This document shows positions 1 to 64,000 of a DNA stretch of 64,000 bases, in pieces (positions within the stretch are counted from its first letter, which is position 1; the number at the start of each line of letters is the position of its first letter). The stretch comes from an uncultured Actinomycetes bacterium. Lineage in GTDB: Bacteria; Actinomycetota; UBA4738; HRBIN12. The stretch is taken from assembly GCA_963723855.1 (NCBI GenBank), contig CAVRSI010000015.1, positions 195,553-259,552 of the forward strand. Reading direction: 5' to 3'. Made by a program: the position numbers and the translations under genes. The notes beneath the pieces are model-generated. The model had not been told where the DNA came from, searched no databases, and saw only the letters and a program-made list of their open reading frames with translations.

Positions 1-1359
1 GCGTACAGGATCTCGCTGAACCCGTGGGGTCCCGCGTTCAGGCGCGCATCCAGGCCTGCGGGGATCACGACCGCCACGGCGGTGAGGGCGAGCACCACCA
101 GGAACGGCACCAAGATGGCGATCGCCGACAACTTGACCTCGCGGGCGCCGATCTTCTTGCCGAGGTACTCGGGGGTCCGCCCGACCATCAGCCCGCCGAT
201 GAACACCGCGATGATGACGTAGAACAGCATGCCGTACAGGCCGCTCCCGACACCGCCCCAGATGACCTCGCCCACCGCGATGTTGAACATCGGGGCGACC
301 ATGCCGTCGGCCTTGTAGGAGTCGTGCATCGAGTTCACGCTCCCGTTCGACGCATCCGTGGTGGCGACCGCCCAGAGCGACGATTGGTCGGTCCCGTACC
401 GGAGCTCCTTACCCTCCATGTTCGGGGCCGCAGCGGAGATGCCCGCGACGCGCATCGCCTGAGAGGACGTGTGCTCGTAGGGCACCGTCAACCAGAGACC
501 GGCGATGAAGAGCACCATCATCGCGGCGAAGATGGCCCATCCTTGACGGACGTTCCCGACCATCTTGCCGAACATGTAGCAGAGCGCAGCGGGGATCAGC
601 AGGATGGAAAGCAGCTCGACGAAGTTGCCGAGCGGACCCGCTCCCTCGAACGGATGCGCCGAGTTCACGTTGAAGAAACCGCCACCGTTCGTGCCGAGCT
701 GTTTGATCGCGACCTGGGACGCGACCGGTCCGCGGGCGATCGTCTGGTCGAACCCCTGGATACCATGCGCGACGGCCGAGCCAGAGAACGTCTGCACGAC
801 ACCCTGCGTGATCAGCACGACGGCGACGATCACCGCGAGCGGCAGCAGGATGTAGACCACGCCGCGAACGGTGTCGCGCCAGAAGTTCCCGAGGTCGTTC
901 GTGCGAGAACGGACGAACCCACGGATCAACGCGACGAGCACCGCCATGCCGACCGCCGCGGACACGAAGTTCTGGAACGTGAGCCCCAGCATCTGCGTGA
1001 GGTAGGTCATGGTGGTCTCGCCGCCGTAGGCCTGCCAGTTCGTGTTGGTCGCGAAACTGGTGGCGGTGTTGAAGGCCACGTACTGGTTCACCGCGCCGAG
1101 GCCCACCGGGTTGAGAGGGAGGTGCCCCTGCACGCGCATCAGGACGTAGAGCAGCACCGTGCCGATCGCGCTGAACCAGAGCGTGCAGGCCGCGTACCGC
1201 CGCCAGGTCTGCTCGACCATCGGGATCGACGCCGATCAAGCGGTAGATGACGCCTTCGACACGACCGACCCGTTCCGAGGTGTACACGCGGTACATGTAT
1301 GCACCGACCGGCGGCGTCAGGGCCGTCAGGATGACCAGATAGATCAGGATCGTCGTCAC
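1..1359 (-). CDS. kdpA: K+-transporting ATPase subunit A (KdpA); C-terminus runs off the left edge; one frame break near 1212-1227
   Basis: ORF 409..1359 starts as KdpA (MTTILIYLVILTALTPPVGAYMYRVY...IYRLIGVDP) and then turns Arg-rich. The adjacent minus frame is open to position 1, so it is absent from the track. My translation of it continues EQTWRRYAACTLWFSAIGTVLLYVLMRVQGHLPLNP...FATNTNWQAYGGETT...GTNGGGFFNVNSAHPFE...GRTPEYLGKKI, all KdpA hallmarks. Confidence 0.85.
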
Positions 1360-1360
1360 G

Positions 1361-1450
1361 TCAGAACCACTCCGGCCGGATCAACGCGATCGTGAGGTAG
1401 ACGAGCAAGGCAACCGAGATGATCAGCTCGAGGACGTCGGCGAGACTCAT
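1361..1450 (-). CDS. kdpF: K+-transporting ATPase subunit F (KdpF), 29 aa
   Basis: MSLADVLELIISVALLVYLTIALIRPEWF is a single TM helix with the KdpF-type AL..PE.F tail. It ends 1 nt upstream of the kdpA start and is hidden in the tail of track ORF 1361..1987. Confidence 0.75.
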   Translation of the reverse strand: MSLADVLELIISVALLVYLTIALIRPEWF

Positions 1451-1533
1451 ACGCGATCCAGCCATGCGACGAGCACCGCGGCGAAGAGGTAGAACGCGAC
1501 CACCAGGATCACCATCAGCAGATCGATGCCCAT
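1447..1533 (-). CDS. Candidate 28-aa hydrophobic peptide translationally coupled (ATGA) to kdpF
   Basis: Own translation: MGIDLLMVILVVAFYLFAAVLVAWLDRV*. The stop TGA at 1447-1449 overlaps the kdpF ATG at 1448-1450. An in-frame alternative ATG at 1557 would give 36 aa. The SD is weak, and the ORF is too short for the track. Confidence 0.3.
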   Translation of the reverse strand: MGIDLLMVILVVAFYLFAAVLVAWLDRV

Positions 1534-1651
1534 ATCCGCAGCATAGGAACGACTCATGAGGAACCCATAAGGGCGGAACGGCTCGACCTATGGGAGTCGT
1601 GAGAGCTCTCCGCCAAAGCCGGAGCGCGACATCCGGAAGCGTATCCTCGAC

Positions 1652-3196
1652 TTGATGGACGAGCGCGCGACGCTCCGGGAGCCAACCGATCTCCGCGGTC
1701 ACGGGATCCCGATACTCGCGCGACTCGCGAGGACGAGCCCCAACCTTCGGATCGCCGGCTATGTCATCGCCGTCGCCGGCACGGCACTCGTCACGATCGC
1801 GTTCCTCCCGATCCGGGACGAGGTCCTCCCGTTGAGCAAAGGGTTCGCGTTCCTTGCGGTCGTGGTCGCCGCCGCGGCGACCGGGAGCCTCGGCCCCGGC
1901 ATCGCGGCATCGATCCTCGGCTTCCTCTGCTTCAACTACTTCTTCCTCCCGCCGTACGGCCGATGGACGATCGCACGGCCAGAGCACGTAGTGGTGCTGT
2001 TCGCGTTCCTGGCACTCTCGGTCATCATCTCGGAGCTCTTGGCCCGTGCCGCCGAACGCGCCCGATCCGCGGAAGCTCGAGAGGCGGAGCTCCGCACCAT
2101 CCAGGAGCTCAGCCGTGAGCTGACCACCCGCGTGCCCGGCGAGGACACGATCGAAGTGGCGCTGCTGACCGTGAAGAACGCGTTCGGTTATGGAGCCGCG
2201 GCCCTCTTCGTCGAAGAAACCGAAGACGTGCGCGGTCTGGTCCAGCAGGTGACGGTCGGAGGACCGCCGGGATCGGTATCGGCGACGTGGGACCCCCGAT
2301 CGGCGGAGCAGCCGCCCGAGCGACTCCCGCTGTCCGTGGGAGGACGGATGCTCGGGCTCGTCGTCCTGAAGGGCGACCGGCCGCCGCTCACGCCCGCGGA
2401 GAGCCGCGTCCTCCGCGCGTTCTGCGATCAGCTTGCTCTGGTGCTCGAGCGCGACCGGCTCCTGCGCTCCGCGACGGAGGCCGAGGTCTACCGGCAGACC
2501 GAGAGCGTTCGCCGTTCGCTGCTCGCCGCGGTGTCACACGACCTCCGCAGCCCGCTCGCCGCGATCAAGGCGTCCGTGACGGATCTGCTCGACGACGTTC
2601 CCGGCACCACGGCGATCGATCGGCGCGAGGCGCTCGAGGCGATCGACGCCGAGACCGACCGGTTGAATGCCCTGATCGCCAACCTCCTGGACATGTCGAG
2701 GATCCAGGCGGGCTCACTCCGGGCGCGGCCCCAGACGGTGGATCTGACCGAGACGATCTCTGAATCGGTCGACCGACTCCGGCGCCAGCACGAGCACATC
2801 GCCGTCAACGTTCGGATCGCGCCCGAGGCGGCGTTGGTGCGAGCCGACCCCGTGTTCCTGGATCGGATCATGAGCAACCTCCTGGAGAACGCGGCCACGG
2901 CCGTCGACGATCACGAACACGCCACGATCGAGGTGGACGTCCGTCGTTCGAACAGCCTGGTGGCCGTGCGGGTGATCGATCACGGACCCGGCGTGTCGCC
3001 CGCCGCGCGCGAACAGCTCTTCTATCCTTTCTACCGGATGGACGACCGGAACCCGCGACTGGGGTCGGGACTGGGGCTCGCGATCTGCAAGGGGTTCGTC
3101 ACGTTGCTCGACGGGGACATCTGGATCGAGGACACGCCCGGCGGGGGCGCCACGTTCTCGTTCACGCTTCCATCCGCGGATGGGGGTGCGGACTGA
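1652..3196 (+). CDS. kdpD: KdpD-like sensor histidine kinase, short form (TM block + GAF-like + HisKA + HATPase_c) without the N-terminal KdpD/Usp module
   Basis: 514-aa ORF. It has an N-terminal multi-TM block (IAGYVIAVAGTALVTIAFLP...FLCFNYFFLPPYGRW), an H-box SLLAAVSHDLRSPLAAIK, an N-box NLLENAATA, and G-boxes DHGPGV...GSGLGLAICKG. It lies divergent to kdpFA and directly upstream of kdpE. Confidence 0.85.
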   Translation: MMDERATLREPTDLRGHGIPILARLARTSPNLRIAGYVIAVAGTALVTIAFLPIRDEVLPLSKGFAFLAVVVAAAATGSLGPGIAASILGFLCFNYFFLPPYGRWTIARPEHVVVLFAFLALSVIISELLARAAERARSAEAREAELRTIQELSRELTTRVPGEDTIEVALLTVKNAFGYGAAALFVEETEDVRGLVQQVTVGGPPGSVSATWDPRSAEQPPERLPLSVGGRMLGLVVLKGDRPPLTPAESRVLRAFCDQLALVLERDRLLRSATEAEVYRQTESVRRSLLAAVSHDLRSPLAAIKASVTDLLDDVPGTTAIDRREALEAIDAETDRLNALIANLLDMSRIQAGSLRARPQTVDLTETISESVDRLRRQHEHIAVNVRIAPEAALVRADPVFLDRIMSNLLENAATAVDDHEHATIEVDVRRSNSLVAVRVIDHGPGVSPAAREQLFYPFYRMDDRNPRLGSGLGLAICKGFVTLLDGDIWIEDTPGGGATFSFTLPSADGGAD

Positions 3197-3900
3197 GGAA
3201 GGAACGCATCCTCGTCGTCGACGACGAGGCCCAGATCCGCAAGGCGCTGAACCGTGCCCTCGTGGCCAGGGGATACGAGGTCGAGACCGCCGTGGACGGC
3301 GAGGAGGCACTGCTCGTCGCCGAACGCTTCGCGCCGGACCTGGTCGTCCTCGACCTGAACCTCCCCGGCATCGACGGGTTCGAGGTCTGCCGGCGACTCC
3401 GGACGTGGTCGGCGACGCCCGTCATCGTGCTCTCGGTGCGGGAGGACGAGGGCGACAAGGTCGAGGCGCTCGACCTCGGGGCGGACGACTACCAGACGAA
3501 GCCGTTCGGCATCGACGAGCTGCTCGCGCGGATCCGCGCCTTGCTGCGTCGCAGCGAAGACCGGAGCGGGCAGGTCGCATCCCGATTCCACTCCGACGGC
3601 CTCGAGATCGACCTGGCGTCCCACCGGGTCGTGCGCGACGGCGAGGGTGTTCGTCTCACGAAGACGGAGTGGGCGCTGCTCGAGGCGTTCGCGACCCATC
3701 CGGGCAAGCTCCTGACCCACGGATGGCTCCTCACGCACGTGTGGGGCGAGGGGTACGCGGACGACGTGGACGTGCTCCGGGTCTTCGTGAGCCAGCTGCG
3801 GAAGAAGATCGAGCGCGAACACACGCGCCCGGCGATCATCGTGACCGAGCCGGGCGTGGGATATCGCTGGGTGCTGCGAGCCTCGCCCGCGGAAGGCTGA
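3186..3900 (+). CDS. kdpE: OmpR-family response regulator KdpE; start region disturbed (probable 1-nt insertion near 3198-3204)
   Basis: Track ORF 3262..3900 has the receiver plus winged-helix domains (DLVVLDLNLPGIDG...KPFGIDELLARIRALLRR...VGYRW). The conserved receiver N-terminus RILVVDDE (3205-3228) is in frame upstream, but no ATG/GTG/TTG precedes it. GTG 3186 or ATG 3180 lie one frame off and would read M(GV)RTEEG-RILVVDDE if one base is removed. Confidence 0.8.
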
Positions 3901-3907
3901 CCGAGAC

Positions 3908-4268
3908 CTACGACGCGAACTCGAACCGGGGGTTCACCATGCGAACCTCGCCGCGCTTGTCCCCCAGCACCCCTTCGACGATGACCTTCGTTCCCAGCGT
4001 CATCCCCTGGATCCCTCGCCGCCCCATGAACACGATGTTCGCGTCGCCGGTCCCGTCGTAGAGCAGCGCCTCGAGCGTCTCCTGCCCCTCGACGGGGAAG
4101 ACCGTGATCCGCCGAACCACGCCGGCGAGCTTCACCGGCTCCCGGAGCGGCGCTTCGGCGATGCGCGTCGTGCCCGGCACCTTCTCCGCCCAGCCGCGGA
4201 TCTCCGGCCGAAAGGCGTGCCTCGTCGCTCTCCTTCAGCCGGTCGAAGAAGCGACGGAAGACTGCCAT
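3908..4268 (-). CDS. OB-fold nucleic-acid-binding domain protein (actinobacterial type); one frame break near 4198-4212
   Basis: The N-terminus MAVFRRFFDRLKESDEARLSA (start of ORF 3489..4268) joins EIRGWAEKVPGTTRIAEAPLREPVKLAGVVRRITVFPVEG...MVNPRFEFAS (ORF 3908..4180) after a 1-nt shift. The family assignment is from memory of mycobacterial homologues. Confidence 0.6.
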
Positions 4269-4277
4269 GCTTCGGTG

Positions 4278-6543
4278 CTACGACGCTGCCATCGACGAGG
4301 CATCGGCCTGCCGGACCACGTCCTCGAGCTCGGACTTGCGCGTCTTCGAGATGTAGATCATCACGCCGAGGATGACGACGCACACGGCGGCGACCGCGAT
4401 CCGGAACGCGACGTCCGTCGGCGTGCGTGACCACGAGCGGTGCGATCAACAGCGCGACCAGGTTCATCACCTTGATCAACGGGTTCAATGCCGGGCCGGC
4501 CGTGTCCTTGAACGGGTCGCCCACCGTGTCGCCGATGACGGCGGCCTTGTGCGCGTCGCTGCCCTTGCCCCCGAAGTGCCCTTCCTCGATGTACTTCTTG
4601 GCGTTGTCCCATGCGCCGCCCGAGTTCGACAGCATCACGGCGAGCAGCTGTCCGGTGAGGATCGCGCCGGCCAGGAACGCCCCGAGCGCTTCGCCCTTCA
4701 ACAGGAAGCCGGCGATGACGGGCGAGAGCACCGCCAGCAGGCCCGGCGTCATCAGCTCACGGAGCGAGGTCTTGGTGCAGATGTCCACGACACGGCCGTA
4801 GTCCGGCTTCTCCGAGTAGTCCATGATCCCCGGGTGATCGCGGAACTGGTTCCGCACCTCGACGACGACCTGCGCCGCCGCCCGGCCGACCGCGCGGATC
4901 GCGAGCGACGAGAACAGGAACGCGACCGACCCGCCGAGCAACAGCCCCACGAGCACGTCCGGGTGGTCGACCCGGATGCCGATGAAGTTGAAGCCGGCGC
5001 CGCGCAGCGCTTCCTCGAACGAACCGAACAGCGACGTCGCCGCGATCACGGCCGTCGCGATCGCGAGCCCCTTCGTGATGGCCTTCGTGGAGTTCCCGAT
5101 GGCGTCCAGGCCGCCCAGGATCTCGGCCGGCCTGCCCTCGAACTCCCCGGACATCTCCGCGATGCCCTGCGCGTTGTCCGAGATCGGCCCGAACGTGTCC
5201 ATGGACACGACGACCCCGACCGTGGTCAGCATCCCCATGCCGGTGAGCGCGATGAAGTACAGGCGCTCGGCGTTCGAGTGACCCAGCAGGAACGCGGCCA
5301 TGATGTCCCCGGCGATCACGATGATCGACCACACGGTCGATTCGAGCCCGACGGAGAATCCCGCCAGGACCGTCGTCGCCGCCCCGGTGACGGTGGACTC
5401 CGCGATCTCCTGCACGGGCCGGTGTTTCGTATCGGTGAAGTGCTGCGTGAGCACCTGGATGATGCTCGCCAGGATCAGCCCGAACGCCACGGCGAAGCCC
5501 GGCTTCCATGAGTGCATGTAGGAGTTCGAGATCACGAACACGGCCGCGGCTGAGATGACCGCGGAGATGAAGAACCCGCGGTTGATGGCCTTCATCCCGT
5601 GCTCCTCTTCACTCCGAGGAGCCACGGCGAGGATCCCGATGATCGAGGTGATCACGCCGACCGCTCGCACGAACAGCGGGAACATCACGCCGGCGATCGC
5701 GCCGATCGACGAGCCGCTGTACGCGGCCGCGCCCAGGATCAAGGAGGCAACCAGCGTGACCTCGTAGGACTCGAACAGGTCCGCCGCCATCCCGGCGCAG
5801 TCGCCCACGTTGTCGCCCACGTTGTCGGCGATCGTCGCGGCGTTGCGCGGATCGTCCTCGGGGATCCCCTGCTCGACCTTGCCGACCAGGTCGGCGCCCA
5901 CGTCGGCCGCCTTCGTGAAGATGCCGCCTCCCACCCGCATGAACATCGCGAGCAGGGCGCCGCCGAACCCGAAGCCCACCAGGACGCTCGTGGCGTCCTG
6001 CTTGTAGATGAGCAGGATCACCGTCGCGCCGAACAGGCCGAGTCCTACCGTGAACATCCCGGCCACGCCGCCGGCGCGGAAGGCGATCCGGACCGCGCGC
6101 CGCAGGCCCGACTCACGCGCGGCGTTCGCCGTCCGGACGTTCGCCCGGACCGCGAGCCACATCCCCACGTAACCGGTCGTGGCGCTGAACACCGCGCCCA
6201 GGATGAACGCGAGCGAGCGCCCGAACTTGATCGAGAACTCGGAGTGCACGGCGTCCTTCGGTGCCGGAAGGATGAAGAACAGGATCACGGTCAGGAGGCC
6301 CAGGAAGACCGCGAGCGTCCGGAACTGGCGCGAGAGGTAGGCCTTCGCCCCCTCCTGGATCGCCTTGGCGATCTCCTTCATCTTCTCGGTGCCCTCGGGA
6401 GCTCCGAGCACCTCGCGCACCAGGTAGTAGGCGAACAGCAGGGCGATCAGCGAGACGCCCATGGTCACCCACAGGAACGTGTTTTCGAACGACCCGAATA
6501 CCGCTCGGATCGGGCCACTCTCCTGGGCCAAGACGCCGTGCAT
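4278..6543 (-). CDS. hppA: Membrane H+-translocating pyrophosphatase, K+-independent type; one frame break near 4408-4424
   Basis: ORF 4132..6582 from [10 protein letters not shown] carries typical H+-PPase blocks ([72 protein letters not shown]). [10 protein letters not shown] has Lys at the position that is Ala in K+-dependent enzymes. After LVVTHAD the track frame turns Arg-rich; the shifted frame gives a final TM helix, [44 protein letters not shown], with its stop at 4278-4280. Confidence 0.9.
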
Positions 6544-6605
6544 CGAACCTCCTCGAGATGTGTGGGAGCGTGCCTCTCTCACCCGACCGGGCCGGGAACG
6601 CGTGA

Positions 6606-6611
6606 AGTATA
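6606..6611 (-). promoter_or_regulatory. Candidate -10 box TATACT upstream of hppA, inside a 10-mer (CCTATACTTC) shared with the riboswitch at 15560
   Basis: The coding-strand sequence TTCATTGCCTATACTTCACG lies about 60 nt upstream of the hppA ATG. An identical CCTATACTTC occurs at 15566-15575. No convincing -35 was found. Confidence 0.3.
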
Positions 6612-6660
6612 GGCAATGAACTGGTCGCCGACCTGCGAGAACGGTGGCTCAGCGACAGGA

Positions 6661-7023
6661 TCAGCGGGCGATCCAGTAGCCGAGCCCGGCGACCAAGAAC
6701 GCCGGCGGGCCGGAGAGCAACAGGTTCCAGCCCACGTAGCGCCATGCCCCGTCCTCGATCAGCTGCACCGTCTCGTACGTGAAGGTCGAGAACGTGGTGA
6801 ATCCGCCGATCACGCCGGTGCCGACGAACGTGAGCCATGTCGCCGAGACGTGCCCGGCGGTCGCGGCGCCGACCAGGAGTCCCAAGGCGAAGCTCCCAAC
6901 CAGATTCACCACCAGCGTGCTCAACGGGAACGGGCTGCGTTGGCGGGGAGCGATCACTCCCTCAACCGAATACCGAAGCAGCGCGCCCAACCCGCCACCG
7001 GCGGCAACGGAAAGCGCGATCAT
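6661..7023 (-). CDS. crcB: Fluoride channel CrcB/FluC (distal copy)
   Basis: 120 aa: MIALSVAAGGGLGALLRYSV...LSTLVVNLVGSFALGLL...TGVIGGFTTFSTFTYET. This is the CrcB signature with four TM segments. It has an ATGA overlap with the upstream DUF190 gene. Confidence 0.9.
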   Translation of the reverse strand: MIALSVAAGGGLGALLRYSVEGVIAPRQRSPFPLSTLVVNLVGSFALGLLVGAATAGHVSATWLTFVGTGVIGGFTTFSTFTYETVQLIEDGAWRYVGWNLLLSGPPAFLVAGLGYWIAR

Positions 7024-7361
7024 CCGGGATGGGTTCCCCGGTAGGAACGGACCTCCACCCGTTCGACGGTCACCAGCCCGTCGCCGACCATCGGATCGAT
7101 CTCCTCGATGAACGCGTCGATACGGTCGACCGTGTCGACGATCTCGATCAACAGCGGGAGGTCCTCTGAGAGACGAAGGATGCGTGCGGTGTGCAACCGC
7201 GAGCTGGCGCCGAATCCCTCGATCCCCCGGATCACGGTCGCTCCGGCAAGCCCCCGCTCGTGTGCGAGGTGGACGATCTCCTCGTACAGGGGTTTGTGCT
7301 GCCACGTATCCGATTCCCCGATGAAGATCCGCAACAGCTTGCATTCGCCTTCGAGCTTCAT
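7020..7361 (-). CDS. DUF190 (PII-like) protein, commonly linked to crcB
   Basis: 113 aa: MKLEGECKLLRIFIGESDTWQHKPLYEEIVHLAHERGLAGATVIRGIEGFGASSRLHTARILRLSEDLPLLIEIVD. It is sandwiched between two crcB genes, with ATGA overlaps on both sides. Confidence 0.8.
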   Translation of the reverse strand: MKLEGECKLLRIFIGESDTWQHKPLYEEIVHLAHERGLAGATVIRGIEGFGASSRLHTARILRLSEDLPLLIEIVDTVDRIDAFIEEIDPMVGDGLVTVERVEVRSYRGTHPG

Positions 7362-7732
7362 CGATCCTCCCTCGGCCTCGCCGGACCGAACCGTCCGGTC
7401 CAGATCCCGTAGACCCCCGCCGCCTGACCGGCGACCAGCGTGGCGAGCCAATACACGAGCGCCGTCCGTACATGGCCCGTATCGATGAGCTTGACCCCTT
7501 CCACGGCCATCGTCGAGAAGGTCGTGTAGGCGCCGAAGAACCCGATCGCGACCAAGGGGCGCATGAATCGGGTCGGCCTGAGCCGCTCGGAAAGCAACAC
7601 GGCGACGACGCCCAGCCCGAACGCCCCGGTGACGTTGACGAAGAACGTCGCCCACGGGAACGCCCCTTGATCGCCGGCGAACGCAAGGCCGATCCGCCAT
7701 CGGGCGAGCGCTCCCACGGCGCCGCCGACCAT
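7358..7732 (-). CDS. crcB: Fluoride channel CrcB/FluC (proximal copy); an alternative GTG start at 7765
   Basis: MVGGAVGALARWRIGLAF...WATFFVNVTGAFGLGVV...IGFFGAYTTFSTMAVEG matches CrcB. Paired crcB genes suggest a heterodimeric channel. Confidence 0.85.
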   Translation of the reverse strand: MVGGAVGALARWRIGLAFAGDQGAFPWATFFVNVTGAFGLGVVAVLLSERLRPTRFMRPLVAIGFFGAYTTFSTMAVEGVKLIDTGHVRTALVYWLATLVAGQAAGVYGIWTGRFGPARPREDR

Positions 7733-7829
7733 GACCGCCGCGGTCCGTGCATGCGAAGGCTTCACGATCGCCGAGCGTCTCAGACGGCCAGGTTCCATCG
7801 AGGCGATGCACCGATCGTGGCGCCTGTTC

Positions 7830-8366
7830 TCAAAGCTCGTCTCGCTTGCGGAAGAAGGCGACCGCAGCACGCCGCCGGCTCTCGTTCGAGACGTACTGAG
7901 GACGTTCGTAGGCGTCGACCGCAAGCGTCCCTTGCCAGTCGATGAACGGCTCGATGGTCGAGTGGTCGATCCCAGCCGCAGCCGCCTCTTCCTCGAGCCG
8001 ACGCAATTCGGTCCGCAAGCGTTGCGCCTCCAACTTCAGGAGCGGCACGATATCTCGGTCGAGCTTGATATACGCCAGGAACGCTTCGCGCTCAGCCTCC
8101 TCGGACACCGCGAACCGCGCACGGTTGGTCACGAGCAGGATGCGCAGCTCCGCAACTGACGCGGCGGATGCGGCGCACCGGATCCTCAGACCTTCGATCC
8201 TGGAACGACCGGTGTCACCGCTTCCGCTGAACGCGGGATCATCCTCAGCCACGATGCGGACCCCTCTGTCGCACGCTTCCGCGATCAACGCCTCCTGGGA
8301 AAGCTCCGGGCGTACCGCCTTCGCGCGGTCAAGATCGGCCTTGAAGATCCTCATGGGCTCGCTCAC
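7830..8366 (-). CDS. Hypothetical protein (178 aa from GTG 8366, or 174 aa from ATG 8354), second gene behind riboswitch A
   Basis: Clean ORF: (VSEP)MRIFKADLDRAKAVRPELSQEALIAEACDRGVRIVAEDD...LKLEAQRLRTELRRLEEEAAAAG...FFRKRDEL. GTG 8364-8366 overlaps the stop of the upstream gene (GTGA). I recognise no family. Confidence 0.6.
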   Translation of the reverse strand: MSEPMRIFKADLDRAKAVRPELSQEALIAEACDRGVRIVAEDDPAFSGSGDTGRSRIEGLRIRCAASAASVAELRILLVTNRARFAVSEEAEREAFLAYIKLDRDIVPLLKLEAQRLRTELRRLEEEAAAAGIDHSTIEPFIDWQGTLAVDAYERPQYVSNESRRRAAVAFFRKRDEL

Positions 8367-8830
8367 GTACTGCCCTCGCCGATCGCAGCGCGAAGGGCGA
8401 CGATCCGGGCTCGGTACGCGTCGATATCCCGTTGCAGACGGGGGAGCATCCAATCGACGGTCTGCTCGATCTCTCTTCGATACATCCGCGTGGACAATTC
8501 GCGCTTGCGGGTTTCCTTCGAACCATCGAACCAGGCGTAGCGGGTCACTGGGATCAGGGACTCCACAGATCTCACCACGTTCTCCAGGCGGTCGAGACGC
8601 TCTTCGTCCGTCGGGAGGCTGCTTAGCTCAGCCTCCACGACGATGTCGAAAAGGCCGGCTTCCAGGATGAACCGTCGCTCGGACGTGTCGATCGGCATGG
8701 CGGGCGACTCGGGCTCGGCGACGTCGATGAACTCCTCGGCGACGTATTCGTAGTCCAGGTCGCGCACCATCGGACGTAACGATCCGAGGTCGGGAGTGGG
8801 TCGCTTGAGCGAGTGATCCGATCCGGTCAT
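8363..8830 (-). CDS. Hypothetical acidic protein (155 aa), first gene behind riboswitch A
   Basis: ORF: MTGSDHSLKRPTPDLGSLRPMVRDLDYEYVAEEFIDVAEPES...RMYRREIEQTVDWMLPRLQRDIDAYRARIVALRAAIGEGST. The ATG lies only 2 nt after the GGAGG of the riboswitch platform, so the start could instead be the internal Met at 8770. I recognise no family. Confidence 0.6.
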   Translation of the reverse strand: MTGSDHSLKRPTPDLGSLRPMVRDLDYEYVAEEFIDVAEPESPAMPIDTSERRFILEAGLFDIVVEAELSSLPTDEERLDRLENVVRSVESLIPVTRYAWFDGSKETRKRELSTRMYRREIEQTVDWMLPRLQRDIDAYRARIVALRAAIGEGST

Positions 8831-8898
8831 GGCCTCCTACCTCGATCCGGTAGGAGCCATCAGCTCAGCGTGAGCGGGTTCGGCGAGCTCCATCGCCC
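8831..8898 (-). promoter_or_regulatory. Fluoride riboswitch (crcB motif), copy A: aptamer 8849-8898 plus an SD-sequestering helix
   Basis: Minus-strand RNA: GGGCGAUGGAGCUCGCCGAACCCGCUCACGCUGAGCUGAUGGCUCCUACC-GGAUCGA-GGUAGGAGGCC-AUG. Elements are P1 GGCG/CGCC, loop GAUGGAGCU, an AAC linker, P3 GCUCA/UGAGC, CUGAU, and a 3' GCUCC complementary to the loop GGAGC (pseudoknot), then CCUAC. CUCCUACC pairs with GGUAGGAG and masks the SD. A TAAGAT -10-like box is at 8910-8915. Confidence 0.8.
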
Positions 8899-8968
8899 TT
8901 CGACATCACATCTTAAGCCCTCAACCGGTTCGGCGCGTCCGTTCCGAGCTCGGTGTCAGCGGCATGAT

Positions 8969-10491
8969 CTACTGCCCGAGGTCAGTGGCCGTCCGCCCTT
9001 CGGTGTCCCGGGCGGTATCGAAGATGCGCCAGTAGGCGTCCTCGCCGAAGCTGGTTGGCAATGGTTCACCTTCGATGAGTCGGAACGTGCGCCGACCGTC
9101 GGGCTGCCGTTCGGCGCGAAGGAAGTAGGCAGTGTCCAGCTGCTGGATGTAGAAGCCGTGCGCGAGGTCGAACAGGTGCGTGACGAAGAAGACCTTGACG
9201 CCGGCATCTATCGATGCGCGGACGACTTGCCGGGCGATCTCGGAGCCCTCTCGCTCGTTCGTTGCCGAGAACGACTCGTTGCACAGCAAGAGGGAGTTCG
9301 GCGTGATCATGTCGGCGAGGTCGCTCATCCTCCCGAGCTCTTCGTCCAGCTTGCCGCTCTGCATCGTGACGTCTTCTCCTCGTTTGAAGTGCGTGAAGAC
9401 ACCGGTACAGACGTTGGCGCTGAAGGACTCCGCACCGACGAACATCCCGCTCTGCATCATCAGTTGCGCCGATCCGACGCTGCGCAGGAACGTCGACTTG
9501 CCGCCCTGGTTGGCGCCGGTGATCATGACGAGCAGCTTGCTCGCCGCTGTGACGTCATTGCCGACGACATCGTTCGCCACGCTCAGCGCCAGACAAACGT
9601 CGTACATCCGTCGAGCGGTGAGCGACGGGCGATCCTCAACGATGGGCATCGGGAAGGACGTCGGCTCTCCCTTCGCCGTCAGGCGTTCGTGCACATTCAC
9701 GCAGCCGATGTAGAAGCCGGTTTCCGCCCGCAACAGATCGAAGAAGCTGCGGATGTAATCGGCGGACTGAGCGAGCACGTTGGCAACCTGGTTGATCCTT
9801 TCGCTCGCAGGTCGCCCAGCGCCCTCGCCCCGCTCTCGTCGCGATCCGCGATCTGGAAGCTGAGGCCGGACCTGCCCCTGCGAGTGATCCGCTGCCTCCA
9901 GCTCAGCGTGGGGAGCGTCCGCAGCACGTAGTGGACGCCCTTGTTGCCCCTCCCGAGCTCGGCACTCATCAAGACGCCGCGCTCGAACCGCAACTCCTCG
10001 AGACGATCCTCGATGGTTCGGAAGTACGCGTCGTCCAGCTCCTCCGCGAGCATCGCGAAGAAACGCACGAAGCCATCGGACCGGAACCCTCCGGCGTGAT
10101 CGTCCGCGAGCCTGCGAAGCTGCCTGAGCGAACCCACGAACACCTCCATGGACTGGAGCGATCGCGTGAGGACGGCTTGCGGGGACATGAACGCGCCCCA
10201 GATCTTCTTCTCTTCCATGATCGCGCCGGCGGCGACCTGATAGATCTGTCTGACGACGGACGGTCGCTCCAGGCAGTCGGTCAGCACGTGCTGCCGGTAG
10301 ATGATCGCCTCCGGGCTCGTCAGGCTCGTCAGAACGGCCTTCCTCGCCACGTCGAACAGGAACGGGTCACCGGCCGCCATCGCGTTGAAGAGGATGTTCA
10401 GCTCGAGGTCTTGGGTGAGCGATCCTTCGTTCGACGGGAGTTCGCGCTGGAGGTCGAAGTCATCGTCCTCGTACATCAGGAAAGCCTTCAT
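8969..10491 (-). CDS. MutS-related ABC-type ATPase B (MutS domains III/V only); one frame break near 9796-9800
   Basis: The N-terminal half is ORF 9697..10491 (MKAFLMYEDDDFDLQRELPSNEGSLTQDLELNILFNAMAAGDPFLF...). The C-terminal half is ORF 8969..9778 (Walker A ITGANQGGKSTFLRSVG, LLLCNESFSATNEREG, Walker B/signature region). The two join as ...LRAKG-INQVANVLAQSADYIRSFF. There is no mismatch-binding domain I and no Smr/nuclease domain. Confidence 0.8.
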
Positions 10492-12020
10492 CGCACGTAT
10501 CCGCCTCCGCAGCGTCTCGTACGTAGGCCGTACTTCTCGGCGATGGCAGCGGCATAGGCAAGTCCGTCTGCGGGCTTCCTGGTGATCTTAACGTTCGCGT
10601 CGCGGGGTCATCGGGCACGACCGCGCTCACCATGCTGACCGTGACCTCGCTGAGGGAGGACAGCTCGTCCATGAAGGTCACGCACACGCACAACGAGTGC
10701 AACGCGATCAACCGATCCGTCACTTCCGTGCCGAGGAACACGGCGTCACGAAGCGAGGTCGAGTTGAAGCTCTCGTTCATGATGACGACGCTGTCGCTGG
10801 TCGCCAGGCGGAGGATTCGTGGAAGCTACCAGTTCATCCTCGAGCTTTCCGCGGAGGGTCGCGAGGTTCTCTTCCCGTTCGAAATGCGCGAAGACGTGAT
10901 CGGGCAGGGAGAGGTGCGCTGCCTTCGCAGGAACGAGACAACCGAGGTTGGCGAGATGATGCAGCTGGCCGAACATCCGTGCGAACGTCGTCTTCCCGCC
11001 TTGGTTCGGACCGGTAACGACGATGACGCGTTCCGGCTCCGTGAGATCGAACGAGTTGCACACGACCTCCGAACCCTGCGGGACGAGCTTGTTGGCGAGC
11101 GCGAGATCGAACGCATCGTGTGCGAACACGTGCTTCGCGCGAACGGACACGTGCGGGTAGCAGAACGGCAATCCGGCCGATCGGAACCGCTTGGCGTGCT
11201 CGAGATATGCCAGGTAGAACTGCACCTCCCGATCGAAGGTGCCGATGATCTGATCGAGGTAGTCACGGTGACGCACGCGATACTCGTCCAGCGCTCGCGA
11301 GACGTCGGGATACAGCTGTGCCACCAACTCGAACACGCGAGCTTCAACGGGATCCATGTCCAGCGAAGCAGTGAGTTTGACCCGGTGATCCCCCACGGCG
11401 CCGTGCTTGAACTTCGCGAACGTCTCCACGACCTCTGCGCTGAAGTCAGGCTCTCCCTCGTACCTGCTGACCGTGACCCGGTTCCCAGCGATGTGAACGC
11501 AGTACTTCACCGAAGCCAAGGCGTCCTTCAGCTCACGCGTTGCCGATATGAGTGACGTGAACGTCACGGACGCGGTGTAGTCCAGGATGTAGTCGCGGAA
11601 CGCCCGCAGGCCACGTGATGTCAATCCGAGAGATGCGAACCCTTCAGCCAGCGATCGAACCGCGTCGCAGTAGACCTCCACCGCCTCAACGAACCAACGC
11701 TTCTTCTGCGATGTGTAGTAGAGCTTCTCCACCTGAGCGAGATGCGCGCGCATCTCCTGCATGCGTCGCGAGAAGGCCTGGATGGCTTCCATGACCGCGC
11801 CATCCTCGAGGTCACGGAATACCTCATGCCGGTAGTACACGGCTTCGACGTCGCGCAACGGCGTGTAGAAGAAGGGCTTCAGTTGGTACTCGTCGCGACC
11901 GGCCGTTATCGACTCCACCACCTGATCGAGATTCAGGTCGCGGAAGAACCCGGGCTCTTCGAGCTCGTCGATCACGACGCTGCTCGGAGGCTGGTCGAAG
12001 AGGACGCTGTGGAACCGCAC
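10488..12020 (-). CDS. MutS-related ABC-type ATPase A (MutS domains III/V only); at least two frame breaks (10586-10594, 10818-10832); start revised to GTG 12020 (or 12032)
   Basis: ORF 10746..12164 contains (V)RFHSVLFDQPP...PGFFRDLNLDQVVESI and Walker A VTGPNQGGKTTFARMFG. It continues in ORF 10460..10780 (VIMNESFNSTSLRDA...VCVTFMDEL) and then in a third frame (KITRKPADGLAYAAAIAEKYGL...). The stop TGA 10488-10490 overlaps the ATG of ATPase B. The first 44-48 codons of the track ORF are occupied by riboswitch C and its leader. Confidence 0.75.
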
Positions 12021-12153
12021 GTCCCGACGCACCGGAGAGCCGTTCGGGTTCCGGAGCCTGCCGAGCTCCTGGGTCCCTCCGCCGGTGAAGGATCCTCGCT
12101 CGCTCGTGATACGCCTCCTTCCGCTGACGTCCGAAGCGCCCCGAGGGGCAGCC

Positions 12154-12202
12154 GTAGAAGCCATCAGCGTCGGAAGACGCGGTTCAGGCGAGCTTCATCG
12201 CC
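12154..12202 (-). promoter_or_regulatory. Fluoride riboswitch (crcB motif), copy C, aptamer; leader extends to about 12021
   Basis: Minus-strand RNA: GGCGAUGAAGCUCGCCUGAACCGCGUCUUCCGACGCUGAUGGCUUCUAC. Elements are P1 GGCG/CGCC, P3 GCGUC/GACGC, and loop GAAGC paired with 3' GCUUC. That pseudoknot carries a compensated double change relative to GGAGC/GCUCC in copies A and B. A TAACAT -10-like box lies at 12209-12214, 6 nt upstream. An SD-like GGAAGGAGG near 12114-12122 has no canonical start after it. The first in-frame GUGs are at 12032 and 12020. Confidence 0.75.
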
Positions 12203-12247
12203 ACCCCGATGTTAGCCCAGGAGGCGACGGACGGATGGCCTCGACCG

Positions 12248-12874
12248 CTATCCGTCTGACGTCGATCCCGCGAGCAGGCCGATGATGCGTCGCGCCGCGA
12301 GCGAGCGTTGTTCCGGGTCGTTGGCCGAGACTCGGGCGCGCGCGCTGAGCGCGAGGAGGGAGCGACGCTGCGTCGCGATGAGGAACCGCAGAGTGGACCG
12401 ACCGGGGCGAGTCCGACCGCCATGCTGAGATGCGGCCGGCAGATGCCGGTCGACACCTGATAGGCGGCGAGCACGTCGGGCTCGGCGAGCGCGTCGAAGA
12501 GCATCCCGAGCACCGACCGCCCTCGACGTTCTACCGCCGCGCATACGGGACACGCAGGTGGCCCCTCGGCCACACCCGCTCCGAAGTCCTCCGAGGCGGC
12601 CTGAGCAGATCCGCGAAAGGAGCCGCGCGCCCGCCGCCCCCAGATCCCCTCCTCGTCGGTCGAACACGCTCGCCCAGTGGGGCGCACAGAGTCCGCGGGA
12701 GTCGACGGTCTTGTCAATCGTCTCCTCTTCCCGGATGTTCGTGGTCGCGAGCCACGACAGGACCGCCCGTTCGGTCTCCCCCGCCAGCCGGCAGACGGGA
12801 CATCCGTCGCTACGAAGTGCGAGACCGAGCTCGGCCTCGAGGAGAATCTCGCGGAGAGGTTTCCGCTTCGTCAC
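12248..12874 (-). CDS. Hypothetical protein with two CPVC motifs (putative zinc-binding); two frame breaks (12398-12408, 12599-12614)
   Basis: Reconstructed from ORFs 12248..13243 and 12184..12717: VTKRKPLREILLEAELGLALRSDGCPVCRLAGETERAVLSWLATTNIREEETIDKTVDSRGLCAPHW...ARLLSRI / AQAASEDFGAGVAEGPPACPVCAAVERRGRSVLGMLFDALAEPDVLAAYQVSTGICRPHLSMAVGLAPV / RSTLRFLIATQRRSLLALSARARVSANDPEQRSLAARRIIGLLAGSTSDG. Its GTG start overlaps the phosphatase stop (GTGA). Confidence 0.55.
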   Translation of the reverse strand: MTKRKPLREILLEAELGLALRSDGCPVCRLAGETERAVLSWLATTNIREEETIDKTVDSRGLCAPHWASVFDRRGGDLGAAGARLLSRICSGRLGGLRSGCGRGATCVSRMRGGRTSRAVGARDALRRARRARRARRLSGVDRHLPAASQHGGRTRPGRSTLRFLIATQRRSLLALSARARVSANDPEQRSLAARRIIGLLAGSTSDG

Positions 12875-13504
12875 ATGCGCAGGGAGTCTTGTGCTCGACC
12901 TGCCTGTCGGAACAGGTCTTCGAGGACGGTCGGCACCTGCAGCCCTTCGTCGGTCGCCCGCAGCTCGATCACGGAGCCCGGCGACACGTCCGGGTCCCAA
13001 AACGCCGTTCCTTCGAGCCCCTTCAGACGCACGAGCACCAGCCGGATGAGGAGCTCGTGCGTGACCACGGCCACCGCTCGTTCGGGGTGCCGACCGCCTA
13101 TCGACTCCAGGGCCCTGAATGCACGTCGCTCGGCGGCCGCCATGCTCTCTCCGGAGGGGAAGGTCGCCGCCGCCGGGAACCGGAAGTAGAAGTCGAACGC
13201 TCTCGGCTCCGACTCCCTGATCGAGCGGCGTGCGAGCCACCACGAGCCCACGTCGACATCGGTCAGATCACTTCGATCGGCGTGGAACCACACCGACGGA
13301 ACGCCCGATGACGTCGGCGGTCTCCCGGGCGCGACGCCGGGGACTGGTGTAGATCGCGGAGACGTCCTCGAGAGCCAGACGCTCCGCCGCGCGCCGCGCA
13401 TCGTCCACGCCTTGCGCGGTCAGCGGGTCGTCCGTCTGTCCTTGCAGCCGACCTTCACTACTGAGAGCGGTCCGACCGGCTCGCACCACGAACAACGATG
13501 TCAT
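12871..13504 (-). CDS. Histidine-phosphatase (phosphoglycerate-mutase-like) fold protein with RAG in place of the catalytic RHG; one frame break near 13289-13306
   Basis: N-terminus from ORF 13268..13633: MTSLFVVRAGRTALSSEGRLQGQTDDPLTAQGVDDARRAAERLA...IYTSPRRRARETADVIG. C-terminus from ORF 12871..13401: VWFHADRSDLTDVDVGSWW...FRFPAAATFPSGESM...VAVVTHELLIRLVL. The codons read CGA GCC GGT, that is R-A-G. Confidence 0.7.
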
Positions 13505-13701
13505 CGGGAGCTCCCCCCATGTATGGCTTCCGCCGACGGCACATCCGGTGCGGTACGGATCGACATCGCCACGTGATCCCAGTCGATGCGGAGCAGCTCG
13601 ACCGGTCTGACGCGCGGGACGAACCGATTCCAATCCACGTCGACATCTTCGATCCGTCGCTCGCGCAGCGCAGGCGTCAGGTGCGGATAGGCGGAGGTCA
13701 T
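13501..13701 (-). CDS. Possible separate 66-aa ORF between the dynamin-like and phosphatase genes
   Basis: MTSAYPHLTPALRERRIEDVDVDWNRFVPRVRPVELLRIDWDHVAMSIRTAPDVPSAEAIHGGSSR. GGAGG lies 4 nt upstream of the ATG at 13699-13701. As sequenced it is in frame with the dynamin ORF. Removing one C from the C5 run at about 13712-13716 would end the dynamin gene with an ATGA overlap onto this ATG. Confidence 0.35.
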   Translation of the reverse strand: MTSAYPHLTPALRERRIEDVDVDWNRFVPRVRPVELLRIDWDHVAMSIRTAPDVPSAEAIHGGSSR

Positions 13702-15483
13702 GGCGCCTCCATCACCACCATGACGGGGGCCGGTCGCGGCCGTTTGGAACGCCTCACGGAGCTGGTCGAGCCGGCGTCGATCGACCCGCGCATCTTCCTT
13801 GGCTCGCAGGGCGTCTTCGGCCGACCGCTGCCGATCGCGTTCGGAGCGTTCGAATCCCCGCACCGAGGCTCTCGATGGTCGCTTCCAGGCTCCGGTCCAA
13901 TGCCGATCCAAGGTCACGGCGACTCCGGTCGAGCCGCTGCACGAAGTCCCAGTGAAGGCGTCCCATGTGCTTGTCGACGAGCGAAGGAGTCGCTCCCTCA
14001 AGGTCGCGCAGGAACAGGCGCCGCGCCGTCTCTCGCGGCAGGAACCGGCGAACGTCCGGCAGGATCGACTCGATGATCGATGGAGGTTCGAAGAAGCTGA
14101 AACTGAACGGGGTCCGGAAGACAGCTCGACGAGATGGCCCTCGGAAACGAGCTGGATCCCGAGGATCTCGCCGCACAGCCGGACGGTCTCCCGCTCGGTA
14201 CCGTCCGCCTCCTCGACGAAACGGGCCGTTGCGTCCCGGAACGCGGCGGAGAGCGTCTGCTCCTCGAGTCCGCGCCAGTGGCCGATATCGGTGCGGAGCG
14301 CCTCCCTCAAGAACACGAACCCCTCGTCGTCCCGCGCGATGCGCCGGACGTCCTCAAGCGAGGCAACGTGTTCCTCGACGGCAGACGTCAGGCGGGTCTC
14401 CTCCTCGGAACGAAGCTGTTCCAGATCCTGCTCGAGACGGGACACGAGCGCCTCGGCCTCCTGATCGAGAAGAGCGTGCATGTCGCGTTGTCTCGATCGA
14501 GCCTGGGCGAATACCTCCTGCATGCGCCGACGAGCCTCTTCCAGCTCCTGGACGGGGAGATCGAGCGCCCGCTCCTGCACCTCCAGCGCGTTGCGCTCGT
14601 CGTCCACCAGCCGCAGCGCACGCCCGGCCACGGAGGCCAGGATGGCCCGCCCTTTCTCGTCCAGCAGGAACGTCCGGAAATCACGTTCGAACGCGGGGAG
14701 CCCCGAAGCCTCCAACTCGCGGTCGTCTCCGGCGAGCTTCGCCCGGAGCGCCCGGCGGGCGCTCAAGGGATAGACAACGACGTCCTGCCCGACGGCTTCT
14801 TCGATAACCCGATGTGTGAACGCGATGGACTCGTCACGGTCGAGCCCCGACAGGTAGTCGATCTTGTTCAGGACGAAGAAGAGACGCGCCGTCTCCCCGC
14901 GAACTCCTCGAGGAACGCACGCTCCGTCTCGGAGAATTGGCGGGTCCGCAGAGGTGAGGAAGACGGCGGCGTCGGATTCGGAGAGGAAGGCGCGCGCCGC
15001 CTCGGTGTTGCGCTGGTAAACGCTGCCGACGCCGGGCGTATCGACTAGGAACACCCCGTCACGCAGATCTTCCGACGGGTACGACACCACGGCCCTCGCG
15101 ACCCCCAGCGCATTGTCCGGGTTGCCTCGCTCGGTCACGTACGTAGCGAGATCCGTCACGTCGACGTCCTCTTCGCGGCCGTCGAGATAGCCGATCCGAG
15201 CTCGGATCTCCCTCCCCCACGTCACCGCCGTGACGATCGAGGTGAGTGGCACGACGGCGGAAGGAAGCACGTCTGCGCCGAGGAGTGCATCCACGAACGT
15301 GGTCTTGCCCCGTTTGAACTCGCCGAAGACCACGACGTTGAATCGGTTCTCGACGAGCTTCTTGTCGAGGGCCCGTGCAGCGTCTGTGACGGCCCGGCTC
15401 TCGCGTCGGTCGGCGAACTCGGCGAGATCGTCGAGCGCCACGAGAAGCCTGTCCCGCTCCTCCGCGTAGGTTCGTTGACCCAT
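13699..15483 (-). CDS. Bacterial dynamin-like GTPase (BDLP family); four frame breaks inferred (13855-13862, 14125-14140, and a compensating pair at 14893-14900 / 14932-14938); 3' end uncertain
   Basis: ORF 13501..15483 has G1 VVVFGEFKRGKTTFVDALLG, G3 FLVDTPGVGS and G4 FFVLNKIDYL, followed by long coiled-coil-like stalk sequence. The middle of the C-terminal part is in ORF 13754..14176 (FRTPFSFSFFEPPSIIESILPDVRRFLPRETARRLFLRDLEGATPSLVDKHMGRLHWDFVQRLDRS...). It is the first gene after riboswitch B. Confidence 0.8.
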
Positions 15484-15560
15484 GGAAAAGCTCCTACCTC
15501 TGCATCCAGGTAGGAGCTATCAGCTCGCCGGGGCGAGCGGTTAGGCGAGCTCCATCGCCT
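15484..15560 (-). promoter_or_regulatory. Fluoride riboswitch (crcB motif), copy B: aptamer 15509-15560 plus an SD-sequestering, terminator-like helix at 15484-15520
   Basis: Minus-strand RNA: AGGCGAUGGAGCUCGCCUAACCGCUCGCCCCGGCGAGCUGAUAGCUCCUACC-UGGAUGCAG-AGGUAGGAGC-UUUUCC-AUG. Elements are P1 GGCG/CGCC, loop GAUGGAGCU, an AAC linker, P3 GCUCGC/GCGAGC, CUGAU, and a 3' AGCUCC complementary to the loop GGAGCU, then CCUAC. GCUCCUACCU pairs perfectly (10 bp) with AGGUAGGAGC and masks the SD AGGAG. A TATACT -10-like box lies at 15568-15573, 7 nt upstream. Confidence 0.85.
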
Positions 15561-15649
15561 CACCCGAAGTATAGGGGAGCGGAGGAGCGAACCTTCCCAA
15601 GGATCGCCAACGACGATGGTCGACTCTCCCCGCTCCGTAAACTCGCAGG

Positions 15650-16922
15650 ATGAGCTATCAGATCGATTCGATACGTGCGCTGGAGAGTCCTGGATTCCCG
15701 AGGCAGACCGACGCTGCACGTGACCCTGGGACTCGTCGGAGGCGCGATCGGGACGGCCGGCGTGCCATCCGGCGCGTCGACCGGGACCCGCGAGGCCGTC
15801 GAGAGGCGGGACGGCGACCAGGAGCGGTTCGAAGGCGCGGGCGTCCAGCGGGCCGTCATGACCGTCGAAGGGGAGATCGCGGACGCCGTGACCGGCCGCG
15901 ACTGGGAGTCTCTGGCGGAACTCGATCATGCCCTGATCGGGTTGGACGCAACGCCTAACAAGGAACGGCTCGGCGCGAACGCCATCGTCGGTGTCTCCAT
16001 GGCGGCGGCTCGCGCGATGGCGGCGGCCGACGAGCGTCCGCTCTACGAGTGGCTGGCTCCGTCGGGATACGCGCCACGTCTTCCCGTCCCGCACTTCAAC
16101 GTCATCAACGGCGGGGCGCACGCCGGCAACCAGCTCGCGTTCCAGGAGTTCATGATCGCGCCGATCGGCGCGCCGAGTTTCCGCGAAGCGCTGCGGGCCG
16201 GCGCTGAGACCTACGCCATGCTCCGGCACGGACTGAAGGAGGCCGGCTACGCGACCGGTCTGGGCGATGAAGGCGGCTTCGCTCCGGAGATCTCGGAGCC
16301 GGAGGAGGCGTTGGACCTCCTCGTCGAGGCCATCCGGGCCGCCGGATACGAACCCGGCCGGGACTCGGTCGCGATCGCGCTCGATCCAGCGGCGTCGGGC
16401 TTCCGTGCGGAAGACGGCATGTACGAGGTGACCGAGGCACGGCTGACCTCGGCGGAGATGACCGAGCGCTACGCGCAGATGGTGGACCGCTATCCGGTGT
16501 GGTCGATCGAGGACGGGCTCGCGGAAGACGATCCGGAAGGGTGGACCGAGTTGACCCAACGCCTCGGCGACCGGATACAGATCATCGGGGACGATAATTT
16601 CGTCACGAACCCGGGCCTCATACGGGAGGCCATCGCGCATGGCATCGGCAACGCTGCGCTCATCAAGCTGAACCAGATCGGGACCGTCACGGAAACCCTC
16701 GAAGCGATCGAGGTCAGCCGATCGGGCGGGTACGCGCAGATGATCTCGCACCGGTCCGGAGAGACATGCGATCCATTCATCGCCGACCTGGCGGTCGCCG
16801 TGGGCTGTGGCCAGATCAAGTCCGGGGCCCCGGCTCGAGGCGAGCGACTCGCGAAGTACAACCGCCTTCTCGAGATCGAGCTGGGGCTGGACCGTCCGAC
16901 GTTCGGCCTCGTACCCAAGTGA
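15650..16922 (+). CDS. eno: Enolase, divergent copy (SHRSGETCD instead of SHRSGETED); one extra base near 15683-15687
   Basis: ORF 15675..16922 has VLDSRGRPTL, VPSGASTGTREA, GDEGGFAP, LIKLNQIGTVTET, SHRSGETCDPFIADLAV and RGERLAKYNRLLEIE. The canonical N-terminus MSYQIDSIRALE is in ORF 15650..15958, one frame off. It joins as ...IRALE-VLDSRG. Confidence 0.9.
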
Positions 16923-17413
16923 GCTTCGAAGGGTCCGCGCTTTGGCGCGTCCGGCAGAAGATCGGGCACGACCTCCTGCTGTGGCCGGGCGCGACCGTGC
17001 TCCTGGAAGACGCGGACGGACGGATCCTCCTGGGTCTGCGGCGCGACAACGACGAGTGGACGATGCCCGGAGGCGGTGCCGAGGAAGGCGGGAGCTTCGC
17101 CGCGACGGCGCTCGACGAGTTGCGGGAAGAGGTGGGGCTCGAGGCCGACGCAGCGGACCTGGTCGCGTTCGCATGCGTCTCGGAGTCCGCCGACCACCTG
17201 ATCCCGTACCCGAACGGAGACCTCACCCACTACTTCGGCATCTGGTTCGTGCTCCGCCGGTGGCGGGGCGAGCCGGAGGCCGATGGCGACGAGCTCGTCG
17301 AGCTCGGGTGGTTCTCCCGCGACGCGCTCCCCGAGCCGTTGATGCACAGCTCGGCCGTGGCGCTCCGGCACTACACGGCGTACCTGGAGTCAGGCGTCTT
17401 CCAGATCGGCTGA
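16919..17413 (+). CDS. NUDIX hydrolase
   Basis: The Nudix box is GGGAEEGGSFAATALDELREEVGL. Its GTG start overlaps the eno stop (GTGA at 16919-16922). Confidence 0.75.
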   Translation: MSFEGSALWRVRQKIGHDLLLWPGATVLLEDADGRILLGLRRDNDEWTMPGGGAEEGGSFAATALDELREEVGLEADAADLVAFACVSESADHLIPYPNGDLTHYFGIWFVLRRWRGEPEADGDELVELGWFSRDALPEPLMHSSAVALRHYTAYLESGVFQIG

Positions 17414-18793
17414 GGGTGGTGACTCGGCGGCCTCGACGGGCCTGGTCCCCGATGTGCGGCGCAACCATACGAAACCGATAGGTCCCGCCAGGATCGCCGT
17501 CAGCAGGATCCCGATCTTCGCTTGCTCGACCGCTCCGGGCTGCCCGACGAAGGCCACATCAGCCACGAACAACGAAACCGTGAACGCGACGCCAGCGGCC
17601 GCGGCCACGGCGAATATGCTTCCGAGTCGTGCCCCGTCGGGTAGCCGCCCGATCCCGAGCCGAACCGTGAGCCACACCCCTCCCCCGATCCCCACGATCT
17701 TTCCCACCACGTGGCCGCTCACCACCCCAAGCGTCACCGGACTCCTGAGCGCATCGGCGACCGCATCGACGGATAGTGGTATGCCCGCGTTCGCCAACGC
17801 GAACAGCGGAAGCACCACGATCGTCGCCATAGGGAGGAGCAGGTGCTCCATCCTTGCGAGCGGCGACACAGCCTCTTTCGAGAGCCAAGCGAGCTGCAAC
17901 CACCAACGCGCATCGGCGTCGGGCGGGTCGGGTTCGTCAACGGTCTCATCGGCGACACGGATCGCTTCCTCGCGCACGTGGCGGGGTCGCTGGAGCGGGA
18001 ATGCCGGCGTGAGCAGCCCCACCACCACGCCCGCGAGGGCAGGCTCCACGCCCGAGGCATCGAGCGACAACCACATCGCCACTCCCAACGCCGCGAAGAT
18101 CGCCATCGAACGAACGCCGAGACGTCGGATCAGCACCATCGCGCCGGCCACGCCGATCGCCAGCAGGAGTGCTGGGAACCGGATGAGGGACGGATAGAAC
18201 ACCGCGATCACGACGACGGTGAGGATGTCGTCCACGATCGCCAGCGTGAGCACGAAGGCCCGAAGGCCGACCGGAGCGTTCCGGATGGCGAGCGCGAGGA
18301 TCCCCAGCGTGAACGCGATATCGGTCGGCATCGCGATCCCCCACCCCCGCGAACCAGCCCCGCCTCTGTTCACGAGCAGATAGATCAGAGCGGGCACGAC
18401 CATCCCTGCGACCGCAGCGATGACGGGGAGCGCTGCCGCGCGCACATCCCGCAGTTCACCGATCAATACCTCGCGCTTGATCTCCAGCCCGACGACGAGG
18501 AAGAAGAACGACATCAATCCGTCGTTCACCCACGCTCGCAGGCTGTCGTTGACTGTCCAGCTGCCCACGCCGAGAGAGATCGGGGTGCGCCATAGCCGCA
18601 CGTAGCTTTCGGCGAGCGGCGAGTTCGCCCATACCAATGCAACGACCGCCGCGGCGACGAGCAGGATCCCGCCTGACGTCGAGGACTCGAGGAACTCCTG
18701 AAGTGGGCGCACGACGCGGCGCGGCACAGCACGGTTCGACTGCGCCCACGAGGGCCGGATCGCGGGGCCGGGTCTGGGGGTGTCGTTCGCCAT
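17390..18793 (-). CDS. nhaA: Na+/H+ antiporter NhaA (copy 1)
   Basis: 467 aa with ...LVWANSPLAESYVRLW...NDGLMSFFFLVVGLEIKREVLIGEL...VPALIYLLVN...AIVDDI..., typical NhaA. Confidence 0.85.
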   Translation of the reverse strand: MANDTPRPGPAIRPSWAQSNRAVPRRVVRPLQEFLESSTSGGILLVAAAVVALVWANSPLAESYVRLWRTPISLGVGSWTVNDSLRAWVNDGLMSFFFLVVGLEIKREVLIGELRDVRAAALPVIAAVAGMVVPALIYLLVNRGGAGSRGWGIAMPTDIAFTLGILALAIRNAPVGLRAFVLTLAIVDDILTVVVIAVFYPSLIRFPALLLAIGVAGAMVLIRRLGVRSMAIFAALGVAMWLSLDASGVEPALAGVVVGLLTPAFPLQRPRHVREEAIRVADETVDEPDPPDADARWWLQLAWLSKEAVSPLARMEHLLLPMATIVVLPLFALANAGIPLSVDAVADALRSPVTLGVVSGHVVGKIVGIGGGVWLTVRLGIGRLPDGARLGSIFAVAAAAGVAFTVSLFVADVAFVGQPGAVEQAKIGILLTAILAGPIGFVWLRRTSGTRPVEAAESPPSADLEDA

Positions 18794-18819
18794 CGTGGAT
18801 CTAGGCGCCCCGACGGTGA

Positions 18820-20211
18820 TCAGCGCGGTCCATCAAGGCCGGCTCTCGCCTCACGGCGACCGATCTGGAGGAAGAAGAATCCGAAGACACCCGACAGGAG
18901 CGAAGCGGCGAACACACCGATCTTCGCTTCGGCGAGGCTCGCGGATCCCTCGCCGAACGCGAGCTCCGCGATGAAGAGCGCCACGGTGAACCCGATCCCC
19001 GCCACCTGGCCTACCCCCACCAGATCTCGGGAGGTGGCTCCGGTCGGGAGGGATCCGTGGCCCGCTCGCGTGGCGATCGACGCAGCCCCCCACACGCCGA
19101 CCAGCTTTCCGACGACCAACCCGAGGACGATCCCGAGGGTGACGCGGCTCCCCATCGCATCTCGCAGGACGCTCGCAGAGAGTCGGATCCCCGAGTTCGC
19201 CAGAGCGAACAGCGGCAAGACGACGAAGCTCGTCCATGGCAGGAGCGTGTGCTCGACCCGCGCGAGGGGGGACACAGCCTCCCTGGACAGCCACGAGAGT
19301 CGCATCCAGGAGTCGGCGTCCGCGTCGGGAGGACGGGGATCGTCGACGGTTTCGTCGGCCGTGCGCCGGGCCTCCTCGCTCACGTGTCGAGGGCGCTGGA
19401 ACGGCCTGACCGGGGTGAGGAGGCCGAGGATCACCCCGGCAAGGGTCGCTTGCACTCCCGATTCGAACATGGCGAACCACAAGCAGGTTCCGAGCACCAG
19501 ATACACAGCAGTTGCACGCACGTGGATCCGCTGGAGGCCGACGATGGCGAGGATGATGACCACGGCGGCCGCGATGGCCGGCCACTCGACGCCCTCCGAA
19601 TAGAACAGGGCGATGATGACGATCGCCCCGATGTCGTCGACGATCGCGAGGGTGAGCAGGAAGGGTCTGAGGTCCGTCGGTGCATGCCTCGCAGCAAGCG
19701 TCAGAACCGCTAGCGCGATCGCGATGTCCGTCGCCATGGGAACGCCCCAACCACGGACGTCTGTCGTGCCTCGATTCACTCCCACGTAGATGAGGGCCGG
19801 CACCACCATCCCGCCGATCGCTCCGACGATCGGGACGGACGCTGCGCGCCAATGCTGCAGCTCCCCGGTCACCAGCTCGCGTTTGATCTCCAGACCGACC
19901 ACGACGAAGAACAAGGCCATCAGACCGTCCGTCACCGCGTGGCGGAGGTCTTCCGATATGTGACGAGCGCCGACATGCAAGGAGATGGGGGTCGTCCACA
20001 GACGCTCATACGCATCCCGCCATGGTGAGTTCGCCCACACGATCGCGACGATCACCGCCAAGAGCAGGACGACCGCGCTGGCCGACGAGGTTTGCAGGTA
20101 TGCCTGGAGCGGGCGGAGCACGATCCGGGGGACGGGACGCTCGGACTGCGCCCACGGAAGGTTGATGCCGGATCCGGCACGCTCGTCGTCTTGCCTGCTG
20201 GTCGGTGCCAT
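18820..20211 (-). CDS. nhaA: Na+/H+ antiporter NhaA (copy 2, tandem paralogue); the ORF extends to 20247
   Basis: IVWANSPWRDAYERLW...TDGLMALFFVVVGLEIKRELVTGEL...AIVDDIGAIVIIALFY. It lies 26 nt upstream of copy 1 on the same strand. Confidence 0.85.
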   Translation of the reverse strand: MAPTSRQDDERAGSGINLPWAQSERPVPRIVLRPLQAYLQTSSASAVVLLLAVIVAIVWANSPWRDAYERLWTTPISLHVGARHISEDLRHAVTDGLMALFFVVVGLEIKRELVTGELQHWRAASVPIVGAIGGMVVPALIYVGVNRGTTDVRGWGVPMATDIAIALAVLTLAARHAPTDLRPFLLTLAIVDDIGAIVIIALFYSEGVEWPAIAAAVVIILAIVGLQRIHVRATAVYLVLGTCLWFAMFESGVQATLAGVILGLLTPVRPFQRPRHVSEEARRTADETVDDPRPPDADADSWMRLSWLSREAVSPLARVEHTLLPWTSFVVLPLFALANSGIRLSASVLRDAMGSRVTLGIVLGLVVGKLVGVWGAASIATRAGHGSLPTGATSRDLVGVGQVAGIGFTVALFIAELAFGEGSASLAEAKIGVFAASLLSGVFGFFFLQIGRREARAGLDGPR

Positions 20212-20338
20212 GCGTCGCACTCCTGCCGACCAGACTTCCCGGCGCACCTTCGGACCGGCACATGCTACCCCGGGTCACATCCCTTCACGAGTTCCTCACA
20301 CGGGTTCGGTTGTTGCTCAACGAGAGCGCCCGTACGCT

Positions 20339-21046
20339 TTGCGCGCCTTGTCAGACGGTCGACACGTATCGAAGTCTTCCCGCATCAAGCCCGCGTACCT
20401 CATCGCCGGTGGGGTGGTTGTGGTCGCGGCTGTGGTGCTCGGTTTCGTGTTGCTGGGTGGCGCGGACAGCCTCCCCATCATCGGAGGGAGCCCACCCCCG
20501 CCGACCCCGGAGTTCGCGTTCACCATGACGAAGGTCACGCCGGTCGCAACCAGTTCCGAGAGCACCCACAAGGACCTGGAGACCAAAGCGAAGGAAGCCG
20601 CTGGTCAGGTCACCGACCAGATGAACACGTTGTACATCGGCGCGTTCCTCGATCCCGGCAACTGGTTGGACGGTTCCTACGACAGCGTCTGGGAGCTGTT
20701 CGACCAAGGGGCGAGCGCCGAAGCGCAGACGCAGGTCGAGACGCTGACCGCCGGGACCGGGGCCGGCGACACGTTCGAGCAGATCCTGCCCGACGCCGGA
20801 AAGCTGAAGGCCAAGGTGCTGTTCGACCTCAAGGACCAGCCGTACTCCGTGGTGGCGATCACCAGGTTCGAGGCCGTCGGCAGCGGCAAGGACGGTCAGG
20901 ACGTGAAGATGACCAGCCGGGGCCAATACGTGTTCCAGCGGGTGGACGGGGACTGGCGGGTCGTGTCGTTCAAGGTGCTCCGCGACAACGAGGCGCAGGC
21001 GCCGAGCCTGTCGCCGAGCGCGACCCCCACGGAGAGCCCGTCGTGA
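20339..21046 (+). CDS. Hypothetical membrane-anchored protein; start uncertain (TTG 20339/20348)
   Basis: The tail of ORF 19985..21046 has a TM anchor, IKPAYLIAGGVVVVAAVVLGFVLLGG, and then a soluble domain ending QYVFQRVDGDWRVVSFKVL. The earlier part of the track ORF overlaps nhaA antisense. Confidence 0.5.
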   Translation: MRALSDGRHVSKSSRIKPAYLIAGGVVVVAAVVLGFVLLGGADSLPIIGGSPPPPTPEFAFTMTKVTPVATSSESTHKDLETKAKEAAGQVTDQMNTLYIGAFLDPGNWLDGSYDSVWELFDQGASAEAQTQVETLTAGTGAGDTFEQILPDAGKLKAKVLFDLKDQPYSVVAITRFEAVGSGKDGQDVKMTSRGQYVFQRVDGDWRVVSFKVLRDNEAQAPSLSPSATPTESPS

Positions 21047-21996
21047 CCGGCCGGCGGCGAGCGGTGTTCGCGGTCATCGCGCTGGCGGCGTGGGTCGCCG
21101 GCTCCGCGCTCGGCTCGATCGGCGCGGTCGCGCCCGCGTCGGCCCAGTCTGCGGGACTCGTGATCGGAAAGGCGCACGCCGGGTACGCGCCCTCGCTCAC
21201 GGGCGACAAGCCGATCGTGCTCCTGGTCGTCGGCAGCGGCGCGCGCCTCGGCGACGACATCCAGCACTCGCTCGCCGACTCGATCCACGTGGTCTCGATC
21301 AACCCCGACAAGCACAAGGCGACGATCATCGGCATCCCGCGCGACTCGTGGGTGGACATCCCCGGACACGGCACGAACAAGATCAACGCGTCGCTCGTCG
21401 AGGGCGGCCCGGACCTCCTGATCCAAACGGTGGAGAGCATCTCGGGCCTGAAGATCGACTACTACGCGCTGACGACCTTCTGGGGCCTGACACAGCTGTA
21501 CGACAACCTCGGCGGTCTCACGATCGACGTTCCGTTCCCGATGCAGGACTCGTATTCAGGCGCCGACTTCGAGCCGGGCGTGCAGACGATGGACGGCAAG
21601 CAGGTGCTCGCGTTCTCCCGCGACCGGCACAGCGTGAGCAGCGGCGACTTCGGGCGCTCCGAGAACGCCGGCCGCGTGTTGATCGCCTCGCTCACGCAGT
21701 TCCGCAAGGAGTTCCAGTCTGACCAGAGCTCGCTGTTCACATGGATCGCGTCGGGCATGCGGAACGTGGACACCACCGTTCCGTTCGACGAGGTGATCCA
21801 GCTCGCGTACACCTGCTCCCACATCAACCCGAAAGCCGTGACGAACGCGGTCCTCCCCGGCACGACCGGGTTCGAGGGCACCCTCTCGGTCGTCCATCTC
21901 TCGTCGGACAAGGACGCGATCTTCGCCGACGTCAAGCCCGACGGCATCCTCAGCAAGAAACACATCCCACCGAGCCCCACGGCGAACCAGACCTGA
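21043..21996 (+). CDS. LytR-CpsA-Psr (LCP) family cell-envelope phosphotransferase
   Basis: From GTG 21043 (GTGA overlap): VTGRRRAVFAVIALAAWVAG...DSIHVVSINPDKHKATIIGIPRDSWVDIPGHGTNKINASLVEGGPDLLIQTVESISGLKIDYYALTTFWGLTQLYDNLGGLTIDVP. Confidence 0.8.
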   Translation: MTGRRRAVFAVIALAAWVAGSALGSIGAVAPASAQSAGLVIGKAHAGYAPSLTGDKPIVLLVVGSGARLGDDIQHSLADSIHVVSINPDKHKATIIGIPRDSWVDIPGHGTNKINASLVEGGPDLLIQTVESISGLKIDYYALTTFWGLTQLYDNLGGLTIDVPFPMQDSYSGADFEPGVQTMDGKQVLAFSRDRHSVSSGDFGRSENAGRVLIASLTQFRKEFQSDQSSLFTWIASGMRNVDTTVPFDEVIQLAYTCSHINPKAVTNAVLPGTTGFEGTLSVVHLSSDKDAIFADVKPDGILSKKHIPPSPTANQT

Positions 21997-22008
21997 GGCT
22001 GCCGCCGT

Positions 22009-23046
22009 TCAGATCCGCGTGATGACGTACGTGACATAGCCGACGTAGAAGATCCCCTGCAACAGCAGCAGCTGCGCCGTGAGCCTTCCGCGGAACCGAA
22101 CCTGGAGCCAGAGGACGCCGCCCGCCGACAGCGCGATGACGGCGGCCACGAGTGCGGTCCCCTCCAGGTGCCAAGGCGTGAGCAGCAAGCCGATCGTCAC
22201 CGGGAACGACGACTGGAAGACCATCGCACCCGTCATGTTGCCGAGCGCGAGCGTGTCCTTGCGACGACGGATCCAGATGACGCTGTTGAACTTCTCGGGA
22301 AGCTCCGTCGCGATCGGCGCCACCAACAACGAGAATGCGAGCGGCGAGATGTCGAAGAGCTCGGCGATGTGGTCCACCGCGTGTATGAACAGCTCGGCTC
22401 CGCCGATGATCAGAGCGAGTGCGAAGGCCACCTGAACGAACGGCGCCGGCACGGATGCGTCCTTGCTCCATGCGGGGAGCGACTGCCTGACCAGGCGCAT
22501 CGCCTGCCACAGATGGAGCGGCTTGATCTCGGCTCCGGCCTCCTTCTCGAGCTCACCCCCCGCCGGTGCCTGGAAGTGTCGCCGGACGTAGTAGGCGTAG
22601 CCGACCAACAGGACGATGACGAGCGCATAGTCGAACGCCTTGTTGTCCAACAATCCCGCGACCACGGCGAGCGAGTACATGATCAGGAAGTAGCCGAGGT
22701 CCTGGCGGAGCACCGGCACATCGAACTGGAGATCGGTGCTTCGTCGTCCGCCGCGCGCCGTCACCAACACCGTCACCGCGATCACGACCATCGCGAGCGT
22801 CGTCAGCATGAACGGGGCGCCCAGGATGGCGCCGACCCCGATCTCCTCGCCGCTGGCGTGACCCGACAGGATCGCGACGAGCGGGAGCAGCGTCTCGGGA
22901 AGCGCCGTGCCGACCGCGGCGAGCACCGATCCGACCGCTCCCTCCGAGAGCCCGAACCCCTCCCCGATCCATTCGATGCCATTCGTGAACAGCTCGGCTC
23001 CGGCGAGGATCACCAGGAGCGACGCGGCGAGCAGCGCCCAGACCAT
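22009..23046 (-). CDS. Sodium/calcium exchanger (CaCA) family membrane protein
   Basis: MVWALLAASLLVILAGAELFTNGIEWIGEGFGLSEGAVGSVLAAVGTALPE... and a second repeat, GGAELFIHAVDHIAELFDISPLAFSLLVAPIATELPEKF. These are the two alpha-repeats. Confidence 0.75.
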   Translation of the reverse strand: MVWALLAASLLVILAGAELFTNGIEWIGEGFGLSEGAVGSVLAAVGTALPETLLPLVAILSGHASGEEIGVGAILGAPFMLTTLAMVVIAVTVLVTARGGRRSTDLQFDVPVLRQDLGYFLIMYSLAVVAGLLDNKAFDYALVIVLLVGYAYYVRRHFQAPAGGELEKEAGAEIKPLHLWQAMRLVRQSLPAWSKDASVPAPFVQVAFALALIIGGAELFIHAVDHIAELFDISPLAFSLLVAPIATELPEKFNSVIWIRRRKDTLALGNMTGAMVFQSSFPVTIGLLLTPWHLEGTALVAAVIALSAGGVLWLQVRFRGRLTAQLLLLQGIFYVGYVTYVITRI

Positions 23047-23196
23047 CGGCGGATTCTCCCACCCTCTGCTACGGTGAACGTTCGAAGGGGAGTAGTCCGT
23101 TAGGGTCACGCCGTCATCTCGGTCGCGCATCGCGACCCGGCGACCCTCCGCCGACACGGGGACGAGACCTTCGGCTCCAAGGTTGGAGGAACACCG

Positions 23197-24543
23197 ATGT
23201 CGCTCGTGGACGATCCCACCGGCATACACCCATCGCGCCAGCGATTCGCGATGTCGCTCGCGATCGCCGGAGCCGTGCCGGCCCTGATCATCCGGGCCAC
23301 GGCGCCCGACCTACCGCACCCGGTGGAGGCCGCGCTGTTCGGTCTCGCGATCGTCGGGGCGGCATTCATCCTGTCGTGGGCAGCGGAGGTCGCGCAGCTG
23401 GACATCTCGGCCGGCTTGGCGATCGCGCTGCTGGCGCTCATCGCGGTGCTGCCGGAGTACGCGGTCGACTTCGTCTTCGCCTGGCAGGGCGGAAACGCGT
23501 TCGAGGCGACCGGGCCGGCGTGCCTGCCACCTCCCGGCGGCGGGACGGAGTCTCCGTGCGGGCTCGCGCTGGCGAACATGACCGGCGCCAACCGGCTCCT
23601 GATCGGGATCGGGTGGTCCATGGTGGTCTTCATCGCGTGGTACCGGATCCGCCGGCGCGACGGCGCCGGGACCGCCAGACGCTGGGAGGGCATCCGGCTC
23701 GATCGCGGCCATTCCGTCGAGCTCGCCTTCCTGGCCGCCGCGACGATCTACTCGCTCACCCTTCCGCTGAAGCACTCGATCACACCGGTGGATGCGCTCG
23801 TCCTCGTCACGATCTTCGTGCTCTACACGATCCGCGTGTCCGGAGCGCCGTCGGAGGATCCCCACCTCGTTGGACCGGCGCGCTACCTGGGCACGTTCTC
23901 GAAGGCCGCCCGGCGAACCTGGATCGTCGGGATGTTCGTGTTCGCGGCGGGCGTGATCCTGGTATGTGCCGAGCGATTCGCACATTCCCTGGTGCAGACG
24001 GGAGCCGACCTGGGGATCAGCGAGTTCGTCCTGGTGCAGTGGCTCGCGCCGTTGGCCTCTGAGGCCCCCGAGTTGCTGATCGCCGGTCTCTTCGCGTGGC
24101 GGCTGAACACGAACGCGGCCCTGGGAACCCTGGTCTCGTCGAAGGTCAACCAGTGGACGTTGCTCGTCGGGACCCTGCCGATCGTCTTCTCGATCGCGGC
24201 CGGCGGACTGCACGGCCTCCCGATCGACGCGCAGCAGCGCGAGGAGCTGTTCCTCACCGCGGCGCAGTCGTTCTTCGCGGTGGCGATCTTGTCCAACCTC
24301 ACGATGTCGATCCGAGAGGCGTGGTTCTTGTTCGCCCTGTTCTGGGCTCAGTTCATCGTGGGCGCGCTGGTGCCGGAGTCGTGGCACGCCGCCGAGCTGA
24401 TCGGCGTCGGGATGGTCTACCTGGCGCTCGGCACGTGGGTGCTCGTCGGCGACCGGGCACGACTCCCCCGGCTCCTGCGCGACGGCTTCGCGACGCCGCA
24501 TGCAGAGCTCGTCGAACCCGGAACGACGGCCGACCCCCGGTAG
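23197..24543 (+). CDS. Sodium/calcium exchanger (CaCA)-like membrane protein, divergent from the previous gene
   Basis: 448 aa with SWAAEVAQLDISAGLAIALLALIAVLPEYAVD and ISEFVLVQWLAPLASEAPELLIAG. GGAGGA lies upstream of the ATG. Confidence 0.65.
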   Translation: MSLVDDPTGIHPSRQRFAMSLAIAGAVPALIIRATAPDLPHPVEAALFGLAIVGAAFILSWAAEVAQLDISAGLAIALLALIAVLPEYAVDFVFAWQGGNAFEATGPACLPPPGGGTESPCGLALANMTGANRLLIGIGWSMVVFIAWYRIRRRDGAGTARRWEGIRLDRGHSVELAFLAAATIYSLTLPLKHSITPVDALVLVTIFVLYTIRVSGAPSEDPHLVGPARYLGTFSKAARRTWIVGMFVFAAGVILVCAERFAHSLVQTGADLGISEFVLVQWLAPLASEAPELLIAGLFAWRLNTNAALGTLVSSKVNQWTLLVGTLPIVFSIAAGGLHGLPIDAQQREELFLTAAQSFFAVAILSNLTMSIREAWFLFALFWAQFIVGALVPESWHAAELIGVGMVYLALGTWVLVGDRARLPRLLRDGFATPHAELVEPGTTADPR

Positions 24544-24553
24544 CATCGGCCGT

Positions 24554-26833
24554 GTGGATCCCCGTGCGTTCCTCGCGACGCTGACCGAGGACGACCTCGT
24601 CGCGCCGTCGCTCGTCCACGTCCGGGAGCTGCCCGCGAGAACGCCCGTGATCTCGCCGTTCCCGGGGTGGATCCCACCCCTGGTGCGGGATCGGATGGAA
24701 CTGGTGGGGGTCCGTGGCCTCTATCCGCACCAGGCCGACGGTCTCGAGGTCCTCGCCGCAGACCGGAACCTGATCATGGCGACGGGGACGGCGAGCGGGA
24801 AGACGCTGGTGTACAACCTGGCGTTCGCGGCTGAGGCGGTCGAGCGCCCCACGTCGACCGCCCTCTACCTCTTCCCCACGAAAGCCCTTGCGCGGGACCA
24901 GCTCCGAGCGGTGCGTGCCCTCACGATCCCGCAGATGAAGGCGGCGGTCTACGACGGCGACACGCCGCGCGCGGAGCGGCCGCTGATCAGGAAGAACGCG
25001 AACCTGGTGATGACCAACCCGGACATGCTGCACCTGGCGCTCCTGGCCGACCACGCCCGGTGGGCCGACTTCTTCTTCCGGCTCTCGCTCGTGGTCGTCG
25101 ACGAGGCGCACGTGTGCCGGGGCGTGTTCGGGTCGCACGTGGCCATGGTGCTCCGGCGGCTGCGGCGGATGGTCGCGCACTACGGCGGTTCGCCACGGTG
25201 GATGCTCGCGAGCGCGACGATCGGCAATCCCGGCGAGCTCGCGACCCGCTTGACGGGACTGACGTTCGACGAGGTCGTGGCCGACGCCGCGCCGTCGGGC
25301 GAGAAGCTGTTCGCGCTGTGGAACCCGCCGATCATCGACGAGGACGACGGGACACGGCGGAGCGCGCTCACCGAGGCGTCGTGGCTGATGTCACGGCTCG
25401 TCCAGAACGACATCCGCACGATCGGCTTCACCCGGTCGCGGCGAGCCGCGGAGCTGCTGGCCGAGTTCGCCCGTCGCGACGTGGGCGACGCGCAGAAGCG
25501 CGCGCGGATCAAGTCGTACCGAGCCGGCTACCTGGCCGAGGATCGTCGGAAGCTCGAGCGGGAGCTGGCCAACGGCGAGCTGCTGGCGATCGCGTCGACG
25601 AACGCCCTCGAGCTCGGTATCGACATCGGCTCGCTCGACGCCGCCGTGTTGACCGGCTACCCGGGCACGCGCGCCTCCATGTGGCAACAGGCCGGCCGCG
25701 CCGGGCGCCGGGACGGGGACTCGCTCGCGATGCTGGTGGCGCAGGACGATCCGCTCGACCAGTACCTCGTGCACCATCCCGAGGACCTGTTCGACAAGCC
25801 GGCGGAGGCGGCCGTGATCGATCCGACGAACCCCTACATCCTGGAGCCGCACCTGCGATGCGCGGCGCGCGAGCTGCCGATCCGTGAGGAGGAGCTCGCG
25901 TTCTTCGGGGACGTGCCCGACGTGAGACGGGCGGTCGATCGGATGGTCGAACGCGAGGAACTGGTGCGGCGCAAGGAGACCTGGAACGATCGAGGGCGGG
26001 AGTCCCCGCACCGCTCGGTCGACATCCGCGCCGGGGCCGGGAACATCTATTCGATCGTCATCGGCGAAACGGGCGAGCTGCTGGGCACGGCCGACGAGCA
26101 TCGCGCGTACGCGTCCCTGCACCCCGGGGCCGTGTATCTGCACCAGGGCGATCAGTACCTGGTCGACGAGCTGGACCTCGTGTCGCGCGTCGCCGTCGTG
26201 CACGATGCCGACCCCGACTACTACACGCAGTCGCGCGACATCACCGACATCGAGGTGGTCGACGTCGGCGAGGCGGGCAGGACCGGCGACGTCGATGCGT
26301 TCTTCGGCACCGTGCGCGTCACGAACCAGGTCGTGAGCTACGTGATGAAGCTCGTCTCCACCAACGACGTGATCGACGAGATCCCGCTCCCGCTCCCCCC
26401 GCAGCATCTCGAGACCAAGGCCGTGTGGTGGACGATCCCGCAGGCGATCGTCGATCGAGCGGCCGTCTCGGCGCGCGCCCTCCCGGGCGCCGTGCATGCG
26501 GCCGAGCACGCGGCGATCGGTCTCCTCCCGTTGGTGGCGACGTGCGATCGGTGGGACGTCGGCGGCGTCTCGACGCCGCTGCACCCCGACACCGGGCTCT
26601 GCACGATCTTCATCTACGACGGCTACCCGGGTGGCGCCGGCATCGCCGAGCGCGGGTTCCGCACCGCGGACCGCTGGCTCGCCGCGACGCTCGAAGCGAT
26701 CAAGCGATGTCCCTGCTCGCACGGGTGCCCGTCGTGCGTCCAGTCGCCGAAATGCGGCAACGGCAACGAGCCCCTCGACAAGCAGGGAGCGGCGGCGCTG
26801 CTGGCGGCGATCCTCGGCGACCCGTGGGGATGA
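24554..26833 (+). CDS. DEAD/DEAH-box helicase with a C-terminal DUF1998 zinc module (MrfA/YprA-like)
   Basis: Motif I MATGTASGKT, DEAH-type VVDEAH, and a C-terminal CPCSHGCPSCVQSPKCGNGNEPLDK. GTG 24554 is preferred over the track start at 24500, which overlaps the upstream gene. Confidence 0.8.
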   Translation: MDPRAFLATLTEDDLVAPSLVHVRELPARTPVISPFPGWIPPLVRDRMELVGVRGLYPHQADGLEVLAADRNLIMATGTASGKTLVYNLAFAAEAVERPTSTALYLFPTKALARDQLRAVRALTIPQMKAAVYDGDTPRAERPLIRKNANLVMTNPDMLHLALLADHARWADFFFRLSLVVVDEAHVCRGVFGSHVAMVLRRLRRMVAHYGGSPRWMLASATIGNPGELATRLTGLTFDEVVADAAPSGEKLFALWNPPIIDEDDGTRRSALTEASWLMSRLVQNDIRTIGFTRSRRAAELLAEFARRDVGDAQKRARIKSYRAGYLAEDRRKLERELANGELLAIASTNALELGIDIGSLDAAVLTGYPGTRASMWQQAGRAGRRDGDSLAMLVAQDDPLDQYLVHHPEDLFDKPAEAAVIDPTNPYILEPHLRCAARELPIREEELAFFGDVPDVRRAVDRMVEREELVRRKETWNDRGRESPHRSVDIRAGAGNIYSIVIGETGELLGTADEHRAYASLHPGAVYLHQGDQYLVDELDLVSRVAVVHDADPDYYTQSRDITDIEVVDVGEAGRTGDVDAFFGTVRVTNQVVSYVMKLVSTNDVIDEIPLPLPPQHLETKAVWWTIPQAIVDRAAVSARALPGAVHAAEHAAIGLLPLVATCDRWDVGGVSTPLHPDTGLCTIFIYDGYPGGAGIAERGFRTADRWLAATLEAIKRCPCSHGCPSCVQSPKCGNGNEPLDKQGAAALLAAILGDPWG

Positions 26834-26849
26834 GCGCCCGCGCGGACGG

Positions 26850-27386
26850 CTACTGATCGCGCAGCGCCTCGAGCGCGCGGCCCGCCTGCGCCATGTGGAA
26901 CCGATCGTGGCCGGCGATCATGCGGAAGGCGAGGTCGTAGCTCTCCGGGCCGCGTTCGGCGTGCATGCCCACGCGCTGGCGCTGTTCGCCGCGCGTGCGC
27001 TGCCAGAGCGTGATGTTCGCCAAACGGAGCGCGTCGAACAGGTCCAGCAGGCTGTCGAGGCCGTCATCGTCGACGTGCAGCCGGTCCACCCACAGATCCT
27101 GGTCGTAGCCGATCAACGGCGGCTCGTCGTGCGCGAGCACCCACCGGTAGCGTCCCGACATCACGATCTCGGCATCCGTGATGTGCGCCATGCATTCGAA
27201 CGCCGACCACTCCTTCGGTTCCGGGCGAAGGTAGAGGTCCGGTCCTGCTCCGGCGGCGAGCTGGCGCAGGGTGCCGGGGGTCCTCGCCTGCACTGCGGCG
27301 GGGTCGTCGTCCCCCAGCAGACCGAGCAGGTGGTCCTGATACCCCTTCGGATCCTCGATCGGATCGGGCGACGCCGGGTGTTCCAT
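26850..27386 (-). CDS. DinB-superfamily protein
   Basis: 178 aa: ...WSAFECMAHITDAEIV...MIAGHDRFHMAQAGRALEAL. This shows the DinB-type His pattern. Confidence 0.65.
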   Translation of the reverse strand: MEHPASPDPIEDPKGYQDHLLGLLGDDDPAAVQARTPGTLRQLAAGAGPDLYLRPEPKEWSAFECMAHITDAEIVMSGRYRWVLAHDEPPLIGYDQDLWVDRLHVDDDGLDSLLDLFDALRLANITLWQRTRGEQRQRVGMHAERGPESYDLAFRMIAGHDRFHMAQAGRALEALRDQ

Positions 27387-27400
27387 CTTCGCGATCCTCC

Positions 27401-27907
27401 TTACGAGGGGAGGGTACCGTCGCCGGACGACAGCCGGCGCTCCATCTCGATCTCGTCAGTTATCGGCACGCCGCGGTCGTTCACGAGAGGGATGGAGGGC
27501 TTGAGCTTCCGTGACGCCTCGATCGCGCCTTCGCGGATCTCCACGACCTCGAACCCGTTGGCGAGGTAGAAGCCGATCGCTCGTTCGTTGTCGTTCGTCG
27601 TGATCAGCCGGAGACGCGAGCAGCCGGCCTCGCGAGCCACGCGTGCGACCTCGTTCAGCAGACGCGACCCGTGTCCCCGGCCCTCGACCACCGCGTCGAT
27701 CGTGACGATCTCGCACGCATCCCCATCGATCGCGTAGGTGAGGAGCGCGCCCCGCCTCCCCCCATCGGTGAGGACGAAGCCGGGCAACGAGGCCGGCCGG
27801 AAGACGACGCCGTGACCGACGACGGTCTCGTCCCCCCAGCGTTCCCGGATGAAGTCGCGGACCCAGCCGCGGTCGTCGTCTCCCAGCGGCCGGACGATCG
27901 GGGTCAC
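27401..27907 (-). CDS. GNAT family N-acetyltransferase
   Basis: From GTG 27907 (GTGA overlap with the flippase stop): ...IDAVVEGRGHGSRLLNEVARVAREAGCSRLRLITTNDNERAIGFYLANGFEVV. Confidence 0.75.
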   Translation of the reverse strand: MTPIVRPLGDDDRGWVRDFIRERWGDETVVGHGVVFRPASLPGFVLTDGGRRGALLTYAIDGDACEIVTIDAVVEGRGHGSRLLNEVARVAREAGCSRLRLITTNDNERAIGFYLANGFEVVEIREGAIEASRKLKPSIPLVNDRGVPITDEIEMERRLSSGDGTLPS

Positions 27908-29454
27908 GCGACCGAGGAGCGGTGCAGCAGCCGCATGACCGCGCCCTTCTCGGTCGGCGTCAGACCGAACAGCAGGAACGCGGTGTAGTAGACCAACCCC
28001 CCGACCAGGCCCGTGGCCAGCAGGTCGAGGCCCCACTTCGGACCCTGCAGCATCGAATGGACCACGATCATCGCCGTCGCCCCGATCGCCGTGGGGATCA
28101 GCATGCGCGCGTAGTCGCGGTCGTACGGCTGGATGTGCACGAACCGCCAGACCAGATACAGGCGGAGCATGTTGGAGAACACGAGCGTGCTGGCCTGGGC
28201 GATCGCCGCACCCTCAGGACCCAGGTGCGGGATCAGCAGCAGCGCCATGACGATGTCCAGCACGAACGACAACGAGTACACGATCAGGTCCCACGTCGTG
28301 CGTCCGACCATGATCAGGACGAACCCGGCCGCGCCCACGCTCACGTTCACGGCCTGGCCGACCAACAACGTCCGCAGCCATGCGGTTCCCTCGTCGTAGC
28401 TGGAGCCGAACAGGTGGAGCACCTGCGCGGGGGCGATCAAGAAGAGCAACAACAACGGCACGGTGAGTGCGAGCGTCCACCTGGTGATCGTCTTGAAGAG
28501 TTCGTTCAGCCGCTCCCGCTCGCCCCGTTCGTGGAGATCGGCGACGAACGGGCTGAACATGTACGACACCGCCGTGAGGAACAACACGAGCGCCTGCGAA
28601 ACGCGCACGCACGCCGCGTACACGCTGAGCGACGGATCGCCCTCTGGCAGCTTGATCGACAGCACGAACAGGTCGGTGTAGAAGAGCGCCTGCGACAGCA
28701 GCGCGGCCGGTGCGCGAGGCGCGCCGTACCGGATCAACGCTCGCGACTCGCCCTCCTCCGCCGCGAGATGCTCCTTGAATCGCCCGGACTCCTTGCGCCA
28801 GAAGAACCACGCGACCACGGTCGCGAAGACCCACGACGCCGCGTACGCGAGCACGGTCACGCCGACGGTCTTGTGGAAGGCGCCCCACGCGACGAGCGTG
28901 AACACGATCCAGCTGATCGACTGCCCGATCCAGTACGCGTACAGCGTGTGCTTCATGATCTTCAGGCCGCGGCTGCCGCCCAGGTACACCTGCGCGACCG
29001 CCACGAACACCAGCGCGATGGCCGCCGCGCGGTAGGCGCCGGCTGGCGCGTTCATCAGCGAGGCGATCGCCGGCGCGAACACGAACGCCAACAACCCGAC
29101 GACCAACGACACCGTGAGCGCGATCGTGACCGCGATGCGTACGATCGCCCGCGACCTGCCGCCCGTGCCCTTGCCGACCTCGATCGCGACGCGGCGAACG
29201 GCGGCCATGTCCATCCCGAACCGGGTGGCGGCACCGACCACGAACGCGAGCTGCGTCGCCACGGTGATCTGCCCGAACGCCGCGGACCCCTTGCCGAACG
29301 CCTGCGCGATCAGGATGTTCATCCCGAAGCTGGCGATCACGAAGATGCCCAGCCCGACCACGTTCTGGCCCGTGCCGGCCAGGATCGTCCTGCGGTCCTG
29401 TGAATCGTCGCCGCCCAGACCGAGGGCGTCTCCGAGTCGGTTCGAGGAGCTCAT
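27904..29454 (-). CDS. MOP-superfamily polysaccharide/oligosaccharide flippase (Wzx/MurJ-like)
   Basis: About 516 aa from MSSSNRLGDALG, with roughly 12-14 predicted TM helices and a family-typical layout. Confidence 0.65.
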   Translation of the reverse strand: MSSSNRLGDALGLGGDDSQDRRTILAGTGQNVVGLGIFVIASFGMNILIAQAFGKGSAAFGQITVATQLAFVVGAATRFGMDMAAVRRVAIEVGKGTGGRSRAIVRIAVTIALTVSLVVGLLAFVFAPAIASLMNAPAGAYRAAAIALVFVAVAQVYLGGSRGLKIMKHTLYAYWIGQSISWIVFTLVAWGAFHKTVGVTVLAYAASWVFATVVAWFFWRKESGRFKEHLAAEEGESRALIRYGAPRAPAALLSQALFYTDLFVLSIKLPEGDPSLSVYAACVRVSQALVLFLTAVSYMFSPFVADLHERGERERLNELFKTITRWTLALTVPLLLLFLIAPAQVLHLFGSSYDEGTAWLRTLLVGQAVNVSVGAAGFVLIMVGRTTWDLIVYSLSFVLDIVMALLLIPHLGPEGAAIAQASTLVFSNMLRLYLVWRFVHIQPYDRDYARMLIPTAIGATAMIVVHSMLQGPKWGLDLLATGLVGGLVYYTAFLLFGLTPTEKGAVMRLLHRSSVA

Positions 29455-29729
29455 GTGCGCCAAGTATGGCCGCCGATCGCCTCCTGATGGTGGCACTCGT
29501 CCCGTTCCGGATCCGCGACGTCACCTGACGCGCACGGAACCGTCAACTCCGTCACGAAGTCGTCACGTCCTCAACACGGATCGAACACCTCTTCCGCGGA
29601 TGGCGAACATACGGTGTGGCCATGAAGCTCTTCGGCGCATTCCACCGCCTCCGGCATCGGTGGAGACGATGGCGCTACTACCGGCGGTACCCGTGGCATC
29701 GCCCCACCGGGTGAACGAGTGCTGCGGGC

Positions 29730-31214
29730 TCACATCGAGTGGAAGGTCGGGGCCAGCGCCGGGTACAGCGCCCGGTATCGGGCATACCGTTCGCGATACG
29801 CCTCGAACGATGGCGAGGGCTCGACCGGTTCCCCGAGCGTCACGACCTGCCGACACACGTCTTCCACGGTCGCGAACCATCCCGCGCCAACCCCCGCGAG
29901 CATGGCCGCTCCTTGCGCCGCGCCCTCCGACGTCGCGGTCGTGACGACCGTCGCCTCCAGCACGTCGGCGAGGATCTGGCGCCACAACGGGCTCGTGCTA
30001 CCGCCGCCCGTCGCCCGTATCTCCTCGAACCCGCTCAGGCCGACCGACCGCATAAGCTCGAGCGAGTCCCGCAGTCCGAACGCCACACCCTCCAAGACGG
30101 AGCGCGTCATGTGCGACCGGCCGTGATGGGTCGTGAGGCCGATGAATCCGCCGCGGGCGCGCGGATCCGGGTATGGCGTCCGCTCCCCCGACAGGTACGG
30201 CAGGAAGAGCAAGCCGTCGCTCCCGGGAGGCACGCTGTTCGCCTCGTCGACGAGCGCCGTGAACGTCACGCCCGGGGCGAGCGCGTCCCTGAACCACCGG
30301 AGGCTGCCGGCCGCCGACAACATCACACCCATGACGTGCCATCGCTCCGGCACCGCGTGACAGAACGAATGGAGGCGGCCCTCAGGATCGATGAGCGGTC
30401 CGTCGGTCGTGGCGAACACGACCCCGGACGTTCCGAGCGAGAGGGACACGACACCGGGCAGCACGGCTCCGACACCCACGGCGGCGGCGGCCTGATCGCC
30501 TCCGCCCGCGACCACCGGCGTTCCCGCGCACAGTCCGGTCGCCTCCGCGGCCTCCGAAGAGATCACGCCGGTGATCGCCGGCCCTTCGTACGTCCGGGGG
30601 AGCCACGCACTGTCGATCCCGAGCGCCTCGACCACTTCGTCCGACCAGTCGCGCGCCGCGAGGTCGAACAGCAGGGTTCCGGAGCCGTCGGCCCGGTCGA
30701 CGGCATGATCGCCCGTCAATCGGAGCCGCACGAAATCCTTCGGCAGCAGGATGTGCGCGATCCCGGACCACACGTCGGGTTCGTTGCGCCGCACCCATAG
30801 GAGCTTGGGTGCCGTGAAACCTGGGAGCGCGTCGTTGCCGGTGGTCGCGATCAGCCGGTCCCTGCCGATCGTCTCCCGGATCAGATCGCACTCGGCCTCG
30901 GTTCGTTGGTCGTTCCACAGGATGGCCGGGCGCAGGACCCGGTCGTCACCGTCGAGGGCGACCAACCCATGCATCTGACCGGCGAGCCCCACGGCCTCGA
31001 CTCCCTCACCGCGGATCCCCGAGTCGGCGAGCACGCTCCGGATCGCGTGAACCGCGCCGTCCCACCAGAGCTGCGGATCCTGCTCGCTCCACAGCGGTTG
31101 AGGCGTCTCGAACCGGTACTCGGGGCACGAGGCCGCGCGGACGTCACCCCCGGCGTCCAGGAGCACCGCCTTCGTGGCCGTGGTGGACACATCGAGACCG
31201 ATGACGTGGCTCAA
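29730..31214 (-). CDS. xylB: Xylulokinase
   Basis: From TTG 31214 (TTGA overlap, GGGAGG SD): [20 protein letters not shown]...GLAGQMHGLVALD...ILWNDQRT...GGGDQAAAAVGVG...GERTPY...ATGGGSTSPLWRQILADVL. The rest of track ORF 29730..31784 is an out-of-gene extension. Confidence 0.85.
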   Translation of the reverse strand: MSHVIGLDVSTTATKAVLLDAGGDVRAASCPEYRFETPQPLWSEQDPQLWWDGAVHAIRSVLADSGIRGEGVEAVGLAGQMHGLVALDGDDRVLRPAILWNDQRTEAECDLIRETIGRDRLIATTGNDALPGFTAPKLLWVRRNEPDVWSGIAHILLPKDFVRLRLTGDHAVDRADGSGTLLFDLAARDWSDEVVEALGIDSAWLPRTYEGPAITGVISSEAAEATGLCAGTPVVAGGGDQAAAAVGVGAVLPGVVSLSLGTSGVVFATTDGPLIDPEGRLHSFCHAVPERWHVMGVMLSAAGSLRWFRDALAPGVTFTALVDEANSVPPGSDGLLFLPYLSGERTPYPDPRARGGFIGLTTHHGRSHMTRSVLEGVAFGLRDSLELMRSVGLSGFEEIRATGGGSTSPLWRQILADVLEATVVTTATSEGAAQGAAMLAGVGAGWFATVEDVCRQVVTLGEPVEPSPSFEAYRERYARYRALYPALAPTFHSM

Positions 31215-32044
31215 GCGCCTCCCGCCCGCCGCAGGATCCAGCGTTCGCGATGTGATGCCACGCCCTCCGGCGCCACCTCTCGGAGCGGACCGAGCGACTC
31301 GAGCTCGCAGAAGTCGTCGCAGACGAAGACCTGGATCACGGCGCCGAAGTCCGCGTGCAACGCGGTCGGATCGAGGTCGACGTGCTTCTCGAACACGTGT
31401 CCACCTCGCCGATACGACACGCGTCCCCGGCTGGGCGCAACCCCGATCTTCAGCCGCGCCCCGGGCGCGGCGTCGACGCGGAACTCGTCCGGGCGCAGGT
31501 GCAGACGAGGGTCGCCGGGGTCGGTGTACGGCCACAGCACCAGCGAGCGGTCGGCCTGCGGCCCCCTCGATCCCGTCGAGGCCGGAACGACGACCTCCCC
31601 GCCAGGAGGGAACTGCGTGATCGCCCACGGCGCGAGGGTGGTGGCGAAGCCGGAACCGTTGCGGATGTGGTGATCGACGATCCATCCGGCCTCGGACCGG
31701 CGGACCTCGATGATCTTGACCAGTCCCGCCCCGTCCGCCGACGCTTCGACCCTGACTCCCCCCTCGATCTCGGTTGCGACGCACGGGCGATCGTCGGGCT
31801 CGTAGGTGATCGACGGGACCTCGGGCCCCGCCCAGAGGCGATGCCCGCCGAGCAACCGGAAGGGCGGCCCTTCGGCCCGATCGAGCGTCGCGTCCGGCAG
31901 AACCGCAAGCACGTTGTCCTCGTCACCGTCTCGGAACAGGCCGATGATCCTCGGACCCACCGACGTGCTCACGATGGCCGCGTCGGATCCATCTCCCAAC
32001 CGGACGCACGCATGTCCCGCGAACGCGACGACCTCGAGCGTCAC
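31211..32044 (-). CDS. Hypothetical beta-sandwich protein between xylA and xylB (possibly aldose-epimerase-like)
   Basis: 277 aa from GTG 32044 (GTGA overlap with the xylA stop): [36 protein letters not shown]...[12 protein letters not shown]... The functional guess comes only from context and loose sequence resemblance. Confidence 0.4.
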
Positions 32045-33204
32045 CGAGCGCCGAGCAGCAGATCGATCGTCAGCTGATCGAGCTCCTCGTACGGCTGCCC
32101 ACGAGCGGCGAGGGCGCCCCGGTCGAACTCGATCTCGCTCAACGCGGCGGCATGCTCCGCCGAGTATCCGCTGAGGTACGTCGTCATCGATCCGTCGTCG
32201 CCGTACGCGGCGGCGACCAACGCCTGGATGTCGGGGTCGGCGTTCCACCGCTCGGCCTTCTCCTTGAGGATCAGGTACGTCCGCATGCATCCGCGCGCGA
32301 ACGCCTTCACGTCCTCGTAGTCCGACGTGCGATACGCGTGCGCGTCGAAGTGCCGGCTCCCGGTGTAGCCCACGTCCTCAAGGAACTTCACCAGGAAGAA
32401 CGCCGCCTTTGGGTTGCCGGAGCCGAACCGGAGGTCCTGGTCGTAACGGCCCGGGATCTGGTCGTTCAGGTCGATATGGAACAGCTTGCCCATCGACCAG
32501 GCCTGCGCCACGTGGTGCGTCGAGTTCAGCCCGGCCATGTGCTCGTGCGCGACCTCGGGGTTCACGCCCACCATCTCGCCGTGCTCCAGCGTGGCGATGA
32601 ACGCGAGCATCGCGCCCGTCGTGGGGAGGTATATGTCGCCGCGCGGCTCGTTCGGCTTGGGCTCCAGTGCGAACCGCAGGTCGTACCCTTGGTCCTTCAC
32701 GTACGCGCACAGGAAGTTGATGGCATCCGCGTACCAGCCGAGCGCGCGGAGCGGGTCCTTGGAGGAATCGGTCTCGACGCCCTCGCGTCCACCCCAGAAC
32801 ACGTACGTCGTCGCGCCCAGCTCCACGCCCAGGTCGATCGCGCGCATCGTCTTCTGCAACGCGTATGCCCGCACCTTGGGATCGCTCGCGGTGAACGCCC
32901 CGTCGCGGAAGACAGGGTCGCGGAACAGATTGGTCGTCGCCATGGGCACGACCAGGCCGGTCGCGTCCAGCGCCTTCTTGAAATCGGCCACGATCTGGTC
33001 GCGCTCGTGTGCGCTCGCGTCGATAGGCACCAGGTCGTTGTCGTGGAAGTTCACGCCCCACGCGCCGACCTCGGCCAGCAGCTCCACCAGTTGCACAGGC
33101 GAGAGCTTGTCGCGGACGGGTTCGCCGAACGGGTCGATGCCCGGGTTGCCGACGGTCCACAGGCCGAACGTGAAGCGATGCTCCGCTTTCGGTTCGTACG
33201 TCAT
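32041..33204 (-). CDS. xylA: Xylose isomerase (class I, actinobacterial type)
   Basis: 387 aa: [29 protein letters not shown]...FHDNDL...VFWGGREG...[18 protein letters not shown]...[14 protein letters not shown]...FHIDLNDQ. Confidence 0.95.
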
Positions 33205-33219
33205 GGCGCTCTCCTTCGA

Positions 33220-34005
33220 TCAGTGGAGCTCGGCGAGATCCTTCTGGGTCACTTCACCCGGCTTCTTCCCCAGGATGATCATCGCCAGGACCTCGTCCGT
33301 GGTCACGTCTTCCTTCTTGACCGTCCCGACCAGCTTGCCTTGGAGCATCACGCTGATCCGATCGGACAGGTCGAACACGTCGTGGATGTCGTGGCTGATC
33401 AGGAAGATGCCGATCCCCTCATGCTGGAGCTGCCGGATCAGCTCGCGCACCTGATTCGTCTCTGCGGGCCCGAGCGCCGCGGTCGGCTCGTCCATGATCA
33501 GGATCCGCGCGTTGAAATGGACGGCCCGCGCGATCGCGACGGACTGGCGCTGCCCACCTGACAATGAGGCCACCGGGACCACGAAGTTCTTGAACTTCGG
33601 GTTCAGCCGGTTCATCAGCTTGCGCGTGGCGTCCTCCATCGCGCTGTCGTCGAGGTTGCCGAAGCGCGTCGTCAGCTCCCGCCCGAGGAACACGTTCGCG
33701 GGGGCGTCGACGTTGTCCGCCAATGCGAGCGTCTGATAGATCGTTTCGACACCGAGGGATTTGGCGTCGCGCGGGCTGGTGATCGTCACGGGTTCGCCGT
33801 TGATCAGGACCGTGCCCGAGTCGGCGGGGTGCGCACCCGAGAGCGTGCGGATCAGCGTCGTCTTGCCCGCGCCGTTGCCGCCGACCAGACCCACGACCTC
33901 GCCGGGGTACAGGTCCACGGTCACGTCGTCGACCGCGTGGACACCTCCGAACGCCACGCGGATGTTGCGCAGCTCGACCAATGGTGCATCCGTCCGCTCC
34001 GTCAC
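33220..34005 (-). CDS. xylG: Sugar (probably xylose) ABC transporter ATP-binding protein, single-cassette
   Basis: From GTG 34005 (GTGA overlap): Walker [10 protein letters not shown], signature LSGGQRQ and Walker [12 protein letters not shown]. It lies in the xyl locus. Confidence 0.7.
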
Positions 34006-35330
34006 TTGGCGGATCTCCTCCGGACGATGGTGTCGAGTGCAACGGCGACGACCAGGACGACGCCCACGACGATGTCCTGCAGCGGTGCCTCGATCCCCAT
34101 CAGGACCATGCCGGACACGAGGGACTGCATCACGAGCGCCCCGAGCACCGCCCCGGAGACCGTGCCGATCCCGCCGCTGAACGATGTGCCGCCGATCACG
34201 GCCGCGGCGATCACGTTCAGCTCCATGCCCGTGCCCAGGCTGCTGACGGCGGCGTTCAGGCGGGCGATCTGCACCGCGGCGGCGAGCCCGACCAGGAACC
34301 CCATCAGGGCGAACGTCTTGACGATCGTTCGCTTCGTCTTGATGCCGGCGAGCTCGGCCGCTTCGGGGTTGCCCCCGATGCCGTAGACGTAGCGCCCGAA
34401 CCGGCGGCGGGTCGCGATGAACGTCATCACGATCGCCGTGCCGACCGCGATCAGGACCGGGATCGCCAGACCGAGTGGGATATCGGTGCCGGGCGGCTCG
34501 CCCCGCTGTGCGACGAGACCCTCGGGCAGGTAGTAGCGGTTCAGGTACCAGATCGCCAGCAGCACCGCGCCGCACGCGAAGGCGCCGAGCGCGACCTCGG
34601 CCCACATCGGTCGCAGGCCGAAGCCGTACCGGGCGCGCTGCCGTCGCCGCATCACCTGCATCGCCACGATCCCGCCGCACGCGAGCAGCCCGACGACCCA
34701 GCTCATGGTCCCACCGATCGTCCCGTCGGCGCCCCCGCCGAGGCGCCGGAACAGCGTGTCCATCGGCGCGATCGTTTGTCCGCTGGCGGTCCACCACGCG
34801 ACCCCGCGCCACACCAGGAACCCCCCGAGGGTCACGATGAACGAAGGGACGCCGACGTACGCGACGATCGCCCCCTGGAACGCGCCGATCGCGGCTCCCA
34901 GAGCCAGGCCGATCACCACCGCGATGATCCACGTCGCCGGGTGGTCGATCCTCAGCAGGTTCGGCAGCCAATCGTGTTGGACGACCGCCATGACCATGCC
35001 CACCGCGGCCATCACGGCGCCGACCGAGAGGTCGATGTTGCGGGTCACGATGATCAGGACCATCCCGGTCGCCATGATCGCGACGACCGAGGTCTGGACC
35101 GACAGGTTCCACAGGTTCCGCGGGGTGAGGAACGTGTGGCCCGGGGTGATGATCTGGAAGGCGATCCAGATGATCGCCAGAGCAGCCAGCATCCCGACGA
35201 GCCGGGCATCGATCTCGACCGACCGCAGCAGCGACCTGAACGAGCGAGCCTCCGCTTCCTCCCGCTCGGGGGCCGGAGCCGTCTGTGTAGGCCCGGGCGC
35301 CGTTACTTCGGTCTCAGCCACGCGCTCCAT
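34002..35330 (-). CDS. xylH: Sugar (probably xylose) ABC transporter permease
   Basis: A multi-TM CUT2-type permease (...[16 protein letters not shown]...[14 protein letters not shown]...). The start is taken at MERVAETEV; the track ORF starts at 35369. Confidence 0.7.
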
Positions 35331-35411
35331 CCTATGCCCACCGTGGCCGGCGCCCCGCACGGGCATCAACCCGTGCGGGGCGCCTGCCGAACGATCAGGC
35401 TTCGGTCAGCG

Positions 35412-36500
35412 TCAGCCGCAGACGTCCACCGTCCCCGCCTTCACGCCCTGACACAGGGTCGCCTGGTCGATCCAGCCGGCGTCGAGCACGACGTTGAGGT
35501 TGTCCGGCGTGATCGCGATCGGCGTCAGCAGGATCGCCGTCATCGAGTTCCCGCCGGGGGAGTCGAACGGGACGGTCCCTTCAACATCAGCGAGGGCAGC
35601 GCCGTTCGCGAGCGCGACCGCAGCCTCGCCGGCCGCCTTGCCGAGCTCCCGCGAGTCCTTCCACACGTCCACGGTCTGCGTGCCGAGCGCGATGCGGTTC
35701 AACGCCGCCGCGTCGCCGTCCTGCCCGGAAACCGCCACCTGGCCCGCCAGGCCCTGGGCCTCGAGCGCAGCCACGACGCCGCCGGCCATCCCGTCGTTCT
35801 CCGCGACGACCGCGTCGACCTTGTTGTTGTTCTCGGTCAGGAATTGCTCCATCTCGGTCTGCGCGAGTGCGGGGTCCCAGTTGTCCGTGTAGGTCTCGCC
35901 GACGTTCTTGATGTCACCCGCACTTTCCGCGTCCTTCAGGATCTCTTTCTGGCCACTCCGGAGGAAGTCCGCGTTCGCATCGGCGGCGTTGCCCTTGATG
36001 TAGACGTAGTTCCCCTTCGGGACCTGTGCGAGGACGGCCCGCGCCTGCATGCGTCCGACCTCGACGTTGTCGAACGTGATGTAGAGGGCGCCCGGGTCCT
36101 CGATGAGCCGGTCGTACGCGATCACCGGGATGCCTTGATCGAGGGCGCTCTGCACGGCGGGCAGGATCGCCTCGCCGTCCTGCGCCAGGATGATCAGCGC
36201 GTCGGCGCCCTGCGAGATCAGATTCTCAACGTCGGTCAGCTGCTGCTCGGCCGACGATCCGGCGTCCGACGAGATGTACTTGGCACCCCCCGCGTCGAGG
36301 GCTGCTTTGATGGCGGGCTCGTCCCACTTCGCCCAGCGCTCCTCGTTGTAGTTGTTCCAGGAGACACCGACGGTGATGCCGCCTCCTCCGGTGGTGCCGG
36401 TGGTACCGCCGGTGGTACCGCCACCGCCGTTGTCGTTGTTGCTACACGCGGCGCCGACCACCGCGAGAAGCGCGATGATCACGAACAAGCGATGCTTCAT
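35412..36500 (-). CDS. xylF: Sugar (probably xylose)-binding lipoprotein of the ABC transporter
   Basis: Signal peptide with lipobox LLAVVGAAC, a Gly/Thr linker, then PBP type I sequence (VGVSWNNYNEERW...VIAYDRLI...VSGQDGD). A strong SD, GGAAGGAGGGG, precedes it. Confidence 0.7.
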   Translation of the reverse strand: MKHRLFVIIALLAVVGAACSNNDNGGGGTTGGTTGTTGGGGITVGVSWNNYNEERWAKWDEPAIKAALDAGGAKYISSDAGSSAEQQLTDVENLISQGADALIILAQDGEAILPAVQSALDQGIPVIAYDRLIEDPGALYITFDNVEVGRMQARAVLAQVPKGNYVYIKGNAADANADFLRSGQKEILKDAESAGDIKNVGETYTDNWDPALAQTEMEQFLTENNNKVDAVVAENDGMAGGVVAALEAQGLAGQVAVSGQDGDAAALNRIALGTQTVDVWKDSRELGKAAGEAAVALANGAALADVEGTVPFDSPGGNSMTAILLTPIAITPDNLNVVLDAGWIDQATLCQGVKAGTVDVCG

Positions 36501-36958
36501 CCTGTCCCCTCCTTCCGGATGGAGGCGCCCCAGCGACGCACCACCCTTTCCCCACTACTACGGCGCCACGTGCCTCCCAGGCTTCGAACGCGGCCGTCCG
36601 CAATGCTCTTCACCTACGTATGGATCGTTGATCCCTCAGCCCGCCTCCTCTTGCACCGAAACGGAGCTCGCGGCAACGATGGCACAATTATCCGGGCCGC
36701 GCAACAAAACGGACCCCTACGGGGGCGAGCATCGTCGGGCGGGCTGTTGCACCTATCCGACGTGCTCGGATACCCTGCCTTCCAGCCGGGGGTTGGCTCC
36801 ATCGCGATCGGGAACCCCCGCGTGATCCCACCGCTTGACGGCGGTCGACGTAGGAGCGCACGCTGGTCCATACAACGGAGTCCCCAACAAACCCGGCAGG
36901 CGAAGCGGGCAGGAGGGCCACCGCCATCGGAGAGCGCGGTCCCGGACGGCGCCGGGGA

Positions 36959-38143
36959 GTGGCCACGGAGGAGGTTCGACGACACAACCTCGGCGCGGTG
37001 CTCGAACGACTGCACCTCTCGGGGCCCTTGTCTCGTTCCGAGCTCACGGCTGCGACCGGGCTCAATCGGTCGACCATCGCCGACCTGCTCGGTGAGCTCA
37101 CGGCCCTCGGATTGGTCGAGGAACGCCGCGGGCCGGCCGGGTCGAAACCGGGCCGTCCGTCGCCGTTGGTGCTGTGCCGGCCCCAGGGCGCGACGGTGCT
37201 CGCGGTCGACCTCGCCGTCGACTCGATCGCGGTCGCGACGTTGGGCCTGGGAGGACACATGTACAACCGGGTCCGGGTGGCGAGACCCCGTGGCCGGTTC
37301 TCGCCGGAGGAGACGGTTCAAGACGTCGCGAAGCTGGCTGGTCCGCTCCTGGACTCGCTCCCCACGAAGCACACCCTGGCGGGCATCGGCGTCTCCGTCG
37401 TCGGGATCACGAGGCGGTCCGACGGGTTCGTCCACCTGGCTCCGAACCTGGGATGGCGCGACGTGCCGCTCGCGGCGATGCTCGCCACCGAGATCGATCT
37501 CGACGTTCCCGTATTCGCGGCCAACGATGCCGACCTCGGGGCGTTGGCGGAGCATCGTCGCGGGCTGCGCCCCGGCATCGGCGATCTGATCTACATCGCC
37601 GGCGAGTTCGGGATCGGCGCCGGGATCATCGTGGATGGGAGGCCCTTGCGCGGATCCGCCGGGTATGCCGGTGAGGCGGGGCACACGCTGATCAATCCCG
37701 ATGGGTTGCAGTGCCGGTGCGGGTCGACCGGGTGCTGGGAGACCGAGGCGGGAGAGGTCGCGCTCCTGCGCCACGCCGGGCTGAGCGAGGGAGCGGGGCG
37801 CGTCGACGAGATGGGTGAGCGTGCGGCGGCCGGCGACGGCCCCACCCTTCGAGCGATCGCAGAGGTCGGAAGATGGCTCGGGTTCGGCATCGGCAATCTC
37901 ATCAACATCTTCAATCCCGACCTCGTGATCCTCGGCGGTCTGTACCAGCGCTTGTTCAAGTACCTCGAGCCCTCGGTGGTCGAGGGCGCCCGGCTGACGA
38001 CCCTCGATCCGCCGGGCGCGCTGGCAACGATCGCCTGCAGCGGCCTGCGCTCGGATGCTCCGCTCATCGGAGCAGCCGAGCTGGTGCTGTCGGACGTGAT
38101 CGCCGACCCTGCGGGGGCCAACGCTCGGAGCGCCGTCGGGTGA
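36959..38143 (+). CDS. ROK-family transcriptional regulator, divergent from xylF (XylR-like)
   Basis: N-terminal wHTH (RRHNLGAVLERLHLSGPLSRSELTAATGLNRSTIADLLGEL) and a ROK sugar-kinase fold with the CRCGSTGCWE zinc motif. Confidence 0.8.
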   Translation: MATEEVRRHNLGAVLERLHLSGPLSRSELTAATGLNRSTIADLLGELTALGLVEERRGPAGSKPGRPSPLVLCRPQGATVLAVDLAVDSIAVATLGLGGHMYNRVRVARPRGRFSPEETVQDVAKLAGPLLDSLPTKHTLAGIGVSVVGITRRSDGFVHLAPNLGWRDVPLAAMLATEIDLDVPVFAANDADLGALAEHRRGLRPGIGDLIYIAGEFGIGAGIIVDGRPLRGSAGYAGEAGHTLINPDGLQCRCGSTGCWETEAGEVALLRHAGLSEGAGRVDEMGERAAAGDGPTLRAIAEVGRWLGFGIGNLINIFNPDLVILGGLYQRLFKYLEPSVVEGARLTTLDPPGALATIACSGLRSDAPLIGAAELVLSDVIADPAGANARSAVG

Positions 38144-39816
38144 CGCGAGGCAGCGCCGGTCGCGCACCCGTGATCTGGCTCGTCCTCGGCGTGACGACGG
38201 GGTCGTTGGCGGCGCTCGCCATCGTGGTGCTGACCCTCAACGTGCTCGGGTCGGATGCATCCGCGGCGGCGACGGCTCCACCTCACTTCGTCGAGGAAGC
38301 GGCCGCCGCCGGTGTGCATCACGTCTACGACGGCGACTTCAGGTTCTTCGTCGGAGGGGGCGTCGCGGCGTTCGACTGCAACGACGACGGACGGCCGGAC
38401 CTCTACTTCGCCGGAGGCACCGACCCCGCCGCGCTCTATCGCAACGAGAGCCCGGTCGGAGGGGAGCTGCGGTTCGCCCAGATGCCGGATCCCGTCACCG
38501 ATCTCAAGCGCGTCGTCGGCGCCTACCCCGTGGACATCGATGGGGACGGGCGGATCGACCTCGCCGTCCTGCGGTACGGCGAGAACGTGCTGCTTCGTGG
38601 CCTCGGCGACTGCCGGTTCGAGCGCGCGAATGAGGCTTGGGGCTACGAGGGTGGCGACGCCTGGACGACGGCGTTCAGCGCCAAGTGGGAGGGCTCGGCG
38701 ATGCTGCCCACGCTCGCATTCGGCAACTACCTGGATACGAGTCGTGGTCAGCAGCGCACGACCTGCGCCGACAACCAGATGGTGCGGCCGAAGGACGGCG
38801 CCGCCACGTATGCCGAGCCGATACCCCTCACCCCCGGTTGGTGCACCCTGTCGATCCTGTTCAGCGACTGGGACCGATCCGGTCGAAACGACCTGCGGAC
38901 CACCAACGACCGGCACTACTACATCGACGGCGAGGAGCAGCTGTGGCGCGTCGCCACCGGCCAGCCTCCGCGTCTGTACACCCACGATGAAGGGTGGCAG
39001 AAGCTGCAGATCTGGGGCATGGGCATCGCCACCTACGACGTGACCGGCGACGGCCTCCCGGAGGTGTTCCTGACAAGCCAGGGGGACAACAAGCTCCAGA
39101 CGCTGGCCAACGGAGCCGCCCAGCCGAACTATCGCGACATCGCGATCCAAGCGGGTGTCACCGCCCATCGGCCGTACACGGGAGGCGACATATTGCCATC
39201 CACGGCCTGGCATGCCGAGTTCCAAGACGTGAACAACGACGGCTTCATCGACCTCTTCATCACCAAGGGCAACGTCGAGGCGATGCCGGACTTCGCCACG
39301 AAGGACCCGAGCAACCTCTTGTTGGGTCAAGCCGGCGGGACGTTCAGCGAGAGCGGCGCGGCAGCCGGCATCGTCTCCTTCGCTCGCGGCCGTGGCGCAG
39401 CCGTCGTTGACCTCAATCTGGACGGGATGCTCGACCTGGTCGAGGTGAACCGCCGCCAGAACGTGAGCCTCTACAGGAACGTCGGGTGGGGCGACGCCAC
39501 ACGGCCGGCACCGATGGGCGATTGGATCGCGATACGGCTCGAACAACCAGGCCCCAACCGGGATGCGATCGGATCCTGGATCGAGGTCAGGATCGGCGAC
39601 CGGACGATCCAACGAGAGCTGACCATAGGTGGGGGCCACGCCAGTGGTGAGCTCGGCTGGATCCACTTCGGGCTCGGCGATGCCGCCGGAGCCGAGATCC
39701 GTGTTCGATGGCCGGACGGCGGAACGGGGCCGTGGCTCGAGCTGACCGCCAACCGGTTCGCGACGATCCAACGCGGAGCGACGGAACCGCAGATCTGGGT
39801 CCCGCCGAAGGACTGA
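38140..39816 (+). CDS. CRTAC1-like protein (FG-GAP/VCBS repeats + ASPIC/UnbV domain), N-terminal TM anchor
   Basis: From GTG 38140 (GTGA overlap): repeats CNDDGRPDLYFAGG, DIDGDGRIDLAV, DVTGDGLPEVFL, DVNNDGFIDLFI, DLNLDGMLDLVEV, and a C-terminal GSWIEVRIGDRTIQRELTIGGGHASG. Confidence 0.75.
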   Translation: MTRGSAGRAPVIWLVLGVTTGSLAALAIVVLTLNVLGSDASAAATAPPHFVEEAAAAGVHHVYDGDFRFFVGGGVAAFDCNDDGRPDLYFAGGTDPAALYRNESPVGGELRFAQMPDPVTDLKRVVGAYPVDIDGDGRIDLAVLRYGENVLLRGLGDCRFERANEAWGYEGGDAWTTAFSAKWEGSAMLPTLAFGNYLDTSRGQQRTTCADNQMVRPKDGAATYAEPIPLTPGWCTLSILFSDWDRSGRNDLRTTNDRHYYIDGEEQLWRVATGQPPRLYTHDEGWQKLQIWGMGIATYDVTGDGLPEVFLTSQGDNKLQTLANGAAQPNYRDIAIQAGVTAHRPYTGGDILPSTAWHAEFQDVNNDGFIDLFITKGNVEAMPDFATKDPSNLLLGQAGGTFSESGAAAGIVSFARGRGAAVVDLNLDGMLDLVEVNRRQNVSLYRNVGWGDATRPAPMGDWIAIRLEQPGPNRDAIGSWIEVRIGDRTIQRELTIGGGHASGELGWIHFGLGDAAGAEIRVRWPDGGTGPWLELTANRFATIQRGATEPQIWVPPKD

Positions 39817-39878
39817 CCGGCGGTGGGGAGATGACCAGCGCGAGGCTCGCCGAGATCTCCTTGCCCGACTTCGGGCGG

Positions 39879-40274
39879 TCAACCGTCCGGCGCCGCGACG
39901 GCTTCGATCTCGACCAGCTGTCCGCGATACCCGAGGATCGCCACTCCCACCAGGGTGCTCGGCGCTGCAGCGATCGGTGATCGCTGCACCGCCTCCCATA
40001 CAGCGGCCTGCCGATCGTGATCCCCGGCGACGATGAACACGGTCGTCTTCACCACGTCCTCCGGGCCGGCGCCGGCGGCGGCAAGCGCGGCCAAGAGGTT
40101 GGCGATCACCTGATCGGTCTGTGCGACGGCGTCGTCGGGTCCGACCAAACCGCCGCGGGCGTCCAAGGGAACGGCACCTGCCGTGAAGACGAGCGTGGCG
40201 CCGCGTGCGATGGCGACGTGCGAGTAGCCGGGAGGATCGGCCAGTCCGGATGCGTTCCGCCGTTCGACGGCCAT
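39879..40274 (-). CDS. RidA/YjgF-family protein
   Basis: MAVERRNASGLADPPGYSHVAIARGATLVFTAGAVPLDARGGLVG...VKTTVFIV...STLVGVAILGYRGQLVEIEAVA. Confidence 0.75.
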   Translation of the reverse strand: MAVERRNASGLADPPGYSHVAIARGATLVFTAGAVPLDARGGLVGPDDAVAQTDQVIANLLAALAAAGAGPEDVVKTTVFIVAGDHDRQAAVWEAVQRSPIAAAPSTLVGVAILGYRGQLVEIEAVAAPDG

Positions 40275-40496
40275 GCGGGAACCGTAACAGCCGCGCTGCG
40301 CCGGGGGCCGAGTTCGTCCCCGTGTCGAGGGAGTCACCGGCTCGACGGCCGATCCCGACCGCAACGAGTCCTTCTTCCCAACGGAGGTCCCTTCAGGGCG
40401 GGGTCCTTCGGCCCGTAAGGGCCCGTCGTCCTACCCCGAGACTGAACGCATACCTGTTAGCGGCCCACGAAGGGCCCGATCCAAGGGAGGCACCAC

Positions 40497-41090
40497 ATGG
40501 ACAGGACGACCTGGGACAAGATCGTCAGTGCGAGCGCCGCGGTCATCGCCGTGGCGATGATCGTGCTCGGAGGCTTCGCCATCTACGGCGGGAACTTCGG
40601 ACGCGACAACGTGAAGAGTCGGCTCGAGCCGGAGAAGGTCTCGTTCGCACCGCTCGACGCGATGTCGCCGGAAGAGCAGCAGACGCTCGGGGAGTTCGCG
40701 GGGCAGCAGGTCACGACCGGCCCGCAGGCCGAGGCGTTCGCCCGCTACATCGCGGGACACCTCCAGGGCGTGAACGACGGGAAGACCTACGCGGAGACCA
40801 GTGCAGCGGCACGCGCCGAGGGCCTGGCCCCCGACGTCGCGGCGGAGCTCGCAGGCAAGGCCGATACCCTCTTCAAGGGTGAGACGCTCCGCTCGATCAT
40901 GCTGAACGCCTACGGCTGGTGGACGGTCGCGACGATCGCCCTCTACGTGGGTTACGCGATGATCGCGCTCGGGATCCTGCTCGGGGTGCTCTCGATCCTC
41001 GGATTCTGGCACGCGAAGCGCACGAAGGCCGACGCTCCCGTCGGGGACGACACCGACAACAGCAAGCTGCCGGTGACCGCATCCGTGTAG
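40497..41090 (+). CDS. Hypothetical two-TM membrane protein
   Basis: 197 aa with an N-terminal TM (AAVIAVAMIVLGGFAIYGG) and a C-terminal TM pair (WWTVATIALYVGYAMIALGILLGVLSILGFW). The SD GGGAGG precedes it. Confidence 0.6.
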   Translation: MDRTTWDKIVSASAAVIAVAMIVLGGFAIYGGNFGRDNVKSRLEPEKVSFAPLDAMSPEEQQTLGEFAGQQVTTGPQAEAFARYIAGHLQGVNDGKTYAETSAAARAEGLAPDVAAELAGKADTLFKGETLRSIMLNAYGWWTVATIALYVGYAMIALGILLGVLSILGFWHAKRTKADAPVGDDTDNSKLPVTASV

Positions 41091-41112
41091 GAACGCACTC
41101 GTACGGCACCTC

Positions 41113-41140
41113 CGACCGCCCGGGATACCCCGGGCGGTCG
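41113..41140 (+). terminator. GC-rich hairpin after the 40497..41090 gene (12-bp stem, ATAC loop, no U tract)
   Basis: CGACCGCCCGGG-ATAC-CCCGGGCGGTCG is a perfect inverted repeat 23 nt after the stop codon. Confidence 0.5.
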
Positions 41141-41249
41141 TTCCATGCCCGGCGAGCTACTGGGATGATGGGTTCGGTTTCGCGGCCGGCGCACATGGGG
41201 TAGCCCTTCGGAACGGGGACGACCGACCGTCCGGCCGGGAGATGGTGTC

Positions 41250-41471
41250 GTGCAGGAGCGGAACACCTTCTGGGTCATGGAGCGAGCGCGACAGTGGATC
41301 GTGCGCCACGACGACGTCGACATCGCAACCCTGCCCAGCCGGACCCATGCGGTCGCCGTCGCCATGAACCGCGCCAAAGAGGACCAGCCGAGCGAGGTCC
41401 TGGTCCTCGGACCGACCGGGGCCATCGAAGAACGCAGGACGTTCGGCGAGGATCCCCTCGCGGAAACCTAG
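41250..41471 (+). CDS. Small DUF2188-like protein
   Basis: 73 aa, (M)QERNTFWVMERARQWIVRHDDVDIATLPSRTHAVAVAMNRAKEDQPSEVLVLGPTGAIEERRTFGEDP. The family call is from memory of the DUF2188 pattern. Confidence 0.5.
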   Translation: MQERNTFWVMERARQWIVRHDDVDIATLPSRTHAVAVAMNRAKEDQPSEVLVLGPTGAIEERRTFGEDPLAET

Positions 41472-42358
41472 CTCCGGCTCCGCCTGCCTGTCAGCATCAC
41501 GCCCGCCGCGATCAGGAACGTCGACGTCAGGAAGATGCTCTCGGGCGGGAACGCCTTGATGCCGGCGACGTCCGCGTTCGCCTGGAAGACACCGCCGACC
41601 ATGAGGTTGAGCTGCTCGAGCGCTCCGAAGACGGCGACCGCCGCACCGAGCAGGTATCCCATCGCGCGACGACGGACCAGCAACACGCCGGCAACGATCA
41701 GCGCCGGCATCGCCAACCCGAGGTCGAGCGCGAACACCAGATGTTGTCCACGCACCGGGATGTCCTCGATGACCGCTCCGGTCGCCACGTTCCGCACCAG
41801 GACGAAGATCCAGAGCGCCGCTTGCAGCACGCCGACCGTCATCAGGAACCCGCCGACCCATCGAGCGGTTCGATCGTTGCAGAGGCGATCGGCGATCGAG
41901 CCGACATCGAGGCTCGGGATGGCGCACGCCAGCGTGAAGACCGAGAGCGACAGCAGAGCGATGTGCATCAGGAAGAGATCGTTGAACGCCGCTCCGAACG
42001 CGTAGAACGCGTAGTTGTACAGCGTGTACGCGATCACGCCGATCCACACGGCCTGCGCCCGGCGAGAGCCTCGTGATGCCAGGAGGAGCGCGACGATCAG
42101 CACGGGAGCGGCAACCGCGAGGGTCACGAGATCGCCGCCGCGCAACGCCTCACGCGCCCAGGCGCCCTCGTGGTACAGGTCGTGCACGAACAGTCCCGCC
42201 GCGGACGCCGCGATCATCAGGCCGGCGGCGAGCCACGACATGACGGAGGCCACCCGCAACGGAGCGCTCGTCGCCCGTGTGGGTCGCCCGTCATGCGGAG
42301 CCAGCGCCATCGGGCGTCCGGCACCGTTCGTCGTGACAACGGTATCCATCGTCCTCAC
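41468..42358 (-). CDS. Hypothetical integral membrane protein (about 7-8 TM)
   Basis: A 296-aa ORF that is hydrophobic throughout. I recognise no family. Confidence 0.55.
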   Translation of the reverse strand: MRTMDTVVTTNGAGRPMALAPHDGRPTRATSAPLRVASVMSWLAAGLMIAASAAGLFVHDLYHEGAWAREALRGGDLVTLAVAAPVLIVALLLASRGSRRAQAVWIGVIAYTLYNYAFYAFGAAFNDLFLMHIALLSLSVFTLACAIPSLDVGSIADRLCNDRTARWVGGFLMTVGVLQAALWIFVLVRNVATGAVIEDIPVRGQHLVFALDLGLAMPALIVAGVLLVRRRAMGYLLGAAVAVFGALEQLNLMVGGVFQANADVAGIKAFPPESIFLTSTFLIAAGVMLTGRRSRS

Positions 42359-42538
42359 CTCGTCTCGCTCTTCTCGATCCGAGGCTAGGACGCGGCTGGG
42401 AACCGGTCCCGGGTCGTCCGTCCCGGGGCGACCGGGTCCAGCGGAGGGCCCTCAGGCCGCGCGCTTCCCGCGAGCGTTGCCGATCGCGATCGTGGCGAAC
42501 CCTCGCAGGCCGGGCACCCTCCTGAAGGTTGCCGGGAC

Positions 42539-44617
42539 TCAAGGGTTCTCGGCATCCACGGGGACCCGTCCGAGCACCGAGGTGCCTTCGCCCGGAGACG
42601 TGCGCACGTCCAACGAGCCGCCGAGCGCGGCGAGACGATCGGACATGTTCTGCAGGCCCATCCCGTAGGGCGTCGCCGCCTTGTTGAATCCCCTGCCGTC
42701 GTCCGTCACGGAGAACGCGAGGCTGCCGTTCTCCGGATGCAGCCTGATCGCGACATGAGACGCCTGCGCGTACTTCGCGACGTTCTGCAACGCCTCGAGC
42801 ACCGAGAAGTAGACGGCCGACTCGATCTCCCGCGGGTACCGGCCGATGCCGTCGCTGTCGACGGTGACGGGGAGCGGCGACTTGCGAGCCTGGGCCTCGA
42901 GCGCTTCCGGCAGACCTCGGTCGGCAAGGAGCGGCGGGTAGATCCCGCGGGCGAGGTCGCGGAGGTTCTCCAACGCGTCCTGTGCGTCGTCCAGGATCCC
43001 GTGGAGCGCCTCGCGTTGCTGCTGTTCGTCCTGACCGACCATGCCTTCGGCCAACCGCACCTTCACCGCCAGCGCGACGAGCTGCTGCTGCGCCCCGTCG
43101 TGGATGTTGCGCTCCAACCGCCGGCGCTCTTCGTCCTGCGCGGCGACCAGCCGTTGACGCGACGAGCGGAGGTCCTCGATCAGCCGGAAGTTCTCCAGGA
43201 TCAAGCCGGCCTGCGCGGCCAGATCCGCGAGCAGCTCGTCCTCCTCGGGCACGACCGGATCGTTCGGTGGCTTCGTGACGGTGAGCGCGCCGAGCAGCTC
43301 GCTCCCGTGGCGGACCGCGACGGCGGCGTCCGCGTCGGGGAACGTGGGGAGCGTCGATCCCTCCGAAACGATCGGCGGATGCGGCGCCGTCGGCTCCGGC
43401 CACGACGCGGCAGGACGCATCTCGACGCCGACGCGGAGCCAGACCGTGGCGTCTGCCGCGCCCGTTCCCTCCGCCAGCAGCCGCGCCATGCGCGGAAGGA
43501 GATGCTCGCCCGCGAACGTCTCGCCGACGTTCGCGGAGAACCCCGAGAGGACCTCGTACGGTGTGGCACGCTTGCCGTAGATCACGCGGTTCGCGGCGCG
43601 TTTCGCCTTCTCGCGCGCGGGCTGGAACGCGATCGCGACGACGGCGGTGGCGACGAGCGACAGGAACTGCGTCGCGCCGACGAACGCGCCGACCACGACG
43701 ACGAACGCGACGTACACGACCGTGATGAACGCCGCGAGCAGTCCGTAGACGACCGCCTTGTTGACGAAGAAGTCGATGTCGTACAGGCGGTGCCTGAGGA
43801 TCGCGGTCCCGATGGCCGCGTAGAGGAGCAGCAGTGAGACGTCGAACAACACGGAGGCGAGCGAACTGTTGGTGAGGAGCGTGGCGGTGAAGGTGACCGC
43901 GACGAGGAGTGCCGCGGTCACGAACCACTTGAGTTGCACGCGTTCGTGACCCACCGACCGGGAGAACCTGACGGCGAGCGACGCGAACGAGAGGAACGTC
44001 GCGACCGGGAGCGCGAACACGACGATCACGAACAGCGTCAGCGCGAACGAGGTGAGCCACCCGCCCCGCGCGGTGTTCGCCAGGGTGAACGGCCGGGTCC
44101 ATATGGCGGTGGCGAAGATGGTGGTGGTGAAGACGATCAAGGCGAACGAGGCCGCCGCGAACCAGGCTACCGGCCTCCATCGTGGCGACGGGAGATGGCC
44201 GTCGGGGAACAGGAGGAACAGGAACGGCAGCAACGCGACCGGTATCGGCCAGATGGCGTTCGCGATCCAGCCGGAGGCGCGTCCTCCCGGGAGCGTCCCC
44301 CGCTCGGCGATCAGGGCGTGCAACGCGTAGGCACGCGAGAACCCGCTCAAGCCGAGGGCGAATCCGGCGGCGAGCAACAGCCAGCCGATCGGGTTCTCGG
44401 GACGGCGGGCCGCGATGACCAGGCCGATGACGGGCACGCCGACGGTGACCAGGAGACCGAACACGTTGGTCAAGCTCCAGTCGTCGGACGCTTCCGGGAG
44501 CACGACGTTGCGATCCACGTACATGAGGACGAGGTTCGCGACCATCAGCGCGATGGACGTGACGCCGATCGTCCACGCGACCCAGCGGGCCTTCCACCAC
44601 GGGCTACCGTCGCTCAC
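42539..44617 (-). CDS. Sensor histidine kinase, HisKA_3 (NarL-partner) type, with a large multi-TM N-terminal domain; no response regulator adjacent
   Basis: 692 aa. H-box ERRRLERNIHDGAQQQLVAL, and an HATPase_c region (EALQNVAKYAQAS...DDGRGF...GMGLQNMSDRLAALGGSL). Confidence 0.8.
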   Translation of the reverse strand: MSDGSPWWKARWVAWTIGVTSIALMVANLVLMYVDRNVVLPEASDDWSLTNVFGLLVTVGVPVIGLVIAARRPENPIGWLLLAAGFALGLSGFSRAYALHALIAERGTLPGGRASGWIANAIWPIPVALLPFLFLLFPDGHLPSPRWRPVAWFAAASFALIVFTTTIFATAIWTRPFTLANTARGGWLTSFALTLFVIVVFALPVATFLSFASLAVRFSRSVGHERVQLKWFVTAALLVAVTFTATLLTNSSLASVLFDVSLLLLYAAIGTAILRHRLYDIDFFVNKAVVYGLLAAFITVVYVAFVVVVGAFVGATQFLSLVATAVVAIAFQPAREKAKRAANRVIYGKRATPYEVLSGFSANVGETFAGEHLLPRMARLLAEGTGAADATVWLRVGVEMRPAASWPEPTAPHPPIVSEGSTLPTFPDADAAVAVRHGSELLGALTVTKPPNDPVVPEEDELLADLAAQAGLILENFRLIEDLRSSRQRLVAAQDEERRRLERNIHDGAQQQLVALAVKVRLAEGMVGQDEQQQREALHGILDDAQDALENLRDLARGIYPPLLADRGLPEALEAQARKSPLPVTVDSDGIGRYPREIESAVYFSVLEALQNVAKYAQASHVAIRLHPENGSLAFSVTDDGRGFNKAATPYGMGLQNMSDRLAALGGSLDVRTSPGEGTSVLGRVPVDAENP

Positions 44618-44665
44618 GAGCCGATTCTCTCCGCGCGCAGGTCCGAAAGGAAGCCCGCCGACAGC

Positions 44666-45544
44666 TCACCAGGTGCGGGCCCAGGCCGGCGCCTCGGTGG
44701 GGTCGGGCTCGAGGCCGTTCAGATCGTGTGACCACGTCGTGCTCCACGTGCCGGCGCCCCGCTCGCGGATCTGGATCTCGCCACCCCGGGTCGCGACCAG
44801 GAGCCGGCCGGCGGCATCCCAATCGGCCCACCCGACATCCTCCAGCGACGTCGTTCGTGTGCCGTCTTCCAGTAGGTACGCGACCTCCACGCCCTCGATA
44901 AAGGGCTCGGCGTGCGAGTGCCCGCCGTGCGCCAGGACCAGCGCCGTCGCCCCGTCGCCGGGCCGGAGGCGGCGGAGCATCAGATGGATCGATCGATCCG
45001 GGATGGGCAGGTGCGCGAGCCGTGAGTCGCCGGCCCTGACCTCGAGCGGTTCCCATCCGCGTCGGAGCTCGTTCGCCACGTCACGCTCGTCGAACGCGTT
45101 GTCTCCCACCCAGGTCTCCGCGCGAGGCACCCTGGCGACCACCCGCCCGTCGAAGCGGCCGTGATCCGGCGGGTCGTCCGGACGGAACGGAACGGCGAGG
45201 CTGCCCTCCTGGAGGAACTCGCATCCCCAGGCGTAGGTGGTCCCCATGTGCCACGCGGCGAGCGCCGTGAGCCACGGGACCTTCGACACGGCGTAGTACG
45301 TGTCCCACGGCGCGGGCCGGCCGGTGAGCGCGAAGTACGCGAACAGCCGCCCGTCGCCCGAGATCTCGCAACGGCGCGGGTAGATCGTGCCGTGGAACCA
45401 GGCGCCGGGCTCGACGGTCTGTGCGTCCAGATCCCACCGGAGCAGGTGGAACCACTCGGTGGGACCGCGCCGGAGCACGAGCGCGACCGGCGCGGCGCGG
45501 GCCACGAGGACGTACAGACGCGGCGGCGGCATCCGGGCCTCCAC
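44666..45544 (-). CDS. Hypothetical protein
   Basis: A clean 292-aa ORF with non-repetitive composition. I recognise no family. Confidence 0.5.
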   Translation of the reverse strand: MEARMPPPRLYVLVARAAPVALVLRRGPTEWFHLLRWDLDAQTVEPGAWFHGTIYPRRCEISGDGRLFAYFALTGRPAPWDTYYAVSKVPWLTALAAWHMGTTYAWGCEFLQEGSLAVPFRPDDPPDHGRFDGRVVARVPRAETWVGDNAFDERDVANELRRGWEPLEVRAGDSRLAHLPIPDRSIHLMLRRLRPGDGATALVLAHGGHSHAEPFIEGVEVAYLLEDGTRTTSLEDVGWADWDAAGRLLVATRGGEIQIRERGAGTWSTTWSHDLNGLEPDPTEAPAWARTW

Positions 45545-45559
45545 GGGTCGACGGGCGGT

Positions 45560-46456
45560 TCAGGCGGTGGGTCCCGACACGCCTCGAAGGTACTCCGCGA
45601 CGGCGCTCAGGTCGTGACCCTCGAACCCGGCGGCAAGCGCGTCGCCCACGGTCCTGCGGTTCTGTGCCGCCTGGTCCATCGGCGCGCCGACCTCCTCGGC
45701 GAGGGCGAGGATCAGATCCAGGTCCTTCGCCATCAGGTCCATGAGGAACGCCGGCGCGGTCTCGTCGGGACGCTCGAACGCGTCCCGCTTGTAGAGGACG
45801 AACGGGGCGGCGGCAGCGCCCGACGCGAAGATCTCGTAGGCGGCGAGACGATCGACCCCGGCCTTCTCGGCCAGCACGAGGGCCTCGGACAATCCGACGT
45901 CGATCGCATGGATGAGCGAATTGACCGCCAGCTTCATCGTGGCTCCCGCGCCGAGCGCGCCGACGTGGAAGACCTTCGTGGCCAGCACGTCGAGCACGGG
46001 CCGCGCGCGATCCAGGGCGGAGGGATCGCCGCCGACCATGATCGTGAGCTCGCCCTTCTCGACCGTCGAGACGCTTCCGGAGACCGGGGCGTCCAACAGC
46101 GTCGCGCCGCGCGCTTCGATCGGCGGTGCGATCTCGCGAACCGTCTGCGGCGCGATCGTGCTCATCTCCAGCACGACTTGCCCTTCCTGCACCCCGGCGG
46201 CCACGCCCGTCGGCCCGCCGTACGTCTGGATCACCGCGGCGTCGTCGGCCAGGCTCGAGATCACGACATCCGCGCCGTCGATCGCACCGGCGATGGTCTC
46301 CGACGCTGAGGCTCCGGATCGGTCGGCCACCTCGCTCGCGGCCGCGGCCGTCCGGTTCCAGACGCGAACGGGCACGCCGGCGCGCCGGAGCGTCCCGACC
46401 ATCGCGCCCCCCATCCGACCGGCGCCGACGACGGCGACCGTCTTCGGATCGGTCAT
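45560..46456 (-). CDS. NAD(P)-dependent beta-hydroxyacid dehydrogenase (3-hydroxyisobutyrate dehydrogenase family)
   Basis: VAVVGAGRMGGAMVGTL Rossmann motif, ...LDAPVSGSVSTVEKGELTIMVGG..., and MKLAVNSL. Confidence 0.8.
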   Translation of the reverse strand: MTDPKTVAVVGAGRMGGAMVGTLRRAGVPVRVWNRTAAAASEVADRSGASASETIAGAIDGADVVISSLADDAAVIQTYGGPTGVAAGVQEGQVVLEMSTIAPQTVREIAPPIEARGATLLDAPVSGSVSTVEKGELTIMVGGDPSALDRARPVLDVLATKVFHVGALGAGATMKLAVNSLIHAIDVGLSEALVLAEKAGVDRLAAYEIFASGAAAAPFVLYKRDAFERPDETAPAFLMDLMAKDLDLILALAEEVGAPMDQAAQNRRTVGDALAAGFEGHDLSAVAEYLRGVSGPTA

Positions 46457-47151
46457 GTGAGCGACCAGCCTCCGTCGATCCGGATCTCGGTGCCGTTCAT
46501 CGAGGGGTTCTCCAGCAGGAAGAACGCCGCGTCGGTCACGTCGCGCGCCTGGACCCAGCGTCCGGTCGGGGTCTTCGCCCTCACACCCTCGAGCGCCTCG
46601 GTCTTCGGCTCCCAGAACGGCGTGTCGGCCACGATCCCCGGGTGGAGCGCGTTCACGCGGATCGGTGCGAGCTCGGGCACCATCGTTCGCACCATCCCGT
46701 CCACGCCGTGGTTGATCGTCGTGATCGTCGTGGAGCCGGGATAGGGACGGAGCTTCGCGAGCCCGCCGTACAGCACGATCGAGGCGTCCGGCGTGAGCCG
46801 GCCCAGGAGCTGATGGATCGTCTCGGTGTACCCGACCAGCTTCAGCGTCACCAGCCGCATCGCCGCCGCCACGTCGTAGTCGGCCACGGTGTTCAGGTCG
46901 CGGTCGAGCGCGCAGAGCGCCAGGCGGTCGACCGTCCCCACGTCGGCCAGCGCGGGTCCGATCGTCGCGGGCTCGGAGAGGTCGAACGCGGCGCTCCCGA
47001 CGTCGTCGCCGAGCTCGGCCGCGACCTTCGCCGCCCGCTCAGCGTCGCGACCCGTGACCAGCACGCGCCGGCCTGCCTCCACGTAGCGACGGGCCAGGTC
47101 CAACCCGAGACCCTGCGTGCCGCCTACCACCACGACCAGATGCTCGCTCAC
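46453..47151 (-). CDS. Short-chain dehydrogenase/reductase (SDR)
   Basis: From GTG 47151 (GTGA overlap): VVVVGGTQGLGLDLARRY...VNALHPGIV... ATGA overlap with the downstream dehydrogenase. Confidence 0.7.
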   Translation of the reverse strand: MSEHLVVVVGGTQGLGLDLARRYVEAGRRVLVTGRDAERAAKVAAELGDDVGSAAFDLSEPATIGPALADVGTVDRLALCALDRDLNTVADYDVAAAMRLVTLKLVGYTETIHQLLGRLTPDASIVLYGGLAKLRPYPGSTTITTINHGVDGMVRTMVPELAPIRVNALHPGIVADTPFWEPKTEALEGVRAKTPTGRWVQARDVTDAAFFLLENPSMNGTEIRIDGGWSLT

Positions 47152-48054
47152 TCCGACCGTCCCTTCTTCTCCGTCGCCGCCACCAGGTACTCCCAGTCCC
47201 GCGCGAACCGATACGAGTGACGCGCCGGGGGCTGCGGCGCCTGGGTCTCGAGCCACCGGACGATGCCGGGCCCGGGGTTCGAGAACGCATGGACGCAACC
47301 GACGCCAGCCCACGCCACGTCGCCGGGGACCATGTGGTAGGACTCGCCGTCGAACTCGGCGTCGACCTCGCCGTCGAGGATCAGGTACGTCTCTTCGTAC
47401 GCGTGGTCGTGCCTGCCCGCCATCCCGCGCGGCTCGTACTGCACCATGAACATCGTGAGCAGCTGCGCGCCCAGATCGCTGTCGATCATCATCTTCACGG
47501 TGATCCCGCTGTAGACGAGGAGCGCGGTGCGCATGCTGGCCGAGACGGCGAGCATGTCCTGCGTCTGCTTGTCGACCTCCATGTTCCCGGGGTCGATGTG
47601 GCCGAACGACCGCGTTCGCGGATCGCGGACGTCGATCGGCGTCGGCTCGCGCTCGGGGAGCGCCGGCACCGGATACGTGTCACCCTGGACCCGCGCGCGC
47701 GGCTGCGGCGCCAGCATCTGCGCCCATCGGACCGGCGAGTCGGACACGTTGCGGAGCGCGTGCGGCGCCCCGACGGCGCTCACCCCGTAGTCGCCGACGC
47801 GCAGGAGGTTCGCACCCTCCCCGGTGTCGACGACGACCTCGCCGTCCAGGACGTACAGGCTGTCCTCGTAGCTGTGGACGTGCCAGGGGACGAGGCCGCC
47901 CGGCGGCCAGCTCGACGATCGCGAAGCCCGTGTGTACCGCGCCGGGCGTGCCTTCGTCGACGATCGACCACCGTCGCAATCCCGTGGCGTTGGAACCCGC
48001 AGGGGCGGCGAGGTCGATCTCGCCGCCCCTGCGGACCACATGGCGGGAGCTCAC
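47148..48054 (-). CDS. Bicupin protein; one frame break near 47892-47905
   Basis: N-terminus from ORF 47680..48636 (VSSRHVVRRGGEIDLAAPAGSNATGLRRWSIVDEGTPGAVHTGFAIVELAAG). It joins GLVPWHVHSYEDSLYVLDGEVVVDT... and a second cupin, GRHDHAYEETYLILDGEV, in ORF 47148..48041. Confidence 0.7.
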
Positions 48055-49417
48055 GATCCCGCTGCCTCCTGCTGCTTCTTCGCCAGCGCGTCCCGCAGGT
48101 AGGAGCTCGAAGCCTCGAGCTTCTTCCGCGCCGACTCCCAATCGGCGGTCAGCTTCCCGCCCTGCTTCTGGATCGCGCCGCCGATGATCACCGTGTCGAC
48201 GTTCGAGGTGTCGGCGCAGAGCACGACGGTTGCCACCGGGTCGATCACCGGCGCGGTCCCGGGCGCCTTGCCGTCGATCACGACCACGTCCGCCTTCTTG
48301 CCCGGCGTCAGCGAACCGGTGCGGTCCTCGAGCCCGGCCACGTGGGCACCGTCGAGCGTGGCCATCGTCAGCATGTCGCGGGCCGTCAGCGCGTCGTCGG
48401 GCAGCGGCGCCTCGCTCTCCCAGACCGAGTCGTTCGACTTCCACCGCTCCTCGGCGAACGCGCACCGCATCTCGGTGAACATGTCGCCGGGCACGGTGGT
48501 GACGACGTCGATCGACAGGCTGGGCCGCAGACCGTGCGCCCGCGCCTTCATGATGGGCGGCCACCCGTGCCCCATCTGCATCTCCACCTGCGGCGCGATC
48601 GAGATCGTGCCCCTGCTCTTCGCGACCAGGTCCCACTCCTCGTCGCTGAAGTAGCAGCAGTGGATGTAGGTCGTGTCGGCGCCGAGCAAGCCGAGACCGT
48701 CAAGTTGCTTGACCATCCCCCACTTGCCGGCCAGCTTCCCCATCGCGATGTGCACGGTGATCGGGATGCCGAGGTCGCGGGCCATCCCCCACTCCGCGCG
48801 CACCACGTCGTCCTGGCAGAACCCGGGGCCGCGCGTGGCGAGCCCCATCGTCAGCAGCCCGTCGTCCGATGCGAAGTACGTCGACGCGGATCCGCTCCAC
48901 GTCGTCGCGCGGGATCGCGATCGAGCTATTGAACCAGTAGTCGGCGAGCGACGTGTTCGCGCTGCCGTACGCGTAGAGCGAGCGGATGCCCGCCTCCCTG
49001 AGACCCTGGATCCCGGCATCGGGATGATCGGGCGTGTTGTTGATGTGCGACCAGTCGACGAGCGTCGTGATGCCGGCGTTGATGCACTCCAGCGCCCCGG
49101 CCAGGTTGCTGGCGTAGACGTCCTCGGGGCGGTACAGCGGCGCGAAGCTGTCCAGGACCTCCACGAAGTAGTCGTCGAGCGTGGCGTTGGGGGCGCAGTT
49201 GCGGATCGCCGCCTCCCACGTGTGCCGGTGCGTGTCGACGAAGCCGGGGATCACGATGTCACCCGAGCACGTCGATCACCTGGGCGTCGGCGGAGAGGTC
49301 CGTCCCCACCTGGACGATCGTGTCGCCCTCGATCAGGACGTCGCCGCCCGGGATGTCCCCGAGCTGCGGGTCCACCGTGAGCACGTGCCCCCCTCGCAGC
49401 AAGATCCGATCCGCCAT
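48051..49417 (-). CDS. Amidohydrolase (metal-dependent, HxH type), paralogue A; two frame breaks (48880-48892, 49257-49262)
   Basis: MADRILLRGGHVLTVDP...VIDVLG (ORF 49259..49471), then (D)IVIPGFVDTHRHTWEAAIRN...DWSHINN (ORF 48700..49254), then STYFASDDGLLTMGLATRGPGF...ITVHIAMG...YIHCCY...LSIDVVT...GSLTPGKKADVVVID (ORF 48051..49019). A strong SD, GAGGAGGAAG, precedes it. Confidence 0.8.
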
Positions 49418-49448
49418 GTCGCTTCCTCCTCGATCGGTCGACGTTCGC

Positions 49449-50423
49449 TCAGCCCACGGCGCGACGGACACCCTCGACGATCCGATCGACGGACGGGATC
49501 GCGGCGTCTTCGAGCACGTCGGCGGACGGCAACGGGATGTGCGGCGTCGTCACGCGGACGATCGGCCCGTCGAGCGCGAAGAACCCCTCCTCCGCCACGA
49601 TCGACGCGACCTCCGCTCCCCAGCCGCACAGGCGCGGGTTCTCCTCGACGGTGACGAGCCGGCTGGTCCTGCCGACGGAGTCGAGGATCGCGGGTACGTC
49701 GAGCGGCACCAGCGAACGGACGTCGATCACCTCTGCCGAGACGCCGTCGCCGGCCAGCGCCTCCGCGGCCGAGAGCGCCTTCGGAACCATGGCGCCCAGC
49801 GCGCAGATCGTGACGTCATCGCCCGAGCGCAGCACCCGGGCGGTCCCCAGCCGATCGACGATCTCTCCGTCCGGCACCTCGCCCTTGGACGAATAGAGCA
49901 CCTTCGGCTCGACGACGATCACGGGATCCGGGTCGCGCACCGCCGCGGCGAACAGCCCGATCATGTCGACCGGCGTGGACGGGACGACGACCTTCAACCC
50001 CGGGATCGCCATCATCCAGGACTCCACGCTCTGCGAGTGCTGCGCGCCGAACCGGACCCCGCCGCCGTTCGCGGTCCGGATCACGAGCGGCAGGGCGACC
50101 TGCCCGTTCGTCATGTAGCGGGTCTTCGCGATCTGGTTCGCCACGAGGTCCCAGCAGACGGCGAAGAAGTCGCTGAACATGAGCTCGGCGATGGGACGCA
50201 GGCCGTTCATCGCTGCGCCCATCGCCGCGCCGATGATCGCCTGCTCGCTGATCGGCGTGTCGCGCACGCGGTCGGGACCGAACCGATCCAACAGCCCTTC
50301 GGTCGTCTTGAACACACCGCCGGCCGCCGCGATGTCCTCGCCGATGAAGTACACGGTCGGGTCGCGCTCCATCTCCTGCGCGATCGCCCGCGCGACCGCC
50401 TCGCGGTACGTCAGCTCCGCCAC
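49449..50423 (-). CDS. 2-oxoacid (pyruvate/acetoin-type) dehydrogenase E1 component, beta subunit
   Basis: 324 aa: MAELTYREAVARAIAQEMERDPTVYFIGEDIAAAGGVFKTTEGLLDRFGPDRVRDTPISEQAIIGAAMGAAMNGLRPIAELMFSDF... Confidence 0.85.
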   Translation of the reverse strand: MAELTYREAVARAIAQEMERDPTVYFIGEDIAAAGGVFKTTEGLLDRFGPDRVRDTPISEQAIIGAAMGAAMNGLRPIAELMFSDFFAVCWDLVANQIAKTRYMTNGQVALPLVIRTANGGGVRFGAQHSQSVESWMMAIPGLKVVVPSTPVDMIGLFAAAVRDPDPVIVVEPKVLYSSKGEVPDGEIVDRLGTARVLRSGDDVTICALGAMVPKALSAAEALAGDGVSAEVIDVRSLVPLDVPAILDSVGRTSRLVTVEENPRLCGWGAEVASIVAEEGFFALDGPIVRVTTPHIPLPSADVLEDAAIPSVDRIVEGVRRAVG

Positions 50424-51411
50424 GCGGACCCCCCGTCGGCCCAGAGCTGGGTCTCGATCGACGCCGCGTCGGGCGGCGGCGCGGCCCTCGCCTCTTCGGT
50501 CGCACGGTCGACGGCCGCCAGGACCTCTTCATCGATCCCGTCCAGGACGGCGGCCTCCACACCATCGCCCGCCAGGCGCGCGCGATACATCGGGATCGGG
50601 TCGCGGCCGAGCCACTCGGCCACCTCGTCGTCGGGACGGTACTTCCCGGGGTCGGCGCGCGAGTGGCCGCCGTGGCGGTACGTCACGGCCTCGACCAGCG
50701 ACGGACCCTCGCCGGCCCGCGCCCGGTCGACCACGCGACGGGCGGTCGCGTGCACCTCGTCGGGATCGTTGCCGTCGATCAGGATCGACTCGAGGCCGTA
50801 CGCGGATGCCCGGTCGGCGGCCGGATGCTCGACCGCGGTGACCTCCCCGATCGCGCGTGTACTCCATATAGAGGTTGTTCTCGCAGACGTAGACGACGGG
50901 CAGCTTCCACACCACGGCCAGGTTCAGGGCCTCGTGGAACGCACCGATGTTCGTGGTCCCGTCCCCGAAGAAGCAGACGGCGACCTGCCCGGTGCCGCGC
51001 GCCTTCGCCGCCCATGCCGCCCCCGCGGCGATCGGCATGTGCGCCCCGACGATGGCGTAGGAGCCCATCGCGCCGTGTTCGACGTCGGTCAGATGCATCG
51101 ACCCGCCCTTGCCGCCGCACACGCCGGTCGCCCGGCCCATCAGCTCGGCCATCAGCCCGCCCATCGGCGCGCCGCGCAACAGCGTGTGGACATGGCCGCG
51201 GTACGTGCAGAACACCAGGTCCTTCGGCTCCAGCGCGGCAGCGAATCCGGCGGCCACCGCCTCCTGGCCCAGGCCGAGGTGAGACGTCCCCTTCACCAGG
51301 CCCTCGAGGAACAGGTCGTGCGCCCGCTTCTCGAACAGGCGCGCCCTCCTGCATCTTCCGGTAGATGTCGACCCGGACGTCCAGGTCCGATCGCGTCGCC
51401 GTGTCCGTCAT
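50411..51411 (-). CDS. 2-oxoacid dehydrogenase E1 component, alpha subunit (TPP-binding); two frame breaks (50848-50859, 51338-51352)
   Basis: MTDTATRSDLDVRVDIYRKMQ, then ARLFEKRAHDLFLEGLVKGTSHLGLGQEAVAAGF...GGKGGSMHL...FFGDGTTNIGAFHEALNLAVVWKLPVVYVCENNLYMEYT, then AIGEVTAVEHPAADRASAYGLESILIDGNDPDEVHATARRVVDRARAGEGPSLVEAVTYRHGGHS. Pieced together from three track ORFs. Confidence 0.8.
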
Positions 51412-51440
51412 CGCTCTGCCCCGTCCGCCCGCGCCCATGA

Positions 51441-52701
51441 TCAGTACTCGTTCGCGACCATGAGCTCTTCGCACGGGAACAGCGTGATCACGCGAGGGCC
51501 GTCAGCGGTGACGACGACCTCTTCCTCGATCCGCGCCGCCGAACGACCGTCCGCGGCCGGGCAGTACGTCTCCAGCGCGAACAGCATCCCCTCCTTGATC
51601 TCCAGGGGATCGATGAAGGAGTTCAGGCGCGTGATGATCGGACGTTCGTGCAGGCTGGCCCCGACCCCGTGGCCGAACTGGAGCCCGAACGCATCCATCT
51701 CGTCTTGCGAACCCGAACTCCTCGGCCTTCGGCCACACGGCGGCGATCTGGTCGGTCGAGACCCCCGGCTTGACCAGGTCGAGCGCGGCGTCCATCCATT
51801 CGCGCGACTGCTTGAACGCGTCGCGCTGCGCCGTGCTGGCGCGGCCGACGACGAACGTCCGGTAGTAGCAGGTCCGGTACCCGTTGAAGACGTGGATGAT
51901 GTCGAAGTACGCCTGATCGCCGGGGCGGATGAGCCGGTCGGTGAAGACGTGCGGGTGCGGGCTGCACCGCTCGCCCGCGATCGAGTTGATCGCCTCGACG
52001 AACTCCGATCCCATCTCGAACAGGCGCGCGTGCGCGAGGGCCACGATGTCGCTCTCGCGGACGCCGGGCTTCAGGGCCTCGAAGATGTCCTGGTACACGC
52101 CGTCGACCATCGCGCAGGCCTGCGTCAAGAGCATGATCTCGTCCGGGCTCTTGATCTCGCGTGCGTCGGCCATCACCTGCTGACCGTCGCGGACCGCGAT
52201 GCCGGCGTTCGCGAGCTCCAGGAAGACCGACGTCTCGGCGACGTCGACGCCGAGCGGCATGTCGCCCACGCCCTCCTCCATCATGATCGACTGGATCTCC
52301 TGCACGGCGCGCTTCTGCAGGCCGACCCGCGGATGGATCGCACCCTGGAGGCCGGTGTTGCCCCCGACCGAGTTCTTCTCGTCGTACAGGTGCGGCAGCT
52401 GCAGCCGATGCGCCTTCGCGGCCGAGCCGAAGTCGAAGATCCGCGGTCGGCCCGTCCGCGTGAGGAGCGCGTAGCGCTCACCCTTGTTGAACGCCCAGTA
52501 GCCGATCTGGGTGGCGGTGACGTAGCGGATGTTGCTCGTCTCGAACAGCAGGAGCGCGCCCAGATCGGAGGCCTCGAGCGCCTCACGGGTGCGGTCCAGC
52601 CGGTAGGTGCGGAGCCGCTCGAAATCGACGCGTACCTCCCAGTCGACGCCGGCGATGCCGGGTGATGGGGTCGTCGCGACCGGGAACCCGTCCGTCGTCA
52701 T
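51441..52701 (-). CDS. M24-family metallohydrolase (creatinase / Xaa-Pro peptidase-like); one frame break near 51701-51714
   Basis: ORF 51502..52749 (…IKSPDEIMLLTQACAMVDGVY...GERCSPHPHVFTDRLIRPGDQAYFDIIHVFNGYRTCYYRTFVVG...) continues in ORF 51441..51698 (DEMDAFGLQFGHGVGASLHERPII...GMLFALETYC...ARIEEEVVVT). ATG 52701 has better SD spacing than 52707. Confidence 0.75.
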
Positions 52702-52848
52702 GGGCATGTCCTCCTCGAGTGCTGGCGACCGACCATCGGATAGCCCCACTTACCGGGTCCGTCGCGATATGCATCATACGCAGGTCGCTCGTTCGCGTGC
52801 ACGGGCACATCGTGTGCAGTGACACTACTCACCGGCGCTCCTCTCTCA

Positions 52849-55306
52849 TCAGATGCTCGGGGGTTTGAACCCCGACTTGGCCAGGACGAACGCGCGGGAC
52901 TCCGTGGCCATCCGCTTCACCGCCGGCCAGTCGACGTGCAGCAACTCGCCGTGTCGCTTCATGATCCGGCCGGCGATCACGACCGTGTCGACGTTCCCGG
53001 TGTCCATCCCCGCGACGACCGCGGTCGCCGGATCGTTGAGCGGCGTCACGTTCATCCGGTCGGTGCGCAACATGATCAGGTCGGCCTGTTTGCCCGGCGT
53101 CAGCGTCCCGATCTTGGAGTCGAGCCCGATCGCCTTGGCCCCCTCGATCGTGGCGCAGGCGAGGACCTCCTGCGCTCGGAGCGGCGGCTTGCCTTCGGCG
53201 GCCGCCGAAACGCGTTGCAGCGCCTGCACCGAACGCATCTGGTTGAACATGTCGCCCGGCACGTTGGTCTCGACGTCTACGCTCAGGCTCGGCGGCAGAC
53301 CCCGGTCCAGGAACTTCTGGATCGGGGGCATCCCGTGCCCCATCATCATCTCCACCGGAGACGCCAGGGACACGGTTCCGCCCGAGTCGACGATCATCTG
53401 GATCTCGGTGTCGTTCAGCGTGGTGCAGTGGATGTACGTCGTGTCGGGACCGAGCAGCCCGGCCTCGCCGAACTCCTGGAGCTTGGCGTCCTGCCCGTAG
53501 CTCCCCACCCCCACGTGGGTCGTGATCCGCGCGCCCGCCTCCCGGGCCAGCTTCCAGTGGTCGCGCGTCACCTCGAAGTCCGTGAACTCCGGGCCCGGCG
53601 CGGCGAGCGCCAGCGTCAGCATCTGATCGTTCGATGAGAAGTACTCGGTCGCCGCGCGGACGAACCAACTGGGCTGACGCTCCTCCCACTTGCCCCACCA
53701 CGGGAACCCGTAGGCGAACACCGCTCGCATGCCGGAATCCTGGAGGGCCTGGATCACCGCGTCGGTGTGGGCCGGCGAGCCCTGGATGTGCGACCAGTCC
53801 AGGAGCGTGGTGATGCCGGCGTCGATCGCGCCGAGCGCCGAGATCAGATCGCCGATGTACGCGTCCTCCGGCCGGAACGCCGGCGCCAGCTTGTGCAAGA
53901 CGAACGAGATGTAGCCGGACCGCCCCTCGAGCGGGACGTCGGTGCCGATGTTGCGCAGGAGCCCTTCCCAGATGTGGCGATGGGAATCGACGAAGCCCGG
54001 CATCACGATCATGCCCGACGCGTCGATCACCTCGGCTTCCCCGTTCTGCAGACCGGGCCCGACCGCGACGATCTCGCCGTGCCGGATCAGGACGTCGGCC
54101 GTCGCGAAGTCCCCCACGTTCGGATCGAGGCTCATCACCGTGCCTCCCCGGATCAGCATCCGTCCGGTCGGCACCACGCGGAAGTCGGGACCCGACGGGT
54201 AGAGCTCGGGGATGGCGGCCGAGGCGGGAGGTCGGCTCCCGATCACCCGGCGCCGGGCTCGCTTGTAGTTCCGCTTCACGAGCTCCTTGATGTCGCCCGC
54301 CTGGAACAACATGATCCCGAGGAGCACCAGGACGCCCGTGATCACCATGCCGTGCTCGGCGCTCAGGCCCAGGAAGGGCAGCGCGGCGATGATCAGCGCC
54401 AGGAGCACCGACGCGACCGTTCCCCCGATGAACGTCGCCCGTCCACCCGAGAGCGCGGCCCCACCGAGCACCGCAGCCGTGATGCTGCTCAGCGCGTAGC
54501 TGTCGCCGATCTGCGCGTTCCCGATCCCCGAGCGCGTCATCACCATGAACGAGGCGAGGGCCGCGAACAACGCCGACAGCACCAGGGCCCGCACCCGGAT
54601 CCACGCGGTGGGGACGCCGCTGCGTTTCGCCGACTGCTCGTCGAAGCCGGTCGAGCGCACGCGGAGGCCCGAACCGGTGGCGTGGAGCCAGTAGTCGAGC
54701 GCACCCGCCCCGATCACGATGGCGATGAACGCGATGGGGATCGGGCCGATCCGTTTCGCCAGCAACGAGGTGAAGTTGCGATCGATGATCCCGCCCGGCG
54801 TGTCCCGCAGGCTGAGCGAGATCCCGCTGAGGATGCTGAGCGTGGCCAGGGTCGCGATGATCGACGGGATCTTCAAACCGCGAACCAGACCGGCGTTGAC
54901 CAGTCCGAGGGCCAGGCCGGCGAGGAAGACGACGCCGACCCCGAGGACGACGTGCGCGGTGGTCGAGTCGGGGCCGATCAGGAAGGACGCGATCACGACG
55001 CCGAGGGTGACCATCGCCCCCACCGAGAGGTCGAGGTAGCCGACGAGGAGCGCGTGGGTCTGGCCGATCGCCACCAGCGCGAGCGGCGCGGCCAGAAGCA
55101 GGATGCTCGTGACGTTCGCGTGGTTGATGAATCCCGGGAAGCGCGAGCTGGTGTACACGGCGACCGCCACGATCAGCAGGAGCTGCAGCACCACCGGCAT
55201 CCACAGGCGGAACCGGACGATCTTCCGCCACTTGTTCTTGTCGCGGGCGTCGCGGATGACCTTGCGGATCGCCAGCCTGCTCGGAATCGAGACGGGTGGT
55301 GGTCAC
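52849..55306 (-). CDS. CUT2-type ABC permease fused in frame to amidohydrolase paralogue B (permease about 54290-55306, linker, amidohydrolase about 52849-54177); one N-terminal frame break near 55270-55285
   Basis: ORF 52849..55200 reads through from a 10-TM permease (…NVTSILLLAAPLALVAIGQTHALLVGYLDLSVGAM...RSTGFDEQSAKRSGV...) via ...LFQAGDIKELVKRNYKRARRRVIGSRPPASAAIPELYPSGPDFRVVPTGR into MLIRGGTVMSLDP...MPGFVDSHRHIWEG...THVGVG...YIHCTT...LSVDVET...GTLTPGKQADLIMLR, with no stop. The upstream in-frame codons LAIRKVIRDARDKNKWRKIVRFRLW lack a start. GTG 55306 (GTGA with a TGA at 55303) is one frame off. Confidence 0.65.
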
Positions 55307-56899
55307 GTCATGCCTTGCGAGGAAGGGCTCTTCGGCATGGCCATCCCGAACGGGAGAACGCCCGGCCTTGGAGAGACCGGGCCCGCGCACGATGGCCTCG
55401 ACGATACGGCGCTCGTCCAGCTCCTCGGCGGGGATCTCCTCGATGATCTGGCCGCGGGACATGACGAGCACCCGATCGCACAGACCGGCGAGCTCGAGCG
55501 GGTCGCTCGATTTGACCAGGAGCGCGGCCCCGGCGTCGGTCCGCGAGCGCAACGCGGCGTAGATGTCGAAGCGGGAACCGACGTCGACGCCCTGCGTCGG
55601 CTCGTACGCCAGGATGACGGTCGGCTCCCTGAGGAACGATCGTCCGACGGCCACCTTCTGCTGGTTCCCACCGGAGAGGAACTGCACCGGCTGCTCGAGC
55701 GACGGCGTGCGGATCTCGAGCCGGTCGACCAGTTCCTGGACGGTCCTGCGTTCGCGTCGCCGACGGAGCACACCCATCACGCTGAACCGTCGCAACGTCT
55801 GAACGGTCGAGTTGACGCGGACCCCGAGCACCGGCATCAGCGCCTCGCGCTTGCGGTCGCCGGGAAGCAACATGATCCCCGCCCGCACCGCCTCGTGGGT
55901 CGACGTCAGCATCAACTCCGTGCCGTCGCAGTCGACACGGCCCGCTCGCGGCGGTTGCCGGCCCGCCAGGCAATCGAACAGCTCGGGCTGGCCGTTGCCC
56001 TCGGCGCCGGCGATGCCGACGATCTCCCCACGCTGCATCGTGAAGCTGACGGGGCCGAAGGACTGACCCTGGAGACCGTCGACGAGCAGGACCTCGCGCT
56101 GCTCGCCGCCGTCCGGTGAGGCGGGAGGGAACGCCGCCTCGAAGGGGCGCCCGACGATCAACTCGACCAGGGCGGATTCGGTGGTATCGCGGGCATCGAA
56201 CGTGCCCTGGCTCCGGCCGTCCCGCAGGACCGTCACCCGATCGGCGACCTCCAGGACCTCCGGCAGCCGATGGCTCACGTAGACGACGCCTACGCCGCGT
56301 TCCCGGCAGGCGATCACGGTCCGGTGCAGCGCCTCCACCTCGGTAGGGCCGAGCGCCGTGGTGGGCTCGTCGAGGAGGAGCACCTTGGGGTCGGTGACGA
56401 GGGCCTTGGCCACCTCGAAGAGCTGGCGGTCGGCCAGGGTCAGGAACCCGGCCGGCGCGTCGGGGAAGAGCTCGAGGTCCAGGTCGAACTCGGCCAACAC
56501 GCGCCGCGCCCATCGCTTCCTCCGCCAGAAATGCGGACGGTGGTCCGATGGTGCGGCCAGGTAGAGGTTGTTCTTGACGGGCTGGGCCAGGATCAGCGAC
56601 GTGTCCTGGTAGGCCATGGCCAAGCCCAGCTTCCTGGCCTGCGCCGGAGAGTCCCGGCGCAGGGGTTGGCCCCCGATCTGGACCGTGCCCAGATCGGGGT
56701 CCACGAACCCGCTCGCGATCCCGAGGAGGGTCGACTTCCCCGAGCCGTTCTCGCCGACGAGCGCATGCACTTCGCCGGCACGGCAGTCGAAGCTGACGTC
56801 GGTCAGCGCCCGGACCGCCCCGAACTGGCGGGATACCCCGCGCAGTTCAAGGACCAGGTCCGAGGTCGCCGACCCTCCTTCGGGAACGCTGCTGCTCAT
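55303..56899 (-). CDS. ABC transporter ATP-binding protein, double-cassette (CUT2 type); 3' end uncertain (frame break near 55303-55330 inferred)
   Basis: The N-terminal 530 aa of the 1356-aa track ORF 52829..56899 carry Walker A GENGSGKST, LADRQLFEVAKAL, and LLLDEPTTAL. The second cassette has GAEGNGQPE, LSGGNQQKVAV, and ILAYEPTQGVD. Downstream of about 55300 that ORF is Arg-rich antisense of the permease. Confidence 0.8.
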
Positions 56900-58185
56900 C
56901 CGTTCGGGTACATCAAGGCGAGCACGTTGTCCGGCACCAACGAGGTGCCCGACACCGTCGGCGTCACCCTGTCCGGGTTGCAGTCCGACGCCGTGACCTG
57001 CCGCATGACGTGCGGGACGACGATCTCCGGCGGGATCTGCGCCCCTTGGAGATACATCATCGACGCGGTGACGGCGACCCGCGACTGGAAGTTGCCGCCC
57101 GCCGAGTACCAGATGTTGAAGTTGGGGTTGTCCATCTTCTTCCAGGTACAGAACAGGGTCTGCTCGTCGGTCCGCAACGCGACCGTGAGGTTCCCGATCG
57201 GGATGCCCAGCTGGTCGTACGCCTTCAGCGCGGTGTTGAGCCCGTCGGCGTACTCATAGGCGTACCCCGCGATGTCGGGGTTGGTCGAGAGCCAGCCGTT
57301 GACCGTCTTGAGCGCGATGTCGTTCGCCCAATAGGTGTCGGCGGGACCGAGCGTCTTGATCGACGGGTTCAACGCCTTCTCGTAACACCGCTGCCATCCG
57401 AGGGAAAGCGCGTTGCCCGGTGTGCCTCCCATGAGGCCGACCGTGCCGGACGGAACGCCGTCGTTGATCACCTGGGCGAAGCTCTTGCCGAGCGCGCAGA
57501 GGTCCTCGCCGACCACGGTGAGGTAGTCCTGACCGGGGACGAGCGCGCCCTCTTGACCGGGCAGACCGACCCAGCCCGCCGAGTACGTGGAGTACGGGAT
57601 CCCCGCCTGCTTGGCTTCCAGGATGGCGTCGGCGATGTTCGTGCCCTGGTCCGGGTAGCCGATGATGAAGCTCACGCCGGCCTGGATGAGGAACCGGATG
57701 TCACCGGCCGCGACCGACGGGTCGGGGTTCCACTGGGCGTCGGTGAACATCATCTTCCCGATGTCCGGGTAGGTGAGCGCTTGCAGGATGGCTTCCATGC
57801 GGGTCACCTGACGCCACACGTTGAGCCCTCCGCCGTCGGCGTACCCCATGGTGATGTCGCCACCGGTACCGGTGTCGCACTCCGTCGCCTTCCAGCATTC
57901 GATCGCCTTGTCGATGGTCGCCTGGTCCAGATCCTGGTTGGCGCGGGCGATCGAGGCCAGGATGATGTCCGGCACATCGGTGACGGGTCCCATGGCCTTC
58001 GACACCAGCGCCGGGTCGGCGTTCGTGTTCTCGCCGTACTGCGCCAACGGCCCGGTGGCCCCGGATGCTCCCGTCGATGCACCGCCGGTGGCGGCCGGGG
58101 ACGTCCCGGAATCGCCACCGCTGCTGCATGCCGCAGCCACCATCGCGAGGGTCGCGACGATGCCGATGATCTTGATGCGTTTCAT
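56896..58185 (-). CDS. ABC transporter substrate-binding lipoprotein (PBP type I-like), ligand unknown
   Basis: MKRIKIIGIVATLAMVAAACSSGG (lipobox), 429 aa. Its stop overlaps the ATPase ATG (ATGA). Confidence 0.7.
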   Translation of the reverse strand: MKRIKIIGIVATLAMVAAACSSGGDSGTSPAATGGASTGASGATGPLAQYGENTNADPALVSKAMGPVTDVPDIILASIARANQDLDQATIDKAIECWKATECDTGTGGDITMGYADGGGLNVWRQVTRMEAILQALTYPDIGKMMFTDAQWNPDPSVAAGDIRFLIQAGVSFIIGYPDQGTNIADAILEAKQAGIPYSTYSAGWVGLPGQEGALVPGQDYLTVVGEDLCALGKSFAQVINDGVPSGTVGLMGGTPGNALSLGWQRCYEKALNPSIKTLGPADTYWANDIALKTVNGWLSTNPDIAGYAYEYADGLNTALKAYDQLGIPIGNLTVALRTDEQTLFCTWKKMDNPNFNIWYSAGGNFQSRVAVTASMMYLQGAQIPPEIVVPHVMRQVTASDCNPDRVTPTVSGTSLVPDNVLALMYPNG

Positions 58186-58260
58186 GTTCCCCCTCCCGTT
58201 GGGTCGATGGCACTCACCATCTGTTGATCGCTTAGACCTGCGAAGCGCGTGCCTCCTTTC

Positions 58261-59313
58261 TCAATGCGTGCCGCCGCTGGACGTGCTGACGGTTGGTGTC
58301 TCGACGACCTCCGTTCGCTTGCGCTCTCGAAGGACGTGCTCCACACCCCGGATGATCCGATCTCCCGAAACCAACATGCCGCCGATGATGACGATCCCGA
58401 AGACCACGAATTGGAGCGCCGTCGGCAGGCCCATCACCCGCATCATCTGGTCGAGCCCGGCGAGGAAGAACGCGGCGACCCACGTCGACAGCGGGCTGGC
58501 CAGCCCACCCGTGAGCGACGCGCCGCCGATGACCACCGCGGCGATCGGACCGAGGAGGTAGGGAGCGCCGATGGTGATGCTGACGGTGCCGAGGAACGAC
58601 GCCAGCAAGATCCCCGCCATGCCGTAGAGGACCGCGGCCACCACGTAGGCCGAGACCTGGTTGAGGTTGACCCGGAGCCCGGCGATCGACGCCGCCGTCG
58701 GATTGGCGCCGACCACCTGGAACCTGCGGCCGGGGGTCGTGAACCGGAACAGGACGATCAACACGAGCGTGATCGCCACCCCCATCCAGAAGGTTCGGGT
58801 GACGCCGAGGAAGCGCGTCGATGTCCACGCGGAGAGCCCGTCGGGGACCGGTGTCTGGATCGCGACCTCCGAGTAGTAGCGGAAGGCGATGCCGCTCACG
58901 ATCTGCCCCACCGCGAGCGTGACGATGAGGGCGTTGAGCCCGAGGCCCCCGATGAGGATCCCGTTGACCAGCCCGACCACCGCGGCCAGCACGAGCGCGA
59001 TGCCGATGGCGGTCCAGATGCGCTCGTCGGACCCCTGCCCCACCCCGACCGTGATCACCGCCGCCAGCGTGAGCGTCCCGGGGACGCTCAGGTCGATCCC
59101 CCCGGTCATGATCACCAGCATCTGGCCCAGCGCGGTGATGGCCAGGAACGTTCCGAACGGCGCGATCGAGCTGAGGCCCGGTCCCCGCAGCGTCGCCGGG
59201 GCCCAGATCGATGCGATGACGGCGAGGAGCACGATCGCGACGTAGACCGGCAGGTAACGGGAAGCAACGACGAAGGACGTGACCGCCGACGACGGGCTCC
59301 GAGGACGACTCAT
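58261..59313 (-). CDS. CUT2-type ABC transporter permease (first permease)
   Basis: MSRPRSPSSAVTSFVVASRYLPVYVAIVLLAVIASIW...TALGQMLVIMTGGIDLSVPGTLTLAAV...VVGANPTAASIAGLRV... Its ATG overlaps the stop of amidohydrolase C (ATGA at 59310-59313). Confidence 0.8.
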   Translation of the reverse strand: MSRPRSPSSAVTSFVVASRYLPVYVAIVLLAVIASIWAPATLRGPGLSSIAPFGTFLAITALGQMLVIMTGGIDLSVPGTLTLAAVITVGVGQGSDERIWTAIGIALVLAAVVGLVNGILIGGLGLNALIVTLAVGQIVSGIAFRYYSEVAIQTPVPDGLSAWTSTRFLGVTRTFWMGVAITLVLIVLFRFTTPGRRFQVVGANPTAASIAGLRVNLNQVSAYVVAAVLYGMAGILLASFLGTVSITIGAPYLLGPIAAVVIGGASLTGGLASPLSTWVAAFFLAGLDQMMRVMGLPTALQFVVFGIVIIGGMLVSGDRIIRGVEHVLRERKRTEVVETPTVSTSSGGTH

Positions 59314-60648
59314 CGCTGCTCTCCGTACGCCGCACCGACGACGAGCCCGGAGGCGGCGGCCACCCGATCCAGGGCGGCGGTTGCCAGCGCTCGCGCCCGT
59401 TGCACGTCGGCTTCGAGCACGCCGTCGCGCATCACGACACGTCCGTCGACGAACACCATGTCGACGTTCGACGTGTCCATACCCCAGACGACCGCGCCGA
59501 TCGGGTCGTTGATCGGGAAGACGTTGGGCCGGTCGGTCCGGAGCACGATCACATCGGCGCGCATCCCGGGTTCGAGGGAACCGGTCACGCCACCCAACCC
59601 CGCGACCCGCGCGCCGTCGGTGGTGGCGTAGCGGATCATGTCGCGCGTGTTCATCAGTCGGGGCACGCCGGCCTTCCCGGCCAGCTTGCGATCGAACACG
59701 GTGGCGTGCTGCATCGAGTTCGTCGCCCGCATCTGCGCGAACATGTCGCCCGGCGTGACGCATCCGTCGTCGACCCCGAGCCCGGGCCGGATGTCGCGGT
59801 CGACCAGCTGCTGAACGATCGGGAGCGAGCCCAGATCGCTCGACACCTCGTTCGTGGGCACCAGCGCCACCGACGCGCCGGACGCCGCGATGGCATCGAC
59901 GTCCGCGTCGTCGAGCTCCACGCAATGCACGAGCGTGACGTCCTCGCCCAGGAGGCCACGAGCGGCCAGATCGGCGACCACGCCACGTCCGCGAGCTCCG
60001 CGAACCCGCGTGGACGTGGATGCGCACGCCGAGCTCCCGGGCGAGCGCCCACTCCTCGGCGATCGCGCCGAGGTCGGCCGACCCGGGCACGTCGAACCCG
60101 AGGGCGACGCTGGTCCTCGGCCCGGCCGCGTCGGTGAGCCGGGCGACGAGTTGCCGCGTCGTCGGCCCAGCGTGCGTCTCCTCCGTGCGAGGGCGACCGG
60201 CGGAGACGAACACGGTGCGCGCTCCGGCGTCGGCGTGCGCCTGGAGCGCGGCTTCCGCGAAACCGGAGTCGGATCGGATGGGTGACCAATCGACGACGGT
60301 GGTGATCCCCGCCTCGACGGCGCCCAGCACGCCGATCAGGGTGGCGGCGTAGACGTCCTCGGTCTGATAGTGATCGGCGACCTCCGCCGGCACCGGGGAC
60401 TCCCTGCTCGTGTCGAGCTCCCCGACGTTGCGGAACAACGACGTCCACGCATGACGGTGGGTGTCGACGAAGCCCGGCATGACGATGGTGTCGGTCGCGT
60501 CCACCCGCTCGGCGTCACGGGCGCGGAGCCCGGGGCCGACCTGCGCCACCATGCCGTCGTCGATCAGGACGTCGGCCTGGGTGAAGTTGGGGGTCTTCGC
60601 CCCCAGGGTCAGGACGCAGCCGCCGGTCAGCAGGACCTTCGATGTCAT
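59310..60648 (-). CDS. Amidohydrolase (HxH type), paralogue C; at least one frame break near 59980-60005
   Basis: MTSKVLLTGGCVLTLG...IVMPGFVDTHRHAWTSLFRN...DWSPIRS...GVRIHVHAG (ORF 58261..60696) continues as VVADLAARGLLGEDVTLVHCVELDD...GVDDGCVTPGDMF...GSLEPGMRADVIVLRT (ORF 59310..59981). Confidence 0.8.
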
Positions 60649-60881
60649 ACCTGGCCGATCGAGCCGCCATCCCCCCGTGCCTGAGCGACCCCTCACTGTC
60701 CAGGGACACTACATAGGTTGGGTCGGCTGCGCTAGGTAGGGCCGGCCGAATCGAACAGCGAGGCTGCACACCGCGCGCCTGCGCTAGTAGCCTTGCTGTT
60801 TGCGCGGGCCGGCCACCACTCGAGATGTCCAGTCGTGGCTGAACGTCTATCCTGCGAGCGTCGAGGGGAACTGAGGGCGGG

Positions 60882-61487
60882 ATGGCCGGCGAACTGGAGG
60901 ACATCGGAACCAGGCTCCGTGAGGAACGCGAGCGCGTCCAGATCAGCCAGCGGGAGCTGGCGCGGAGGATCGGACTGTCGGCGAGCCTGATCTCCCAGAT
61001 CGAGTCGGGGCAATCCAAGCCGTCCGTGAGCACGCTCTACGCGATCGTCACGGAGCTCGGCGTCTCCGTGGACGACGTGTTCCGCGGGAGCAACGGTCAC
61101 GGCGACGCCGCCCCCGGAGCCGGCGAAGGGCCCGCGAGCGCCGACGAGGCGCCGGTGGTGCGATCCGACGAGCGCCACGTGATCGACCTCGACTCGGGGG
61201 TTCGGTGGGAGCGACTCACCAGCCATCAACACGAGGACGTCGACTTCCTCCACGTGATCTACGACGTCGGGGGGTCGTCGGCGTCCGACACGATGATGAT
61301 GCGGCACCCCGGCCGCGAGTACGGCATCGTGATGTCCGGTCGCCTCGGCGTCCAGCTGGGGTTCGACCAGTACGAGCTCGCGCCGGGAGATTCGATCGGG
61401 TTCGATTCGACCTTGCCGCATCGCCTCTGGAACCTCGGCGACGAGCCGGTGCACGGCATCTGGTTCGTCGTCGGCCGGGACGGCTAG
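60882..61487 (+). CDS. XRE-family HTH + cupin transcriptional regulator, divergent from the catabolic/transport operon
   Basis: IGTRLREERERVQISQRELARRIGLSASLISQIESGQSKPSVSTLYAIVTELGV, then a C-terminal cupin (YGIVMSGRLGVQLGFDQYELAPGDSIGFDSTLPHRLWN). Confidence 0.8.
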   Translation: MAGELEDIGTRLREERERVQISQRELARRIGLSASLISQIESGQSKPSVSTLYAIVTELGVSVDDVFRGSNGHGDAAPGAGEGPASADEAPVVRSDERHVIDLDSGVRWERLTSHQHEDVDFLHVIYDVGGSSASDTMMMRHPGREYGIVMSGRLGVQLGFDQYELAPGDSIGFDSTLPHRLWNLGDEPVHGIWFVVGRDG

Positions 61488-61516
61488 CACCGCGGCGCGC
61501 TTCGCGCGCCGCGGTG
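61488..61516 (+). terminator. Perfect 13-bp GC hairpin immediately after the regulator stop codon (no U tract)
   Basis: CACCGCGGCGCGC-TTC-GCGCGCCGCGGTG at 61488-61516, following the TAG at 61485-61487. Confidence 0.5.
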
Positions 61517-61534
61517 ATGAGTGAAGGAGTGGTC

Positions 61535-62206
61535 ATGGGTACGTACGAGCACGAGATCGACATGCTCGAGCGCGAGCTGCAGGGGGTGCTCGCGGTCTTC
61601 GACGGCGTGTCGGGCGACGACTGGAAGAAGCCCACCCGGCTGGAACCGCTGGACCCGGGCGTGAAGCATTGGACGGTCTTCGAGCTCGCCGGGCACTTCG
61701 ACATCTCGATCGGGCTCACGCGCATGTTGATCGCGCAGCCCTCCGACGGCCAGGTCGGCCGCGACCGCGTCAGCTTCTTCATCTTCCCGCGGTCGGAGGT
61801 GGCGCCGGTCGTCTACTCGTACGCGTACACCATGGTCGAGGGCAAGACGCCGGCCGACATGCCGGGCGTGCTCCGCGAGACGTTCACGAAGACGATCGAG
61901 GAGTCGCGCGCGAACCCGCCCTCGCTCGTCGGTTCGGGCTATTACGCGTTGATGGAGCTGGGCGAGTTCGCGCCGAGCCGGATCGTCGAGGCGGTCGTGC
62001 ACGGGTTCGATCTCACCGACGCGCTCGGGATCGACACGATCGCGACGCCGGACGGGATCGCGTTCACCGCCGGCGTCATGGACGAGCTGCTCCGCCGGCG
62101 GACGGTGGGTGGACGCCCGGCCGACCTGTCGGACGACCTCGCGTGGGTGCGCGCGGCGTCGGGCCGCGCCCCGCACGACGACCCGCGCCTCCCGCTCATC
62201 GGCTGA
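61535..62206 (+). CDS. Maleylpyruvate-isomerase-N/DinB-like (mycothiol-dependent enzyme family) protein
   Basis: MGTYEHEIDMLERELQGVLAVFDGVSGDDWKKPT...WTVFELAGHFDISIG... A GAAGGAG SD lies 5 nt before ATG 61535. The upstream part of track ORF 61205..62206 overlaps the regulator. The family call is from memory of the TIGR03083-type N-terminus. Confidence 0.55.
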   Translation: MGTYEHEIDMLERELQGVLAVFDGVSGDDWKKPTRLEPLDPGVKHWTVFELAGHFDISIGLTRMLIAQPSDGQVGRDRVSFFIFPRSEVAPVVYSYAYTMVEGKTPADMPGVLRETFTKTIEESRANPPSLVGSGYYALMELGEFAPSRIVEAVVHGFDLTDALGIDTIATPDGIAFTAGVMDELLRRRTVGGRPADLSDDLAWVRAASGRAPHDDPRLPLIG

Positions 62207-62231
62207 GGCGCACCCCGCGAGCCGCGGGCCC

Positions 62232-62382
62232 GGCGTCAGGGTCAGCTGCCTGACGGGGAGTCTGTCCTGACGCGCAGCCCGGCGTCAGGCGCCTGACGAT
62301 TCCGACCTGCAGCTCTGGGGTCAGCCTCCTGACGCGGGGCGCCGATGGCAGCGCCCTCACCCGTCAGCTGGCCGGCCTGACG
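62232..62382. repeat. Array of short inverted repeats built on CGTCAGG / CCTGACG
   Basis: Perfect CCTGACG at 62249, 62266, 62292, 62328 and 62376. Perfect CGTCAGG at 62234 and 62283. Partial GTCAGC at 62241, 62320 and 62363. Includes the perfect 16-bp palindrome CGTCAGGCGCCTGACG at 62283-62298 and an 8-bp stem CCTGACGC/GCGTCAGG at 62266-62289. Confidence 0.8.
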
Positions 62383-62523
62383 CCCCACGGCGCCCGATCC
62401 GCATTCGTAGGTAGCCACCCCCGCAAGCACGAGTGATCCCTCGGATTTCCGCGAACAGCCCTCTCCCTAGCGTCGCCTCAACGGCCCTCACGTGGGCCAC
62501 CGAGGCGAAACGGGGTGGGTTCG

Positions 62524-64000
62524 ATGGGTATCCGGATCACGCGGAACACGTTCCGTACCAGGGGTTCTCGCTTCATCACGCTGGTGCTGCTGTTCACCGT
62601 CGCGGCCGGCGTTGTCGTGCTGGACACGACCCGCTCGGCTGGCTCGGCGATCCCGGTAACGGCGACACGCAGTCTCGCTCGTTCGACCGGTGTGTCGACC
62701 CTGTTCCGGGCGGACTCGGCCACGGGAACGTCGCCGTCCGCGACGTCGACGCAGGCATCTTGGGTAGTCGCCGAGAACCGGAAGCCCGGCACCTCGAAGT
62801 GGCGGATCCCCGACAGCGCTCCGACGAGCATCGAGGGATACGCCGACGCCGTGAGCGCACAGGTCGGTGACGAGGTGACCGTGTTCGTCTCGACACCGGC
62901 AGCTTCCTTCCACGTCGAGGCGTATCGGATCGGCTACTACCAGGGCCTCGGGGGCCGGTTCGTCTGGCGGTCGCGCCAGCTGCGCGGGCACGATCAACCG
63001 CCGCCCACCCGTACGTCCGGGACCAACATGATCGAGACGCATTGGTCACCGTCGCTCCGGATCCACATCACCGACGACTGGCCCCAGGGCGTCTACATGC
63101 TGAAGCTCGTCGCGAGCAACGGCGCACAGAGTTACGTTCCGCTCACCCTCCGCGACGACTCGAGCCACGCCGCCTTGGTGATCCAGAACTCCGTGACGAC
63201 GTGGCAGGCGTACAACGACTGGGGCGGGTACAGCCTGTACCACGGCTCCGGCGGTTCATTCAGCGCGCGATCCCGCGTGGTGTCGTTCGACCGTCCCTAC
63301 CTGGGCCGGAGGGGCTCGGCCGACTTCTTCTGGATCGAGTCGCCGCTGGTGTTCCTCGCCGAGCGGCTTGGACTCGACGTCACGTACTGGACCGACATCG
63401 ACCTGCACGAGCGGCCCGGACTCCTGATGAACCACCGTGCGCTCGTCTCGCTCGGTCACGACGAGTACTGGTCGAGCGTCGATGCGCCGCGGAGCGCTCG
63501 CCGCTCGCGTCCACGGGGTCAACCTCGCCTTCCTCGGCGCGAACGACGTCTACCGGCACATCCGCCTCGTCGCGTCGCCGCTCGGGAAGGATCGCCGAGA
63601 GATCGACTACAAGGTGGCCTCCGAGGATCCGCTGTACGGGGTCGACAACGAAGAGGTCACCTCCCAGTGGCGGGAGGCGCCCGTGCCGAGGCCGGAGAGC
63701 GTGCTGCTCGGCGGGCTCTACCAATGCAACCCTGTGCACGCCGACATGGTCGTCGCGGCCGCGTCGTCATGGGTCTTCGCCGGGACCGGCATGGCCAACG
63801 GCGACCGCCTGCCGGGCGCGATCGACCTGGAGTACGACCGGGTGGACGGAAGCCTCCCCACCCCGGCCTCCGTCCAGATCCTCGCTCACTCGCCCCTCAC
63901 GTGCCAGGGACACGGCGACCACGCGGACGTGACCTACTACACGACGCGCAGCGGTGGAGGCGTGATCGACATGGCGAGCCAGGGATGGATCCCGCTCCTG
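62524..64000 (+). CDS. Large exported/anchored protein, N,N-dimethylformamidase beta-subunit-like family; 3' end beyond the window; one frame break near 63470-63482
   Basis: This is my own translation; both frames are open to the window end and so absent from the track. MGIRITRNTFRTRGSRFITLVLLFTVAAGVVVL...KWRIPDSAPTSIEGYADAVSAQVGDEVTVFVS...YRIGYYQGLGG...GVYMLKLVASNGAQSYVPLTLRDD...VTTWQAYNDWGGYSLY...LGHDEYWS, then MRRGALAARVHGVNLAFLGANDVYRHIRL... The family name is from memory. Confidence 0.55.
   Translation, partial: MGIRITRNTFRTRGSRFITLVLLFTVAAGVVVLDTTRSAGSAIPVTATRSLARSTGVSTLFRADSATGTSPSATSTQASWVVAENRKPGTSKWRIPDSAPTSIEGYADAVSAQVGDEVTVFVSTPAASFHVEAYRIGYYQGLGGRFVWRSRQLRGHDQPPPTRTSGTNMIETHWSPSLRIHITDDWPQGVYMLKLVASNGAQSYVPLTLRDDSSHAALVIQNSVTTWQAYNDWGGYSLYHGSGGSFSARSRVVSFDRPYLGRRGSADFFWIESPLVFLAERLGLDVTYWTDIDLHERPGLLMNHRALVSLGHDEYWSSVDAPRSARRSRPRGQPRLPRRERRLPAHPPRRVAAREGSPRDRLQGGLRGSAVRGRQRRGHLPVAGGARAEAGERAARRALPMQPCARRHGRRGRVVMGLRRDRHGQRRPPAGRDRPGVRPGGRKPPHPGLRPDPRSLAPHVPGTRRPRGRDLLHDAQRWRRDRHGEPGMDPAP

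Follow-up and report, generated by a model that had tools for sequence, protein, structure and literature searches.

A fluoride riboswitch ahead of a pair of MutS-like ATPase genes and its predicted translational platform

On the minus strand, positions 12148-12211 of the window (the whole 64-kb stretch of DNA that was analysed) are a complete fluoride (crcB-motif) aptamer rather than coding sequence, and there is hardly any doubt that this element is a fluoride riboswitch. It is an ordinary representative of its class, and its gene context was described as early as 2010; its probable translational platform is specific to the lineage. What is new is the resolved expression platform of this copy, most likely a translational ON layout: the platform was regarded as not resolvable in the original prediction, which was made from the sequence before the present analysis, whereas a long hairpin predicted to bury the Shine-Dalgarno (SD) sequence and common to four lineages was found here. 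Control by sequestration of the SD is considered probable for this leader, and riboswitch and translational platform together fairly probable. It is also conceivable, though we hold it with less than even confidence, that the fluoride riboswitch of this actinobacterial clade gates a naturally fixed ACG start codon behind an unusually strong 9-nt SD, in which case the MutS-like pair would only trickle out even with fluoride. The coordinates of all features are collected in Table 1.

Table 1. Features of the leader at 12148-12211 and of the units led by the three aptamers; positions are those of the window
Feature	Position	Strand	Basis or remark
Fluoride riboswitch aptamer (RF01734)	12148..12211	minus	cmscan 45.2 bits; conserved core 12202-12154
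P1	GGCG 12202-12199 with CGCC 12190-12187	minus	model paired columns
P3	GCGUC 12180-12176 with GACGC 12171-12167	minus	model paired columns
Pseudoknot	GAAGC 12196-12192 with GCUUC 12161-12157	minus	5 Watson-Crick pairs
Candidate promoter, -10-like hexamer TAACAT (TANNNT)	12209..12214	minus	ends 6 nt before the first aptamer G
CGCUGAUG	12169-12162	minus	P3 3' strand and conserved CUGAUG
Hairpin H1 (GGCUGCCCC UCGG GGGCGCU-type)	12135..12153	minus	directly 3' of the aptamer; predicted tip of the ligand-free long hairpin
Anti-aptamer strand CGUCAGCG	12122..12129	minus	complementary to CGCUGAUG; MFE and consensus folds
Shine-Dalgarno GGAAGGAGG	12114..12122	minus	anti-SD duplex -15.3 to -16.7 kcal/mol
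GGAGGCGU, part of the SD region	12118-12111	minus	can pair with GCGUCUUC (12180-12173; P3 5' strand and loop)
Candidate near-cognate codons AUC (12110-12108) and ACG (12107-12105)	12105..12110	minus	both in frame with the MutS-like ORF
CGAGCGAGC	12098..12106	minus	complementary to GCUCGCCUG (12193-12185; P1 3' strand and junction)
In-frame low-complexity stretch SERGSFTGGGTQELGRLRNPNGSPVRRD	12021..12104	minus	N-terminal extension or untranslated leader; in-frame GTG 12032
GTG of the public gene call	12018..12020	minus	P0001; SD -8.1 kcal/mol, within background
MutS-like ATPase gene 1 (MutS domain V only)	10488..12020	minus	Pfam MutS_V; tblastn; L002 alignment; 511-aa intact homologues
MutS-like ATPase gene 2, second of the riboswitch-controlled pair	8969..10491	minus	Pfam MutS_V; tblastn with the L001 orthologue
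Unit under the 15568 aptamer		minus	dynamin-like GTPase, histidine phosphatase, DUF6062
Unit under the 12211 aptamer		minus	MutS-like ATPase 1 overlapping MutS-like ATPase 2
Unit under the 8906 aptamer		minus	155-aa and 177-aa proteins without family matches, CrcB, DUF190, CrcB, H+-pyrophosphatase

Aptamers and gene context

A cmscan search of the window against Rfam 15 at gathering thresholds, the check suggested with the original prediction, returned three matches, all of them to the fluoride riboswitch model RF01734 (gathering score 34) and all on the minus strand. The copy at 12148-12211 covers the model in full (positions 1-64; 45.2 bits, E = 2.6e-9), and the other two are located at 8844-8906 (52.6 bits) and 15504-15568 (49.0 bits); a scan of positions 1-24000 with a permissive E-value revealed no further RF01734 copies. 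The minus-strand letters of 12154-12202, GGCGAUGAAGCUCGCCUGAACCGCGUCUUCCGACGCUGAUGGCUUCUAC, had been read beforehand as a complete crcB-motif aptamer with GCGUC/GACGC as P3, and both the letters and the P3 strands proved exact. P1 (GGCG/CGCC) and P3 (GCGU(C)/(G)ACGC) fit the paired columns of RF01734 with zero non-canonical flags in the cmscan alignment, and every invariant position of the model is kept (GGCGAUG..G..CGCC, AACCGC, GCUGAUG.CU.CUAC). The copy shares with its class P1, P3, the pseudoknot between the P1 loop and the 3' tail, all invariant positions, the location in a 5' leader and the presence of fluoride-related genes nearby, and the aptamer itself does not differ from the class in any respect. 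Orthologous aptamers are found at the same position in the related loci L001 (50.6 bits) and L002 (45.9 bits).

The original prediction drew attention to the pseudoknot, in which one G-C pair of the GGAGC/GCUCC helix carried by the other two copies of the window is replaced by A-U (GAAGC:GCUUC). The copy at 12148-12211 scores lowest of the three because it differs at two model positions, G to A in the P1 loop and C to U in the 3' tail; these two changes pair with each other in the pseudoknot, for which a covariance model gives no credit. Among the 53 distinct aptamers collected around homologous genes at all fetched loci, all five pseudoknot pairs are intact in 50, across nine sequence variants. 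GAAGC/GCUUC is the commonest type (14 aptamers), followed by GAGGC/GCCUC (11), GAGGC/GCUUC (10) and GGAGC/GCUCC (6). The change is compensatory, as had been claimed, and is real evidence for RNA structure, yet it is the norm in this gene neighbourhood and nothing special.

The three aptamers lead three consecutive minus-strand units, and both the gene order and the three aptamers are the same in L001 and L002. An enolase gene is divergent at 15675, and beyond it lies an ORF assigned from sequence only as an NhaA-like Na+/H+ antiporter. In the unit led by the aptamer at 12148-12211, the stop codon of MutS-like gene 1 overlaps the ATG (10491) of gene 2; overlapping pairs of MutS-like genes are also found in L001, L087, L089 and L090. 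A full sigma-70 consensus promoter was sought by scan and none was found. A TANNNT hexamer is present at the matching place in L002 (TAACAT), L001 and L087 (both TACCAT) and L084 (TACGCT), and TAACAT at 12209-12214 is at most a candidate promoter, from which transcription of the MutS-like operon might start.

Relatives of the MutS-like protein are encoded in 598 stretches from many phyla in a one-genome-per-species scan, and an aptamer was recognised by a simple pattern directly upstream of the MutS-like gene in 20 of the 80 loci fetched, so that at least 20 loci besides this one, from several phyla, share the arrangement. In L088 the aptamer has been lost by deletion. Judging by its relatives, the source of the window is probably a member of Actinomycetota (Thermoleophilia/Solirubrobacterales-like). 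The crcB motif has been described in the 5' UTRs of "DNA repair (mutS)" genes (Weinberg et al., 2010, Genome Biol 11:R31; PMC2864571). That context is shared here, the motif preceding a pair of genes for MutS_V-domain ATPases. The proteins downstream of 12148-12211, however, are not orthologues of MutS1 or MutS2: the scores against NCBIfam are far under the equivalog cut-offs (mutS1 65.9 bits, cut-off 641.7; mutS2 43.3 bits, cut-off 400), domain V alone aligns, and matches to PDB sequences span only residues ~286-507. A search of the available literature library for the function of a fluoride-linked pair of MutS-domain-V ATPases yielded no functional study.

Predicted expression platform

The leader in the window shares a derived layout with L002, L001, L087 and the sister lineage L084-86: after the aptamer come an inserted hairpin (12153-12135), then a linker, and then a strong SD and the start position. 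When the segments from aptamer to start (113-117 nt) were folded freely, one common long hairpin was obtained in four lineages (window, L002, L001 and L084), the z-scores being -2.36, -4.33, -2.88 and -1.95. In this fold, expected to prevail in the absence of fluoride, sequence farther downstream engages the 5' half of the aptamer in three blocks. GCUCGCCUG, from the 3' strand of P1, would pair with CGAGCGAGC, which takes in the initiation codon from its second base onward and the bases after it, the P3 5' strand GCGUCUUC would pair with GGAGGCGU in the SD region, and CGCUGAUG with CGUCAGCG. Together the blocks would make up one long hairpin that buries both the SD GGAAGGAGG and the initiation region. 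The long hairpin excludes the aptamer fold, and therefore fluoride binding should free the SD, which is the ON logic known for this class: with fluoride (as the fluoride-Mg2+ complex) P1, P3 and the GAAGC:GCUUC pseudoknot would lock the aptamer, and ribosomes would load on the freed SD of what appears to be a transcription unit of its own, in which MutS-like ATPase 2 comes second and overlaps MutS-like ATPase 1.

The pairings of the long hairpin are included in the RNAalifold consensus, in which columns 10-18 pair with 101-109 (GCUCGCCUG/CGAGCGAGC), and the MFE folds agree; this pairing puts the region of the initiation codon within the predicted ligand-free helix, and the partner of GCUCGCCUG across lineages is (A)CG-N-GCGAGC. 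H1 is predicted in all lineages though its sequence differs, for example GGCCGCGGG/CUCGUGGCC in L084. According to partition function calculations, folding the aptamer away raises the probability of the SD being unpaired: it goes from 0.02 to 0.36 in the window and from 0.00 to 0.41 in L002, and rises weakly in L084. The rise was not reproduced for L001 or L087. The fold of the whole 216-nt leader is no more stable than that of shuffled sequences (z = -0.38), significance being reached for the segment from aptamer to start only. RNAalifold reported changes on both sides for three pairs, two located in H1 and the third in the SD helix. Since the conserved aptamer supplies one strand of the long helix, most of its pairs do not vary, and for that reason covariation support is thin. 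Overall, the support for a ligand-free long hairpin is moderate, not strong.

Other elements of the leader were considered as well. No intrinsic terminator (stem and U-run) was found in 11900-12400. A GGAGC-UCGGCAG-GCUCC hairpin, pointed out in the original prediction, is indeed present at 12069-12053; it is absent from L001 and deleted in L087, and as an unconserved element it was rejected as a part of the platform.

Comparison with relatives places this leader apart from the usual actinobacterial design, in which a short hairpin, CUUCUACCG-loop-CCGGUGGAAG, comes after the pseudoknot tail, its 3' arm serves as the SD, and the start codon lies 2-8 nt past the SD (L007, L061, L075, L036, L030, L022, L005). 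The other two copies of the window are of the usual design, with CUCCUACC...GGUAGGAGGCC-AUG at 8830 behind the aptamer at 8844-8906 and GGUAGGAGCUUUUCC-AUG at 15483 behind that at 15504-15568. In these two copies and in L007, L061 and L075, the 3' tail of the pseudoknot, CUCCUACC, pairs with GGUAGGAG to give a hairpin of 8-9 bp located 2-8 nt before the AUG. The ON logic is the same, a strand of the ligand-bound aptamer competing with the SD. Unlike those copies, the leaders of 12148-12211, L001, L002, L087 and L084-86 have the extra hairpin, and their SD and start region is predicted to pair with the P3 5' and P1 3' strands; in addition, the start position of the 12148-12211 leader is occupied by ACG instead of AUG. 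In the Chloroflexota relatives L016, L039, L059 and L070, the tail hairpin and a U-run form a terminator. Terminators also overlap many crcB RNAs described earlier (PMC2864571), whereas the 12148-12211 copy is without one and displays the SD-sequestering design instead.

Where translation may start

The SD GGAAGGAGG is exceptionally strong: its anti-SD energy at ACG/AUC is -15.3 to -16.7 kcal/mol, compared to a mean of -5.0 and a minimum of -14.7 among the 20-mers sampled from the gene body. Neither of the other two switched genes has an SD as strong, and the sequence is identical in L001, L002 and L087. The SD is followed by CGU-AUC-ACG and then by 81 nt without ATG, GTG or TTG in any frame before GTG 12032, so that only AUC (+3) and ACG (+6) follow it closely. 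The SD-like sequence at 12122-12114 and the lack of these codons until GTG 12032 had both been noted correctly in the original prediction, where it was also suspected that the leader contains a sequencing error. Such an error is unlikely, because the ACG is present in four independent assemblies; indeed, L001, L002 and L087 have the same SD, spacer and ACG.

In L084-86 the corresponding region reads GGAGG-UGGG-AUG GGC GAG C, with the AUG in frame and 30 codons before the conserved motif. In a MAFFT alignment, ACG 12107-12105 is placed opposite this in-frame ATG (ATGGGCGAGC vs ACGGGCGAGC in L001). The ACG is found in all four independent assemblies of the clade (window, L002, L001 and L087), and the AUC at the 12110 position in the window and L002 only. 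The frame from the ACG position to RFHS is open and free of stops over 90 nt in the window, 90 nt in L002, 102 nt in L001, 39 nt in L087 and 90 nt in L084-86; L087 carries a 63-nt deletion in the extension and still keeps the frame. The frame has been kept through at least three indel events. As a caution, the chance probability of keeping it over about three indels is only ~0.04, and the lineages are few. The GC3 of the extension is 0.83 compared to 0.79 of the gene. Substitutions by codon position are 5/4/5 in the extension, showing no bias, and 28/27/70 in the gene. The extension evolves like unconstrained sequence, and no purifying selection is seen in a dN/dS-style check, which neither proves nor excludes translation.

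Translation may start just past the SD, at the near-cognate ACG 12107 or the adjoining AUC 12110, a reading to which we give somewhat less than an even chance. The product would carry an unconstrained N-terminal extension of ~30 residues ahead of RFHSVLF, the weak start codon would lead to low output, and gene 2 would be made by translational coupling. The AUU of infC is a near-cognate bacterial start codon, and ACG is, to our knowledge, not an established natural one. The level of initiation measured in Escherichia coli was ~0.1-1% of that of AUG for ACG (Met-initiated protein) and ~1-2% for AUC (Hecht et al., bioRxiv 10.1101/063800). The leader studied here is similar to infC and to the starts measured there (bioRxiv 10.1101/063800) in having a strong SD, a distance of 3-6 nt and a codon one base off AUG; unlike the measured E. 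coli initiation, the use of ACG at 12107 is a prediction from the nucleotide sequence.

Among the relatives, anything between 0 and ~36 codons separates the SD-proximal start from the (R)F(H/Q)SILF motif (L013, L034, L036, L051). A large 541-aa subfamily has a conserved 30-residue extension with GGUGGAAGCUG-AUG as its start (L092). Its N-terminus "SADGASA" was considered as a translated aptamer and this was dismissed, L092 having no aptamer there and a normal GGUGGAAGCUG-AUG start. In L033, L089 and L090-91, by contrast, what begins at the SD-proximal start is a short upstream ORF.

Initiation at GTG 12020 or GTG 12032 is likewise a reading that falls short of even. The fuller explanation built on it is possible, although we regard it with reserve: the riboswitch is genuine, the SD-proximal AUG has been lost (AUG to ACG), a 130-nt leader is untranslated, and the riboswitch acts otherwise, by Rho-dependent termination, by RNase cleavage of the ligand-free helix or by standby at the start-less SD. 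The public product P0001 (424 aa, MRFHSVLF...; NCBI/ENA, on a contig of 277,711 bp) begins at GTG 12020, and the alignment of N-termini suggested with the original prediction showed that, of the 120 best homologues, most have a length of 509-512 aa and open directly with (M/V/L)RFHSILF. P0008, P0038 and P0044 start M/V-T-x-x-V-R-F/S-H-S, four codons ahead of the V of the motif, which supports a start close to RFHS in part of the clade. In L006 and L090, a strong SD distinct from the aptamer-proximal one is found together with a start codon at the RFHS position, a long way downstream of the aptamer. The window, L001 and L088 all retain GGAC-GTG, and the absence of codon-position bias in the extension is also in line with an untranslated leader. 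Against this stands, first of all, the SD of GTG 12020, which at -8.1 kcal/mol is at background level; the corresponding values are -3.3 for GTG 12032, -2.6 in L087 and -3.2 and -8.6 in L001, so that L087 (-2.6) and L001 (-3.2) have essentially no SD. L002 reads ATA at the GTG 12020 position and lacks any further canonical start in frame ahead of the conserved motif, and the leader has no terminator. In addition, a start at GTG leaves unexplained why the 9-nt SD, the spacer and the ACG are identical at 67% protein identity, the rest of the leader being diverged or deleted, and why the frame is always kept. The family-typical N-terminus from GTG 12020, as originally predicted, agrees with the public call and with most homologues, but the ATA of L002 and the weak SD speak against it. 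The untranslated leader of ~130 nt that it implied is doubtful, given the in-frame AUG of L084-86, the sole strong SD at the ACG and the frame kept in five lineages.

Gene models and implications

Compared to L002 (90% nucleotide identity), gene 1 of the window has five single-base indels between ~10498 and 10827, none of them in a homopolymer, and tblastn segments in different frames show that protein similarity continues in each frame segment. Gene 2 contains one frameshift near 9800-9860, and the genes for the dynamin-like protein and a histidine phosphatase are likewise split (tblastn; ~13280 and ~14110). Similar breaks occur in L002, a contig with "contig_" naming. It could be asked whether the whole locus is decaying, with the MutS-like genes being pseudogenes and the riboswitch a functionless relic. 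The indels and frameshifts in all these genes, the replacement of AUG by ACG and the deletion of the L088 aptamer would fit such decay. Nevertheless, we consider it improbable: the aptamer has every invariant model position intact, the ACG leader precedes intact genes of 511-579 aa and 502-503 aa in L001 and L087, and the indels of gene 1, clustered within 330 nt with the protein conserved in every frame segment and with similar breaks in L002, look like local assembly error rather than decay. The model of gene 1 needs repair at its 3' end as well as at its 5' end.

At the 5' end, the mechanical longest ORF (10746..12164) opens with MASTAAPRGASDVSG, and its ATG 12164 lies inside the invariant CUGAUGG of the aptamer. 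GAUGGCUUCUAC translates to M-A-S-T and GGCGAUGAAGCUCGCCUGAAC to GDEARLN; two database proteins (P0119 and P0053) start with MAST, and the N-terminus of P0003, MGVGDEARLNRALGADGFY, is GGCGAUGAAGCUCGCCUGAAC...GCUGAUGGCUUCUAC translated. That the RF01734 match is due to chance and that the ORF truly starts at ATG 12164 (MASTAAPRG...) is next to impossible. The frame is indeed open from 12164, and database proteins with MAST... or GDEARLN...ADGFY exist (P0119, P0053, P0003). Such N-termini, however, are aptamer sequence translated, and in L001 and L002 the AUG of the aptamer is either off the frame of the gene or cut off from it by stop codons; moreover, the covariance-model match has an E-value of 2.6e-9, and the codon has no SD before it (-1.0 kcal/mol). 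The MASTAAPRG start had been called spurious in the original prediction, and rightly so, as the off-frame AUG in relatives and the (M/V/L)RFHSILF beginning of most homologues indicate. The accompanying claim that the gene model needs revising holds for the mechanical ORF but not for the public record, where GTG 12020 is the start already.

Fluoride aptamers are read straight through in longest-ORF tracks and in some public gene calls, and the MAST... and GDEARLN...ADGFY signatures offer a way of recognising false N-termini when genomes are rich in GC. The locus is one more case of fluoride sensing linked to a pair of MutS-domain-V ATPases, a link noted in 2010, and the three separately switched operons make up one conserved fluoride island. 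The sole point that might surprise specialists is that a conserved ACG stands behind a very strong SD where the ancestor had an AUG. If this codon is truly used, bacteria would have a natural ACG start that is both conserved and controlled by a riboswitch, and near-cognate initiation behind a very strong SD would be a means by which bacteria set the level of expression.

Gene content of the fluoride island

A conserved 'fluoride island' spans positions 4132-18793 of the window and comprises three operons, each with its own riboswitch at the head. The gene order of the island is identical in L001 and L002, two loci from other assemblies containing relatives of the MutS-like ATPase, and the orthologues of the 155-aa and about 177-aa proteins in these loci are 76% identical. 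Comparison of the two proteins with Pfam and NCBIfam gave no match. To our knowledge, there is no functional tie of fluoride to the dynamin-family GTPase, histidine phosphatase or DUF6062 families.

Features of the island (window numbering) and back-to-back fluoride aptamer pairs of related loci (own coordinates)
Feature	Position	Strand	Remark
H+-pyrophosphatase	4132-6582	-	member of the island
Conserved protein, about 177 aa	7830-8366	-	between 155-aa gene and crcB-DUF190-crcB
Conserved protein, 155 aa	8363-8830	-	first gene behind strongest aptamer
DUF6062 protein	12248-12868	-	operon of 15504-15568 aptamer
Histidine phosphatase	12871-13633	-	operon of 15504-15568 aptamer
Dynamin-family GTPase	13501-15483	-	operon of 15504-15568 aptamer
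Enolase	15675-16922	+	divergent; adjoins riboswitch-headed operons
NhaA-like Na+/H+ antiporter ORF	17390-18793	-	sequence-based assignment only
Aptamer pair, L061	3818-3958	opposite
Aptamer pair, L051	3598-3890	opposite
Aptamer pair, L033	3410-3768	opposite
Aptamer pair, L025	3510-3704	opposite

Single-base indels are clustered in minus-strand genes of the window (10498-10827, about 9800-9860, about 13280 and about 14110). Five of them (10498-10827, minus strand) break up MutS-like gene 1 at its 3' end; additional frame breaks interrupt MutS-like gene 2 as well as the genes for the histidine phosphatase and for the dynamin-like GTPase. Since protein similarity carries on across every break, the sequence suggests that the clustered indels are assembly errors. 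A glutamine riboswitch match at 3157-3210 (plus strand) scores 24.3 bits (E = 0.27), short of the gathering threshold of 35 bits, and is probably due to chance.

Aptamers and leaders in related loci

The fluoride aptamers of L001 number four; the P3 helix of the fourth (12693-12769, minus strand, 44.9 bits) carries a long insertion. In other loci, opposite-strand aptamers about 45-260 nt apart stand back to back and head divergent operons.

In L033 (3768-4001), L089 (1373-1500), the L090/L091 leaders and L083, the riboswitch-proximal Shine-Dalgarno (SD) sequence and start codon open a short upstream ORF, e.g., of the M(M)TR(R/C)D... type, which is not an N-terminal extension of the MutS-like gene. 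The stop codon of the L033 upstream ORF and the start of the MutS-like gene overlap (GUGAUGA). These arrangements are possible leader-peptide or coupling designs. In L088 (770-870), the locus of the close relative P0008, the 5' part of the aptamer and the DUF6062 gene have been deleted, and only a degenerate remnant, GCGAUGACUUCCUC, is left, followed by GGUAGGAG-CC-GUG in frame. In L093 (1165-1260, the locus of P0119) no ATG, GTG or TTG follows GGUGGAAG, CUGACC occupies the site of the relatives' CUGAUG, and the sole in-frame canonical codon is a GUG within the SD-like block.

False N-termini in public proteins

The public gene calls of P0003, P0119 and P0053, database homologues of the MutS-like gene 1 product, begin inside fluoride aptamers or read through them. 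The peptide signatures of translated aptamers, MAST... and GDEARLN..ADGFY, could serve to flag such false N-termini.

Follow-up and report, generated by a model that had tools for sequence, protein, structure and literature searches.

The window analyzed here, the whole 64,000-nucleotide stretch of DNA, carries on its minus strand a gene for a dynamin-like GTPase of the BDLP/IniA type (13698..15483; ~594 aa after repair of four single-base indels), which leads an operon headed by a fluoride riboswitch aptamer, RS1 (15504..15568, minus strand). The genes of this operon are joined by ATGA stop-start overlaps, and three follow the dynamin gene on the same strand: a small ORF of 66 aa (13501..13701), which overlaps the dynamin stop at one end and the phosphatase start at the other; a histidine phosphatase gene (12871..13504), split by indels in the assembly and assigned from Pfam matches to His_Phos_1 on both halves together with tblastn mapping; and a gene for a Cys-rich DUF6062 protein (12250..12870), the last of the operon, which contains indels and has approximate ends. 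The 66-aa ORF had no match in Pfam and is conserved only in the loci of the two closest relatives (L001 and L002), at 63-81% amino acid identity.

The operon is part of a ~16-kb fluoride island with three riboswitches. Downstream on the minus strand, RS2 (12148..12211; 45.2 bits against the Rfam model) precedes two tandem genes for MutS-like ATPases (9017..12130; A at ~12130-10524 and B at ~10491-9017, with indels in each), and RS3 (8844..8906; 52.6 bits) is followed by a five-gene operon (6661..8836) that encodes an unnamed 144-aa-type protein (8363-8836), an unnamed 188-aa-type protein (7830-8453), CrcB (~7358-7740), DUF190 (~7020-7400) and a second CrcB (~6661-7040). An enolase gene (15675..16922, plus strand), with Pfam matches to Enolase_N and Enolase_C, diverges from RS1. 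Besides the dynamin gene, the island thus holds CrcB channels, DUF190, the MutS-like pair and enolase, and also an H+-pyrophosphatase, a Nudix protein and two NhaA antiporters.

RS1 matches the Rfam fluoride riboswitch family RF01734 across all 64 model positions with 49.0 bits, where the cut-off is 34 (E 1.5e-10), scores 66 bits on a covariance model built in this analysis, and contains P1, P3 and the pseudoknot; from its end to the ATG of the dynamin gene at 15483 is 20 nt on the same strand. Across 80 riboswitches of family loci, 97.6% of cells are paired, and compensatory changes occur in 10 of 14 pairs spanning P1, P3 and the pseudoknot, in an alignment fitted to a model of P1 and P3 that leaves the pseudoknot outside. 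This covariation was reached by none of 500 shuffles, and pairing in slid controls was at most 59%. The putative expression platform is an 11-bp hairpin read from the sequence (15490..15517, minus strand), whose 5' arm (GCUCCUACCU) is the 3' pseudoknot strand of the aptamer and whose 3' arm (AGGUAGGAGC) holds the Shine-Dalgarno sequence AGGAG (15495-15491), 7 nt ahead of the ATG. The minimum-free-energy fold of the leader has an energy of -45.1 kcal/mol (z -3.25). Across 17 Actinomycetota loci the hairpin is kept, with 92.9% of positions paired versus at most 57% in slid controls; covariation in these 17 loci was zero, which we attribute to both arms being constrained for other reasons.

Simple scans near RS1 in the window revealed neither a sigma-70 promoter nor a terminator, and the hairpin is followed by no more than a U4 tract, too short for a terminator; we therefore read control in the window as translational. 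As predicted from this architecture, RS1 is a translational ON switch for the dynamin operon. Without fluoride, the 3' strand of the aptamer (CUCCUACC) would pair with the Shine-Dalgarno sequence and block translation; with fluoride bound, that strand would be kept in the aptamer pseudoknot, freeing the Shine-Dalgarno sequence and allowing translation of the dynamin, the 66-aa ORF, the histidine phosphatase and the DUF6062 protein. In Bacillota, the same aptamer would instead work by anti-termination. In the isolate Pelotomaculum propionicicum MGP, a promoter, a riboswitch and a terminator that overlaps the aptamer 3' strand are followed by a single, monocistronic dynamin gene. These features show a canonical fluoride riboswitch through which intracellular fluoride would gate dynamin expression, and we infer from them that the gene is induced by fluoride. 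An earlier note on this DNA had described the dynamin as the lead gene behind a fluoride riboswitch that masks its Shine-Dalgarno sequence; the first part is borne out by the Rfam match and by recurrence across phyla (below), and the second by the predicted 11-bp pairing of the aptamer 3' strand with the region that holds AGGAG.

The identity of the gene product as a dynamin is clear. Translated from the ATG at 15483, the ORF matches the Pfam Dynamin_N profile PF00350 at 82.3 bits, well over the cut-off of 27 (E 5.2e-23), and covers profile positions 1-167 of 168, which places the GTPase domain at 14863..15336 on the minus strand (aa 50-207). On that strand the window ORF encodes G1 as GEFKRGKTT (15298-15324), G3 as DTPG (15031-15042) and G4 as NKID (14857-14868), with the switch-I threonine present within PLTS; in a 45-member family alignment, G54, G59, T62, T81, D148-G151, N206 and D209 are invariant. 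A profile of the family matches the Nostoc BDLP 2J68 (E 2.4e-38, residues 34-418), and also Cj-DLP and IniA. Since the window copy is frame-broken, we examined the fold on a homolog that is 68% identical (P0003). Its AF2 model (pLDDT 81.3, pTM 0.65) matched IniA 6J72 (E 5.9e-21) and BDLP 2J69 (E 7.6e-20) in Foldseek, in each case at full length over ~600 columns. The Dynamin_N match, the 2J68 profile match and the fold match of the homolog model all uphold the note's assignment of a BDLP-type dynamin GTPase. The data show that the protein is a member of a distinct, widely distributed BDLP subfamily whose members are ~590 aa in length and combine a GTPase domain with a neck and trunk of four helices and a loop at the tip, in the fold of IniA and BDLP.

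A conserved aromatic and hydrophobic motif, TPFSFSFFEPPSIIESILPDV (14050..14113, minus strand; in a shifted frame in the window), has the family consensus TRFxFSFFExPTILESxLPDV and maps in the model to a low-confidence loop (450-473) at the end of the helical trunk. Transmembrane helix prediction on the dynamin protein returned none, and the hydrophobicity of the tip is just moderate; given its position in the model, we regard the motif as a candidate membrane-inserting loop.

The riboswitch-dynamin arrangement recurs widely. In GTDB genomes, 47 of the 50 closest homologous loci have a same-strand fluoride riboswitch upstream of the dynamin gene, within 160 nt of the start in 37 of the 47. Across 80 GTDB loci, a same-strand riboswitch within 400 nt upstream is strong in 39 and weak in 5, and in 11 it lies further upstream in the operon; Rfam confirmed the riboswitches on a sample of these loci. 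Riboswitch-linked loci span about 12 phyla and one archaeon, and at least two cultured organisms carry the gene. Linkage is found in every clade of the family tree but one, a Myxococcota sister clade taken as out-group, in which none of 17 loci has a riboswitch. A search of plasmids recovered mostly distant, generic BDLPs, the one informative case being a Lichenicola plasmid on which the dynamin gene adjoins a riboswitch-controlled crcB. Membrane transporters are often co-transcribed in family loci (an MFS transporter in 21 and a Na+/H+ exchanger in 13). The frequent company of MutS-like ATPases and uncharacterized soluble proteins could point away from the membrane.

The described regulon of fluoride riboswitches includes crcB, eriC-F, Na+/H+ antiporters, enolase, pyrophosphatase, MutS-like proteins, HAD and USP proteins and formate hydrogen lyase. 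With these genes the dynamin gene shares the aptamer class and regulatory logic, as well as common islands and operons. A dynamin-like GTPase is absent from the regulon classes given in Weinberg 2010 (PMC2864571), a 2024 review (PMC11139923) and Sherlock and Breaker 2020 (PMC7266159), the three sources that this negative covers. In the searchable literature, the terms dynamin, riboswitch and fluoride never occur together, nor does "fluoride riboswitch" with dynamin, in agreement with the note's remark that no link between BDLPs and halide stress was known. Because the gene recurs behind fluoride riboswitches in dozens of unrelated microbes, we conclude that this dynamin subfamily forms a widespread arm of the response to fluoride stress, one that is absent from the searchable literature. 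The physiological role of most BDLPs is unclear because the signals that induce them are not known; here, for a whole subfamily, the predicted inducing input, fluoride, is defined, chemically simple and legible from sequence alone, making function directly testable. The finding takes the fluoride response past export, pH control and the replacing of enzymes that fluoride inhibits, in the direction of mechanochemistry, of membranes or otherwise, and draws attention to several uncharacterized co-regulated proteins: DUF6062, the two unnamed families and the MutS-like pair.

Characterized dynamins offer a guide to function. IniA, an isoniazid-inducible dynamin-like protein of the iniBAC operon, acts in membrane fission and drug tolerance. 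No structure matches the family model better than the Mycobacterium protein (PDB 6J72/6J73), which resembles the family in its size, its G domain and its neck/trunk helical bundle. IniA is also stress-induced and has a lipid-interacting tip loop, to which the candidate loop of the family would correspond, yet sequence identity is ~17% and the tip motif differs. The inducer also differs, being cell-wall stress acting through a protein regulator for IniA and, as predicted here, fluoride acting through RNA. Neither iniB nor iniC was found among the neighbors of family genes, which instead include the small ORF, His_Phos_1, DUF6062, MFS, Na+/H+ exchanger and MutS-like genes. Among solved structures the best sequence match is the BDLP of Nostoc punctiforme (PDB 2J68/2J69/2W6D), which has a KRGK(S/T)T-type P-loop and a full-length fold match to the family, but exceeds family members by ~100 aa in length and possesses a defined paddle. 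Our functional model is taken from stress-protective bacterial dynamins such as DynA of Bacillus subtilis, a two-headed, constitutively expressed fusion; a role in sealing or repairing membranes under antibiotic and phage stress has been proposed for these proteins. We know of no riboswitch or fluoride context for the Nostoc BDLP.

We propose that the locus encodes a fluoride-switched dynamin-like GTPase, translation of which would be gated by fluoride and which probably serves membrane maintenance under fluoride stress. We infer the membrane role from the example of IniA and DynA, both of which guard the membrane under envelope stress; the known biology of IniA, DynA and BDLP, the conservation of an aromatic tip where the trunk ends and the co-transcribed transporters all point in this direction. 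In such a model, the aromatic tip would attach the protein, once induced by fluoride, to the cytoplasmic membrane, and GTP-driven assembly would then seal, excise or reorganize membrane while fluoride stress lasts, with the co-induced transporters acting in parallel. The earlier note had likewise offered membrane repair under HF influx, and a GTPase cycle sensitive to metal fluorides, as possible rationales. We know of no direct damage to membranes by fluoride.

The alternative with the most in its favor, though we consider it unlikely, is that the gene is induced because of what fluoride does to GTPases. Metal fluorides inhibit or trap GTPases, since in GDP-MgF3- and GDP-AlF4- they imitate the transition state and thereby keep dynamin G-domain dimers locked. 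The cell might make the protein to replace an activity inhibited in this way, as with enolase and pyrophosphatase, or fluoride trapping might drive the protein's own assembly. The catalytic motifs are fully conserved, and GDP-AlFx and GDP-BeFx states are standard in dynamin biochemistry; where papers name bacterial dynamin together with fluoride, the latter serves solely as a reagent of this kind. The riboswitch-controlled enolase and H+-pyrophosphatase of the island are, moreover, classic fluoride-inhibited enzymes (PMC11139923). Against this, nearly all members of the subfamily are riboswitch-linked, which argues for a dedicated stress protein and not a spare housekeeping copy; the active site cannot be told by its sequence from that of other BDLPs; and a protein could not plausibly sequester millimolar fluoride stoichiometrically. 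A specific and decidedly long-shot extension is that the subfamily, besides being induced by fluoride, is a fluoride effector at the protein level: intracellular F- and Mg2+ might trap GDP-bound G domains in a transition-state-like dimer, so that fluoride itself would trigger assembly of the dynamin at the membrane, where it could reduce the entry of HF, shed membrane that is damaged or organize the co-induced transporters. If true, this would be the first dynamin with a mechanochemical cycle physiologically gated by an inorganic anion.

The neighboring MutS-like genes raise the improbable alternative that the dynamin works off the membrane, in an NTPase module with the MutS-like pair; it might, for example, act on the nucleoid, or reactivate or chaperone phosphoryl-transfer enzymes that fluoride has poisoned. 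In 13 loci, drawn from 5 phyla, the tandem pair adjoins the dynamin gene; in two Xanthobacteraceae loci (L046 and L049) the pair is co-transcribed, with overlapping stops and starts. The MutS-like proteins also show a weak resemblance to the KamC reactivase ATPase. Yet every characterized protein of this fold, from IniA, BDLP and DynA to the mitofusins, acts on membranes, and many dynamin loci, monocistronic units included, are without MutS-like genes.

A further question concerns the integrity of the window copy. Three-frame translation and DNA alignment with the two closest relatives map four indels to the dynamin gene (+1 at 14936, -1 at 14905, -1 at 14115 and +1 at 13854), which put aa 183-195 and about 462-600, some 150 codons, out of frame. 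As assembled, the frame meets no stop and runs on to 13501 (660 aa); the true stop is probably the TGA at 13700-13698, where the ATG of the following ORF overlaps it, for a family-like length of ~594 aa. The ORF given in the earlier note, 13699-15483, therefore holds up at its end, which matches this probable stop within 1 nt, but not as a clean frame, which is interrupted by the single-base indels, probably artefacts. Searches by tblastn with homologs aligned straight through the shifted stretches without marking the frame breaks. Together with the further indels that interrupt the phosphatase gene, the DUF6062 gene and the two MutS-like genes, these four could signify a decaying pseudogene, leaving the riboswitch in control of a dead gene in this organism, a reading that we consider quite improbable. 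Of the 20 island indels specific to the window, nine are no more than 2 nt away from a GATC site of the relatives, where 12.5% is the background (p 3e-4), and the closest relatives, which are the same kind of long-read MAG, carry indels elsewhere. The indels occur as compensating pairs, in-frame stops are absent, and the out-of-frame stretches still encode conserved family sequence. Taken together, the GATC bias, compensating pairs, absence of stops and conserved sequence are the signature of motif-associated nanopore basecalling error, and the indels thus look like GATC-associated nanopore assembly errors and not decay.

That the juxtaposition arose by chance, or that a phage-defense dynamin of the LeoA/LeoBC type happens to lie near a riboswitch serving other genes, as distant PADLOC matches to LeoA and LeoBC (36-54 bits) and the enolase gene on the other side of RS1 might hint, is scarcely credible when the riboswitch lies on the dynamin strand, the predicted hairpin sequesters the dynamin Shine-Dalgarno sequence, no Leo gene is paired with the single family gene, whose neighbors are fluoride-stress genes, and the layout recurs in monocistronic units as well as in most of the closest loci. 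We rejected the PADLOC defense reading, for which the weak Leo matches were the only hits, and recurrence effectively refutes it together with the chance reading; the note's concern that the arrangement might be a one-off is answered by the same 47 of 50 loci across phyla. The association also emerges from the opposite direction, as the note had suggested it might be sought: among 82 metagenomic fluoride riboswitches chosen regardless of the downstream gene, the lead gene is a dynamin in 4 (~5%), a MutS-like gene in 5 and an enolase in 2, so that in this sample the frequency of dynamin as lead gene of environmental riboswitches is comparable to that of the MutS-like and enolase classes, which have long been known.

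Taken singly, the window's dynamin gene and the riboswitch ahead of it belong to known families and are unremarkable there; the novelty lies in their coupling, which defines a subfamily of bacterial dynamin-like proteins (BDLPs) by an ion-sensing riboswitch. The earlier note, made from the sequence alone, knew of no link between such proteins and halide stress, and our search of the open-access literature (7.7 million papers) and bioRxiv likewise returned no paper that brings dynamin, riboswitch and fluoride together, beyond a possible bare listing in Baker 2012 or its supplement. The GTPase is not among the genes listed in the motif discovery paper (PMC2864571), in a 2020 review of former orphan riboswitches (PMC7266159) or in a 2024 fluoride-resistance review (PMC11139923).

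Three full-length fluoride riboswitches lie on the minus strand: RS1 (15504-15568, 49.0 bits), RS2 (12148-12211, 45.2 bits) and RS3 (8844-8906, 52.6 bits), against an Rfam gathering score of 34. RS1 stops 20 nt short of the dynamin ATG, and the RNA of its leader includes GCUGAUAGCUCCUACCUggaugcagAGGUAGGAGCUUUUCCAUG. The 3' pseudoknot strand of the aptamer, GCUCCUACCU (15517-15508), and the stretch AGGUAGGAGC (15499-15490) are complementary; the latter contains the Shine-Dalgarno (SD) sequence AGGAG 7 nt ahead of the ATG. The minimum-free-energy fold of the leader combines P1 and P3 with an 11-bp SD hairpin (-45.1 kcal/mol, z -3.25). This pairing is kept in 17 Actinomycetota relatives, where 92.9% of cells pair, compared with at most 57% for a slid partner; covariation of the hairpin was sought in the same 17 relatives and none was found, because other constraints act on both arms. 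Neither a terminator nor a sigma-70 promoter was predicted at the RS1 leader. The best reading of RS1 is thus a translational ON switch, in which bound fluoride would keep the 3' strand within its pseudoknot, leaving the SD free. Since the 3' strand is predicted to pair with the SD and would release it on fluoride binding, the earlier description of a riboswitch-masked SD is right.

To gauge conservation, we retrieved 80 loci that encode relatives, taking a single genome for each GTDB species (fetched loci carry handles from L001 on; L001 and L002 are the two closest relatives), and searched them for riboswitches by pattern, by Rfam on a sample, which reached the gathering score in 10 of 11 loci, and with a covariance model trained on the confirmed hits. 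In 39 of the 80 loci, the 400 nt ahead of the dynamin start include a strong fluoride riboswitch on the same strand, typically at 10-50 nt, and in five a weak one; in a further 11 it is 0.5-5.6 kb away on the upstream side, beyond intervening genes. Of the 50 closest loci, 47 have a riboswitch upstream of the dynamin gene; the pairing is not the one-off juxtaposition that the earlier note had named as a refuting outcome. Several apparent negatives do have an aptamer of variant form, either with long insertions or with GCUAAU as its core. Linked loci span Actinomycetota, Bacillota, Desulfobacterota, Armatimonadota, WS1, Aquificota, Alphaproteobacteria, Acidobacteriota, Gemmatimonadota, Chloroflexota and Dormibacterota, as well as one Methanobacteriota archaeon. 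In a neighbour-joining tree, linkage occurs in all clades but one, a Myxococcota clade in which none of 17 loci has a riboswitch and an M48-like peptidase gene adjoins the dynamin gene at each, pointing to a different conserved partnership; in this sister clade (among L051-L080) the peptidase gene always comes first.

P1, P3 and the pseudoknot covary clearly across the 80 best riboswitches of the fetched loci: 97.6% of cells pair, 10 of 14 pairs carry compensatory changes, and 0 of 500 shuffles gave as high a value. Variant fluoride-like aptamers stand ahead of dynamin genes at L061 (5779-5900), L079, L065 and L078 (~5554-5610), L070 (5841-5921) and L027 (5889-5945); some have a ~70 nt insertion between P1 and P3, and others read GCUAAU where GCUGAU is nearly invariant.

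In the isolate Pelotomaculum propionicicum MGP, a promoter close to consensus (TTGACT-17-TATAAT) precedes the aptamer; next come a terminator that overlaps the aptamer's 3' strand, and the dynamin gene, with convergent genes directly after. The same layout recurs at a second Pelotomaculum locus and at one Aquificota locus, so the dynamin gene is itself the riboswitch's target, not a passenger. What the two parts are, how they are arranged and that this arrangement is conserved are all shown by these comparisons; fluoride-dependent ON regulation of the gene is what we infer from sequence. The earlier note had also proposed a survey of genes behind fluoride riboswitches. Among 82 listed instances on metagenome contigs, chosen by aptamer pattern alone and biased to GGCG-type aptamers, dynamin is the first downstream gene in four and the second, behind DUF6062, in one more; other first genes include a Na+/H+ exchanger (10), CrcB (10, under-detected with few reference sequences), DUF190 (8), DUF6062 (6), MutS-like (5) and enolase (2), and 31 are unassigned. 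At L003 (5819-5982), L011, L019, L023, L024, L031, L041, L042 and L050, two fluoride riboswitches stand back to back and divergent, 40-250 nt apart, one for the dynamin gene and the other for an operon on the opposite strand (Na+/H+ exchanger, MFS, DUF6062 or MutS-like).

There is good evidence that the window protein belongs to the BDLP class. The reading frame opened by ATG 15483 (-) encodes all the GTPase motifs first noticed (GEFKRGKTT, DTPG and NKID), and its residues 50-207 match Dynamin_N at 82.3 bits against a cut-off of 27 (Pfam, E 5.2e-23), the profile check that had been suggested. A database search returned more than 2,000 relatives, the close ones ~590 aa long, mainly from Actinomycetota MAGs and named 'dynamin family protein' by NCBI. 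In a 45-member family alignment the GTPase motifs are all invariant and a C-terminal motif, TRFxFSFFExPTILESxLPDV, is also kept; the resulting profile matches Nostoc BDLP (2J68, E 2.4e-38), Campylobacter DLP1/2, IniA and mitofusins. An AlphaFold model of P0003, a homolog 68% identical to the window protein (pLDDT 81.3), has a G domain and long paired helices, with a low-confidence loop (450-473) bearing the aromatic motif at the bundle's far end; in Foldseek the model aligns along its entire length with both IniA (E 5.9e-21) and BDLP (E 7.6e-20). No transmembrane helix was predicted, and PADLOC gave only weak LeoA/LeoBC matches. Membrane binding is plausible.

To our knowledge, all characterised proteins with the BDLP/IniA fold act at membranes; IniA and DynA protect membranes under envelope stress. 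Because the fold's known members are membrane-acting, the aromatic tip is kept and transporters are often co-transcribed, we favour a role in fluoride-induced membrane maintenance. Alternatively, the dynamin may compensate for GTPase trapping by metal fluorides or be directly gated by such trapping, or it may act with MutS-like ATPases away from the membrane.

As assembled, the window's ORF (GC of the window, 68%) is 660 aa long (13501-15483, -), not the 595 codons first reported; the stop expected from family length is TGA 13700-13698, within 1 nt of the earlier end point, and it overlaps the next ORF's ATG. Aligned with its homologs (~591 aa), the protein departs from highly conserved sequence at aa 183-195 and ~462-600, and in both stretches the conserved sequence is found in another frame. 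DNA alignment with L001 and L002 traces this to four indels of one base each that only the window has (+1 at 14936, -1 at 14905, -1 at 14115 and +1 at 13854), and a C5 run just upstream of the TGA would supply the final frame shift. Four such events could mark a genuine pseudogene, but we consider this very improbable: island-wide, of the 20 indels specific to the window, 9 fall no more than 2 nt from a GATC site in relatives, where the background is 12.5% (p 3e-4), and L001 and L002, themselves long-read MAGs, have their own indels at different positions. This bias suggests methylation-linked nanopore basecalling errors, not decay. Single-base indels (7700-15570) break most island genes (dynamin, phosphatase, DUF6062 and both MutS-like), and there are possible split ORFs elsewhere in the window, for example 3908-4234/4132-6648 and 49259-50923. 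Third-position GC of island genes (0.76-0.84) is somewhat below that of most other window genes (about 0.85-0.94).

The fluoride island spans ~16 kb (4132-20247), with a three-riboswitch layout common to L001 and L002. Behind RS1, on the minus strand, ATGA overlaps join dynamin, a 66-aa ORF, a histidine phosphatase and DUF6062; behind RS2 are two MutS-like ATPase genes (9017-12130, -); and behind RS3 are two uncharacterised proteins, CrcB, DUF190 and a second CrcB, followed by an H+-pyrophosphatase gene. Enolase, Nudix and two NhaA antiporter genes occupy the island's other side. Recurrent partners across the 80 loci are an MFS transporter (21), DUF6062 (15, three phyla), the MutS-like pair (13, five phyla), a Na+/H+ exchanger (13), histidine phosphatase (8), universal stress protein (8) and small, uncharacterised lineage-specific proteins.

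Several partners merit description. The 66-aa ORF (13501-13701, -), with ATGA stop-start overlaps at both ends, is conserved only in the two closest relatives (63-81% aa identity). DUF6062 (~12250-12870, -) is Cys-rich with repeated CPxC...CxxH motifs, and lies beside dynamin at, for example, L026, L029, L030, L035, L088 and L138, and on both sides of it in Armatimonadota. Tandem MutS-like ATPases (MutS_V only) with their own fluoride riboswitch occur in the window and at L022, L041-L050, L057, L059, L063 and L064, and show weak NCBIfam resemblance to the KamC reactivase ATPase; in Xanthobacteraceae (L046, L049) the pair comes directly behind dynamin, stop codon overlapping start codon. Two families lacking a Pfam match (~144 aa, 8363-8836, -; ~188 aa, 7830-8453, -) sit between RS3 and crcB and, in other Actinomycetota (L005, L007, L013, L015), directly downstream of dynamin; we therefore regard them as further uncharacterised members of the fluoride regulon. 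Finally, on a plasmid of Lichenicola cladoniae PAMC 26569 (L081, NZ_CP053712.1, 6461-9527), a dynamin family gene points away from a crcB gene that is under riboswitch control and unusually long (409 aa), with a universal stress protein gene alongside crcB and IS elements nearby; this cultured acetic-acid bacterium may provide an experimental entry point.

Follow-up and report, generated by a model that had tools for sequence, protein, structure and literature searches.

The window, by which we mean the whole 64,000-nt stretch of DNA that was analysed, contains a compact fluoride-response island in a genome of 65-70% GC. At the heart of the island, a dynamin-like GTPase gene on the minus strand (13501-15483, with its AUG at 15481-15483) is preceded on the same strand by an RNA element, hereafter copy B (15504-15568), and two crcB genes, genes for an H+-pyrophosphatase, an enolase, NhaA and MutS-like proteins, as well as two more aptamers, are found within 12 kb of copy B. 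The gene map was drawn from codon-position GC analysis and domain searches. On the plus strand, divergent from the riboswitch-dynamin unit and carrying no aptamer of its own, lies the enolase gene (15675-16922), identified by NCBIfam TIGR01060 with 537 bits and by GC3 frame analysis; enolase is a classic fluoride target. All the other mapped genes are on the minus strand. Domain searches identified NhaA (17390-18793), a histidine-phosphatase-like gene as the next one after the dynamin, two MutS-like ATPase genes (8969-12164) under a further aptamer, copy C, and the H+-pyrophosphatase (4132-6582). The map also includes a Cys-rich ORF (about 12248-12870), two small ORFs of unassigned function (7830-8830), and a crcB, DUF190-like, crcB group (6661-7924) in which the DUF190-like gene was assigned by eye from its sequence, with no Pfam hit. 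A homologue search with orf155 returned only 10 close relatives and no domain. The closest relative of the locus was found in an uncultured Actinomycetes MAG (L001).

The aptamer upstream of the dynamin-like gene

Comparison of all 4227 Rfam families with the whole 64,000-nt window yielded three matches above the gathering threshold, all of them to RF01734, on the minus strand and over the full model: copy A (8844-8906, 52.6 bits), copy C (12148-12211, 45.2 bits) and copy B (15504-15568, 49.0 bits, E 1.5e-10, model positions 1-64), the core of the latter spanning approximately 15510-15559. The first-pass annotation had proposed a fluoride riboswitch at this last position, and the covariance model bears this out, with a score well over the gathering cutoff of 34 bits. 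In a covariance model of our own (R1), built from 16 aptamers at the Rfam threshold, copy B reached 69.9 bits.

Every structural element that the same annotation had listed (P1, its loop, the linker, P3, CUGAU, the pseudoknot strand and CCUAC) could be located. According to both the Rfam alignment and the predicted fold, P1 is formed by GGCG (15556-15559) and CGCC (15544-15547) and closes an 8-nt loop, AUGGAGCU, of the conserved GAUGGnGnU type, whereas the linker between P1 and P3 reads UAACC, with the AAC expected of this class. P3, equally supported by alignment and folds, is a short hairpin at 15523-15538, in which 6 bp (GCUCGC/GCGAGC) enclose the loop CCCG; it is followed by CUGAUA, and CCUAC is present as well. 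The P1-loop strand GGAGCU (15548-15553) and the 3'-tail strand AGCUCC (15513-15518), in the CUGAUGnCUCCUAC region, can form a pseudoknot in which all six pairs are Watson-Crick. The sole deviation from the Rfam consensus is the change of CUGAUG to CUGAUA, a common natural variant: among 104 related aptamers, 33 have U-A at the corresponding pair of the pseudoknot. The RNA quoted in the earlier annotation was exact in sequence, and it extends 3 nt beyond the coordinate given for it, to 15481.

The 3' end of copy B lies 26 nt upstream of the dynamin AUG on the same strand, and the expression platform overlaps the aptamer. Taken together, these features indicate that the segment 15504-15568(-) is very probably a functional-looking crcB-class fluoride riboswitch that serves the dynamin-like GTPase gene (start at 15483) as an ON switch; fluoride binding and regulation by copy B are inferred from its family membership. 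A chance likeness to the crcB motif, conceivable for a motif of only about 52 nt, is a negligible prospect and effectively refuted by the E value of 1.5e-10 across 4227 families, by the clustering of three copies inside 7 kb beside crcB, enolase and pyrophosphatase genes, and by the conservation of the orthologous position in 54-61 other genomes.

Upstream of the aptamer, a -10-like hexamer, TATACT, is present on the minus strand at 15568-15573. CTATACT or ATATACT is kept at a fixed distance of 7-9 nt from the aptamer in the window and in the relatives L001, L002 and L003, while the flanks diverge, and the hexamer would predict a transcription start at about 15560-15562, at the 5' end of the aptamer. 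A consensus scan of 8000-16500 did not find a full sigma-70 promoter, the promoter thus consisting of the conserved -10-like hexamer only, which we count against the proposal.

Integrity and distribution of the dynamin-like gene

As assembled, the dynamin gene is an ORF of 660 aa. The lengths of its homologues are uniform (583-610 aa), so that the true stop is probably near 13720. Frame analysis revealed out-of-frame islands at approximately 14905-14936 and 13854-14116 and a C-terminus that reads through the expected stop, with the G1 (GEFKRGKT), G3 (DTPG) and G4 (NKxD) motifs intact. These two islands and the read-through, together with the splitting of the histidine-phosphatase-like gene and both MutS-like genes across frames, are what would be expected of a decaying remnant in which the dynamin, the histidine phosphatase and the MutS-like genes are pseudogenes and the riboswitch controls nothing useful. 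This reading is nevertheless very unlikely. The shifted-frame translation of the dynamin still matches its homologues strongly (window scores 66-114, residues 451-531), which argues that the gene has not decayed. Moreover, comparison with L001, approximately 90% identical in nucleotide sequence over 10 kb, uncovered single-base, non-3n indels in every gene, enolase included, and also at short homopolymers, a typical assembly-error pattern that favours errors of this kind. The dynamin copy of L001 is also frameshifted, at other positions; L001 is a MAG of the MFD series, which we take to consist of long-read assemblies. The score of the aptamer, far over the threshold, likewise speaks against a remnant. 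The frameshifts in the window dynamin are most probably long-read assembly indels. Pseudogenisation specific to the island was also considered, and was rejected on the ground that the non-3n indels relative to L001 affect every gene, enolase among them. Were the frameshifts real, the switch would control a pseudogene.

The assignment of the downstream gene to the dynamin-like GTPases, already made in the first-pass annotation, was upheld by Pfam Dynamin_N (82.3 bits against a cutoff of 27; 5e-23), and GEFKRGKT, DTPG and NKxD were invariant or nearly so in sets of 26 and 88 homologues. Searched against the PDB, the family profile matched Nostoc BDLP (4.8e-39, residues 34-420), Campylobacter DLP1/2, IniA (2e-18) and mitofusins. 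An AF2 model of an intact homologue (P0003, 68% identical, mean pLDDT 79.8) has long helices at 278-442 and 485-580, predicting helical neck and trunk bundles beside the G domain, and a Foldseek search with this model returned IniA (6j72) at the top (E 2e-20, TM 0.48-0.50, 598 aligned columns), followed by BDLP, with matches over the full length. The regulated product is an IniA/BDLP-type dynamin-like protein of approximately 590 aa. No transmembrane-like segment or paddle was detected in the protein, the maximum Kyte-Doolittle 15-mer value (1.9) falling inside the G domain. Between the two long trunk helices, in a stretch modelled with low confidence (449-476), lies a strongly conserved aromatic and hydrophobic motif, FxYSFFEVPTILESILPDV, which by analogy to IniA may constitute a lipid-interacting loop at the trunk tip.

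The family is large: among the representatives of clusters formed at 50% identity, more than 150 gave full-length matches at E<1e-125. With the window protein as query, every NCBIfam model stayed below its curated cutoff, and the Pfam matches were to generic GTPase-domain families only. The window holds a single dynamin, and the family is usually represented by a single gene. An assignment to the anti-phage 'Dynamins' system was found to be unsupported, as the PADLOC models gave only weak, generic similarity to LeoA/LeoBC.

A homologue search with the window dynamin retrieved more than 2000 relatives, most of them close to 590 aa in length, which stem from Actinomycetota and other MAGs and bear generic annotation only. 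From a profile-guided scan, a set of 80 loci with 33-90% identity was assembled, with one genome per GTDB species. These loci represent at least five phyla, with members from Actinomycetota, Nitrospirota and Thermodesulfovibrionales, Desulfobacterota with Syntrophobacteraceae, Acidobacteriota, Candidatus Binatia and Pelotomaculum, and among them is an isolate, Desulfacinum hydrothermale DSM 13146 (L072), whose aptamer occupies positions 5788-5854 and whose dynamin begins at 5986 in locus coordinates. On the contig NZ_FWXF01000003.1 of this isolate, these correspond to approximately 222602-222668 for the aptamer and to about 222800 for the start of the dynamin. Our own model detected 115 aptamers in the 875 kb of the 80 loci. 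In 61 loci, a same-strand aptamer ended upstream of the position expected for the dynamin start and no more than 300 nt from it, and 54 of these 61 loci passed the curated Rfam gathering score. The riboswitch stands directly before the dynamin in Actinomycetota, Nitrospirota, Desulfobacterota, one Candidatus Binatia MAG and Pelotomaculum (Bacillota), and heads an aptamer-led operon in one Acidobacteriota MAG.

In another 10 loci the nearest same-strand aptamer was situated 0.9-2.9 kb upstream, and the intervening genes, identified in eight of them, point to aptamer-led operons. A Na+/H+ exchanger, either alone or together with a universal stress protein, separates aptamer and dynamin in six cases (L023, L042, L048, L053, L055 and, judged by ORF sizes, L070), an MFS transporter in L063, and a second dynamin gene in L039. 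The remaining nine of the 80 loci gave no aptamer match with our model under default filters; when these nine were searched with the filters off, a weak and divergent match (13.3 bits) appeared in L040 only, leaving eight loci with no match, which we count against the proposal.

Pairing of the pseudoknot confirmed the aptamers at these loci as genuine. Across 104 distinct aptamers taken from the homologue loci, the pseudoknot was paired in 99.7% of cells and showed compensatory changes at three of its six pairs, even though it had been left out of the model used for alignment. The P1 pairs also covary in this set, and compensatory changes were observed at all four modelled P3 pairs.

No conserved partner gene was found downstream of the dynamin: the largest cluster comprised seven MFS transporters in 58 loci, and the genes 3' of the dynamin varied (seven MFS, three enolase, HIT, HAD-like). 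Similarly, the other island genes of the window mostly do not accompany the dynamin, each being present in 1-11 of the 80 loci. On both counts, it is to the dynamin itself that the aptamer is linked. The linkage between aptamer and dynamin thus extends across phyla, and the family is a conserved member of the predicted fluoride regulon in many bacteria.

Expression platform and proposed switching mechanism

The most prominent structure downstream of the aptamer core is a hairpin on the minus strand (15489-15518), in which AGCUCCUACCU (15508-15518) pairs with AGGUAGGAGCU (15489-15499) over 11 bp around an 8-nt loop (15500-15507). Its predicted free energy is -20.3 kcal/mol (z -3.54), and none of 200 shuffled sequences was equally stable. 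Both the MFE and the centroid folds of the leader contain P1, P3 and this hairpin, which together represent the default state. The Shine-Dalgarno sequence AGGAG (15491-15495), 7 nt before the AUG, is enclosed in the 3' arm of the hairpin, the 5' arm begins with AGCUCC (15513-15518), the pseudoknot strand and therefore the switching sequence, and UUUU (15486-15489) follows on the 3' side, a weak intrinsic terminator at most. The downstream helix described in the first-pass annotation is present: it buries the SD, has the pseudoknot strand in its 5' arm and runs into UUUU, its length being 11 bp instead of the 10 bp reported.

In the proposed mechanism, in the absence of fluoride the aptamer 3' strand AGCUCCUACCU would pair with AGGUAGGAGCU and the resulting 11-bp hairpin would hide the SD, with the UUUU tail possibly adding some termination. 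With fluoride, the aptamer bound to Mg2+/F- would hold AGCUCC and the P1 loop together in the pseudoknot, so that the hairpin could not form, the SD would be exposed and the dynamin would be translated. The choice between folds would probably be made co-transcriptionally, in the approximately 20 nt between the synthesis of the two hairpin arms. Indeed, at equilibrium an 11-bp GC-rich hairpin of -20.3 kcal/mol should out-compete a 6-bp pseudoknot, a point counted against the ON-switch explanation, because of which switching needs kinetic control and such control is probable. Co-transcriptional kinetic control has been described for the B. cereus riboswitch (PMC8752731, PMC11077080).

Four actinobacterial relatives (L001-L004) provide information on the mode of control. 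All four keep an SD-sequestering helix, GCUCCUACC with GGUAGGAGC/GGUGGGGGC just before the start codon, of about -20 kcal/mol, as well as an SD, GGTAGGAGC/GGTGGGGGC, ahead of the ATG. The ON-switch logic put forward in the first-pass annotation accordingly fits the sequence and recurs in relatives, whereas its terminator-like aspect turned out to be weak, with four U residues only and a tract that is missing in L002-L004.

An alternative is that the hairpin and UUUU act mainly as an intrinsic terminator in the style of Bacillus cereus crcB, SD occlusion being incidental. The GC-rich 11-bp hairpin with UUUU directly after it, and the retention of UUUU in L001, are in line with this possibility, as is the situation in other phyla: most homologous dynamin leaders there, including those of Nitrospirota and Syntrophobacteraceae, fold the corresponding strand of the aptamer into a hairpin that runs into U6-U9 and so constitutes a canonical terminator. 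For copy B, nevertheless, we regard this alternative as unlikely. The four U residues are followed by CC, with the AUG 2 nt on, the hairpin was not called in a terminator scan of 8000-16500, and in the nearest relatives, L002-L004, helix and SD are retained without the U-tract, which argues that SD sequestration is the conserved mode in the actinobacterial clade. Translational control is consequently the better-supported mode for copy B, termination making a minor contribution at most. The two modes are compatible with each other.

Possible role and relation to known systems

Our best guess, by analogy, is that the dynamin is a fluoride-induced membrane remodelling or repair factor, a reading to which we give slightly less than an even chance. 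Under fluoride stress, the protein would remodel or repair the cytoplasmic membrane. Its nearest structural relatives, IniA and proteins of the DynA type, have roles in stress of the envelope or membrane. The genes co-regulated with the dynamin are mostly membrane ion transporters and known fluoride targets. According to a 2024 review, genes for membrane integrity are up-regulated by fluoride, which also potentiates drugs directed at the cell wall (PMC11139923). Counted against membrane repair are the lack of a transmembrane-like paddle and of conserved downstream partner genes, and the role itself is drawn by analogy.

A different possibility accepts the riboswitch as genuine and considers the dynamin a fluoride-insensitive stand-in for an inhibited GTPase, or a GTPase whose cycle is modulated by metal-fluoride complexes. 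The other riboswitch-linked genes of the locus, the two MutS-like ATPases under copy C, also encode P-loop NTPases, and a MutS-like pair is found alongside the dynamin in loci from distant phyla (L032, L039). Complexes of GDP with MgF3- or AlF4- mimic the transition state of P-loop NTPases, and the trapping of dynamin-family G domains by metal fluorides is established biochemistry. Extra copies of enolase and pyrophosphatase, moreover, are known replacement or overexpression responses (PMC11139923). However, no housekeeping paralogue was seen being replaced, the window containing a single dynamin; the predicted fold matches membrane-active dynamin-like proteins from end to end; the FxYSFFEVPTILESILPDV motif is conserved at the putative trunk tip; and the co-regulated genes are mostly membrane transporters. 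We therefore hold this possibility to be somewhat unlikely, without being negligible, and retain membrane remodelling or repair as the working interpretation. Whether the approximately 590-aa IniA-like dynamins form a core effector of the bacterial fluoride-stress regulon across the phyla listed above is a more tentative matter, to which we lean a little on the doubtful side.

Riboswitch regulons have revealed the functions of unknown genes, and crcB and eriC-F were found as fluoride exporters in this way. The value of the present observations is that, by the same regulon logic, a riboswitch marks a widespread dynamin-like family. If the proposed role were true, fluoride resistance would have an arm not recognised before, membrane remodelling or repair, and fluoride would be the first small molecule defined as inducing a bacterial dynamin; the link would also point to membrane damage as a component of fluoride toxicity. 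With NaF as a cheap and defined inducer, and with Desulfacinum hydrothermale DSM 13146 as a carrier available in culture, the roles of bacterial dynamins could be tested directly.

Among known dynamin-like proteins, the isoniazid-inducible IniA of Mycobacterium (6j72) is the best full-length structural match. Both proteins are of about 600 aa, have no transmembrane segments and are stress-induced and not housekeeping, the induction by fluoride being predicted in our case, and the family studied here carries its hydrophobic motif at the putative trunk tip. Sequence identity, in contrast, is only 16-17%, and whereas IniA owes its induction to an envelope-stress response that relies on proteins, and belongs to iniBAC together with a second dynamin-like protein, the present family is predicted to be controlled by an RNA that senses fluoride and mostly occurs as a single gene. 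Nostoc punctiforme BDLP (2j68/2j69) is the closest solved structure by sequence profile and has the layout of GTPase, neck and trunk helical bundles in common, but it exceeds the family in length by about 100 aa and possesses a hydrophobic paddle. Bacillus subtilis DynA, which has been linked to protection against membrane stress, consists of two dynamins fused into a protein of about 1200 aa, and the NCBIfam DynA model scored 54.6 bits on the window protein against a cutoff of 1600. To our knowledge, neither BDLP nor DynA is regulated by a riboswitch or by fluoride.

The known fluoride riboswitches include those of Thermotoga petrophila (aptamer structure), Bacillus cereus crcB (transcriptional ON) and Pseudomonas syringae eriC (translational ON). 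Copy B shares with the RF01734 riboswitches the architecture of P1, P3 and a pseudoknot from the loop to the 3' tail, the conserved nucleotides, and the ON logic in which the 3' strand of the pseudoknot is common to the inhibitory helix, with nothing different in kind; its platform is an SD sequestrator with a vestigial U-tract. The RNA is an ordinary member of RF01734 and adds nothing new to riboswitch biology. The gene list of Weinberg et al. (2010) includes mutS, K+/Cl- transport and formate hydrogen lyase (PMC2864571), and the 2024 review of the fluoride response mentions neither dynamin nor GTPase nor MutS (PMC11139923). No link between a fluoride riboswitch and a dynamin was found in the literature searched, an earlier mention in Baker et al. 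(2012), McIlwain et al. (2021) or supplements being possible. The gene under copy B, a dynamin-like GTPase, differs from crcB, eriC-F, mutS-like, enolase and the other named classes controlled by known fluoride riboswitches (PMC2864571, PMC11139923), and the association of fluoride sensing with a dynamin appears to be new and broadly conserved.

Fluoride aptamers and their downstream genes in the window

The Rfam scan placed three fluoride aptamers within a 7-kb part of the window, with copies A (8844-8906, minus strand; 52.6 bits) and C (12148-12211, minus strand; 45.2 bits), both above the Rfam threshold, present besides copy B, the aptamer upstream of the dynamin-like GTPase gene. Copy A follows the same design as copy B, with a helix (GGCUCCUACC/GGUAGGAGGCC) that sequesters the Shine-Dalgarno sequence, and is followed by an AUG at 8830. 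The first genes after copy A are two small ORFs on the minus strand (8363-8830 and 7830-8453), whose products of 155 and 207 aa returned no match in the domain search. Homologues of this pair possess their own aptamer, divergent from that of dynamin, in homologue locus L002 (4850-5700, minus strand), and are found directly downstream of dynamin in L003 (7875-8746, plus strand). Only about 10 homologues were retrieved in total, and the two genes look like a lineage-specific module of the fluoride regulon.

Downstream of copy C lies a pair of genes encoding MutS-like ATPases (8969-12211, including the aptamer), each with a separate Walker A motif. In distant phyla (L032, 2474-5989; L039, 8672-11974), the pair adjoins dynamin and again has its own fluoride aptamers, the gene order in L032 being aptamer, MutS-like pair, aptamer, dynamin.

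Histidine-phosphatase-like gene and integrity of reading frames

Directly downstream of dynamin, a gene of the histidine phosphatase family (about 13504-12871, minus strand) encodes a protein with RAG (VVRAGRT) at the position expected for the catalytic RHG motif. Its counterpart in L001 (7991-8635), the locus of the closest relative, likewise carries RAG, and a paralogue located nearby in that genome retains RHG. The family member in the fluoride island may be a catalytically inactive pseudo-enzyme. Between this gene and copy C, a Cys-rich ORF (12248-12870, minus strand) shows CPVC-type motifs and a sub-threshold match to DUF6062 (24.2 bits vs. 27), its frame being uncertain because of the indels in the window.

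The reading frame is split in each of the genes for dynamin (13501-15483), the histidine phosphatase (12871-13633), and the two MutS-like ATPases (10460-12164 and 8969-10491). Since 1-nt indels that are not multiples of three affect all genes, including enolase, when compared with the 90%-identical MAG of L001, these splits fit long-read assembly error rather than pseudogenes.

Fluoride aptamers and operons in homologue loci

Seven dynamin-proximal aptamers scored 21-55 bits with the clade-trained covariance model, yet below the Rfam gathering score (L058, 2394-2455; L009, 5708-5767; L015, 5899-5958; L017, 5749-5818; L076, 5855-5918; L043, 5785-5861; L071, 5796-5875). They may represent divergent variants of the fluoride aptamer that are missed by the curated model.

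A recurrent operon, in which a fluoride aptamer about 1.3-2.8 kb upstream of dynamin is followed by a CPA-type Na+/H+ exchanger and then by dynamin, was found in L023, L042, L048, L053, L055, and L070. In L023, L048, L053, and L070 (the latter by ORF size), a universal stress protein gene is placed between exchanger and dynamin. The candidate operon aptamers of L042 and L053 reach just 20-23 bits with the clade-trained model.

In a Deltaproteobacteria MAG (L011), the dynamin gene under fluoride control is followed, after approximately 0.5 kb, by an M-box (Mg2+) riboswitch (4758-4935, plus strand), a noteworthy arrangement because fluoride complexes Mg2+.

In L039 (3010-7700), from an Acidobacteriota MAG, the aptamer heads an operon whose first gene codes for a second dynamin-family protein of 619 aa; a 184-aa ORF comes next, and the family member last. 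The two dynamin-family genes possibly constitute a DLP pair comparable to IniA/IniC or DLP1/DLP2.
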